DNA from: a bacterium
Lineage (GTDB): Bacteria; Patescibacteriota; Minisyncoccia; UBA6257; 1-14-0-10-44-23
Assembly: GCA_030699515.1 (NCBI GenBank)
Contig: JAUYME010000066.1
Coordinates: 1-33,120, forward strand
Direction: 5' to 3'
DNA length: 33,120 nucleotides
Shown here piece after piece: positions 1 to 33,120 of this stretch. How positions within the stretch are numbered: the first letter of the stretch is position 1; each line of letters starts with the position of its first letter. The notes under the pieces were generated by a model. The model did no database searches and was not told the origin of the DNA. It saw only the letters and a list, made by a program, of their open reading frames with translations. The translations under genes and the position numbers were made by a program.

Positions 1-284
1 GGGTTAGGTACAGGCAGCCGCTGCAGAAGGCGCACCTTCTGCAAGTCAAAGGTCCCACCGCCGCCAAGGCTATGGCGGGCAGGCAAATGTCCCACCGCCG
101 CCAAGGCTATGGCGGGCAGGCAAAGGTCCCACCGCCGCCAAGGCTATGGCGGGCAGGCAAGGGTCAGTGGAAGATTGTGTTTGAAAAACCGCAAGAGTTT
201 ATTGCAAGCGGACAAAGTGCGGTTATTTACGACTTGAAAGGAGAGAGGCTGCTTGGTGGTGGTGTTATTTATAAAGCTCTTTGA
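1..284 (+). CDS. mnmA: tRNA 2-thiouridylase MnmA, C-terminal part (5' end outside window), carrying a 37-codon repeat-derived insert
   Basis: Frame 3 is open from the window edge. VRYRQPLQKA...KIVFEKPQEFIASGQSAVIYDLKGERLLGGGVIY resembles the MnmA C-terminal barrel (RYRQ, GQSAVFY, GGG). Stop TGA at 282-284. Confidence 0.75.
   Translation, partial: VRYRQPLQKAHLLQVKGPTAAKAMAGRQMSHRRQGYGGQAKVPPPPRLWRAGKGQWKIVFEKPQEFIASGQSAVIYDLKGERLLGGGVIYKAL
47..157. repeat. Perfect-phase tandem repeat, 3 x 37 nt (unit caaaggtcccaccgccgccaaggctatggcgggcagg), plus an 8-nt partial 4th copy
   Basis: Copies at 47-83, 84-120 and 121-157 differ at one position. The 111-nt total equals 37 codons and lies inside the mnmA reading frame. 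Visibly GC-rich. Confidence 0.95.
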
Positions 285-332
285 TGGCTGCAAAATTGGA
301 GAAGCCCGCATCTATGGTGGGATGCGGGCCTC

Positions 333-431
333 GCGCTAGGTAGGGTTGGCAGGAATGTCCGGGAGAAAACGGGAAATGTGTGGAATGAGAAGGAAATTTT
401 ACGCTATAGAGCAACTGCCAACCCCGCGCGC
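333..431. other. GC-rich long-range inverted repeat (gggttggcag 343-352 / ctgccaaccc 415-424), preceded by hairpin 304-329
   Basis: Direct complementarity read from the sequence. Lies in the mnmA-comEC spacer, just before a TGcTATAAT promoter (446-454). Confidence 0.4.
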
Positions 432-473
432 AGATAATATACCAATGCTATAATTGTGTCAAGGTTTTTTGTT

Positions 474-1877
474 ATGGCTCTACATAATAAATTTTTCTGG
501 GGGCTTCTTTTCTTTTTGATAGGCGTTCTTTTCTCCAGCTTAATTGTGGATTGGGAAGGCGCCTTATTAATATCTGTCCTTTTTGCTCTACTTTTGGCGC
601 TTTTATTTTTTGTTTTGGGAAAAAGAACTTTTGCGGTATTGGTTTTATTTTCAATACTGGGTTCAAGTTATTTTATTTGGGATGATTTGCGCTACCGCGC
701 AAAAGATAAGTTGAGTGATGAGTTTTCCGGAGAGGCAAAAGTTGTGCATATAAGAGCGCGTGAGAGCTACTTGGAGGCAGACTTTGCTACAGCGCAGGGC
801 AAGATAAGGGCTTATGTAGATAGATCGGAGGGCATTGGCTTTGGCGACACGGTGCTAATTGAGGCAGAGCTTAAAGAGCTTTCAGAAGAGAGCAAAAGAT
901 ATTTTGAAAAGGAAGGCGTGCATGCTCTGGCCTCTTATCCGGAGATTGAGGTTTTAGAAAAGAGGTCTGGGCTAAGAAGAAACTTGTATGCTTTTCGCGA
1001 CAAGGTGGCGAATGTATTTCCAAAATATTTGGATGGAGAAAAAGCTGTGTTTATGACAGGCATTACGTTGGGGCGAAGCACCGGTTTTAGCAACGAGCTT
1101 AATGAGAAACTGAGCGCAACCGGCACTACTCATTTGGTGGCTTTATCGGGTTTTAACGTAATGATTATTGCCAGAGGTATTGCCCTTGTTCTTGGCTTTC
1201 TTTTGCTGTCTAGAAAACTTTCCTTTTTCCTTAGCATTTTAGCGATTTTTCTTTTTGTTGTGATGACTGGCGCAGAGGCTAGCGTTACTCGTGCCGGCAT
1301 TATGGCTGCCTTAATTTTGTGGGCAGACTATAGCGAAGAGATATTTTCTGTGCGTAACCCACTGGTGTTTACTGCCCTAATAATGGTTTTGTTTAACCCA
1401 AAGATTTTGGCTTTTGATTTAGGCTTTCAGCTTTCTTTCTTGGCACTAATTGGCATAGTTTACCTGCGGCCAATTTTGGAGCGCTGGCTAAGGCTTTCCG
1501 GAAGGTCGTTTTTGGCTTGGAAGGAGAATTTAAGTATGACTTTATCTGCACAGCTGATGGTTTTGCCGCTTATTCTTTTTAGCTTTGGCTTTATGCCGGC
1601 ATTTTCAGTTTTAACTAACGTTTTGATCCTAACTTTTATTCCCTTTACTATGCTTTTTGGTCTTTTGATTGTTCTGACTAATTTAATTTCTTCACTGCTT
1701 GCGTCGTTTTTTGCCTTTTTTGCCAATATTTTACTTAGCTACGAGCTGGCAGTGATAGATTTTTTTAGCAATTTTCCTTTTGGAATAAGAATTGAGGCAC
1801 TTTCGCTTTGGATTTTGCTAGCTGTTTATGCTTTCTTTTTCCTATTAATTTATAATAAAACCAATGCACCAGCTTAA
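474..1877 (+). CDS. comEC: ComEC/Rec2 DNA-uptake channel, N-terminal (OB-like plus polytopic membrane) part
   Basis: Multi-TM protein with THLVALSGFNV and AGIMA motifs typical of the ComEC competence domain. ATG 474 was chosen because the extended -10 box at 446-454 precedes it; the ORF track starts at 456. Confidence 0.75.
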   Translation: MALHNKFFWGLLFFLIGVLFSSLIVDWEGALLISVLFALLLALLFFVLGKRTFAVLVLFSILGSSYFIWDDLRYRAKDKLSDEFSGEAKVVHIRARESYLEADFATAQGKIRAYVDRSEGIGFGDTVLIEAELKELSEESKRYFEKEGVHALASYPEIEVLEKRSGLRRNLYAFRDKVANVFPKYLDGEKAVFMTGITLGRSTGFSNELNEKLSATGTTHLVALSGFNVMIIARGIALVLGFLLLSRKLSFFLSILAIFLFVVMTGAEASVTRAGIMAALILWADYSEEIFSVRNPLVFTALIMVLFNPKILAFDLGFQLSFLALIGIVYLRPILERWLRLSGRSFLAWKENLSMTLSAQLMVLPLILFSFGFMPAFSVLTNVLILTFIPFTMLFGLLIVLTNLISSLLASFFAFFANILLSYELAVIDFFSNFPFGIRIEALSLWILLAVYAFFFLLIYNKTNAPA

Positions 1878-2721
1878 GAAGCATAAATTTTTTATCTTAA
1901 TACTTGTGGCGCTTTTTCTTTTGGATGGTTTTCTTTGGATAAAAATTTTCACTGCATCGGATAAATTTGGTTCTGAAATTTATTTCTTTGATGTTGGCCA
2001 GGGGGATAGTGCGCTTGTGCTAACTGAAACGGGGAACAGAGTGTTGATTGATGGCGGGCGTGAGGGCAGCGGAGTTTTAGAAGAGCTAAATAAAGTTTTG
2101 GGAAAAGACAGGTACATTGATTTAGTGGTAATGACTCATGGCGACTTTGATCATTACGGCGGATTTTTAGATATTTTAGACAGTTATGAGGTTGGCGCAT
2201 TTGTTAGTAGCGGGCGTGCAGAGGGGAAGGATTCGTATCACCTAGTGATTGATAAATTGGCCCAAAAAGATGTTAAATATATTAGCTTGGCAGAAGGAGA
2301 TTCAATTTTATTTGGCCGGGAAATATTTTCTATTCTTTCTCCTTCAAGCGCGGAAATTTTAAGCGAAGACTTAAACGACACTTCGCTGGTGATGCTTTTT
2401 GAAAATGATGCTTTCTCCGTGCTTTTTACCGGCGATGCCGGAGCAGCTACAGAGCAAAGACTGGCTCGTGAATATGATTTATCCGCAGATGTTTTAAAAG
2501 TTGGCCATCATGGGTCAAAAACATCAAGCGATCTTGGTTTTTTGCAGGAACTTTTACCTTTGGCCTCGGTAATTTCCGTAGGCGAAAACAGTTATGGCCA
2601 TCCAAATGAAGAGGTGATGGCAAATTTGCTTTCAGTATCGCAAGTTTTTAGAACAGATGAAGAGGGGAGTATAAAAGTTTTCAGCGAAGAAGGTAATTTA
2701 CTTTTTGAAAAATTAGAGTAA
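1864..2721 (+). CDS. ComEC C-terminal metallo-beta-lactamase domain protein (separate ORF)
   Basis: MBL motifs HGDFDHYGG, TGD and VGHHGS. N-terminal TM helix. Overlaps the previous ORF by 14 nt in another frame. Confidence 0.75.
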   Translation: MHQLKKHKFFILILVALFLLDGFLWIKIFTASDKFGSEIYFFDVGQGDSALVLTETGNRVLIDGGREGSGVLEELNKVLGKDRYIDLVVMTHGDFDHYGGFLDILDSYEVGAFVSSGRAEGKDSYHLVIDKLAQKDVKYISLAEGDSILFGREIFSILSPSSAEILSEDLNDTSLVMLFENDAFSVLFTGDAGAATEQRLAREYDLSADVLKVGHHGSKTSSDLGFLQELLPLASVISVGENSYGHPNEEVMANLLSVSQVFRTDEEGSIKVFSEEGNLLFEKLE

Positions 2722-2756
2722 GAGCAGAGACCAGAGGGAATCTTTTAATTGAGCTC

Positions 2757-3725
2757 TTAGATTAGAGCAAAGATCTTGGCAATGAATAGAGCATAAAGGA
2801 GAACGTAGAGAAGTCCTTCCCAGATGTGGATGTGTTTTGAGATTCCAGAGATTACAAAAAGGATTGTAGAGGCGATAAGCATTGGGATGCCCAGGCTAAA
2901 CGTTTGCGTGTCCAGAGTGAGGGTTTTAAAGAGCCCCGGAATACCGACAACAACAAGAATGTTGAAAATATTCGATCCAAAAATATTACCCAGCGCAACT
3001 TCATATTTTTTATTCATGGCCGCTTTAATGGAAACGATAACTTCCGGCAGAGAAGTTCCAAAGGCTACTGCGGCAAGGGCAATGACTCCGGTTGCAATGT
3101 TTAGAATTGCAGAAATTGCGATAACGGCATCAATTAAAAACTTTGCACCGAAAATAAGACTGAGCAAGCCCAGAATGAGAAAAACAATATCTTTGATGGT
3201 TATTTTATTGCTTTTCTTGGGCGCTTCAATGATTGGGGGGATAATGTCGGAGGGCTCAATATTGTCATCGTTATAGTCGGCTTCTTTGATGGTATAGATA
3301 AAGTAAATTAGGTAGGTTGCAAGCAGAATGATTGCTTCTGTCAGGTTTATTGTTTTATCCCAAGCGACGACAAGAAAAATACCGGTTGTAACTGCAAGCA
3401 GGGGAAGGTCCAGGTCAATTAAGTTTTTTGTGACTATAAGGCGCCGGCCGACAATGGCGGCAAGCCCGACGACTAAAAGAATGTTTGCAATATTAGAACC
3501 GATTGCGTTGGCGGCAGGGATGTCGGTAGCTCCTTCAATGACGGCCGCGATGGAAGAAATAAGTTCGGGAAAAGAAGTGCCAAGGCCAACAATAATCACT
3601 CCGACAATGAATGACGATAAGCCCAGTGCAAAACCTATTTTTTCCGCACTATCCAAAAGCCAGTCGGCGCCTTTAATAAGGGCGATGATGGCAACAATAA
3701 AAACTAAAATCCAAATAGTTAGCAT
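2757..3725 (-). CDS. Ca2+/Na+ (CaCA, YrbG-like) antiporter
   Basis: Two internal repeats with GTSFPE / GTSLPE alpha-repeat signatures and about 10 TM helices. TATAAT lies 7 nt upstream of the ATG on the minus strand. Confidence 0.8.
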   Translation of the reverse strand: MLTIWILVFIVAIIALIKGADWLLDSAEKIGFALGLSSFIVGVIIVGLGTSFPELISSIAAVIEGATDIPAANAIGSNIANILLVVGLAAIVGRRLIVTKNLIDLDLPLLAVTTGIFLVVAWDKTINLTEAIILLATYLIYFIYTIKEADYNDDNIEPSDIIPPIIEAPKKSNKITIKDIVFLILGLLSLIFGAKFLIDAVIAISAILNIATGVIALAAVAFGTSLPEVIVSIKAAMNKKYEVALGNIFGSNIFNILVVVGIPGLFKTLTLDTQTFSLGIPMLIASTILFVISGISKHIHIWEGLLYVLLYALFIAKIFALI

Positions 3726-3762
3726 TGTTTAAATTATAAGGCATTAGCGGCATATAGAAAAT

Positions 3763-3803
3763 AAAAAAAACGGGCCGTGGCGACAGTGAAGCCGCCACAG
3801 CCC
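3763..3803 (-). terminator. Intrinsic terminator (13-bp stem plus U8)
   Basis: Minus strand GGGCUGUGGCGGC-UUCAC-UGUCGCCACGGCCC followed by UUUUUUUU. The two wobble pairs would be C-A mismatches on the plus strand. Confidence 0.75.
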
Positions 3804-3995
3804 TGATGAGTGCGCCCGGTTGGGGCGATCGGAGTCCCTACCCTCTTCTATGCTGCCTTCGTTTGGGAGCGGGGCAGTCGTTGTCCCTACTGAAGCTGCC
3901 ACAGAGGGCCATTGCGAATAGAAACCCAATTGCGGCAGTCCCCAGCGAAACCAGAAAGACTGTAAGCACGGGAACTCCAGGGGACCGGGACTTAT
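3763..3995 (-). ncRNA. Unclassified GC-rich structured RNA (independent sRNA or cis-leader), ending in an intrinsic terminator
   Basis: GC-rich block in an AT-rich spacer. 5'/3' end complementarity (GGAGUUCCC/GGGACUCC, CCCGG/CCGGG). Extended -10 (TGGTATAAAT) near 4000. The terminator has G-U wobbles valid only on the minus strand. Confidence 0.5.
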
Positions 3996-4084
3996 TTATA
4001 CCATTGAATGGCAGTTAAGAAAAGCTGGCTTTGGGGAGATATGCTTGCTTTGGATTTTTGGCGTGATATTCTTGTTTTATTGAT

Positions 4085-5485
4085 ATGGAGAGAACTTTAA
4101 TTAAAGAAACGCCGGAAAGGATTGGCGAGAAGGTAGAGCTTTTTGGCTGGGTGGACAGCAGGAGAGATCATGGAAAGCTGATTTTTTTTGATATTCGCGA
4201 CAGAAGTGGAATTGTTCAGGCTGTGGTAACGCCAAAAAGCGCTGCCTACGAAGAGGCAAACAAGCTTCGTGATGAGTGGGTTATTAGAGTTGTGGCAGAA
4301 ATAAAGGCTAGGCCGGAAAAAATGATTAACGAGGGGCTATCCACCGGAACAGTTGAGGCAGCTATTTCCGAGCTTGAAGTTTTGAATGAAAGTGAAACAC
4401 CGCCATTGCCGCTAAAAGGTGATGGAATGGATATTGATGAGGATGTTCGGCTTAAGTATAGATATTTGGATTTGCGTCGAGAAAGACTGCAGAAGAACAT
4501 TAAATTGCGCAGCGAGTTTGTAGATAGGTGCAGGCAATTTCTTTTTGAGCGTGATTTTAGCGAGATAGAAACGCCAATGCTTACTAAGAGCACCGCCGAA
4601 GGCTCTAGAGACTTTGTTGTGCCAAGCAGACTGCACAAAGGAAAGTTCTTTGCACTTCCGCAAAGTCCACAGCAATACAAACAGCTTTTAATGACAGCTG
4701 GCTTTGAAAGATACTTTCAGCTTGCCCGATGTATTCGCGATGAAGACTTAAGGGCGGACAGAGGCTTTGAGCATACTCAAATTGATATGGAAGTGAGCTT
4801 TGTTGATAGGGACGAGTTTATGAAAATGGATGAAGAAATGATTACAACTGTTGTGGAGGCAATGGGCTACAAAATTAAAGAAAAGCCTTTTCCAAGAATT
4901 AGTTATAAAACTGCGATAAATGAGTATGGCGGGGATAAGTTTGATTTGCGAAATGAGGCAGAGAAACAGGACGGGGTGCTGGCATTTGCTTGGGTTACAG
5001 ATTTTCCGTTTTTTGAGAAGGCGGATGATGGCGGCTACACCTTCTCTCACAACCCTTTTTCTGCAGTAATGCCGGAAAGTTTGGATGATTTGCTGAAAGG
5101 GGAGAATGTAGAAAACATTATCAGTTCCCAATACGATCTTGTTTGCAACGGTTTTGAGGTAGGAGGTGGAAGCATCAGGGCGCATAGGGCAGATTGGCTT
5201 GAAGCAGCACTAAAAATTATGGGAATGGATGAAGAAAAAATTCAGAAAGATTACGGCCATATGCTGGAGGCATTTAAATATGGCACTCCACCGCATGGGG
5301 GAATTGCCCATGGAGTTGAAAGAATGATAATGATTTTAAGCGGAGAAGAGTATCTGCGAGAGGTGCAGGCCTTCCCGCAAAGTAGTAGCGGGCGAACTTC
5401 TGTAATGAATGCACCAGAGCCAATTAGCGACGATCAACTGAAGGAGCTAGGGCTAAAGATTGATATAAAAAAAGATAAGGAGTAA
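4085..5485 (+). CDS. aspS: Aspartyl-tRNA synthetase, short form without the bacterial insertion (GAD) domain
   Basis: Class II motifs QSPQQYKQLLM, FERYFQLARCIRDEDLRADR and GGGSIR. 466 aa, against about 590 aa for typical bacterial AspRS. Confidence 0.9.
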   Translation: MERTLIKETPERIGEKVELFGWVDSRRDHGKLIFFDIRDRSGIVQAVVTPKSAAYEEANKLRDEWVIRVVAEIKARPEKMINEGLSTGTVEAAISELEVLNESETPPLPLKGDGMDIDEDVRLKYRYLDLRRERLQKNIKLRSEFVDRCRQFLFERDFSEIETPMLTKSTAEGSRDFVVPSRLHKGKFFALPQSPQQYKQLLMTAGFERYFQLARCIRDEDLRADRGFEHTQIDMEVSFVDRDEFMKMDEEMITTVVEAMGYKIKEKPFPRISYKTAINEYGGDKFDLRNEAEKQDGVLAFAWVTDFPFFEKADDGGYTFSHNPFSAVMPESLDDLLKGENVENIISSQYDLVCNGFEVGGGSIRAHRADWLEAALKIMGMDEEKIQKDYGHMLEAFKYGTPPHGGIAHGVERMIMILSGEEYLREVQAFPQSSSGRTSVMNAPEPISDDQLKELGLKIDIKKDKE

Positions 5486-5510
5486 TATTTATTTCTAAAT
5501 AAACAAAAAT

Positions 5511-5993
5511 ATGTCTAACCACCCAAAAGAAGAGAAAACATTGGTTTTAATCAAGCCCGATGGCATCCAAAGGGCCTTGCTTGGCGAAATTTTGCACCGC
5601 TTTGAGAGAAAGGGCCTAAAAATTATTGGTCTTAAAATGCTTCGTCTTGATGATGTTTTGACTAAGGCGCATTACGGAAAGTACGAAGACAAGCCTTTTT
5701 TTGCCGGACTGAAAGATTTTATGCAATCTAGCCCGATAGTTGCGGTGGTGCTTTGTGGCGTAAATGCAGTGAAGGTTACTAGGCTGATTGTTGGGCAAAC
5801 TAAAAGCTATGAAGCAATACCAGGAACAATAAGGGGGGACTTTGCAATGAGTATGCAAAGCAACCTAGTGCACGCTAGTGATCCAGAAGAAAATCCAGCC
5901 GAAGAAGTTAAAAGATTTTTTGAGGATGACGAACTATTTTCTTATAAGAAAATAAACTTTGATCTTCTTCACGCGCCAGACGAATTGAAATAG
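5511..5993 (+). CDS. ndk: Nucleoside diphosphate kinase
   Basis: LVLIKPDG...RGDF...NLVHASD active-site His context. Confidence 0.9.
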   Translation: MSNHPKEEKTLVLIKPDGIQRALLGEILHRFERKGLKIIGLKMLRLDDVLTKAHYGKYEDKPFFAGLKDFMQSSPIVAVVLCGVNAVKVTRLIVGQTKSYEAIPGTIRGDFAMSMQSNLVHASDPEENPAEEVKRFFEDDELFSYKKINFDLLHAPDELK

Positions 5994-6000
5994 CGCTCGG

Positions 6001-6091
6001 ACTTTGCTTTTAAATAGCAGAATAATTTTCTGGCTGAAAATTTTCTTCACGCTCGGCTCGTCAGCCTGCGCGACGTATTTAAAAGCAAAGT
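6001..6091. repeat. Inverted-repeat hairpin element (16-bp perfect arms actttgcttttaaata / tatttaaaagcaaagt)
   Basis: Arms at 6001-6016 and 6076-6091. Starts 8 nt after the ndk stop. Confidence 0.6.
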
Positions 6092-6224
6092 TCTCGCTTT
6101 TTCTGGCCTGACGCTTGGAAGCAAATTAAAATTTGCTTAATTGAAAAGTTTCATAGCAGAAAAGGAGCTTTGTAGAAACAGGTTTTTATTAATTTGAAAT
6201 AATTTTGGACGTGCATCGTTATAT

Positions 6225-6385
6225 ATAGTGATCCCGCTCTATAAATTTCTACTTAATCATATACATAGGGAGGTCTATATCGGCTCTAGCCTTGGCTAGA
6301 CACCTGCGACCACCCACCTAGTTCATACTAGAACTAAGAGAGCGGGGTTCCCTTTCGGGGGAAAAGCGGCGAGAGCCGCTTTTGA
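6225..6385 (+). other. Structured region with closing stem CCCGCUCU/AGAGCGGG, inner hairpins and a terminal AAAAGCGGC-GAGA-GCCGCUUUU hairpin
   Basis: Complementarities read directly from the sequence. Strand and function unknown. Lies upstream of the first ArsR gene. Confidence 0.3.
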
Positions 6386-6393
6386 ACTTGCCT

Positions 6394-6425
6394 CTTGTCC
6401 ATAACTCTATAGAGTTATGGACAAG
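6394..6425. promoter_or_regulatory. 32-nt perfect palindrome cttgtccataactcta|tagagttatggacaag overlapping the ArsR start codon
   Basis: Perfect dyad. ATG 6417 lies in the right arm. Confidence 0.7.
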
Positions 6426-6749
6426 CCGAGTGTTTTTAGGGTAGACATGACAGAAAGTTCAAGAAAAAATTTTTACAGGTTGGAACGCACTGTTAGGGGC
6501 TTTTCTAATCATAGGCGAATTGAGATTTTGCTGCTGCTTCGAGAGCAGAGGAATATTTCGGTGTCGGATATTGCCAAGGAGTTGAATATTTTGCTCAAGA
6601 CTGCATCAGCTCATGTAAACCGCTTGGCACTGGCTGGTCTGGTTTGGAAGCATTCTGATGGCTCAAGTGTAATTTGTGAGTTAAGCGAACTAGGAGAGAA
6701 GACCGTGGATTTTCTAGAGGATATTGCAGAGAAGTTCAATAAAAAGTAG
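6417..6749 (+). CDS. ArsR/SmtB-family winged-HTH regulator
   Basis: FSNHRRIEILLLL...ISVSDIAKEL...SAHVNRLALAGLV, the typical ArsR HTH. Confidence 0.75.
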   Translation: MDKPSVFRVDMTESSRKNFYRLERTVRGFSNHRRIEILLLLREQRNISVSDIAKELNILLKTASAHVNRLALAGLVWKHSDGSSVICELSELGEKTVDFLEDIAEKFNKK

Positions 6750-6756
6750 CCCTTAT

Positions 6757-6788
6757 CTAGTCCATAACTCTATAGAGTTATGGACTAG
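6757..6788. promoter_or_regulatory. 32-nt perfect palindrome ctagtccataactcta|tagagttatggactag (second copy, with compensatory change)
   Basis: Same dyad as 6394-6425 except tt..aa -> ta..ta at mirrored positions. Lies 8 nt after the ArsR stop. Confidence 0.7.
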
Positions 6789-6828
6789 ATGGCTTTTGTT
6801 TTGAGAGCTTTTGTATTAGATTAGAGCG

Positions 6829-8631
6829 ATGGCACTGAATAATATAAGAAATTTTTCAATCCTCGCCCACATTGACCATGGCAAGTCCACCTTAGCTGAC
6901 CGAATGTTGGAGGTGACTAAAACTGTAGAGGCTCGCAAGATGAAGGAGCAGATTTTGGATTCAATGGATTTGGAACGCGAGCGCGGAATTACAATAAAAA
7001 TGGCACCGGTACGGATGGAATACAACTATCAACGCGAATATATCCTCAACTTGATTGATACTCCCGGTCACAGTGATTTTAGTTACGAGGTAAGCCGGGC
7101 AATGCAGGCTGTAGAGGGCGCCATTCTTTTAGTGGATGCAACACAGGGGATTCAGGCACAAACTTTGGCCAACTTTGAAAATGCGAAGAAGGTGGGGCTG
7201 AAAATGATTGGGGTGGTTAACAAGGTAGATGTTGCGGCAGAAGCCCAGGTAGACAGCGCAATTTTAGATTTAGCAGAGCTTTTGGGAGTAGATACAGACG
7301 AAATAATTAAAGCCAGCGGAAAGACTGGTGAAGGGGTGAATGAAATTTTAAATAGGATTGTAGAGGTGGTACCTGCGCCAACTGAAAAAGAATACAAAAC
7401 AAAGGCAGCGCGAGCATTAATTTTTGATAGTGAATACGATGAGCATAGAGGGGTAATTGCTTTTGTGCGGGTATTTTCCGGCAGGTTTGATATTAATGGA
7501 AATTACAGCTTTGTTGCCACAGGGGCAAAATTTAAGGCAAAGGATATCGGATACCTGAAGCCAAAATTTACAACAAACGATGTAATTGAAAATGGGGAGA
7601 TTGGTTATATAGCGACCGGGATTAAGGATCCGGATGCTTTAAAAATTGGAGATACGGTTTCCAATTCAAGCAGTGGGGAGGGTTTGGCGCTTCCGGGCTA
7701 TCAAGATGTTATGCCGGTAGTGTTTGTGAGCTTTTATCCGGAAGATGCAAGTGATTATAACGATTTTGTGAAGGCGCTTTCTAAGCTTCGGCTTTCTGAC
7801 AGTGCGCTGGTTTTTGAGCCGGACAAAAGTGAAGTGTTGGGCAGGGGATTTAAGGGCGGATTTTTAGGCCGGCTTCACTTTGAGATTGTGAGCGAGCGAA
7901 TTGAGCGAGAATTTGACATTGAAACAATTTCATCTTTTCCATCTGTGGCTTATCGAGTAAAGCTTCGTAATACTGATGATTGGATGATTGTAAATAATCC
8001 TAAAGATTTTCCGGATGATTATAGCGAAGTAGAGGAGCCAATGGCTCAAATTGAAATTTTGACTAAGAGTGAATATTTGGGAGCAATTATGGGGCTCTCT
8101 GACTTGTATAGGATAAGTGCAATGCATACGGAAAATGTCGGTTCGGAACGGATTAGGGTTTCTGCAAAATTGCCGCTGGCTGATTTAATTTCTGATTTTG
8201 ACGATAGGTTAAAGAGTGTGAGTGCCGGATTTGCGTCTTTGAGCTATGAATTATCCGGCTATTCCCCGGGTGAACTTGGCAAAATGGAAATTCTTGTTGC
8301 AGAGGCGGTTGTACCCGGACTCACCAGAATTTTGCCTAAGGAAGATATTGAAAGAGAGGGAAGACGGACTGTAGAGAAACTGAAAGATCTTTTACCAAAA
8401 CTTCAATTTAAGCAGGCCATTCAAGCTAGATGCAAAGGAAGAATAATTGCGCGAGAAACTTTGCCTGCGCTAAAGAAAGATGTTACCGGCTACTTGTATG
8501 GCGGAGATATTACCCGTAAGCAAAAGCTTTGGAAGAAGCAAGCGAAAGGAAAGAAGAAGCTTTTGGAGCGCGGAGCCGGAAGCCAAGTGCATGTTCCTGC
8601 TAATGTGTTTAAGGAACTACTGAAGAAATAG
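6829..8631 (+). CDS. lepA: Elongation factor 4 (LepA)
   Basis: IRNFSILAHIDHGKSTL, DTPGH and NKVD GTPase motifs. LepA-specific C-terminal region. Confidence 0.95.
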   Translation: MALNNIRNFSILAHIDHGKSTLADRMLEVTKTVEARKMKEQILDSMDLERERGITIKMAPVRMEYNYQREYILNLIDTPGHSDFSYEVSRAMQAVEGAILLVDATQGIQAQTLANFENAKKVGLKMIGVVNKVDVAAEAQVDSAILDLAELLGVDTDEIIKASGKTGEGVNEILNRIVEVVPAPTEKEYKTKAARALIFDSEYDEHRGVIAFVRVFSGRFDINGNYSFVATGAKFKAKDIGYLKPKFTTNDVIENGEIGYIATGIKDPDALKIGDTVSNSSSGEGLALPGYQDVMPVVFVSFYPEDASDYNDFVKALSKLRLSDSALVFEPDKSEVLGRGFKGGFLGRLHFEIVSERIEREFDIETISSFPSVAYRVKLRNTDDWMIVNNPKDFPDDYSEVEEPMAQIEILTKSEYLGAIMGLSDLYRISAMHTENVGSERIRVSAKLPLADLISDFDDRLKSVSAGFASLSYELSGYSPGELGKMEILVAEAVVPGLTRILPKEDIEREGRRTVEKLKDLLPKLQFKQAIQARCKGRIIARETLPALKKDVTGYLYGGDITRKQKLWKKQAKGKKKLLERGAGSQVHVPANVFKELLKK

Positions 8632-8702
8632 GTTATAGGTAATAGTTTATAGGTTATAGAGAAAACAAGAAAGGATAGGGAATAGTAAGAAAAATAAAGC
8701 CA

Positions 8703-8875
8703 CCACAATCGCACTATGCCGCGGCACAGTGCGATTGTGGGGAGTGGTGTGGTGGGTGGTTAACAAGGTGGTTAACCGCTATAAAGGCTAGAAAGCCTCA
8801 TGAATACTGGGCTTTTGGGCTGTTTAAAAAAGAATTATATAATTTATTATGTAATAAATTATATAATTCTTTTTT
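8703..8875. repeat. Composite module A: hairpin 8703-8740, GGTGGTTAAC x2 (8755-8764, 8767-8776), aagcctcatgaata, A/T-only palindrome 8826-8875
   Basis: Homologous in order and sequence to 32120-32358. The hairpin stems differ by compensatory changes. Confidence 0.8.
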
Positions 8876-8951
8876 TTGGGAAGTCTTATTAAAAAGCGGA
8901 ACCGGCGGCCCTGGAGAGGGTCGCCGGCGCGCGGATGGAGGGTGGGGCTAG

Positions 8952-9188
8952 CTAGCAAACAGAGTGTCCCTTGTTGATCCACTCGTCGAGCTCTTGCTGT
9001 CGAGGGTCGAAGTGGCAGGTGCCTCCGACCTCGCGCCGACAGATAGGGCAGTTTTGCATGTGCTCTATCAGTCGCCGACCAGCAGGATCTGTCGTCTGCT
9101 CGATGGTCTTGGCCGATGGCAATCTGGGGAAGTAGAGGATTTCTCCTTCCGTCGGTCGCCGATCTTGGGGAGAAGGCTGGTCCACCAT
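8952..9188 (-). CDS. GC-rich mini-ORF (78 aa), CPIC...C.H motif, unknown function
   Basis: SD GGAGA lies 6 nt before the ATG. GC-rich third codon positions. A hairpin plus U-tract follows. The overlapping ORFs 8824..9201 and 8964..9347 look like off-frame translations. Confidence 0.55.
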   Translation of the reverse strand: MVDQPSPQDRRPTEGEILYFPRLPSAKTIEQTTDPAGRRLIEHMQNCPICRREVGGTCHFDPRQQELDEWINKGHSVC

Positions 9189-9778
9189 GGATGGTCTCCA
9201 TTATTCCAGAACCGTCTGGAGCCGTCTTTTCGGATGCGTGAAAAGAAAAACGCCCGCTCGGGAAGCGGGGCTTATCTAGATTCTACTTATAAACAAGGCT
9301 CGCCTCTCGATCAGGAGTTATTAATAATACTAATAATGTTTAATTGAGGAAGGCTCATGCGGTTGATGTTAGCAGATTTATTGATAGCGTTCAACTGCTT
9401 GATTTTTGCGTGAATGTGTGCTATAGTGTTTTTGTAATGAGTATAGATTTACTTTGCGGGATATCGACGAAGTAGATTTCATTCAATTTGTGGCAAAGAA
9501 GACCTTTCGGGGTCTTTTTTGTTTGTTTTGTATAGCCCCTCTCCCTCCATAAAACTTCTTTATTCAAGGCAAAGTTTCTCTACTATTTTCTTCATTAGAA
9601 ATGCTCGCCGATACACTCATTGGTATCGCCTGTGCTTTCCAATTTCGAAAATACTATGAAAATTGCCTTGCCTAAAATATTTCATGAAGGCAAAGGGGCT
9701 TTGCTAATAAATAACGAAGGAAGAGTGACAAAATTTCAGTTTGACAGCGTTTAATATAGAAGTGCTATAATTTCATAA

Positions 9779-9876
9779 CCTAGAGTGTTGTGAGGGCTGT
9801 CGCTAGCGTATACTCATTAAACACAAATTGTATTGGAGCTCATACGTGACGGCCCTCACAGAATTCTAGGTTTTTT
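9779..9876 (+). promoter_or_regulatory. Promoter-proximal long hairpin plus U6 (sRNA or attenuator) upstream of murB
   Basis: TTGACA 9741-9746 and TGcTATAAT 9763-9771. Then CCUAGA..UGUGAGGGCUGUC...GACGGCCCUCACA..UCUAGG UUUUUU, ending 15 nt before the murB ATG. Confidence 0.55.
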
Positions 9877-9891
9877 GTTACTCTATTTTAT

Positions 9892-10833
9892 ATGCTCGAA
9901 GAAAACGTTTATTTGTCAGATCATAGTAATTTTAAAATTGGCGGGCCGGCCAAGTTTTTTGCGCTGGTTAAAACAGAGGGTGAGGCGGTGCAGGCGGCGC
10001 GTGAGGCAAAAGAAAAGGGCCTGCCCATCTTTATTTTGGGCGGGGGAACAAATATTTTAATTCCGGACGAGGGGCTTGAGGCGGTAGTAATTAAGACCGG
10101 CTTTGGCGGGATTAGTTTGGAGGAAGGCAACAAGCTTAGGGTGGGTAGCGGAGTTTTAGTTTCTGATTTGCTTAATTTTTGTATTGAAAATGAGTTTTCC
10201 GGCTTTGAGTGGGCGGGCGGGCTGCCCGGTACTGTGGGTGGCGCGGTATTTGGCAACGCGGGGGCTTTTGGCGGTGAAATTAAGGACAACTTGCTCTCGG
10301 TAAAGGCCATTGATTTAGGCGCAGAAAAACCAAAGATGGAAACATACGATCATGGTCAATGCTGTTTTGAATATCGGAATAGCTTTTTTAAGAAAAACTC
10401 GCTTAATGGGAAGAGGATGATGATTCTTGAAGTTCTTTTTCAAATGCAAAAAGGGAATAGGGAGGAGATTAAGGAGCGGATTCAGGAAAAAATTGATTAT
10501 CGGGAAAGCAGGCAGCCTTTGGAATATCCAAATATTGGCAGTATTTTTAAAAACATTTCTTGGGATAGTTTATCTGGCGAGTTGCAGGAGAAATTTAAAG
10601 ATGTAAAAAAGACAGATCCATTTGATGTTTTGCCGACTGCGGCAGTTATTCACGATGCGGGGCTTAAGGAAATGAGAGTAGGGGGAGCGATGGTGAGCCC
10701 GAAGCATCCGAATTTTATTATCAACTTTGACCGAGCAACTGCCAAAGAGATTAACGAGCTGGCAAATAAGGTGAAGGAAAAAATTGAGGAAATGTATGGG
10801 ATAGAGCTGGAGCGAGAAGTAATATTTTTGTAG
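9892..10833 (+). CDS. murB: UDP-N-acetylenolpyruvoylglucosamine reductase
   Basis: FAD-binding NFKIGGPAKFF, GGGTNIL and the MurB C-terminal domain. Confidence 0.9.
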   Translation: MLEENVYLSDHSNFKIGGPAKFFALVKTEGEAVQAAREAKEKGLPIFILGGGTNILIPDEGLEAVVIKTGFGGISLEEGNKLRVGSGVLVSDLLNFCIENEFSGFEWAGGLPGTVGGAVFGNAGAFGGEIKDNLLSVKAIDLGAEKPKMETYDHGQCCFEYRNSFFKKNSLNGKRMMILEVLFQMQKGNREEIKERIQEKIDYRESRQPLEYPNIGSIFKNISWDSLSGELQEKFKDVKKTDPFDVLPTAAVIHDAGLKEMRVGGAMVSPKHPNFIINFDRATAKEINELANKVKEKIEEMYGIELEREVIFL

Positions 10834-10965
10834 CTTACGAACATAACGAACTAAGACAGCGAACTACGAACCGGGCAACAAAAGCAGTGCTGCAACGTTT
10901 ATGTTAGGACGGGCTTTTGCTATAATGCTAGTGAATCTAATTTATAAAAAATAAATCTTTACGGG

Positions 10966-11304
10966 ATGAAAATTCAAATCAAGGCTACGAATTTGGAGTT
11001 GACTCCTCCAATGAAAACTTATATTGAAGAAAAGATTGGCTCAATAGAGAAAGGGTTGAAGCGTTACGATGAGAATAATTCTCTAATTGCAGCGGTAGAG
11101 ATTGGTAGAACCAGCAACCACCATCATAAAGGTGATGTGTATTATGCTGAAGTTACACTTCCTTTGCCGGATAAAGTTTTAAGAGCAGAAGTGACAGATA
11201 ACGAAATTCATTTGGCCGTTAATAAGGCAAAGGGGATAATCAATAGAGAGCTTAGAAAATACAAGACTGCGCGTATATTTAAATTTAAGAGACGCAGAAA
11301 ATAG
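10966..11304 (+). CDS. hpf: Ribosome hibernation factor (RaiA/HPF, short form)
   Basis: MKIQIKATNLELTPPMKTYIEEK..., the typical S30AE-family N-terminus. Confidence 0.8.
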   Translation: MKIQIKATNLELTPPMKTYIEEKIGSIEKGLKRYDENNSLIAAVEIGRTSNHHHKGDVYYAEVTLPLPDKVLRAEVTDNEIHLAVNKAKGIINRELRKYKTARIFKFKRRRK

Positions 11305-11358
11305 AGGGATGCCCTTCCGATTGTAAGAAGGGCATCTTTTCTGTATTCTAGGAAAGTT

Positions 11359-13761
11359 ATGTTAAAGAACTTGTTTGCCAGCAAAACACCAAAGTTGGAC
11401 AAGCGTTTTAATCGTTTAGTAGAGCGAGTTAATGCTTTGGAAGAAGATATTAAAAAGCTTAGCGACAGCGAGCTTTCTTTAAAGACAGCTGAATTCAAGA
11501 AAGCGCTTGCAGAGGGAAAGAGCCTTGAAGAGCTAAAGCCGGAAGCTTTTGCCGTGGTCAGAGAAATGGCTTGGCGAAGTCTGCACCAGCGCCATTATGA
11601 TGTACAGCTAATTGGTGGTGCGGTGCTTCAGGAAGGAAGCATTGCGGAGATGAGAACCGGAGAAGGAAAAACCTTGATGTCTACTTTGGCAATTTATTTA
11701 AATGCGCTTGAGGAGAAGGGCGTTCACGTTGTAACGGTAAACGAATATTTGGCAAAACGTGACACGGTTTGGATGGGGCAAATTTATCATGCTCTTGGGT
11801 TGAAGGTAGCCTGCTTGGTTCATCAAGGTGCATTGCTTTACGATCCGGATTTCAAGCTTAGCGAAGAAGAAAGGAAAAAGCTGGATGAGGAAAGAGATGT
11901 AACCGGAAGCTTTGAGGTGCAAGAAGATTTTTTGCGCCCCATTTCAAGGCGCGAGGCCTACGAGGTAGACATTACTCATGGAACCAATCACGAATTTGGT
12001 TTTGATTATTTGAGAGACAATTTATCCACAAGGAAAGAGGCGAAAGTTCAGCGCGGACAGCATTTTGCCATTATTGACGAGGTGGACAGCATTTTAATTG
12101 ATGAGGCGCGCACTCCTTTAATTATTTCCGCGCCGGACGAAAAAAGCAGTGAATACTATAAAACTTTTGCAAAAATTGCAGCCCGTTTAAACAAAGGAGA
12201 GGATTATGAGGTGGACGAAAAGCTAAGAGCGGTTTCCATTTTGGAGCCGGGCATAGACAAGGTAGAAAAAGCTTTGGGAATTAAAGATTTGTACAGTGAT
12301 AAGAACTTGCGCCTTACCCACTATCTTCAGGAGTCACTAAAAGCTTACGGAGTTTTCCAAAACGACAAAGACTATGTTGTAAAAAACGGGGAAATTATTA
12401 TTGTGGATCAGTTTACCGGACGATTAATGCAGGGCCGGCGATATTCAGGAGGGCTACATCAGGCAATTGAGGCAAAGGAGGGGGTTTTGGTAAACGCGGA
12501 AAGCAGAACCTTGGCATCTGTTTCCATTCAGAATTACTTCAGGCTCTACCGCAAGCTTGCCGGAATGACGGGAACAGCAGAAACAAGCGCTGAAGAATTT
12601 CATAAGGTTTATGGCCTTGAAGTAATTGTTATTCCAACAAACCAGCCGGTGGTCAGAAAAGATATGCCGGATCTAATTTATAAAACAGAGCAGGGCAAGT
12701 ACAATGCCATTGTTGAAGACATAGGAAAGCGCACTGCAAAAGGCCAGCCGGTGCTTATTGGAACTGTTTCTATTGAGAAGAACGAAGAGCTTGGCCGAGC
12801 ATTAAGAACTGCTGGAATCAAACACGAGATTTTGAATGCCAAAAATAACGTTAGTGAAGGTGCAATTATTGCCCAAGCCGGAAGGAAATCTGCGGTTACT
12901 GTGGCAACCAACATGGCTGGTCGTGGTGTAGACATTGTTTTAGGGGGCTCTCCTTATAAAAAAGAAAAAGCCAGTGAGGTGATAGAGGCTGGAGGGCTTC
13001 ATGTTATCGGTACAGAGCGTCACGAAAGCCGGCGCATTGATAACCAGCTTAGAGGGCGAAGTGGTAGGCAGGGAGACCCGGGGTCTAGCCAATTCTTCCT
13101 TTCTTTGGACGATGATTTGATGCGTGTTTTTGGTGGCGAGCGAATTAGGAATATGATGGAGCGCTTTAAGCTTCCGGAAGATCAGCCAATTCAGGCCGGG
13201 GTTGTGACCAAGTCGCTTGAAAGTGCGCAAAAACGAGTAGAGGGAAACCACTTTGATGCCAGAAAGCATTTGCTTGATTACGATGATGTGATGAACAAGC
13301 AAAGGATGGCGCTTTACAGAAGGCGGGATGCATTTTTAGAGCAGGGAGTGCATCCTCAGATTCTTGGAACCTTGGATTTATTCTGGATGGAGCACCTTGA
13401 GCAGATGGAAGCTTTGCGCGATTCTGTGCGTCTTAGAGCGGTTGGACAGAAAGATCCGCTGGTTGAGTACCGACGTGAAGGCCAGCAAATGTTTGACGCG
13501 CTTCTACAAGACTTTGAAACTTGGTATGAGGAAAATAAGGAGCGGTTAGAAAAGCTTCAGAATGGTGAAGCGGAAGAGGCGACAGTTGTTGAAGAAGAGA
13601 AGATGCAATTTCAGCATCCTGATGTGCAGAACGTTGGTGCGAACGAACCCAAGCAGCCAATTAAGGGCGAAGAGAAGGTTGGCAGGAACGATCCATGCCC
13701 ATGCGGAGCGAAAAAGTCAGACGGAACGCCGGTTAAGTACAAACATTGTCATGGGAAGTAG
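11359..13761 (+). CDS. secA: Preprotein translocase ATPase SecA
   Basis: MRTGEGKTL and DEVDSILIDEARTPLIIS motifs. C-terminal zinc motif CPCG...HCHGK. Confidence 0.95.
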   Translation: MLKNLFASKTPKLDKRFNRLVERVNALEEDIKKLSDSELSLKTAEFKKALAEGKSLEELKPEAFAVVREMAWRSLHQRHYDVQLIGGAVLQEGSIAEMRTGEGKTLMSTLAIYLNALEEKGVHVVTVNEYLAKRDTVWMGQIYHALGLKVACLVHQGALLYDPDFKLSEEERKKLDEERDVTGSFEVQEDFLRPISRREAYEVDITHGTNHEFGFDYLRDNLSTRKEAKVQRGQHFAIIDEVDSILIDEARTPLIISAPDEKSSEYYKTFAKIAARLNKGEDYEVDEKLRAVSILEPGIDKVEKALGIKDLYSDKNLRLTHYLQESLKAYGVFQNDKDYVVKNGEIIIVDQFTGRLMQGRRYSGGLHQAIEAKEGVLVNAESRTLASVSIQNYFRLYRKLAGMTGTAETSAEEFHKVYGLEVIVIPTNQPVVRKDMPDLIYKTEQGKYNAIVEDIGKRTAKGQPVLIGTVSIEKNEELGRALRTAGIKHEILNAKNNVSEGAIIAQAGRKSAVTVATNMAGRGVDIVLGGSPYKKEKASEVIEAGGLHVIGTERHESRRIDNQLRGRSGRQGDPGSSQFFLSLDDDLMRVFGGERIRNMMERFKLPEDQPIQAGVVTKSLESAQKRVEGNHFDARKHLLDYDDVMNKQRMALYRRRDAFLEQGVHPQILGTLDLFWMEHLEQMEALRDSVRLRAVGQKDPLVEYRREGQQMFDALLQDFETWYEENKERLEKLQNGEAEEATVVEEEKMQFQHPDVQNVGANEPKQPIKGEEKVGRNDPCPCGAKKSDGTPVKYKHCHGK

Positions 13762-14164
13762 AAGAAAAAACGCAGCTTTTTTGCCTTATAGGTTTGTAGA
13801 TGGACACTTGTGTGTCTTTTTGCAAAGGAGAGACTTAGATGCAAAAAGGCACCCGGATTTGTTTGGCTTATTTGGAGGTGGAATAGAAGAGGGTGAGACC
13901 GTTGAGCAGGGGCTAATGCGTGAGGTAAAAGAAGAGTTGAATTATAGTCCTAAAGGTTGCAAGTATTTTACGCATTACGAATCCAGCGAGCACATAGAGG
14001 ACGTTTTTGTTTGTGAGGTGGATGAAAATTTTGAAAATGAAATTGAAATTATTGAAGGCCAGTACGGGAAATATTTTAAAAAAGAGGAAATTTTAGCGGA
14101 GAAGGAGATGATGGAAGGTGCGAGGGCTATTTTGTTAGAATTTTTTGAAAAGTATGGAAAATAG
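13751..14164 (+). CDS. NUDIX hydrolase
   Basis: Nudix box GGGIEEGETVEQGLMREVKEEL. Start ATG 13751 overlaps the secA end; the longer ORF-track start lies inside secA. Confidence 0.75.
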   Translation: MGSRRKNAAFLPYRFVDGHLCVFLQRRDLDAKRHPDLFGLFGGGIEEGETVEQGLMREVKEELNYSPKGCKYFTHYESSEHIEDVFVCEVDENFENEIEIIEGQYGKYFKKEEILAEKEMMEGARAILLEFFEKYGK

Positions 14165-14423
14165 AGAGAAAATAAAGAAAAAATTGACAGCGGATGGGTA
14201 CGCAACGATTTACGAGTATGACGACGGCCCGGGAGAAAAATTTTCAGAGCATAGCCATGAAGGTGAGCAGCTGATGTTTATCATGGCTGGAGAAATGAAA
14301 GTAGAGATGAACGGCAAAACTTACAGATTAAAGTTTGGGGACAGTTTGCTTTTTCCAGCAAATGCTTTGCACAGTGCAAAGATTGGTGCTCAAGGTTGTA
14401 GCTATATTGTTGGAGAAAAATGA
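14154..14423 (+). CDS. Cupin-domain protein
   Basis: HSHEGEQLMFIMAGE...ALHSA, the cupin two-motif pattern. Confidence 0.65.
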   Translation: MENREKIKKKLTADGYATIYEYDDGPGEKFSEHSHEGEQLMFIMAGEMKVEMNGKTYRLKFGDSLLFPANALHSAKIGAQGCSYIVGEK

Positions 14424-15049
14424 AGAAGCTGTATTGGTTTTTGGCCGGCACGATTTTAACTGTTATTTTTCTTTTGCCGATATTTTCTACTGAATATTTG
14501 CATAGGGCAGTTGAATTTATAAAACTCTATCCGGTTTTTGCTCCGATCATAATCATTTTACTGCGTTTCAGTACGGCTGTTTTAGCTCCATTGCCCGGAT
14601 TGCCAATTTCGTTTGCAAGTATAGCGGTCTTGCCGTGGTGGGAGGCTTGGGTCTATAACTTCATTGGGATGGAGCTCGGTCTTGTGGCTGCATTTTTTAT
14701 TGCTAGGAAGTTTCGTGAGCCTGCAGTGCGTCATTTTGCGCCATTAGAAAAGGTGCATGCTTGGCAAGAAAAAATTTCTCATAGAAAACAATTCTGGGGG
14801 TTTGCAGGGCTACGCTTTGGCACAATTTATGTGTGTGATTTTGTGAGCTATGCCGCTGGGCTTTCAAGGCTATCGTTTAGTTCATTTTTGATTATTACCT
14901 TGATGATTGACATACCTCTCTCGCTCATCTTTTTCTTTTTTGGTGGCATTGCACTTCGCTATGGTGTTTATATTTTTGTCGGCTTTATTTTGCTCTCTGT
15001 TTTAACGATGCTGGGTTGGAAGTATTTTAAAGGAAAAAAGTTAGAATAA
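14420..15049 (+). CDS. TVP38/TMEM64 (DedA-related) membrane protein
   Basis: Polytopic membrane protein with the ATGA start-stop overlap and PLPG..ISFASIAVLP-type pattern. Family assignment made by eye. Confidence 0.55.
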   Translation: MKKLYWFLAGTILTVIFLLPIFSTEYLHRAVEFIKLYPVFAPIIIILLRFSTAVLAPLPGLPISFASIAVLPWWEAWVYNFIGMELGLVAAFFIARKFREPAVRHFAPLEKVHAWQEKISHRKQFWGFAGLRFGTIYVCDFVSYAAGLSRLSFSSFLIITLMIDIPLSLIFFFFGGIALRYGVYIFVGFILLSVLTMLGWKYFKGKKLE

Positions 15050-15150
15050 TTTTCGAGAAGGTAGGGCTTGGCGAAGCGATTGAGGCAATGAAGAAAGTGC
15101 ACCCATACGAAGAGGTGGCTTTTGATGTTTATGAATTGAAGGATCTCTAG
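15031..15150 (+). pseudogene. Relic of a NIF3/YqfO-like gene C-terminus (about 39 codons, no start)
   Basis: Open frame ...GLGEAIEAMKKVHPYEEVAFDVYELKDL*. The HPYEEVA(Y/F)D..L tail is recalled from NIF3-family C-termini. Confidence 0.4.
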
Positions 15151-15157
15151 CTGACAA

Positions 15158-15201
15158 CACTGCATATACCGTAATTCCGCGGAATTACGGTATATGCAGT
15201 G
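15158..15201. promoter_or_regulatory. 44-nt perfect palindrome abutting an extended -10 box (TGgTATAAT 15200-15208)
   Basis: cactgcatataccgtaattccg|cggaattacggtatatgcagtg. Likely operator/promoter of the second ArsR gene. Confidence 0.7.
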
Positions 15202-15221
15202 GTATAATATTTATACTAGTT

Positions 15222-15509
15222 ATGGCAGAGGATAGGCAAAAGTATAGAAATGTTGAGCGAGTGATGAAGGGAGTGGCGAATCATCGGCGGGCTCAAATCC
15301 TTTATCTATTGAAAGAGGAGCCGGAGCTTTCGGTAGCTGAAATAACCAAAAAGTTAGGAGTAAATTTTCGAACGGTTTCTGATCATACGAAGAAGCTGGT
15401 TCATGCAGGTTTAGTAATGAAAAGATCGGATAGCGTGAGTGTTCGGCACAAACTTACAGATTTAGGACATAAGGTTTTTGAGTTTATCGTAACCTACATA
15501 AAAAACTAG
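15222..15509 (+). CDS. ArsR/SmtB-family winged-HTH regulator (paralog of 6417..6749)
   Basis: VANHRRAQILYLL...LSVAEITKKL...SDHTKKLVHAGLV aligns with the first ArsR protein. Confidence 0.75.
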   Translation: MAEDRQKYRNVERVMKGVANHRRAQILYLLKEEPELSVAEITKKLGVNFRTVSDHTKKLVHAGLVMKRSDSVSVRHKLTDLGHKVFEFIVTYIKN

Positions 15510-15513
15510 CTTC

Positions 15514-15547
15514 CATATACCGTAATTCTGCAGAATTACGGTATATG
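15514..15547. promoter_or_regulatory. 34-nt perfect palindrome, variant of 15158-15201 with a compensatory centre change (ccgcgg -> ctgcag)
   Basis: catataccgtaattctg|cagaattacggtatatg, 5 nt after the ArsR stop. Confidence 0.7.
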
Positions 15548-15621
15548 CAGAAGCCGGGAGGTGGAAAGGGTGTATAATAGAAGACCCTAGGTATTATTAT
15601 TAATCTTATTAGTCATTATTT

Positions 15622-16017
15622 ATGGATATTGTATTTTTTGTTGGTCGGCTAGTACTTGGTCTTTTCTTTACCATGAAAGGGGTAAATCACTTTCAGAATA
15701 AAGATGGCTTAATTGCTTATTCAAAGAGCAAAAATCTTCCGGCTCCGGGAGCAAGTGTGATTATTGCCGGAATCATTATGCTCTTGGGAGGTTTGAGCCT
15801 TATCTTTGGAGTTTATGTTGAAATCGCTCTTTGGGCTTTGGCAATTCTAATGGTTGTAATTGGTTTTATGATGCACAAGTTCTGGGCAGAAACAGACCCG
15901 GGTGCAAAAAGCAATGAAAAAATTAGCTTTATGCACAATATGGCACATGCCGGCGCATTACTGATGCTTCTTCAACTTGCTGATGCCACACTGCCTTACG
16001 CATTGAATATATTTTAG
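15622..16017 (+). CDS. DoxX-family membrane protein
   Basis: Four TM helices. GR..LG..F...G..HF and HKFW pattern typical of DoxX. Confidence 0.65.
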   Translation: MDIVFFVGRLVLGLFFTMKGVNHFQNKDGLIAYSKSKNLPAPGASVIIAGIIMLLGGLSLIFGVYVEIALWALAILMVVIGFMMHKFWAETDPGAKSNEKISFMHNMAHAGALLMLLQLADATLPYALNIF

Positions 16018-16065
16018 AAGGAGAGGGTATAGGGAATAGGTAATAGAAAGGCAAAGACAAATTTT

Positions 16066-16104
16066 AAACGGCTCACACATATGGATATTATGTGTGAGCC
16101 GTTT
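16066..16104. repeat. AAACGGCTCA-family hairpin (copy 1)
   Basis: aaacggctcacacat-atggatatt-atgtgtgagccgttt. Same arms as 21927-21970. Confidence 0.8.
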
Positions 16105-16123
16105 ACGTTATATAATAAGTAGA

Positions 16124-16342
16124 ATGGAAAGAGAGATAATTCAATCTAGTGATATTCGCTCTGTGGGCTATGATGATGAAACATCTATTTTAGAAGTGGA
16201 GTTTAAAAGTGGGAACGTGTATCAGTATGTAAATGTACCCGAGCATGTTTATGATGAGCTGATGAAATCAGAATCTAAGGGTAGATATTTTAACAGCGAG
16301 ATAAGGGATAGGTATCCAAATTCTAAAATTGAATATAACTAA
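16124..16342 (+). CDS. KTSC-domain protein
   Basis: SSDIRSVGYDDETSILEVEFKSGNVYQYVNVPEHVYDELMKSESKGRYFNSEIR. TATAAT lies 8 nt before ATG 16124. Confidence 0.75.
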   Translation: MEREIIQSSDIRSVGYDDETSILEVEFKSGNVYQYVNVPEHVYDELMKSESKGRYFNSEIRDRYPNSKIEYN

Positions 16343-16365
16343 AAAAGCCCTTTAAGGGCTTTTTT
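16341..16365. terminator. Bidirectional intrinsic terminator
   Basis: aaaaaagccc-tttaa-gggctttttt, between convergent genes. Confidence 0.8.
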
Positions 16366-16374
16366 AGTTGCAGC

Positions 16375-16620
16375 TTAATACAACGATCCGTTGTTAGAAG
16401 AGTTTGTGTCTCCACCGCCCCCATCTCCACCGGTTGGTAAATCTACGTTAATATTGACGCCATCGTCCTGCACTTCTTCATTATTGGTTCTTGCGAAGGC
16501 AAAAATGGCGATTATGAGCACAAGTAGAATCACGACTACAACTATCCAGGCGCTGCTGGAGCTTTCCCTTTCGCGAATCACTTCTCTTCGCTCAATGCGC
16601 TGCGGTTCATGTGCATTCAT
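16375..16620 (-). CDS. Small single-pass membrane protein (81 aa)
   Basis: Charged N-terminus, one TM (AWIVVVVILLVLIIAIFAFA), C-terminal VNINVDLPTGGDGGGG. Paralog of 18932..19168. Confidence 0.55.
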   Translation of the reverse strand: MNAHEPQRIERREVIRERESSSSAWIVVVVILLVLIIAIFAFARTNNEEVQDDGVNINVDLPTGGDGGGGDTNSSNNGSLY

Positions 16621-16915
16621 TTTTTTTGTGCTTTGCCTTGACCTGCGAGACTTTCGTTTGGATGAAGTATCGCCAAGTCAAGGTAGCTTTATTAAAGTTG
16701 TAATAAATGCGACTTTTCTACAGTAGCTGACGATTGAAACTAGCAACTCTTTCCTTGCTATGTTATTCGCTAAAAATCTTTAAGGTGATAAAATGGAATT
16801 GTAGTTTCAAGAAAAGTTGAATATCCCGATATGATAGCTTCTAGTGCCTTTGGCACTAAGCATCAAACGGGATGCTCAATTTTGTAGATAAATCTAAGAT
16901 TTAAACAAAATTGGC

Positions 16916-18763
16916 ATGTGTGGAATTGTTGGATACATAGGAAAGAAAAGGGCAATGCCGGTTTTGCTGGATGGTTTAAAGCGCTTGGAATATCGCGGCT
17001 ACGATAGTGCCGGGGTGGCGATTTTGGAAAACACTGAAGTTAAGGCATTTAAAAAAGTTGGGCGGGTGGAAAATTTGCTTAAAGCGATTGAGACAGCGGG
17101 GGAGTTGGACAGCATGGCCCATATTGGTGTAGCGCATACCAGATGGGCAACTCATGGAAAGCCCAGCGAGGAAAATGCTCATCCGCACAGTGATGAATTT
17201 GGTAAGTTTTGGTTGGTGCACAATGGAATTATTGAAAATTATGAGGAACTAAAGAAAGAGCTTTCAGAGAGCGGGGTAAAATTTAGTTCGGAAACGGACA
17301 CCGAGGTTGTAGTGCAGCTGATTGCTAAAGAAATGGAAGCTGGACTAAGTTTTGAAGAGGCTTTTCGAGTGGCGCTTAAAAAACTTCGAGGAGCTTATGG
17401 AATTGTAGTAATGAGTGCAGACGAGCCGGAATATTTAATGGCTGCAAGAAATTCAAGTCCGCTTTTAATTGGAGTAGGAGATGGGGAAATGATAGTAGCG
17501 TCTGATGCAAGTGCCGTTGTGGGTACAACTAAAAAAATTGTTTATTTGGAAGATGGGGAGTTGGCAAAAGTTTCAGCAGATGGGCTAAAGATTGAGCTTA
17601 TTGCCGAGGCTGGTAAAGAGTTGAAGCGCGAGGCAGAAACTGTAGATATGGATGCAAGCGAAATAGAAAAGGACGGACACGATTTCTTTATGCATAAAGA
17701 AATTTTTGAAATTCCCAGCGCTGTTTTAAATGCGGGAAGGGGAAGGTTTATTGCCAGTGAGGGTTTGGTGAAGTTTGGAGGTATTGAAGAAATTAAAAGC
17801 AAGTTAAGGGATATTGATAGAATTATTATTTCCGCTTGCGGCACCGCAGCCTATGCTGGCTTACTGGGCGAATATTTTATTGAAGAGCTGGCCGGAATTC
17901 CGGTGGAAGTGGAAATTGGCTCTGAATTCAGATACAGAAGCCCTGTATTTACGGAGCGCACTGCTTTAATTGTTGTTTCTCAATCTGGGGAAACTGCAGA
18001 TACATTGGCGGCGGTGCGAGAAGCAAAGGAGAAGGGGATTTTAGTTTTAGGTATTGTTAATGTAGTTGGCTCTACAATTGCGCGCGAAGTGGACTGTGGA
18101 ATTTATACCCATGCCGGTCCGGAAATTGGAGTGGCCTCTACAAAAGCTTTTATTTCTCAGCTTACGGTACTTTTACTTTTGGCTATTTATTTGGGCAGAC
18201 AGCGAAATTTATCTGTAAATGAAACAAAGGAAATTTTGGCAGATTTAGAGAAGCTTCCTGAGCTTTTAGATTCTATCTTGCATCGAGAAAAATTGGCAAA
18301 GAAGCTAGCAAAGAAATATAAAGATTTTACCAGCATGGCTTTCTTGGGTAGAAAATATAGTTTCCCTGTGGCGCTGGAGGGAGCTTTGAAATTAAAAGAA
18401 ATTTCTTATATCCATGGAGAAGGTTATCCGGCAGGAGAATTTAAGCATGGGCCAATTGCGCTCCTTGATGAAAAATTTCCGGTTTTCTTTATATTGCCTA
18501 GCGATGATGTTTACGAAAAAAGTAAATCTAATTTGGAAGAGATAAAAGCAAGGCAAGCGCCTGTAATTGCCATTGTGACTGAAGGAAATAAAGAATTAAT
18601 GAGAATGGCTGATGATGTTTTGGAAATCCCCAAAATAGCAAATATTTTAAGCCCGTTTCTTTCTACGCTTTGGACTTATCTTTTTGCTTACCATGTTGCG
18701 GATATGAAAAATTTGGACGTGGATAAGCCTAGAAACTTAGCTAAGTCTGTGACCGTCGAGTAA
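16916..18763 (+). CDS. glmS: Glutamine--fructose-6-phosphate aminotransferase
   Basis: N-terminal MCGIVGY, two SIS domains, C-terminal KPRNLAKSVTVE. Confidence 0.95.
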   Translation: MCGIVGYIGKKRAMPVLLDGLKRLEYRGYDSAGVAILENTEVKAFKKVGRVENLLKAIETAGELDSMAHIGVAHTRWATHGKPSEENAHPHSDEFGKFWLVHNGIIENYEELKKELSESGVKFSSETDTEVVVQLIAKEMEAGLSFEEAFRVALKKLRGAYGIVVMSADEPEYLMAARNSSPLLIGVGDGEMIVASDASAVVGTTKKIVYLEDGELAKVSADGLKIELIAEAGKELKREAETVDMDASEIEKDGHDFFMHKEIFEIPSAVLNAGRGRFIASEGLVKFGGIEEIKSKLRDIDRIIISACGTAAYAGLLGEYFIEELAGIPVEVEIGSEFRYRSPVFTERTALIVVSQSGETADTLAAVREAKEKGILVLGIVNVVGSTIAREVDCGIYTHAGPEIGVASTKAFISQLTVLLLLAIYLGRQRNLSVNETKEILADLEKLPELLDSILHREKLAKKLAKKYKDFTSMAFLGRKYSFPVALEGALKLKEISYIHGEGYPAGEFKHGPIALLDEKFPVFFILPSDDVYEKSKSNLEEIKARQAPVIAIVTEGNKELMRMADDVLEIPKIANILSPFLSTLWTYLFAYHVADMKNLDVDKPRNLAKSVTVE

Positions 18764-18770
18764 GGATGTG

Positions 18771-18837
18771 GACCCCCGCGTGCTTCGCGCGCTGCACCAG
18801 AGCCGACGAGGCAAGCTCGGGCTCGGTGCGGGGCGGG
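18771..18837. repeat. GC-rich two-hairpin element, copy 1
   Basis: gaCCCCCGC-[GCGUG cuucg CGCGC]-u-[GCACC a GAGCC ga CGAG gcaag CUCG GGCUC GGUGC]-GGGGcggg. Homologous to 19337-19406 and 32844-32912. Confidence 0.85.
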
Positions 18838-18838
18838 T

Positions 18839-18877
18839 AAACCAAGAAATTTGGCAAAAAGCGTTACTGTGGAATAA
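18839..18877 (+). pseudogene. Displaced second copy of the glmS 3' end (KPRNLAKSVTVE*), synonymously different from 18725-18763
   Basis: aaa cca aga aat ttg gca aaa agc gtt act gtg gaa taa translates identically to the last 12 codons plus stop of glmS. It lies 114 nt downstream in the same frame. Confidence 0.8.
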
Positions 18878-18883
18878 AGAAAT

Positions 18884-18916
18884 AAAAAACACCTCGCAAG
18901 CGCGGGGTGTTTTTTA
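18884..18916. terminator. Bidirectional intrinsic terminator
   Basis: aaaaaacacctcgc-aa-gcgcggggtgtttttt, between convergent glmS and the small membrane gene. Confidence 0.7.
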
Positions 18917-18931
18917 TTTTATACTGCTGAA

Positions 18932-19168
18932 CTATTCAGTGCCAGAGTCTTCGCCGTCAGGAAGGCTAATGTCTACATCAACTCCTGTGCCGTCGTTGTC
19001 TGTATCTTCGCTACTTCCTCCTGCAAAGTAGAAGATAAGGCCGGCAACAACTACAATTAGGATAATGATAGTAATCCACATTCCGCCGTTACCGCCTTTG
19101 CGCTCTGGCTGGCTAGCCATTGGCTGCTGCCCTTGAGGTGCTTGGCCTTGTTGTTCTTGGTTTTCCAT
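18932..19168 (-). CDS. Small single-pass membrane protein (78 aa), paralog of 16375..16620
   Basis: Q/G-rich N-terminus, TM MWITIIILIVVVAGLIFYFA, C-terminal GVDVDISLPDGEDSG. Confidence 0.55.
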   Translation of the reverse strand: MENQEQQGQAPQGQQPMASQPERKGGNGGMWITIIILIVVVAGLIFYFAGGSSEDTDNDGTGVDVDISLPDGEDSGTE

Positions 19169-19336
19169 AGTGTGTATGTTGTTAATTTCTAATGAATACT
19201 AGTAAAAGCATAACATTATTATAGAATAATGCTCGTTTTGCAGTGGAAAAATAGAGAGTAATCGCGAACATCGCGAATTGCGCAAAATATCGCGAATAAA
19301 ACTAAGGCGGGGAAAATTGGGTTATTCCAAGGTTGA

Positions 19337-19461
19337 GACCCCCGCATGGCAAGCCGTGCTGCACCAGAACCAACGAAGTAAATTCGGGCTCGGTGCGGGG
19401 CAGGACTTGGTAGCTTGCTGGTGTGTACTTAGTGATGGGCTGGATAGTTTTTCAATCGGTC
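19337..19461. repeat. GC-rich two-hairpin element, copy 2 (core 19337-19406) plus a ~55-nt tail, bounded by 19-nt direct repeats
   Basis: Core homologous to copies 1 and 3. Direct repeats ttattccaaggttgagacc at 19322-19340 and 19462-19480. Confidence 0.85.
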
Positions 19462-19953
19462 TTATTCCAAGGTTGAGACCGTGGACTGCAAAGATCTAGT
19501 TTCTTTGATTTGAGGATTGTCCGGGTTGGAAGTCAATACAATAGAAATTTGCACAGCAGTGGTAGAGGTGCCGCTAAATTCCTGGAAAGTTAGGCTGTCT
19601 AGCGTAACATCGGCGCTTGTTAGCGCTTCTTGCGAATTTGACCCCAGCTTTCTGTAGATTGTTCCTGCTGAACTGTTGATTATAATCGGGTCGGTGCTTG
19701 ACACTCCGGTAGTAATTGTAAGGGTTGAACTGCTGACAGATATTGATTGACCCTGGCGGACGTCGGTTTTGATAACATTCATTACAAAGCTTAGCTCACT
19801 GCTTAGTTTATAGCCTGAGCTTTGATGCTGCTGAACTCTAAGAATTGTAAATAGTATTCCTGAAAGAAGGCTAAGAAGGATAACGGTAAGGCCAAGGTAG
19901 ATGACCAGCTCAATGAAAGAAAGCCCCCGCGTGCTTCGCGCGCTTTTAAACAC
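19462..19953 (-). CDS. Prepilin-type (type IV pilin-like) pseudopilin; start uncertain (GTG 19953 or ATG 20028)
   Basis: G|LSFIELVIYLGLTVILLSLL is a class III signal/methylation motif. The stretch upstream of the Gly is repeat-derived sequence. Confidence 0.7.
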   Translation of the reverse strand: MFKSARSTRGLSFIELVIYLGLTVILLSLLSGILFTILRVQQHQSSGYKLSSELSFVMNVIKTDVRQGQSISVSSSTLTITTGVSSTDPIIINSSAGTIYRKLGSNSQEALTSADVTLDSLTFQEFSGTSTTAVQISIVLTSNPDNPQIKETRSLQSTVSTLE

Positions 19954-20044
19954 TAATGCACGAATGGGCGCGAATCCTCTAATAAGAAATGAAGGTCCTT
20001 TCGTTTTATTCGGTGATTGATGAATCATTGGTGTATTAGTGTTT
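19948..20044. repeat. MITE-like inverted-repeat element E1 (termini AAACACTAATGCAC ... GTGTATTAGTGTTT)
   Basis: Homologous, in reverse orientation, to 29112-29227. Shares a 19-nt identical end, cattggtgtattagtgttt. Confidence 0.75.
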
Positions 20045-20131
20045 ATCTATGAATTTTAGCATGTAGTATTGATTATTTTTTTCAAAGCTTGTATTATCCA
20101 GAAGTCTGGGGTAGCCCAGACTTATTTAATT

Positions 20132-20836
20132 ATGACGGATAGTAATGAAACCGGAACACAGGTAAAAGACTCAATGCTTGAAGAGATGGCGCAGGCCGGT
20201 CTTTTGTTTGGGCGGAAAAAATCAAAGACTAATCCAAAAATGAAGGATTATGTTTTTGCGAACCGAAACGGCTTTGAGATGTTTGATTTGGAAAAAACCG
20301 CCGCAAAGCTTGAGGAAGCTAAGGCATTTTTGGCTTCCGTGGCAAAGACCGGGAAAACTATTTTGTTTGTTGGTACTACTCCTGCGGGCCAAGAAGTTAT
20401 GAAGGAAGTTGCCGAAGGCTTTAAGGCTCCTTATGTAACCCATAGGTGGCTTGGCGGTACTTTAAGTAATTTTGAAACAATTTCTTCACGGCTTAGGTAT
20501 TTTATTAAACTTAAGGCCGACAAAGAATCCGGAAAACTTGAAAAATATACCAAGAAGGAGCGGACAAAATTTGATAAAGAGCTGGAAAGATTAGAGAGGC
20601 TTTTCGGCGGTCTTGAAGAATTAACTGCTATGCCTGCCGCACTCATTGTGGCAAATACAGATGCGCATTCAATTGCAGTAAGAGAGGCAAATATTGCAGG
20701 AGTGCCGGTAATTGGAATTACAAATTCCAGCACCGATCCTGAGGGCGTAGATTATCTGATTCCGGCAAATGACAACAGTATTTCTAGCGTGCGTTGGATT
20801 GTTGAGCAATTAGCGCAGGCGTTAAAGACGAAGTAA
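20132..20836 (+). CDS. rpsB: 30S ribosomal protein S2
   Basis: MLEEMAQAGLLFGRKKSKTNPKM... and HRWLGGTLSNF. ATG 20132 preferred over the ORF-track start. Confidence 0.9.
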   Translation: MTDSNETGTQVKDSMLEEMAQAGLLFGRKKSKTNPKMKDYVFANRNGFEMFDLEKTAAKLEEAKAFLASVAKTGKTILFVGTTPAGQEVMKEVAEGFKAPYVTHRWLGGTLSNFETISSRLRYFIKLKADKESGKLEKYTKKERTKFDKELERLERLFGGLEELTAMPAALIVANTDAHSIAVREANIAGVPVIGITNSSTDPEGVDYLIPANDNSISSVRWIVEQLAQALKTK

Positions 20837-21003
20837 GCGAAGTAGACGAAGTAGGCGAAGTAAGCGAATAAACGAAGTAGCAAATAAACGAAGTAGGCGA
20901 AGTAGGCGAAATTAGAATTAACTTTGAACTATTTGGAATATGGCGACCCTTCGACAAGCTCAGGGTGCTCATATTTCTAGATAAATCAAAGATTTATAGA
21001 AAT

Positions 21004-21447
21004 ATGGCAGCAGAAGATGTAGCAAAGCTTAGAGAACAAAGCGGTGCAGGGATAATGGACTGCAAAAATGCTCTTGAAGAGGCGGGTGGCGATTTTGATA
21101 AGGCTTTGGAAATAATTAAAGAAAAGGGTCTTGCGAAAGCAGAAAAGAAAGGGGATAGAGAAGCCGGCGCGGGATATTTGGAGAGTTATATTCACCAAGG
21201 CAGAGTTGGTGTTTTGCTTCATGTAAATGCAGAGACCGATTTTGTTACCAAGAACGAAGACTTTCGGGAAATGGCAAAGAATATCGCTATGCACATTAGC
21301 GCAATGATGCCTTCCAGCGTAGAAGAGCTTATGGAACAGGATTATGTTAAAGACCCAAGTATGACTGTGGAGCAATACGTTAAGAGCGTTATTGGAAAGA
21401 TTGGAGAAAACATTAACGTTGTCAAATTTGCTTGCTACGCTGTTTAA
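21004..21447 (+). CDS. tsf: Elongation factor Ts, short form
   Basis: VAKLREQSGAGIMDCKNALEEAGGDFDKA (UBA-like N-terminus) and NAETDFV. Only about 147 aa. Confidence 0.85.
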   Translation: MAAEDVAKLREQSGAGIMDCKNALEEAGGDFDKALEIIKEKGLAKAEKKGDREAGAGYLESYIHQGRVGVLLHVNAETDFVTKNEDFREMAKNIAMHISAMMPSSVEELMEQDYVKDPSMTVEQYVKSVIGKIGENINVVKFACYAV

Positions 21448-21466
21448 ATTGAGTGGTATATAGCCC

Positions 21467-21823
21467 ATGACAATTCTAATTTTGGAGATAATTTTGAGTT
21501 TAACGGCTATTTCAATGGCCATACTTTTAATTCGTGCTTCTGTTCGAGTGGAGGATGTTTCTAGCGAGGAGATTTATCAGTATTCTTTAAGCCCGTATTT
21601 TAATAAACTGAGAGGGAAATTTTTTGAAGCAATTTACAATTTTTTAATTGCTTTTTTCAAAGGGATTTTGCATGCTCTTGCCTCTCTTTCCAAGCACACT
21701 CATTTAATTAGTACGCGCTCTATCGCAAAGATTGAAAAAGCGATAAGTAGTGCGGAAGAAGAACTTGGGCACAAGGAGGAGAAAGAGAATGGCGAGCTTG
21801 AATCTAGGGATAAATTGGATTAG
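21467..21823 (+). CDS. Hypothetical membrane-anchored protein
   Basis: N-terminal TM helix, then a charged C-terminus. No recognisable family. Confidence 0.4.
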   Translation: MTILILEIILSLTAISMAILLIRASVRVEDVSSEEIYQYSLSPYFNKLRGKFFEAIYNFLIAFFKGILHALASLSKHTHLISTRSIAKIEKAISSAEEELGHKEEKENGELESRDKLD

Positions 21824-21842
21824 AGTTAGAAACGCTTAATAT

Positions 21843-21925
21843 GCACAGGTAGCGAAGTGGTCAAACGCGGCTGACTGTAGATCAGCTGGCTTACGCCTTC
21901 GGGGGTTCGAATCCCTCCCTGTGCA
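21843..21925 (+). tRNA. tRNA-Tyr(GUA), class II (long variable arm)
   Basis: Acceptor GCACAGG/CCTGTGC. Anticodon arm GCTGA-CTGTAGA-TCAGC. Variable stem GGC-TTAC-GCC. T-loop TTCGAAT. Confidence 0.85.
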
Positions 21926-21926
21926 C

Positions 21927-21970
21927 AAAAGATTAACGGCTCACACATATGTGTGAGCCGTTAATCTTTT
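21927..21970. terminator. 44-nt perfect palindrome, AAACGGCTCA-family hairpin (copy 2), flanked by A4/T4
   Basis: aaaagattaacggctcacacat|atgtgtgagccgttaatctttt. Confidence 0.75.
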
Positions 21971-22043
21971 CAAAAAGTAGGCGACCCCGCATGCACTGAT
22001 TTCTCCTGTGCATTGTTGCGGGGCCGGGGGGGTGCGTGAGGAC

Positions 22044-22328
22044 TTACGTCGCCTCATCCTCATGGGGGTCCTCCTTGCTAGCAACGAACTCTTGGTTGTA
22101 GGCAGTGTAGACGGCCTTGACCATTGTCCAGGCATCTTCCTCGGAGCCGGCCCGCTCAACTACCCTCTGACTGTTCGGAGAGTACTGATGGAGCATGATG
22201 AGCGCCCAAACGACGATGTAGTCGTTGGTGATCGTGTGCTCCATACCGTCAACGCACACCTTCATGCCAATGAGCTCTTGCAGGCGAGAATAGACCGCGC
22301 CGGTTTCGGGGCGCTTACTGTCGTTCAT
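22044..22328 (-). CDS. GC-rich mini-ORF (94 aa), unknown function
   Basis: SD GGAGA lies 5 nt before the ATG. GC-rich third positions. Own hairpin plus U-tract terminator (about 21975-22025, minus strand). Confidence 0.65.
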   Translation of the reverse strand: MNDSKRPETGAVYSRLQELIGMKVCVDGMEHTITNDYIVVWALIMLHQYSPNSQRVVERAGSEEDAWTMVKAVYTAYNQEFVASKEDPHEDEAT

Positions 22329-22405
22329 CGGGATCTCCTATCGGATATCCTTTTTCCGTTGCTTTATAAATAGCACTTTTGGACTGCTGTGTCTATGTTT
22401 TTTGT

Positions 22406-22482
22406 TGGAGCCACCTGTCGGATTCGAACCGACGACCTACTGTTTACAAAACAGTCGCTCTAACCAACTGAGCTAAGGTGGC
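22406..22482 (-). tRNA. tRNA-Thr(UGU), CCA encoded
   Basis: Reverse complement folds as GCCACCT TA GCTC..GAGC G ACTGT TTTGTAA ACAGT AGGTC GTCGG TTCGAAT CCGAC AGGTGGC T CCA. Confidence 0.9.
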
Positions 22483-22579
22483 AAACTATGAGCACTAGTA
22501 TAGCGAAAAAGTTTCATTATGCAATCAATTCTGCTAATAACAATATGATATACTAGTAAGGTAGAGCTTTGTTGTCAGT

Positions 22580-23164
22580 ATGTTGGATAAAAATCAGTTA
22601 GAGCAAATGTATGCTGAGGAAGGAAAGTCTATGCAGGAGATTGCGGATTTGTTTGGTTGTTCGCTTAACAAGGTGAGATATTGGATGGATAGGCTGAAGA
22701 TTAAAAGGCGCAGCATAAGTGATGCTATTTATTTGAGAAGCAATCCCAATGGGGACCCGTTTAAATTCAATAAGCCCAAAACGATTGCGGACGTAGAGCT
22801 TCTTGGGTTGGGCCTAGGGCTTTATTGGGGCGAGGGAACAAAGGCAAGCAAGAGTTCTGTACGACTTGGAAATACGGACCCTAAACTAATTTTGAAATTT
22901 GTTGAGTTTCTTGAAAGAATTTTTTCAGTAAACAGAGGTGATATGAAGTTTGGTTTGCAGATTTTTTCTGATATTTCGCCTAAGAAAGCACTGGACTTTT
23001 GGGCTGAAAAGCTTAGAATAAACAAATCTCAATTTTACAAAGTTATTGTTACGCAGTCTGGCTCAATAGGGACTTACCGAAAGAAGTCTGAGTACGGAGT
23101 TTTGACTGTGTATTACAACAATACGAGATTGAGAGACATGTTAGTTGATATGTTGCCGACGTAG
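22580..23164 (+). CDS. HTH plus single-motif LAGLIDADG homing-endonuclease-like protein (free-standing)
   Basis: N-terminal HTH (SMQEIADLFGCSLNKVRYWM). LAGLIDADG-like LLGLGLGLYWGEGTK, followed by KLILKFVEFLERIF and GVLTVYYNN. Stop TAG 23162-23164 lies inside the tRNA 5' exon. Confidence 0.7.
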   Translation: MLDKNQLEQMYAEEGKSMQEIADLFGCSLNKVRYWMDRLKIKRRSISDAIYLRSNPNGDPFKFNKPKTIADVELLGLGLGLYWGEGTKASKSSVRLGNTDPKLILKFVEFLERIFSVNRGDMKFGLQIFSDISPKKALDFWAEKLRINKSQFYKVIVTQSGSIGTYRKKSEYGVLTVYYNNTRLRDMLVDMLPT

Positions 23165-23441
23165 CTCAGGGGTAGAGCACTTCCATGGTAATTCGCTAGA
23201 ATTTGCCCATTAGCGCCGAAATGCGCTTTTTGTATCCCGAATAACGGTTAAAGGCCTTAAGCGAGGCTCAGACCGTGGCGTTTTGCCTGCCTGCCGGCAG
23301 GCAGGCGCCCGAACGACTGACAAGGGACTACGTACTCTTTTGAGCGTAGAAGATACAGTCTAGCCTCTCTATAAGCTTTTTATGAAATGAGAGTGTAAGC
23401 GAAGGAAGGGGTCGCGAGTTCAATTCTCGCCGTCGGCTCCA
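23155..23441 (+). tRNA. tRNA-Thr(GGU) interrupted by a group I intron after anticodon position 36; CCA encoded
   Basis: Exon 1 (23155-23189): GCCGACG TA GCTC AGGGGTA GAGC A CTTCC ATGGT. Exon 2 (23402-23441): AA GGAAG GGGTC GCGAG TTCAATT CTCGC CGTCGGC T CCA. Confidence 0.8.
23190..23401 (+). mobile_element. Group I intron (212 nt, no internal ORF)
   Basis: P1 GGU|AAUUC-GCUA-GAAUU(U)GCC with U-G at the splice site. P2 AGCGC/GCGCU, P3 UCCC/GGGA, P4 ACGGU/ACCGU, P5 GGCCU/AGGCU, P7 GACUG/CAGUC, P8 CUACG..CGUAG. J8/7 AAGAUA. Terminal G at 23401. Confidence 0.8.
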
Positions 23442-23442
23442 A

Positions 23443-23464
23443 CTTGCCATAAAGGGCAAGTTTT
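23443..23464 (+). terminator. Intrinsic terminator after tRNA-Thr
   Basis: cttgcc-ataaag-ggcaag tttt. Confidence 0.65.
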
Positions 23465-23521
23465 GCTATTGTCTAGCGATTAATGAACATCGCGCTAAGC
23501 GCGACTATCTAATAAATTAAA

Positions 23522-23698
23522 GTGGCAGATTCAAAATTCTCAAAAAACATAGTAAAGCTTCGTTGCGTTGATTGTGGCAAAACCAACTACTACACTAGGA
23601 AGAACAAAAAGCTGGTAGAGCGTAAATTGGAGTTCAAAAAATACTGTAACCATAAGGACTGCCACAAGCACACTGTTCATAAAGAAGCTAAAAAGTAA
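23522..23698 (+). CDS. rpmG: 50S ribosomal protein L33 (Cys-containing form), GTG start
   Basis: VADSKFSKNIVKLRCVDCGKTNYYTRKNKKLVERKLEFKKYCNHKDCHKHTVHKEAKK. Below the ORF-track size cutoff. Confidence 0.8.
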   Translation: MADSKFSKNIVKLRCVDCGKTNYYTRKNKKLVERKLEFKKYCNHKDCHKHTVHKEAKK

Positions 23699-23730
23699 AA
23701 ATCTACGCGTTGCGTAGATTTTTACTTTTT
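23690..23730 (+). terminator. Palindromic terminator overlapping the rpmG stop
   Basis: aaaaagtaaaaatctacgc-gt-tgcgtagatttttacttttt. Confidence 0.7.
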
Positions 23731-23811
23731 AGCTGTTGGAGATGAAGAGTCATTTTGCAGATGTCTTTAAATTTGGAGCTTACTTCTGTATAGTTGAGGT
23801 CAGTCCGAACA

Positions 23812-23884
23812 GGGCGCGTAGTGTCAACGGTTAGCACATCTGCCTCCAAAGCAGAGAGTCAGGGTTCGAATCCTTGCGCGCCTG
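23812..23884 (+). tRNA. tRNA-Trp(CCA)
   Basis: GGGCGCG TA GTGT CAACGGTTA GCAC A TCTGC CTCCAAA GCAGA GAGT CAGGG TTCGAAT CCTTG CGCGCCT G. Confidence 0.85.
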
Positions 23885-24046
23885 CACGAATTTTCTCTAA
23901 ATTTTCAAACTGCTAAGTGTGGAAAATTTAGCTAGAAAAATCTGTGCCCCGCCACCACTTGATGATCTGCGCGGGCTAATATTGACTTTTATTATTTTTT
24001 GTGTTATTTTTTGTTTACTCAGATTTCCAAAAGAAGGAGGTGTTTG

Positions 24047-24211
24047 ATGGGTAAGTATTGCGTAAACTGCAAACATCTGCTTCGCAAGGAGGCAGATGGG
24101 CCACGGTTCAACGTTTGGTACAATCTTCTGTGTAGGAAGGCTCCCCGAGAAGTCGCGGTTGATCCCGTGACTGGCGAGGCTGGCTTCGAGGCTGTAAACT
24201 CCTTGGGTTAG
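24047..24211 (+). CDS. GC-rich Cys-rich mini-ORF (54 aa to an in-frame TAG; the frame stays open 25 more codons to TAG 24287-24289)
   Basis: Perfect SD AAGGAGGTG lies 4-5 nt before the ATG. CVNC...C...DPVTGE. After the TAG: RYFTEDAFQNCRDVNQGECEMWEPQ. Confidence 0.55.
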   Translation: MGKYCVNCKHLLRKEADGPRFNVWYNLLCRKAPREVAVDPVTGEAGFEAVNSLG

Positions 24212-24443
24212 CGCTACTTCACAGAAGACGCCTTCCAGAACTGCAGAGATGTGAACCAGGGAGAATGCGAGATGTGGGAGCCTCAATAGGCTCTGCATCT
24301 CAGCTATGCGTCACCTGCTAGAAGTGGTGAAATAGGGAAAGTTTAACCCAGCGCGGAACCCCGGTGTCTGAAAGGATGTTGGGGTTTCATGGTTTTTAGA
24401 AACAGATCTTGGTTTGAATTTCCTCCATGATGCCCTGCTAAAT

Positions 24444-24490
24444 AAATAAACGGCTCAGGCCGGTATTTTACTGGCCTGAGCCGTTTATTT
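24444..24490 (+). terminator. AAACGGCTCA-family hairpin (copy 3) with T-tract
   Basis: aaataaacggctcaggccgg-tatttta-ctggcctgagccgtttattt. Confidence 0.7.
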
Positions 24491-24507
24491 TCTGTTATGA
24501 TTTAAGT

Positions 24508-24756
24508 ATGAATAACTGGACAGAAAAAGATAATAAGTTGGAGAGGGAGTTTGAGTTTACGGACTTCAAAGAAGCTTTAGATTTTGTAAATAAGGTTGGA
24601 GCTTTGGCGGAAGAGGCTAATCATCATCCGGATATTTTGCTGCATGATTATAAGAAGGTTTTGCTTACCTTAACTACGCATAGCGAGGGTAGTGTGGTGA
24701 CGGAAAAGGATAGAGCGCTGGCAGAGGAAATTAACAGAATTTCTATTGAAAAATAG
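24508..24756 (+). CDS. Pterin-4a-carbinolamine dehydratase (PCD/DCoH)
   Basis: W......L.REF.F.DF..A..FV..V...AE..NHHPD, the hallmark of the family. Confidence 0.8.
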   Translation: MNNWTEKDNKLEREFEFTDFKEALDFVNKVGALAEEANHHPDILLHDYKKVLLTLTTHSEGSVVTEKDRALAEEINRISIEK

Positions 24757-24895
24757 GCCGTTTTGGGTTAAAATAGGGCATTCCTAAGAGTAATCGCTAA
24801 AATCGCGAAAGTACACAAAAAATCGCGAAAAAGATAAAGACGCATAAGACTAAGGAGTAATCGCGAAAAACGCGAATTGATTCAAAATATCGCGA

Positions 24896-25285
24896 ATGGA
24901 AGGCAAAGACCAGAAAATAGAGAGGGGTGAGCTGCAGGCTCTAGTAAAGAAGAGAGATAGCCATGTTAGCCGTCTTTTCTACATGATGCTAGAGTTCTTT
25001 TTAATTTTTGGATTGCCGGCTCTTGCGGCATTTTTTGGTGGCAGGGCGCTAGACTCTGCGCTTGGAACAGGAAAGTTATGGCTTATTATTTTTCTGATAG
25101 CTGCATTTGTTCTGTCTTGGGTAATAGTGGTGCTTAGGGTAAGGAAAATTACAAAGGAGCTGAAAGTGCTGGATGCTAGAATTAAAGAAATTAGAGAATC
25201 CCGTAAAACCGCAACAGCAATGAATGCTGGCGGCCACGGGACTAACTTAAATCAAGATTTAAAAGGAGAAGAAAAGAATGTTTGA
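24896..25285 (+). CDS. AtpZ/AtpI-like small membrane protein preceding the atp genes
   Basis: Two TM helices. Position directly before atpB, with an 8-nt overlap. Confidence 0.5.
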   Translation: MEGKDQKIERGELQALVKKRDSHVSRLFYMMLEFFLIFGLPALAAFFGGRALDSALGTGKLWLIIFLIAAFVLSWVIVVLRVRKITKELKVLDARIKEIRESRKTATAMNAGGHGTNLNQDLKGEEKNV

Positions 25286-26078
25286 TTTTTTACGAAGACA
25301 ATCTGAAGTGCCCGATGTATCACCGGATGTGGTGTTTGAAATTTTTGGATGGCCAATTTCAAACAGCGCACTGCAAATATTTTTTATTCTTATTTTGGTC
25401 ATTCTTTTTAACTTTTTGGTTGTGCGAAAGTTTAAAGTGCACCCCACAAGCAGAGTCCAACATTTTGCAGAGTGGTTTTACAACACAATGGTTCGTTTTG
25501 TTCAGAGCATTACCGGAAGCGAGCAGAAGGCTCGCGACATTATGCCTATAGTGCTTAGCCTTTTTGTTTTTGTGGGGCTTGCTAACCTAATTAACTTTAT
25601 TCCCGGCCTTACCAGTATTACTTACAATGGGGTTTCAATATTTAGAACTCCGACAAGTGATTTTAATACAACTTTTTCAATGGCTGCTACTTTGATTATT
25701 TTTATTCAGTTTGCGGCAATCAAGCGTGCGGGAATATTTAGTTACATTGGGAAGTTTTTCCAATTCAAGCAGATTTTTCAGGGATTTAAGAAGAGCATAG
25801 GCGAGGGCTTTATTGCGATGATTGGCTTTTTTGTGGGTTTATTGGACATTATTTCGGAATTGGCAAAAATGTTCTCGCTTTCTCTACGTTTGTTTGGTAA
25901 CATCTACGCGGGCGAGGTTCTTTTGGTAGTTATATTTGGAGCCTTGGCCTTTGCTCTTCCAAGCCTTTGGATGAGCCTTTCTTTATTCTTTGGAGTAATT
26001 CAAGCAATTGTATTTGGCGCTTTAGCAGCTGCTTACTATGCTTCTTCCGTACCTGATGAGGGAGAAGAAAGTTTATAG
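25278..26078 (+). CDS. atpB: F0 ATP synthase subunit a
   Basis: LSLRLFGNIYAGEVLL, the conserved Arg-containing helix. Confidence 0.9.
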   Translation: MFDFLRRQSEVPDVSPDVVFEIFGWPISNSALQIFFILILVILFNFLVVRKFKVHPTSRVQHFAEWFYNTMVRFVQSITGSEQKARDIMPIVLSLFVFVGLANLINFIPGLTSITYNGVSIFRTPTSDFNTTFSMAATLIIFIQFAAIKRAGIFSYIGKFFQFKQIFQGFKKSIGEGFIAMIGFFVGLLDIISELAKMFSLSLRLFGNIYAGEVLLVVIFGALAFALPSLWMSLSLFFGVIQAIVFGALAAAYYASSVPDEGEESL

Positions 26079-26172
26079 ATAATAGGTTATAGAAAATAGA
26101 GAAAGAAAAAGAGTTTAAATCAGATATTGAAAGTAAAAGGTCAATAAAACTAATTAATTAATCAAAAATAAT

Positions 26173-26403
26173 ATGGAAACAGCAGGAATGTCTGTAGAAG
26201 CAGCAAGTATGATTGCAAAGGGGCTAATTGCTCTTGCAATGGTGGGAACCGCTGCCGGTGAAGGTTACGTTATCGGTAAGGCTCTTGAAGCCATTGGACG
26301 AAACCCAGAGGCTGGAAGCTCTATCTTTGGAAAAATGATTATCGGTGTGGCCATGGCTGAGTCTACAGCTATTTACGCATTGGTGTTGTTTTTCGTCATC
26401 TAG
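26173..26403 (+). CDS. atpE: F0 ATP synthase subunit c
   Basis: Hairpin proteolipid with GRNPE loop and AMAESTAIYALV carboxylate helix. Confidence 0.9.
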   Translation: METAGMSVEAASMIAKGLIALAMVGTAAGEGYVIGKALEAIGRNPEAGSSIFGKMIIGVAMAESTAIYALVLFFVI

Positions 26404-26458
26404 GAGTAATCGCTAATATCGCGAACGGGGGAGGTAATATCGCGAATAAAACAAAAAC

Positions 26459-26941
26459 GTGCAAGAAGTACTAGGAAAAATTGGATTTGATTGGCATTTA
26501 GCCATTGTAAACTTGGTGAATGTATTCATTATTTTTCTGGTACTAAAAAAGTGGGCTTTTGGGCCAATTCAGAACATTATTGATGAGCGAAAGAAGGAGG
26601 TAGATGCAAGTTTGCAGTCTGCGCAAGATGCGCAAAAGCAAAGCGAGATGGCAGAGCAAGAGCGGGAAAAAACCATTGCTAAAGCTAGAAAGGAGGCACA
26701 GGGAATTTTAGAAACTGCCAACGAAGAAAGCAAGGGTATTGTTGAAGAAGGAAAGCTGAAGCTTTCTAAGGAAAAAGATGAGATGCTAAAGAAGGCAAGC
26801 CTTGAGATAGAAGCAAAGAAAAAGGAAAGTGAAGACAAGCTAAAAAGTCAGGCATCCGTCCTTATTACTTCTGGAATTAAGAAAATTCTTAAGGAAGAGG
26901 TGGATAGGGAGATGAACAGTCGCATTATCAACAAAAGTTGA
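26459..26941 (+). CDS. atpF: F0 ATP synthase subunit b (GTG start)
   Basis: N-terminal TM, then a long charged coiled coil. Position in the operon. Confidence 0.8.
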   Translation: MQEVLGKIGFDWHLAIVNLVNVFIIFLVLKKWAFGPIQNIIDERKKEVDASLQSAQDAQKQSEMAEQEREKTIAKARKEAQGILETANEESKGIVEEGKLKLSKEKDEMLKKASLEIEAKKKESEDKLKSQASVLITSGIKKILKEEVDREMNSRIINKS

Positions 26942-27025
26942 TAATGCGAGAAGCTAGAAGTATGAATTATGAATTAATGGTTCAAAGTTAAAGGTCAAAG
27001 GTCACATGTTAAATGTTTCCCAAAT

Positions 27026-27406
27026 ATGTATAGCAGTAGGCAAATAGCAAAGAGTTTGAAGGTAATGGAGGCCGACCAGGGAGCGGAAAAGACTGCTTCT
27101 AAGTTTTTTGCTTTTGTAGGGCGCTACAATCTTTGGAACGTAGTTCCTTCGGTCTTGGCTCATCTTGAGGGTAGTGCGGATAAAAGCGATGAGTTTGAAA
27201 CTTTAAAAGTAAGAGCGCCATATGCTTTAACTGAGGATGCGGAGAGAAAAATTAGAAAGGTTGCCGGTGCAGACAAAGACACCGTGCTGGAGTTTAAAAC
27301 TGATAAGTCCCTGCTTGGAGGTTTTGTTGCCAACTACAAAGGCTTTGAGCACGAGGGAAGCCTTGGGCGCATTGTGCAGGGCTTAGCTAGAAGTATTCGG
27401 GAGTGA
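27026..27406 (+). CDS. atpH: F1 ATP synthase subunit delta (OSCP), short form
   Basis: C-terminal D.SLLGGFV......EHEGSL pattern. Position in the operon. 126 aa. Confidence 0.65.
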   Translation: MYSSRQIAKSLKVMEADQGAEKTASKFFAFVGRYNLWNVVPSVLAHLEGSADKSDEFETLKVRAPYALTEDAERKIRKVAGADKDTVLEFKTDKSLLGGFVANYKGFEHEGSLGRIVQGLARSIRE

Positions 27407-27465
27407 GTACAAGTTGGCTACGAAATACAAATTTAGTACAAATATACGGATTAGAAAAAGAAAAT

Positions 27466-27600
27466 AAGGATGTAGGATGTAGGAGTTAGAATTTAGGGTT
27501 GGAGGCGAAGCAAAGCTTCGCAGATCTATAACCTACAACCTATAACCTACTTGTGCTGAGCACAGTCGAAGCATAACCTATCCCTATAACCTATAACCTA
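27466..27600. repeat. Word-stutter imperfect hairpin (AGGATGT/AGGAGTT arms versus ATAACCT/ACAACCT arms around GCGAAGC-AAA-GCUUCGC)
   Basis: The left part, 27466-27523, is homologous to 31611-31667. The arms are mutually complementary if G-U pairs are allowed. Confidence 0.7.
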
Positions 27601-27613
27601 CAAACTAAACATT

Positions 27614-29113
27614 ATGAGCATAGATAGATTAATAAGTGAAATTAAAAGCAAAATAGATTCCGTTGAAACCGGTGTAAAAAGCCAGGAGGTTGGTACGGTT
27701 GTTGAAGCCGCAGACGGAATTGCAAAAATTTCCGGTCTATCTGAGTGTTTGGCTAGCGAATTGCTTGAATTTGAAAATGGCGAGTTTGGAATTGCTTTGA
27801 ACCTAGAGGCAGATACGGTTGGAGCAATTATTTTTGGAAATTTTAAAGATATTAAGGAGGGCGATAGTGTAAAGCGAACGGAGCGAGTTTTAGAAGTTCC
27901 GGTTGGAGAGGGAGTAATGGGCAGGATTGTAGATCCTTTAATGAACCCAATTGATGGAAAGGGTCCGATTAAGGCGGATAAGAATATGTATATAGAGCGC
28001 AAAGCTCCCGGTGTGATGAGTAGAGAAGGAGTAAACCAACCGCTTCAAACCGGAATTAAGGCTATTGATGCGTTAACTCCTGTTGGTAGGGGGCAAAGAG
28101 AGCTGATAATTGGAGATAGGCAAACAGGAAAAACCACTGTTGCTATAGATGCAATTTTGAATCAAAAAGGAAAAGATATTAAGTGTGTTTATGTGGCCAT
28201 TGCTCAAAAGAAAAGCAAGATTGCCAAAATTGTTAAAACTTTAGAGGAGGCTGGGGCGATGGAGTACACAACTGTGGTGCTTTCTGGAAGCAGCGACAGT
28301 GCCGCGCTTTCATATCTTGCTCCATACACCGGAGCGGCAATTTGCGAGTACTTTATGGACAAGAGCCAAGACACGCTAGTAATTTACGACGATCTTAGTA
28401 AGCACGCGGTGGCTTACAGAGAAATTTCACTTTTGCTACGCCGTCCTCCCGGCCGAGAAGCGTATCCGGGAGACGTGTTTTATCTTCACTCCAGGTTATT
28501 GGAGAGAGCATGTAGAAGAAACAAGAAGCACAAAGGCGGATCTATGACAGCACTGCCAATTATTGAAACTCAGGCGGGGGATTTGTCTGCCTACATTCCA
28601 ACCAATGTTATCTCAATTACCGACGGGCAGATTTTCTTGGATACGGGGCTGTTCAACAAAGGAATTCGGCCGGCAATTGATGCCGGGCTTTCAGTTTCTC
28701 GTGTTGGAGGAAATGCCCAGATTAAGTCTATGAAGAAGATTTCCGGAAAGGTAAAGCTAGAGCTGGCTCAGTTTAGAGAGCTGGAAAGCTTTGCTCAATT
28801 TGCCAGTGACCTAGATGCAGACACAAAGGCAAAGCTAGACCGTGGTGCGCGAATCACAGAAGCGCTGAAGCAGGGCCAGAACAAGCCAATTGATGCCAGC
28901 CTTCAAGGGGCTTGGATTTACTTTGTAACTAATGGTCACGCCGATAAATTGGAACTTTCTGCAATTGGGGCAACAGAGCAGGCTTTTTACAAGTTTTTAA
29001 CTGCCAGTAAGAAGGATTTGCTAAAAGATATGGAGGTAGATTGGGACGAAAAAATTCAGAAGGAGTTGGATAAGGCGATTAAAGAATTTCAGAGCGTACA
29101 CGCACGCTCATAA
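27614..29113 (+). CDS. atpA: F1 ATP synthase subunit alpha
   Basis: Walker A GDRQTGKT. Alpha signature regions. Confidence 0.95.
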
Positions 29114-29227
29114 ACACTAATACACCAATGAAGCACGAATCAGCTAATGAAATGCAAAAATATCAATTAACAAAAAACCATCTAGGCCTAATTAGAGGAT
29201 TGGCGATTAATTAGTGCATTAGTGTTT
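29112..29227. repeat. MITE-like inverted-repeat element E2 (AAACACTAATACAC ... GTGCATTAGTGTTT)
   Basis: Fills the whole atpA-atpG spacer and overlaps the atpA stop. Reverse orientation relative to E1 (19948-20044). Confidence 0.75.
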
Positions 29228-29229
29228 TT

Positions 29230-30129
29230 ATGGCAGATCAGAAGGCAATACAAAATAAAATAAAGACGGTTGGCAACATTAGGAAGATAACTTCTGCTAT
29301 GGAGATGATTGCTAGAACCAAAATGAAAAAAGCCGTAGACGGCGTGCTTTCGGTTCGCCCATACGCTTTGTATGCGCAAGAACTTTTAATGCACCTTAGC
29401 GCTGACAAAACTTTGGAAAGCCCCTATCTATCAAGTGGCAAGGGAGAAAAAATATTGCTTGTTGTTATTGCTTCAGACAAAGGCCTTTGTGGAGGATATA
29501 ATGCAAATGTAAATCGTTTGCTTAAGGCTTACCTTGCCGAGAATCAAAATGTGGAAGTCTTAGCAATGGGTAAGCGCGCAATTTTAGAAGCAAAAAAGCT
29601 TGGGCTAAAAACGATTGCAGAATACAAAGATGTGCCGGACAAAGTTTCCAGTGAATATGTTTCTGAAATATCAAAAGAGCTTCGCAAAGCATTTCGAAGC
29701 GGAGAGTTTAAGAAGGTGGAGGCAATTTATACCGATTATGTTTCTAGCTTTTCTCAAAAAGCGCAAACTAGAACAATTTTGCCAGTTTCAGTTAAGGGAG
29801 TTACAGAAATAATTGAAAAGGCTGCGTTTGGTAGCGAAAAAAAGGAGGAGCTTAATGATGGGGAAGGTTTTGGAATGTATCTGCTTGAGCCAAATGTAGA
29901 AACAATTTTAAATACAGTAGTGCCTAGACTGGTAGATGTTTCAGTGCTGCACAGCATTTTAGAAAGTAAGGCCAGTGAAGAAAGTATGAGAATGTTTGCA
30001 ATGAAGAATGCAACGGAAAACGCAAAAGAACTTCAGGATGATTTAACTCTTTCATACAACAGGGCGCGTCAGCAGGGAATTACACAAGAAATTGCAGAAA
30101 TTGCTGCAGGGGCGGAAGCGTTGGGTTAG
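29230..30129 (+). CDS. atpG: F1 ATP synthase subunit gamma
   Basis: IKTVGNIRKITSAMEMIARTKM N-terminus and C-terminal ITQEIAEI helix. Confidence 0.9.
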   Translation: MADQKAIQNKIKTVGNIRKITSAMEMIARTKMKKAVDGVLSVRPYALYAQELLMHLSADKTLESPYLSSGKGEKILLVVIASDKGLCGGYNANVNRLLKAYLAENQNVEVLAMGKRAILEAKKLGLKTIAEYKDVPDKVSSEYVSEISKELRKAFRSGEFKKVEAIYTDYVSSFSQKAQTRTILPVSVKGVTEIIEKAAFGSEKKEELNDGEGFGMYLLEPNVETILNTVVPRLVDVSVLHSILESKASEESMRMFAMKNATENAKELQDDLTLSYNRARQQGITQEIAEIAAGAEALG

Positions 30130-30176
30130 ACAGTTAGATATTTAGACCATTAGACAGTTAGAAAAAACCAAAGTAA

Positions 30177-31595
<1,419 letters not shown>

Positions 31596-31610
31596 CGAAG
31601 CTCAGCCTTC

Positions 31611-31667
31611 AAGGATGTAGGATGTAGGAGTTAGGATGTAGGGCTGGAAGCGAACTAAAGTTCGCAT
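31611..31667. repeat. Second copy of the AGGATGT-word element with covarying central hairpin (GCGAAC-UAAA-GUUCGC)
   Basis: aaggatgtaggatgtaggagttag... is shared with 27466-27523. Confidence 0.7.
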
Positions 31668-31760
31668 TATAGAAAGGCAAAAATAATGACAAGTGAAATA
31701 GATTTAATCCTACTTCGCTAAAGCTTCGCAGGACTATCTAAAATCAAAGATTTTAAAGAA

Positions 31761-32039
31761 ATGATACAACTAAGAATCGTAACGATAGAGGGGGTGAAAT
31801 TTTCCGGGAAGGTGGGGCAGGTAACACTTCCTACCGGTGCCGGTGAAATTACGGTTTTGCCAAACCATATTCCTTTAATTTCTCAATTAAATGCTGGAAC
31901 GTTGCGAACGAAAGGAGGTGAAGAAGGGGAGCAGGCTTTTATTATTGGCAAAGGAGTGCTTGAAGTAAGGAAGGGAAGCAATGTAGTGGTGCTTACGGAT
32001 GAATGCAAAAGCAGTAGCCCTTCGACAAGCTCAGGGTAA
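31761..32039 (+). CDS. atpC: F1 ATP synthase subunit epsilon, beta-sandwich domain only
   Basis: The N-terminal domain pattern (LPNHIPLIS, VLEV) is present. The protein stops after 92 aa. The last 7 codons lie in a 20-nt motif that also occurs at 20947-20966. Confidence 0.75.
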   Translation: MIQLRIVTIEGVKFSGKVGQVTLPTGAGEITVLPNHIPLISQLNAGTLRTKGGEEGEQAFIIGKGVLEVRKGSNVVVLTDECKSSSPSTSSG

Positions 32040-32119
32040 ACAATTAGCATGTAGTAAGTAGTAAGCAGAAGGCGAAGACCAAGGCAAAGACAAATGCTAA
32101 GAAAAGAGGGGGGCGAGCC

Positions 32120-32358
32120 CCCACAATGCTGTTATGCCCAGGCATAACAGCATTGTGGGAAGTGGTTAGCCCGTCCAGCGCACTTCCTTCGGCCCCGCTC
32201 AAGATAAACAAGGCAGGCAGGGTAAACGGGGTAGGCTAGGTGGTTAACTGAGTGGTTGACTGCTTGGTAGAGTGCTTAAGCCTCATGGATAGAGGGGTTC
32301 TAGTCGATTTGGAAAAGAATTATATAATTTATTATATAATAAATTATATAATTCTTTT
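32120..32358. repeat. Composite module B: hairpin 32120-32159, GGTGGTTAAC/AGTGGTTGAC (32239-32248, 32251-32260), aagcctcatggata, A/T-only palindrome 32313-32358
   Basis: Same order as module A (8703-8875), with an extra ~65-nt GC-rich insert after the hairpin. Confidence 0.8.
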
Positions 32359-32362
32359 TTTG

Positions 32363-32408
32363 GATGCTATATCATATCCGGCCGGATATGATATAGCATC
32401 TTGTTTTT
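32363..32408 (+). terminator. 38-nt perfect palindrome plus T-tract
   Basis: gatgctatatcatatccgg|ccggatatgatatagcatc ttgttttt. Confidence 0.65.
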
Positions 32409-32476
32409 AAACTTGGCAATAAATTGTTAGTATTTAAGTGTTCCTCGAAAATTTCACGACCACGGAAGGAGAATGG

Positions 32477-32677
32477 ATGCAGGAGCAGAAAAGCGCTGTG
32501 GACCCCATGCGCCTCAAGGGGCAGTGGGTGAGCTGTAGGGACCAATGTCGCCCACTCTTCGTTCGCGAAGTGGGTGGCGGTTCCAACCCGCTCGGGCTGG
32601 CTGAGGATGAGCTGGGCAAGGTCATCCTCTGGTCGCCACTGAAGAATGTGGACATCCCCACCGATCTGGGCGTCTGA
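32477..32677 (+). CDS. GC-rich mini-ORF (66 aa), unknown function
   Basis: SD GGAAGGAG lies 5 nt before the ATG. GC-rich third positions. Weak local similarity (C....REVGG....P....EL) to the 8952..9188 product. Confidence 0.5.
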   Translation: MQEQKSAVDPMRLKGQWVSCRDQCRPLFVREVGGGSNPLGLAEDELGKVILWSPLKNVDIPTDLGV

Positions 32678-32679
32678 CG

Positions 32680-32843
32680 CTCACACGGAAGCCACAACTT
32701 CCGGCGCTAGGCGCCGGTACGCAACTTCCCGGGGGTCGCCGTATCTGCGGCGACCCCCAGACCCCATAGCCCTTGTAGCTCCCGCCCGTTGCAAAGTAAT
32801 GGGCGAGGCTCGCCCAGCAGCAAAGCTGCTTCGGGCGGCAATG
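32680..32843. other. Chain of GC-rich hairpins, including a second Y-shaped unit (CCGCCC [GGGCGA ggc UCGCCC][AGCAGC aaa GCUGCU] GGGCGG)
   Basis: ggaagcc-acaa-cttcc, ggcgc-tag-gcgcc and gggggtcgccg-tatct-gcggcgaccccc are read directly. All ORFs here look like off-frame noise. Confidence 0.5.
32769..32781 (+). other. Duplicated fragment of the tRNA-Arg 5' end (gcccttgtagctc versus gcctttgtagctc at 32965-32977)
   Basis: 12 of 13 nt identical, same orientation, 196 nt upstream of the intact tRNA. Confidence 0.6.
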
Positions 32844-32912
32844 GACCCCCGCGCGCTTCGCGTGCTGCACCAGAACCAACGAGGCAAGCTCGGGTTCGGT
32901 GCGGGGCAGGAC
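32844..32912. repeat. GC-rich two-hairpin element, copy 3
   Basis: gacccccgcgcgcttcgcgtgctgcaccagaaccaacgaggcaagctcgggttcggtgcggggcaggac. Confidence 0.85.
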
Positions 32913-32964
32913 TCAATAGCCATTAGCCCTGATGTTGTTTGTATGCTTTGATGCGCGTGAATAT

Positions 32965-33039
32965 GCCTTTGTAGCTCAATGGATAGAGCAGTCCCGTCCT
33001 AAGGGAAAGATGTGGGTTCGATTCCTACCAAGGGCACCA
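32965..33039 (+). tRNA. tRNA-Arg(CCU), CCA encoded
   Basis: GCCTTTG TA GCTC AATGGATA GAGC A GTCCC GTCCTAA GGGAA AGAT GTGGG TTCGATT CCTAC CAAGGGC A CCA. Confidence 0.85.
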
Positions 33040-33041
33040 GA

Positions 33042-33070
33042 GTAAATTCTGCGCAGAGCGCAGAATTTAC
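33042..33070 (+). terminator. Palindromic hairpin after tRNA-Arg, followed by CAAATTG/CAAATTT word stutter to the window end
   Basis: gtaaattctgcgc-aga-gcgcagaatttac. Confidence 0.55.
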
Positions 33071-33120
33071 AATTGCAAATTGCAAATTTCAAATTTCAAA
33101 TTTTTAATTTCAAATTTTAA

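Follow-up and report, generated by a model that had tools for sequence, protein, structure and literature searches.

The atpC-tRNA-Arg spacer of a patescibacterial genome as a probable mosaic of separately derived pieces

The spacer and its terminator region

The 33,120-nt stretch of patescibacterial DNA that was analysed (the window) belongs to a member of the Parcubacteria (CPR) close to Harrisonbacteria. It carries near its right end atpC, encoding the 92-aa epsilon subunit of ATP synthase (31761-32039, plus strand; an ORF with a match to Pfam PF02823, ATP-synt_DE_N, E 3.7e-20), and beyond it a gene for tRNA-Arg(CCT) (32965-33039, plus strand; called by ARAGORN, 59.9 bits in Rfam). From the atpC stop to the start of the tRNA there are 925 nt. 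The left boundary, atpC, is native in composition (GC3 0.40), and 3' of the tRNA gene lie a terminator-like hairpin (33042-33070) and then CAAATTT repeats at the contig end. The spacer had been described as a GC-rich composite island, a stack of parts formed by repeated accretion of small insertions at a hotspot beside a tRNA gene. Each of the listed parts is present where it was placed. Within the spacer the enrichment in GC is limited to the right-hand 560 nt (0.54-0.62, the genome being at about 0.42). By position it holds for 32401-33000 (0.54 and 0.62) but not for 32101-32400, which stands at 0.45.

The left third is occupied by module B (32096-32361, plus strand; repeat families D4/I1/I9, blastn, alignment), which is a dispersed repeat, since it is also found downstream of lepA (copy A, 8686-8878, plus strand; repeat families, alignment, fold), where 8793-8876 is 86% identical to 32278-32361. 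On the plus strand the module contains, in order, a small GC hairpin (32108-32122), a 40-nt hairpin (32120-32159) whose CCACAAT/ATTGTGG base is common to both copies, an extra GC-rich stretch of about 70 nt (32166-32238) that is missing from the 8686-8878 copy, GGTGGTTAAC/GTGGTTGAC (32239-32260), AAGCCTCATG (32278-32287), and a perfect 46-nt AT palindrome (32313-32358) that closes the module and is followed by a TTTTTTT run. In the upper stem of the 40-nt hairpin five consecutive pairs are changed between the copies, with pairing kept. The 38-nt palindrome that had been reported next (32363-32400) is indeed perfect, matching its own reverse complement at 38 of 38 positions, and TGTTTTT follows it.

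Hairpins in module B fold with z-scores of -5.2 and -6.5, and the two palindromes folded together reach -10.5. The terminator scan scored 32362-32401 with its TGTTTTT on the plus strand, in tandem with the AT palindrome; both combine the stable hairpin and T run of an intrinsic terminator, and a minus-strand terminator-like site lies at 32122-32105. Module B ends in bidirectional terminators. Neither it nor the palindromes show insertion junctions, and a displaced atpC or lepA end, looked for beside the module, is absent. Module B and the palindromes have the look of atp operon terminators that have been put to use again at a second locus; the left third of the spacer would be made up of these terminators, module B with its AT palindrome and T run coming first and the second perfect palindrome with its own T run behind it. 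At the second locus module B copy A is followed by a GC-rich orphan cassette, ORF78 (8952-9188, minus strand; GC3 0.66), which has a GC hairpin terminator of its own, and the order of module B and then GC-rich orphan cassette recurs there, at 8.7-9.3 kb.

A comparison of synteny shows that the interval is not conserved. In five relatives, with loci reached via an AtpD protein search, the content downstream of atpC is unrelated to that of the window, being nothing (a convergent pilin-like gene 6-25 nt off), an orphan ORF, msrA, or a C39 peptidase gene. Other GC-rich orphan ORFs occur 3' of atpC in L004 (132 aa) and in L131 (64 aa), the latter being the only examined relative with a nearby tRNA-Arg gene, which is on the opposite strand and behind other genes. 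The proposed hotspot would lie in the 3' flank of atpC, which differs in every relative examined, as much as at the tRNA. An atpC-based scan of GTDB genomes returned a single distant match, at 44% identity.

With Rfam 15 only four tRNAs in the window pass the gathering threshold, and a relaxed search of 31590-33120 and 18700-19520 gave sub-threshold chance matches. That only tRNAs were recovered speaks against the presence of a group I intron, RNase P, riboswitch, tmRNA or any small RNA already known. It also bears on an alternative in which the whole spacer is one functional unit of ancestral origin, serving as a structured leader or as a region of small RNAs that controls the processing or expression of tRNA-Arg or of the atp operon, with the repeats as functional motifs and not insertions. 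Such a unit would suit the very stable hairpins (z -5 to -10), the plausibility of the palindromes as terminators, and the pairing kept despite sequence change in the module B hairpin and in the Y element described below; nevertheless, with unrelated sequence after atpC in the relatives, no Rfam match, and displaced gene ends that lack a functional rationale, we regard it as very improbable.

The orphan ORF and its GC hairpins

At 32401 an AT-rich leader begins (32401-32476), within which a Shine-Dalgarno sequence, GGAAGGAG (32464-32471), stands 5 nt before the ATG of a 66-aa orphan ORF, ORF66 (32477-32677; all on the plus strand), as the original prediction had it. GC at the three codon positions is 0.67/0.42/0.76 (periodicity p = 0.0001), the GC3 of the host being 0.36-0.41, and the adjoining non-coding GC-rich DNA has no coding periodicity. 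From its codon-position GC and ribosome-binding site, ORF66, whose codon composition is GC-rich and foreign, is probably a genuine gene or was one until recently. It could also be non-coding or decaying, given that homologues were found neither in 5.8e9 proteins nor in 1.84e9 representatives and that the gene calls of the source record do not include it. The AlphaFold model has a pLDDT of 51.7 and no confident fold. ORF66, ORF78 and a further orphan ORF, ORF94, are unrelated to each other; they have no matches in Pfam, PHROGs, PADLOC or NCBIfam, no tblastn match in phages or plasmids, and none in IMG/VR. Nor does the DNA of 32400-32964 match any of the phage records.

The 3' flank of ORF66 consists of two perfect GC hairpins, each preceded by AACTTCC and both recognised from sequence and fold: hairpin 1, CCGGCGC-TAG-GCGCCGG (32701-32717, plus strand), and hairpin 2, with the 11-bp stem that had been quoted, GGGGGTCGCCG-TATCTG-CGGCGACCCCC (32731-32758, plus strand). 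Together (32701-32758) they fold at -41.5 kcal/mol, z -5.0. They do not qualify as terminators, because no T run comes after them, and this lack of U tracts suggests that ORF66 and tRNA-Arg may be co-transcribed; the promoter scan gave no convincing sigma-70-like promoter for either. Because its codon composition is foreign and the relatives are without ORF66, the cassette probably arrived separately. We propose that the middle of the spacer is a stand-alone cassette from outside, consisting of the AT-rich leader, the Shine-Dalgarno sequence, the 66-codon foreign ORF and the two GC hairpins.

Insertions at the ends of three genes

The predicted tRNA 5' fragment, GCCCTTGTAGCTC (32769-32781, plus strand), duplicates the initial 13 nt of tRNA-Arg at a displaced position. 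It is identical to the functional end GCCTTTGTAGCTC (32965-32977) at 12 of 13 positions, and the resulting direct repeat flanks an insert. There is no other match in the window to the tRNA-Arg 5' end with at most one mismatch, and shuffled sequences give an expectation of 0. With G69 of the tRNA, C4 of the displaced fragment would make a perfect pair, where the functional end has a U4.G69 wobble; the closest tRNA-Arg(CCT) in JGI metagenomes (L072, 69/72) starts GCCCTTG and agrees at position 4 with the displaced fragment. The fragment was also considered as an intron scar, which is ruled out by its reaching position 13-19 only, short of the anticodon loop.

The 58 nt that follow (32782-32839, plus strand) had been taken for a Y-shaped unit. 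They are GC-rich and structured (-35.4 kcal/mol, z -4.9), but their minimum-energy fold is two tandem hairpins and not a Y. A second copy of the unit was not found. After it comes AATGGA (32840-32845), which equals positions 14-19 of tRNA-Arg; on the strength of these six nucleotides the displaced tRNA fragment may have been 19 nt long and the unit may have entered it afterwards, a literal layering. Next is the third copy of a 69-nt GC-rich element that forms a three-way junction, Y3 (32843-32911, plus strand; family D1, covariance model), which is 92% identical to 18769-18834 and corresponds to the third element copy of the earlier description. An AT-richer tail of 53 nt (32912-32964, plus strand; alignment) leads from Y3 to the tRNA. 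The whole 183-nt insert (32782-32964) has no coding periodicity. This block is demonstrated to be an insertion bracketed by the displaced and the functional tRNA 5' ends.

The Y family has three non-coding 69-nt cores in the window, the other two being Y1 (18770-18838) and Y2 (19336-19405), both on the plus strand and of family D1. They are 84-92% identical and share a consensus of 23 pairs, three of which show compensatory double changes among the three copies. The covariance model built from these same copies scores them at 98 (Y3), 97 and 88 bits and everything else at 17 bits or less; neither the rest of the window nor the loci of nine relatives yielded another complete copy. Each Y copy sits at a duplicated gene end (3/3, against 0 of about 33 other gene ends), and because the duplication is limited to Y copies the tRNA-proximal 196 nt is a true insertion that restored its target. 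A 6/9 tail match after the gene at 1864-2721 overlaps the end of the convergent gene and was dismissed as chance.

In the sister insertion at glmS (18725-18877, plus strand) the order is functional gene end, 6 nt, Y1, displaced end. The functional end, KPRNLAKSVTVE and stop (18725-18763), has GC-type codons and is contiguous with Y1 but for the 6 nt; the displaced copy of KPRNLAKSVTVE and stop (18839-18877) is in frame and has AT-type codons, which read aaa cca aga aat ttg gca aaa agc gtt act gtg gaa taa. Over 12 codons and the stop the two ends match at 26 of 39 nt; each of the 13 mismatches is synonymous, including TCT vs AGC for Ser. Neutral decay of a duplicate cannot yield differences that are synonymous only, and it follows that the two ends diverged as working genes in different genomes; a duplication made by a transposase is rejected for glmS on the same ground. 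GC3 of the last 12 glmS codons is 0.58 vs 0.27-0.35 upstream. A native bidirectional terminator (18884-18915, fold z -9.6) begins 6 nt after the displaced copy. The GlmS C-terminus is conserved in 106 of 120 relatives of the protein, and its last residues, LAKSVTVE before the stop, in 120 of 120. Close GlmS relatives on record are confined to the same sample, so that there is no empty glmS site for comparison.

The third insertion is at a pilin-like gene (19322-19480, plus strand), where a 19-nt direct repeat, TTATTCCAAGGTTGAGACC, surrounds Y2 and its tail (19322-19340 and 19462-19480; 19/19 identical, 0 expected by chance). Its right-hand copy is the stop and the last five codons of the pilin-like gene (19462-20028, minus strand), whose product ends in VSTLE. 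The Y2 tail resembles that of Y3 in length but is only about 43% identical to it. The duplications differ in length, measuring 13 (or 19) nt at Y3, 19 nt at Y2 and, at codon level, 39 nt at Y1; the inserts measure 93-183 nt. The insert ends are not inverted repeats (Y2 CCCGCATGG...CAATCGGTC; Y3 CCGCCCG...GTGAATAT), pairing being confined to a 4-bp stem that closes the core internally. Y1 is unlike Y2 and Y3 in where the re-supplied gene end stands with respect to the orientation of Y, and no single architecture fits all three.

Matching repeats on both sides of each Y copy validate the assembly across the Y repeat. This matters for the suggestion that the island is an artefact, foreign GC-rich DNA having been joined at the palindromes or at the Y repeat, which would be consistent with the abrupt GC step at about 32400 and with the AT palindrome being common to a second locus. 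Same-run Logan contigs, moreover, break in that palindrome (32342) and at the start of Y2 (19340); since they end at 32342 the join to the ORF66 block is without independent confirmation, and no independent contig spans 32342-32964. Both Logan contigs that confirm the sequence stem from a single run (SRR13727534), whose data may be those of the window itself. Against an artefact, the GC-rich block includes Y3, a native repeat whose sister Y1 lies in an independently reproduced contig; the tRNA fragment left of Y3 matches the tRNA on its right, tying the two sides together; the module B and orphan cassette architecture recurs at 8.7-9.3 kb; and relatives that were assembled independently also have GC-rich orphan ORFs of a similar kind behind atpC. 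A chimeric join is consequently a most unlikely source of the island.

Real mosaicism of the spacer, from separately derived pieces and not as one ancestral unit, is the reading that we favour and, together with the rest of the explanation proposed here, consider probable. The accretion interpretation is largely right: it stands for the Y block, given the gene-end duplications, and likely for ORF66, given its foreign codons and its absence from relatives, while module B lacks insertion junctions. The right 196 nt would be a Y element, a 69-nt three-way junction with a variable tail, inserted into the first 13-19 nt of tRNA-Arg. It would have re-supplied the tRNA 5' end, now with the U4.G69 wobble, and stranded the original C4 end upstream, the 58-nt double hairpin perhaps entering the stranded fragment later. 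The uninterrupted site before insertion would read ...CCCCATA joined directly to an intact GCCCTTGTAGCTCAATGGATAG tRNA.

Origin of the Y insertions

Integrative elements that target tRNA genes, genomic islands with tyrosine recombinases, offer one precedent for these insertions. As in such elements, an insert lies beside a tRNA with a partial tRNA copy as direct repeat, the flanking composition is foreign, and the displaced part of the gene is re-supplied with slight differences. The Y blocks might on that basis be scars of site-specific integration: larger islands with a tyrosine or serine recombinase would have entered tRNA-Arg, glmS and the pilin gene through att-site crossover and later have lost their interior, leaving attL/attR and, as a shared att-proximal structure, Y. 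Target-end direct repeats do flank each insert, tRNA genes and glmS are classic integration targets, and a re-supplied end slightly unlike the displaced one is usual for attP-derived sequence. Yet no recombinase gene lies in or near any of these short inserts, the tRNA target is the 5' 13-19 nt where the 3' half would be usual, Y is also found at the 3' ends of two protein genes, and three independent deletions would each have had to leave just Y. The repeats could supply a crossover core at Y2 (19/19) and Y3 (12/13), but in the 39 nt of the two glmS copies the longest stretch of identity is 5 nt, and hence there is no core. Scars of this kind are an improbable origin for the Y blocks.

A second possibility is that there is no dedicated element, and that the GC-rich pieces, Y and the GC-type glmS end among them, are fragments of higher-GC relatives or hosts that were taken up by natural competence. 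Breaks would then have been patched with them through homology-facilitated illegitimate recombination, a process that duplicates short recipient sequences. In favour, ComEC (PF03772, E 7.5e-46) and a pilin-like protein are encoded in the window, relatives with GC of about 0.50 exist, the repeats vary in length and the tails vary too, glmS ends in a xenologous allele, and the orphan GC-rich ORFs differ from site to site. Random fragments, however, would not recur, whereas one structured 69-nt core, showing compensatory changes, occurs at all three sites and again in a relative; in addition, GC3 just upstream of the 39-nt glmS end is native (0.35), which leaves no long homology anchor of donor type visible. 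We rate patching by competence as rather improbable too.

The Y family is lineage-specific and counts as a form of miniature structured mobile repeat. It was detected in only two related genomes. One Y core occurs in relative L003. Between atpD and atpC, where the window is free of Y, a 95% AtpD relative (SRR29887054) carries a copy, which is a difference in presence and absence. Searches with a degenerate Y pattern were negative in IMG/VR and in JGI metagenomes (0 matches each), and literature searches on repeats or islands of CPR bacteria brought up nothing of relevance. With MITEs, REP/BIME, Correia/NEMIS, RUP and Rickettsia palindromic elements Y shares its being short, non-coding, structured, multi-copy, placed at gene ends or between genes, and restricted to a lineage. 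Unlike them, its inserts have no terminal inverted repeats, its core is a three-way junction and not a simple palindrome, its duplications of 13-39 nt are made of gene ends, and one copy recodes the last 12 codons of its target synonymously. No ORF of the window has a transposase, integrase or nuclease domain, and an autonomous transposase-bearing partner of the kind that defines a MITE was not found within the window, the only portion of the genome covered. Y is probably mobile without being autonomous, the enzyme that moves it being encoded elsewhere.

Insertion sequences of the IS1634 group reportedly have long, variable direct repeats (Vilei and colleagues, in 1999). Target duplications that are long and variable in length link them to Y, from which they differ in that they are autonomous, encode a DDE transposase and have inverted repeats. 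Insertion of Tn7 takes place beyond the glmS stop, produces a 5-bp duplication and leaves the coding sequence unreplaced. The conserved C-terminal coding end of glmS is a landing site in both cases, but here there are no tns genes, and the insert lies 39 nt upstream of the native stop with an end copy of its own. At glmS we infer that the Y element brings a recoded replacement of the end of its target gene, which would let glmS, an essential gene, survive the insertion.

Gene ends are also replaced in fungal mitochondria. The Allomyces atp6 element, which encodes an endonuclease, is said (by Paquin, Laforest and Lang, in 1994) to carry a replacement C-terminus; as at glmS, a foreign 3' gene end is brought in and the original is left as a downstream remnant. 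The GC clusters and double hairpins of fungal mitochondria resemble the present elements in being GC-rich units that are scattered through a compact, AT-rich genome, where they mark the termini of genes and points of rearrangement. These fungal elements are, however, organellar, no nuclease is seen here, and there is no sequence relationship. Repetitive hairpin-forming elements are known from sponge mitochondria as well (PMC2800124).

Y may tentatively be regarded as an undescribed miniature element of CPR/Patescibacteria that homes to conserved termini of essential genes with a recoded replacement and is moved in trans by a nuclease or recombinase, although we think this unlikely. Were it true, the targets would be the glmS C-terminus, the tRNA 5' end and the pilin 3' end; the host gene would stay intact and the occupied site would no longer be target-like; the end-replacing homing elements known from fungal mitochondria would have in Y a counterpart that is bacterial and non-coding; and the orphan GC-rich cassettes that stand next to tRNAs and 3' of atpC could be cargo or fellow travellers of Y.

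The genomes of CPR/Patescibacteria are small and streamlined, and very little is known of their mobile DNA. The mosaic reading would make the locus an illustration, at base-pair resolution, of how such a genome gains DNA. Orphan genes of foreign composition collect at the same breakpoints as Y insertions, and the synonymous recoding of the glmS terminus testifies directly to an exchange of DNA by lineages that had diverged. If Y is actively mobile, it could serve as a marker of variation among strains, would be a likely reason why assemblies of these metagenome-derived genomes break, and would offer a lead to a targeting enzyme that recognises conserved gene termini. Apart from the Y copies, a related GC-rich hairpin repeat of 37 nt lies in frame inside an MnmA-like gene, in the manner of Rickettsia palindromic elements.

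Composition of the atpC-tRNA-Arg interval

The window is low in GC (0.37-0.47 in most 300-nt windows) and derives from a Patescibacteria/Parcubacteria genome, whose best named AtpD relatives are Candidatus Harrisonbacteria and Zambryskibacteria MAGs (85-87% identity). Its gene order is comEC, an ion exchanger, a class II aminoacyl-tRNA synthetase, ndk, lepA, murB, hpf, secA, glmS, a pilin-like gene, rpsB, tsf, four tRNAs and the atp operon, which ends in atpC (31761-32039). Beyond atpC lies tRNA-Arg(CCT) (32965-33039), and the contig ends 81 nt further on. All of the parts listed for the intervening DNA in the original prediction are present, but the GC-rich island is confined to 32401-33000 (GC 0.54 and 0.62), as 32101-32400 has a GC content of 0.45.

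The left part is module B, a dispersed repeat (32096-32361) with a second copy at 8686-8878 after lepA and an 84-nt core that is 86% identical. The order of parts is the same in both: first a hairpin whose base is CCACAAT/ATTGTGG, next GGTGGTTAAC two times, then AAGCCTCATG, and finally a perfect AT palindrome with a T run. Five consecutive positions in each arm of the first hairpin's upper stem are swapped between the copies, with pairing kept. The 38-nt palindrome that follows (32363-32400) is perfect and is succeeded by TGTTTTT, and we infer that the two palindromes with T runs are the terminators of the atp operon. The 66-aa reading frame, ORF66 (32477-32677), has GGAAGGAG 5 nt 5' of its ATG and is followed by two GC hairpins (32701-32717 and 32731-32758; fold z = -5.0). 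Because these hairpins lack T runs and a promoter scan detected no promoter upstream of tRNA-Arg, ORF66, the structured element Y3 and the tRNA may form one transcript, trimmed by RNase P.

Spacers within the atp operon measure 62-380 nt in the window versus 1-20 nt in relatives. Short stop-rich tandem motifs (TAGGTTATAGG, GTAGGATGTAGGA, GACGAAGTA five times, and CAAATTT) fill spacers directly 3' of stop codons (8620-8663, 20813-20915, 26060-26103, 27466-27623, 31611-31660 and 33064-33120), the contig end falling inside one of them. Clusters of an (A)ATCGCGAA motif (19252-19314, 24784-24896 and 26400-26464) lie upstream of several genes, atp genes and one for a small membrane protein among them, and could serve these genes as a common promoter element or binding site for a regulator.

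The Y element and duplicated gene ends

Y, a 69-nt GC-rich element, occurs at the glmS end (Y1, 18770-18838), at the pilin-like gene's 3' end (Y2, 19336-19405) and 5' of tRNA-Arg (Y3, 32843-32911); Y3, predicted to be a third copy, shares 92% identity with the copy at 18769, and a covariance model built from Y1-Y3 found no fourth full-length copy across the window. The copies have a consensus fold, a three-way junction with 23 pairs, 3 of which show compensatory double changes among the three sequences. Every copy is flanked by two versions of a neighbouring gene's end. A scan of all ~33 gene ends in the window found duplication only at glmS and the pilin gene; a 6/9 end match overlapping a convergent gene was set aside as chance. 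Because Y copies are associated with duplicated ends (3/3, versus 0/~33 other gene ends), the right-hand 196 nt of the interval (32769-32964) represent a genuine insertion event at the tRNA-Arg 5' end.

The working glmS end reads aag cct aga aac tta gct aag tct gtg acc gtc gag taa (KPRNLAKSVTVE and stop), and directly 3' of Y1 is aaa cca aga aat ttg gca aaa agc gtt act gtg gaa taa, a displaced end that encodes the identical 12 residues and stop, with a textbook bidirectional terminator 6 nt beyond. Of the 39 nt, 13 are different between the ends, and each of these differences is synonymous; the working end has a GC3 of 0.58 versus 0.27-0.35 in the preceding glmS codons, and the C-terminus is kept in 106/120 GlmS relatives. 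As a decaying duplicate cannot remain perfectly synonymous, each end must have evolved as part of a working gene in a separate genome before the insertion brought the two together. Of the two, the AT-type copy, beside the native terminator, is the native one. At Y2, copies of the 19-mer TTATTCCAAGGTTGAGACC lie at 19322-19340 and 19462-19480 (none expected by chance), and the right one comprises the stop and final codons (VSTLE) of the pilin-like gene, which is on the minus strand. This same gene, with Y2 at its 3' end, also carries an exact repeat of the first 21 nt of Y1 (CCCCCGCGTGCTTCGCGCGCT) at 19924-19944, in its prepilin leader coding region (KSARSTRG/LSFIELV), a region to which the covariance model gives a weak partial match (17 bits).

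At Y3, the predicted tRNA 5' fragment is a 13-nt look-alike (32769-32781) and, tRNA-Arg itself aside, the sole sequence within one mismatch of the tRNA 5' end (none expected by chance); the displaced GCCCTTGTAGCTC is 183 nt 5' of the working GCCTTTGTAGCTC. With the displaced version, C4 and G69 would form a Watson-Crick pair in place of the U4-G69 of the working tRNA, and the closest tRNA-Arg(CCT) in JGI metagenomes (69/72 identical) starts GCCCTTG; therefore the stranded copy seems to be ancestral and the working end seems imported. The adjoining 58-nt unit (32782-32839) is strongly structured as predicted (z -4.9); folding, however, gave a pair of tandem hairpins as the optimum, not a Y. Just after it, AATGGA (32840-32845; 6 nt) equals tRNA positions 14-19. 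It is plausible that the displaced fragment was originally 19 nt, as at Y2, with the 58-nt unit inserted into it later, and only plausible since TGGA also precedes the Y1 core; if true, such nesting would be real layering.

Misassembly of the island is very improbable. Two Logan contigs from run SRR13727534, the reads of which are possibly the same as the window's, are identical to 31323-32342 and 16858-19340 and confirm the atpC-module B junction and the entire Y1 arrangement; they end within the AT palindrome and exactly where Y2 starts, the ORF66 block lying outside their span. The matching gene-end repeats that flank each Y copy argue that the joins across Y are correct.

Orphan cassettes and the atp-operon breakpoint

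ORF66, absent from the source record's annotation, has codon-position GC1/2/3 of 0.67/0.42/0.76 (chi-square p = 0.0001), versus GC3 of 0.36-0.41 in host genes, and the GC-rich non-coding DNA beside it lacks periodicity; ORF66 has the composition expected of a genuine gene with a GC-rich origin. No homologue was found among 5.8 billion proteins (word-index search) or 1.84 billion representatives (phmmer), profile, phage and plasmid searches gave no match, and structure prediction gave no confident fold. Three further GC-rich cassettes of identical design and with coding-type GC periodicity, likewise orphan and mutually unrelated, are ORF78 (8952-9188, minus strand) after the second module B copy, ORF94 (22044-22328, minus strand) between tRNA-Tyr and tRNA-Thr, and an ORF after tRNA-Trp (24047-24290, plus strand). 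The last has an in-frame TAG (24209-24211) past which coding-like periodicity continues, and is either a pseudogene or read through.

Synteny comparison found that the interval is not conserved, and an ancestral functional RNA region is accordingly a most unlikely account of it. In loci L008 and L133 (AtpD 85-87%), a convergent pilin-like gene lies 6-25 nt after atpC, and in L132 atpC is succeeded by a C39 peptidase. L004 (AtpD 88%) has in this gap a terminator, an AT-rich leader, a different GC-rich orphan ORF (7755-8153; 132 aa, GC 0.62, GC3 0.75) and a GC hairpin, while L131 has msrA and a GC-rich 64-aa orphan ORF (4695-4889), with its tRNA-Arg(CCT) 1.35 kb off on the opposite strand. In L003 (AtpD 95%), a Y copy, inside which the contig breaks, starts between atpD and atpC, a spacer that is free of Y in the window. 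Thus the atpC 3' flank is a recurrent breakpoint, and Y position differs among close strains. The L004 and L131 orphan ORFs, unrelated and from independently assembled relatives, lie close behind the atp operon, each with an SD site and a GC hairpin, which suggests that the clade habitually gathers such cassettes there. L003 also has an extra 298-aa ORF of native composition (2732-3628) between atpG and atpD, without counterpart in the window, whose product is predicted to be secreted or membrane-bound.

Relation to known mobile elements

The best-supported reading is that Y is a non-autonomous, lineage-specific structured element, which would insert at gene termini and bring a copy of the terminus that it displaces. 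Domain searches of window ORFs found no enzyme for its insertion. The duplication lengths (13/19, 19 and 39 nt), the dissimilar Y tails in alignment and a glmS repeat without an identical core fit poorly with a single simple transposase or integrase. The interval works like tRNA-associated integration scars, from which it differs in having no recombinase, and it is unlikely that the Y blocks are scars of recombinase-borne islands. ComEC, encoded in the window, would suit uptake of foreign DNA via a competence system and its patching in by illegitimate recombination, an origin that we regard as unlikely.

The locus also works like miniature structured repeats (MITEs, REP elements and Rickettsia palindromic elements), but defining features of each bacterial family are lacking: no recombinase, terminal inverted repeats, fixed-length duplication or Rfam match was found. 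A literature search on CPR repeat elements or islands returned nothing relevant. Fungal mitochondria carry GC-rich double-hairpin elements, and the Allomyces atp6 element brings a replacement C-terminus; together these are the closest conceptual parallel. Interest in the locus would rise if Y proved to be an end-replacing homing element.

Two other groups of repeats occur in the window. Three 37-nt GC-rich hairpin repeats (111 nt; positions 44-165) lie in frame within the C-terminal part of an MnmA-like ORF (ending SGQSAVIYDLKGERLLGGGVIYKAL and stop near 281, its start beyond the window edge), each read in a different frame, an arrangement like that of the in-frame Rickettsia palindromic elements. 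Two small ArsR/MarR-type HTH genes (6417-6749 and 15222-15509, in regions 6393-6789 and 15160-15550) are each flanked on both sides by two copies of one perfect 33-37-nt palindrome, which could be operators, terminators or cassette boundaries.

Follow-up and report, generated by a model that had tools for sequence, protein, structure and literature searches.

Why should the first nucleotides of a tRNA gene occur a second time upstream of the intact gene, with a GC-rich repeat standing between the two versions? The locus that raises this question lies at the end of a 33,120-bp contig (the whole stretch analysed here, hereafter the window) from an NCBI metagenome-assembled genome (MAG) of a Patescibacteria (CPR) bacterium, whose AtpD protein finds Harrisonbacteria and Zambryskibacteria MAGs among its best matches (85–87% identity). 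CPR genomes are regarded as small and streamlined, and few transposable elements are known from them. This contig has a GC content of ~42% and a coding fraction of ~76%, and GC-rich hairpins are present in many of its intergenic regions. An initial annotation counted the tRNA locus as the third case in which the same element is bracketed by two versions of a gene terminus, and proposed that the element inserts into gene ends and regenerates its target. Here we describe the element and its three settings, and consider what kind of mobility, if any, would explain them.

A structured head and a variable tail

A 69-nt GC-rich repeat begins at positions 18769, 19336 and 32842 of the window, on the + strand in all cases. 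Its conserved part, which we call the head, is a GC-rich three-way junction of ~65–80 nt (core ~70) in which a stem P1 (CCCC/GGGG) is joined by two hairpins, P2 of 5 bp and P3, which is long and bulged. The consensus fold contains 23 base pairs, with 98.6% of cells paired and three compensatory pairs; a shuffle control of the fold (63/500) is weak, the sequences being so few. The + strand is favoured as the folded one by its mismatches (three G.U versus one A.C) and by folding z-scores. A covariance model built from the three full copies and run unfiltered over the window yields head copy 1 (18773–18837; match 18766–18840, 100 bits), head copy 2 (19339–19404; match 19333–19407, 88.7 bits), head copy 3 (32846–32910; match 32839–32913, 100 bits), all + strand, and one partial head (19924–19944, + strand), and nothing else. 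The partial head reproduces 21 nt of the P2 region of head 1 without a mismatch (E = 0.012) and sits within the leader-peptide coding region of a pilin-like gene. A fifth head, truncated, occurs in the relative L009, where by inspection P2 carries two further compensatory changes from G-C to A-U.

Past the head the copies soon diverge. Some 13 similar bases follow, after which tail 2 (19405–19461, + strand; 57 nt, GC 0.46) and tail 3 (32911–32964, + strand; 54 nt, GC 0.41) are barely alignable (P ~0.08), and copy 1 has no tail. Tail 3 may be part of the insert or the native tRNA leader; neither a remnant of an old tRNA nor a native leader homologous to the spacer of the relative L016 is indicated, as we found no similarity to either, and both were rejected. 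Terminal inverted repeats are lacking (CCCCCGC... at one end versus ...CAATCGGTC and ...GTGAATAT at the other), and the two tails differ at their 3' ends. The inserts measure 116–183 nt, and their open reading frames are mechanical ones, with no Pfam family or homologue. At gathering thresholds an Rfam scan returned only the four tRNAs of the window, and E-value scans of both regions gave noise, so that a known RNA family was rejected; group II intron domain V, the hammerhead ribozyme and integron attC sites were rejected as well, on helix lengths and core motifs that do not fit. No candidate enzyme was seen among the ten open reading frames of the contig scanned against Pfam.

Gene termini on both sides of the head

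Copy 3 lies in a GC-rich island (~32450–32930, ~60–69% GC) at the contig end, between the terminator of the atp operon (32362–32401) and an intact tRNA-Arg(CCU) gene (32965–33039, + strand; anticodon CCT in the DNA). Within the island the 13-mer GCCCTTGTAGCTC (32769–32781, + strand) matches tRNA-Arg nt 1–13 (32965–32977) at 12 of 13 positions in the same orientation, with C4 in place of T4. No other site in the window, on either strand, matches the tRNA-Arg 5' end at 12/13 or better, and when the 500 nt upstream were Markov-shuffled such a match arose with P = 0.0002 when anchored at tRNA nt 1 and P = 0.012 in any register. The same 13-mer is the exact 5' end of tRNA-Arg(CCU) elsewhere in the CPR (e.g. 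L036, L048, L072). Among 57 other CPR genomes with the same tRNA-Arg(CCU) 5' half, searched over 500 nt on each side of the gene, none (0/57) holds a 5'-anchored fragment (13-mer with ≤1 mismatch or 19-mer with ≤2). No relative has the fragment without the insert, a finding that would have spoken against the initial annotation.

The displaced fragment was first described as 13 nt long, but it continues. The 13-mer is followed by a 57-nt double hairpin, the Y-unit (32782–32838, + strand), which has a 7-bp closing stem (CCGCCCG/CGGGCGG), by one C that extends this segment to 32839, and by AATGGA (32840–32845, + strand), which abuts head copy 3 directly. AATGGA equals tRNA-Arg nt 14–19, and by our own estimate would stand at precisely that spot by chance with a probability of ~1e-3. 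The stretch of tRNA that was duplicated thus measures 19 nt and is identical at 18 of 19 positions to its right-hand counterpart (nt 1–19, 32965–32983). The Y-unit, which is single-copy in the window, splits the left repeat at tRNA position 13/14 and is a later, secondary insertion into the duplicated piece. The interval 32769–32977 thus holds a Y-unit, head copy 3 and a tail, as the initial annotation had it. To the left of the fragment, a series of strong hairpins (32460–32768, + strand) reaches back to the atp terminator and a putative promoter 5' of the island, the latter read by eye; this part probably represents further non-coding insertions into the tRNA leader. A coding island was rejected, the 66-aa open reading frame that it contains having no homologue among 1.84 billion representatives and no Pfam family.

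At copy 2 the repeat is perfect. The sequence TTATTCCAAGGTTGAGACC occurs at 19322–19340 and again at 19462–19480 (both given on the + strand; 19/19), where it forms the end of the pilin-like gene (19462–20028, minus strand), i.e. the stop codon and the last 16 coding nucleotides. The first two C of head copy 2 overlap the left repeat.

Copy 1 presents a different picture, in that the two versions of the terminus are alike in protein and not in DNA. The glmS reading frame ends in the peptide KPRNLAKSVTVE and a stop codon (18725–18763, + strand), followed by a 9-nt spacer, GGATGTGGA, which brings the feature to 18772; head 1 thus begins 9 nt past the stop. A second, displaced version of KPRNLAKSVTVE with its stop codon resumes 1 nt past the head (18839–18877, + strand), and 3' of it a hairpin with a T-run (~18886–18915) resembles, by eye, a native terminator. 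The two versions differ in 11 of 13 codons, and every change is synonymous. The displaced end uses host-preferred codons (normalised log-likelihood –0.85). Codon use in the in-frame end is atypical (–5.0, within the 5% tail for glmS windows), and this end is GC-richer, with the GC3 of glmS rising from ~0.3 to 0.5–0.6 over its last 20 codons. The same peptide encoded with most synonymous sites changed cannot be the outcome of one local duplication followed by drift. The two ends were selected independently and now lie side by side, and the in-frame one is therefore most likely foreign. A diversity-generating retroelement with a TR/VR pair at glmS was considered and rejected: the differences are not adenine-specific (6/13 fall at A in the downstream copy, by inspection), and the C-terminal protein sequence is invariant.

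How specific is this association? We scanned the termini of the four tRNAs and 64 open reading frames of the window at both the nucleotide and the protein level. Terminus duplicates were found at three of the three head sites and at none of the ~65 other termini; a possible fourth bracket at atpC, made of a 10-nt repeat (CAGGGTAAAC), is within chance by our estimate. The bracketing of every head copy by gene termini is therefore real, specific and non-random, and the tRNA-Arg locus does take its place as a third case, beside the perfect 19-nt repeat at copy 2 and the two recoded glmS ends at copy 1. The proposal built on it holds in part. Bracketing and insertion stand, and a terminus brought by the element is shown at glmS alone; regeneration of the target is not borne out at tRNA-Arg and the pilin-like gene, where the two versions are of equal length and 18/19 and 19/19 identical.

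Relatives and signs of movement

One comparison is with L009 (AtpD 95% identical; SRR29887054), a Logan contig in which a head lies ~170 nt past atpD, where atpC should begin, and which ends inside that head; the window has no head at this site. In L016/L017 (AtpD 88%) atpC is followed by a 49-nt spacer and by a tRNA-Arg gene whose first 37 nt are identical to those in the window, and the interval between the two genes, which spans 925 nt in the window versus 49 nt in L016, contains no head, island or orphan fragment. The element thus behaves as an insertion, absent from the 88% relative and at another locus in the 95% relative.

A further sign of movement comes from the source sample (SRR13727534), whose Logan contigs are 100% identical to the window. 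One of them (L075) stops at 19340, on the last base of the left repeat at copy 2, and another (L001) begins at 19462, where the right repeat starts. Neither position holds a repeated 31-mer, whereas repeated motifs adjoin the other contig ends. Logan assembly uses k = 31, at which a 19-nt repeat cannot interrupt a contig, while coexisting filled and empty alleles would do so exactly there. Copy 2 is thus probably polymorphic in the source sample, a conclusion drawn from contig ends rather than from reads. Taken together, these break-points and the presence/absence pattern in relatives suggest that the element is mobile.

Outside this lineage we found no trace of the head. A strict head pattern gave nothing in GTDB representatives or viral contigs; a relaxed, anchored pattern gave seven matches in JGI metagenome contigs, all in GC-rich coding DNA, and a relaxed pattern 15 matches in viral sequences, of which none was confirmed by the covariance model. 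BLAST of the head, Y-unit, island and tails against 79 loci returned only L009, L001 and L075, all of the same lineage. Translations of spurious open reading frames in the head have no match in an index of 5.8 billion proteins, and the head itself has none in phage or plasmid collections and is absent from the 57 CPR tRNA-Arg loci. Among the collections searched, it appears restricted to a single uncultured CPR lineage.

The same comparison brought to light that tRNA-Arg(CCU) genes of the CPR are seemingly frequent insertion targets. In L029 (Levybacteria) a complete second tRNA-Arg(CCT) lies in a 106-nt insert at position 37/38, and removal of the insert restores a perfect outer tRNA. L016/L017 carry an insert of the same kind with the same CCGCGCC start, together with a 54-nt T-loop hairpin, and here the outer gene is degenerate. 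In L051 and L072 a functional tRNA is followed by an insert of 115/152 nt and a displaced 3' fragment. An archaeal-type tRNA intron was considered both for the nested inserts of L029 and L016 and for the Y-unit; when we checked L029 by hand for the bulge-helix-bulge motif of such introns, nt 32–35 (GUCC) did not pair with the 3' end of the intron (AGCA). A search for nested-tRNA junctions in viral sequences gave 41 matches, all attributable to chance, and the literature that we searched contains no description of nested bacterial tRNAs. This tRNA-in-tRNA arrangement may merit a separate study.

Possible mechanisms and known systems

We prefer to see the copies as a non-coding mobile element, non-autonomous and confined to one lineage, whose insertion produces target duplications of 17–19 bp, a reading in which our confidence is about even. 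The element would consist of the structure-constrained head and a poorly conserved, AT-richer tail of ~55 nt, and an enzyme encoded elsewhere would insert it, duplicating 17–19 bp of the target, presumably through a staggered cut; the range is given because two bases at copy 2 could belong to the repeat or to the head. Where the duplicated stretch includes a gene terminus, an intact gene would be left on one side and an orphan fragment on the other. Into the orphan tRNA-Arg fragment a second hairpin element, the Y-unit, would later have inserted at position 13/14, and if the Y-unit prefers GCTC/AATGG, such an insertion would be tolerated only in the non-functional tRNA copy. A duplication model of this kind does not cover copy 1, for which a separate event is required: without a tail, it would have come in with a foreign 3' end of glmS that displaced the native one, probably by recombination with DNA of another lineage that carried the element just past glmS, the foreign end and the head meeting the native sequence one base ahead of its K codon.

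Target-site duplication is the simpler account at tRNA-Arg and the pilin-like gene because the paired sequences are of equal length and identical at 18/19 and 19/19 positions, the gene being retained and not remade from foreign DNA, and three unrelated targets argue against a fixed copy of the target carried by the element. A classical transposase acting on two ends seems unlikely, given the lack of inverted repeats and the unalike 3' ends of the tails. Two target duplications are usable as evidence, and their length of 17–19 bp is out of the ordinary. Each begins precisely where a gene terminus lies, at nt 1 of the tRNA in one case and at the stop codon in the other, which a random staggered cut does not predict and which keeps alive the model of the initial annotation.

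In that model the element is a terminus-replacing cassette, which enters a gene near its end, brings its own version of the terminus and displaces the resident one, a logic akin to that of integrase att sites or of homing-endonuclease cassettes with a recoded gene end. We regard this as possible, if on balance doubtful. The in-frame glmS end, atypical and recoded in 11 of 13 codons next to a host-like displaced end, is what such a cassette would leave, and a duplication that begins exactly at the terminus of tRNA-Arg and of the pilin-like gene fits it too, as does the displaced tRNA fragment with C4 (which would pair with G68) beside a functional copy with T4. The functional tRNA-Arg genes of L051 and L072, with their 115–152-nt inserts and displaced 3' fragments, and the whole replacement tRNA-Arg nested at 37/38 in L029 and L016 can be read in the same way. 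However, the end of the pilin-like gene, identical at 19/19 positions, is not foreign; one family at three or four unrelated targets implies that no fixed target copy is carried; and equal lengths of 19 nt resemble a ruler rather than a carried piece of gene. At glmS the new terminus is next to the head, while at tRNA-Arg and the pilin-like gene it would have to adjoin the tail; T4 is common to L016, so that C4 may be a later mutation in the orphan, and the inserts of 116–183 nt contain no integrase or nuclease.

A more speculative proposal, to which we attach a low probability, is that the head serves as the recognition module of an undescribed, one-ended CPR system. Such a system would insert at the borders of genes, with cuts spaced ruler-like ~19 bp apart, could transfer a neighbouring terminus from one species to the homologous gene of another, as at glmS, and might work by way of an RNA or a single-stranded intermediate. 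If true, this would amount to a terminus-replacing homing cassette without inverted repeats or an enzyme of its own.

Less probable than the model of the initial annotation is SINE-like retroposition, by which a reverse transcriptase would recognise the head, copy the RNA and integrate the product at a staggered nick. One-ended conservation, the tail-less copy 1, the lack of terminal inverted repeats and the 17–19-bp duplications are all in its favour, and so are the 1–3 ambiguous nucleotides at the head-side junction and a tRNA fragment that starts precisely at the mature 5' end. Head 1, in the glmS 3' UTR, and the island, which forms the tRNA leader 3' of the putative promoter read by eye, would also both be transcribed, and occasional co-copying of a neighbouring transcript, such as the end of the glmS mRNA, would be expected. 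On the other hand, the favoured + strand fold makes the head the 5' part of the RNA, whereas elements that move by target-primed reverse transcription have the reverse arrangement; the ten open reading frames of the contig scanned against Pfam include no visible reverse transcriptase; and the boundary at the pilin-like gene is a stop codon and not an RNA end. We know of no bacterial precedent for target-duplicating retroposition.

That the head does not move at all seems to us decidedly improbable. It would then be a host RNA or DNA structural motif, such as an mRNA 3'-end stabiliser, a leader-processing signal or a protein-binding site, whose hairpins provoke replication slippage or duplication nearby. 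A single orientation in all copies, positions at transcript ends or in leaders, the conserved structure and the GC-rich hairpins of many other intergenic regions are what one would expect of such a motif; its absence from every related genome and collection searched, its different site in the 95% relative, contig breaks that fit presence/absence alleles and a recoded foreign glmS end that slippage leaves unexplained are not. A coincidental match, or a misassembly of the contig end, suggested by the position of copy 3 in the last 350 nt and by our retrieving no independent contig over it, is hardly credible in view of the 13-mer (P = 2e-4) and its AATGGA continuation, of a head 3 that is 91% identical to head 1, itself independently assembled in L075, and of the atpC-to-tRNA-Arg synteny and identical tRNA 5' half common to L016.

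Returning to the mobile element, at least one hairpin family on this contig bears marks of recent mobility and remodels the termini of essential genes (glmS, tRNA-Arg). Should the 17–19-bp duplication and the one-ended conservation hold in further copies, its integration would fall outside the standard bacterial schemes of MITEs, insertion sequences, integrases and group II introns. For annotators, a stray gene end or a long, structured tRNA leader in such a MAG can be the scar of an insertion.

How does the element compare with known systems? Small bacterial repeats include MITEs, ERIC, Correia, RUP, REP/BIME and IS200/IS605-derived PATEs, with target duplications of 2–10 bp, or none for REP and PATE. 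Like these, the element is non-coding, shorter than 200 nt, multi-copy (three copies and a partial one in 33 kb), structured, placed between genes or at their ends and in need of an enzyme acting in trans, and as in MITEs there are flanking duplications; unlike MITEs, it has no inverted repeats at its ends, a single conserved end, a duplication of 17–19 bp and a distribution limited to one poorly sampled lineage. IS200/IS605-derived elements make no target duplication, follow a fixed tetra- or pentanucleotide on their 5' side and have subterminal hairpins at both ends. In contrast to PATEs and REP/RAYT systems, two 19-nt repeats and a single structured end are found here, and the left flanks end in TGGA, GAGA, TGGA and, in L009, AATT, with no fixed motif. 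Elements of the IS1634/IS1549 type are kilobase-sized, with terminal inverted repeats, a DDE transposase and long, variable direct repeats. The present element shares with them an unusually long target duplication (17 bp or more), and no such ends or transposase gene were seen here.

Homing-endonuclease cassettes replace a C-terminal coding region, as in Allomyces atp6. The intact gene beside an orphan terminus recalls these cassettes and integrase islands, and the glmS locus has a foreign, recoded end; as in att sites, the direct repeats are made of a gene terminus. The targets of the head, however, are varied (the glmS end, the end of the pilin-like gene, the tRNA-Arg 5' end and, in L009, the atpC start region) and yield no common attachment sequence, the two 19-mers sharing 6 of 19 positions by our count. 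No recombinase gene lies between the repeats, the inserts of 116–183 nt are without integrase or nuclease, and the tRNA is affected at its 5' end and not at the usual 3' end. Non-LTR retroposons and SINEs have one structured end, a variable other end and target duplications of 7–20 bp. The element resembles SINEs in its conserved structured end, its variable or truncated other end, its target duplications and its lack of terminal inverted repeats, and differs in that the conserved end is 5' on the better-folding strand and in that no reverse transcriptase was seen.

A further comparison is with the repetitive hairpin-forming elements (RHEs), a descriptive class that takes in the GC clusters of yeast mitochondria, the double-hairpin elements of Allomyces and the RHEs of sponge mitochondria (PMC2800124). 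Double-hairpin elements are reported without flanking duplications (PMC2800124), whereas two 19-nt repeats occur here; the bacterial host, the absence of any sequence relationship and the three-way-junction head with its compensatory changes also set the element apart. Like RHEs and GC clusters (PMC2800124), the insertions described here are short, GC-rich single or double hairpins in intergenic regions or at gene ends of an AT-rich, compact genome. They likewise contain no open reading frame, comprise several unrelated families per genome and nested insertions, and may move either as DNA or as RNA. As dispersed, GC-rich hairpin repeats, they belong descriptively with the repetitive hairpin-forming elements.

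A partial head and the atp region

A partial copy of the head, the GC-rich three-way-junction repeat that forms the core of the candidate mobile element, is present within the pilin-like gene, where a 21-nt stretch (window 19924-19944) is identical to the P2 region, or short hairpin, of head 1. This piece lies in frame within the region encoding the leader peptide and specifies ...SARSTRG, including the Gly that precedes LSFIEL; it is also contained in L001, an independent contig from the source sample.

At atpC, an exact 10-nt repeat, CAGGGTAAAC, occurs at 32032-32041, where it overlaps the stop codon, and again 186 nt downstream at 32218-32227, with a GC-rich hairpin patch between the two copies. 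We considered this pair as a fourth case of bracketing by two versions of a gene terminus and rejected it: by our estimate a 10-mer match is within chance expectation, and atpC is therefore not counted. Elsewhere in the atp operon, the relative L009 (AtpD 95% identical) carries an extra gene of 298 aa between atpG and atpD (L009 2732-3628), which is absent from the window and has no Pfam match.

Other repeats and hairpins in the contig

Strongly folding GC-rich patches (0.61-0.66), unrelated in sequence to the head, are found in many intergenic regions (11-179, 296-374, 3766-3916, 8709-9120, 21979-22078 and 23251-23339), and include three 37-nt tandem repeats at 44-165. Another repeat, 84 nt long, has two copies that are 86% identical (8793-8876 and 32278-32361); it terminates in a perfect AT-rich palindrome of 48 nt, and its second copy sits just 5' of the hairpin that forms the atp terminator (32362-32401). 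The 3' end of rpsB and the sequence that follows are covered by a tandem repeat with a GAAGTAGGC-like unit of 9 nt (20813-20915). Coding density is ~76%, which is low for a CPR genome, and this genome may have been invaded by several families of hairpin elements.

Two further motifs lie upstream of genes. The AT-rich hairpin motif TAGATAAATCAAAGATTTATA is found directly 5' of the start codons of glmS (16885-16905) and of the ORF following rpsB (20978-20998), with a related string ahead of atpC; the source-sample contigs L075 and L001 have their outer ends at distances of 27 nt and 3 nt, respectively, from these two copies. The motif AGTAATCGCGAAnATCGCGAA (19252-19314, 24784-24879 and 26400-26464) is located 5' of + strand ORFs as well as immediately 5' of head copy 2, and may be a promoter or operator.

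Inserts within and beside tRNA-Arg genes

In three loci, tRNA-Arg(CCT) holds a complete second tRNA-Arg(CCT), inserted exactly at canonical intron position 37/38: L029 (MFNV01000006.1, Levybacteria; ~5128-5310 in tRNA orientation, the reverse complement of the stored locus) and the relatives L016 (2614-2858) and L017 (2553-2797). The inserts, 106 and 116 nt long, share the first bases CCGCGCC, and removing that of L029 restores a perfect tRNA. The outer gene of L016 is degenerate, its T-loop bearing a 54-nt AT-rich hairpin; this insertion is formed by the same motif as above, TAGATAAATCAAAGATTTATA (L016 2809-2826). Inspection by hand revealed no bulge-helix-bulge motif at the nested inserts, and we found no description of this arrangement in the literature.

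Within 115-152 nt 3' of tRNA-Arg(CCU), two other loci, L051 (CAZXUO010000001.1) and L072 (VGJQ01000011.1), show the order functional tRNA, short insert, and displaced fragment of the tRNA 3' terminus (22-26 nt). Neither insert sequence is related to the head; that of L072 is GC-rich, and there CCA is kept in the displaced fragment, the functional copy ending in CAA. These loci come from other CPR lineages, and in each a mini-insert is bracketed by a tRNA terminus present in two versions.
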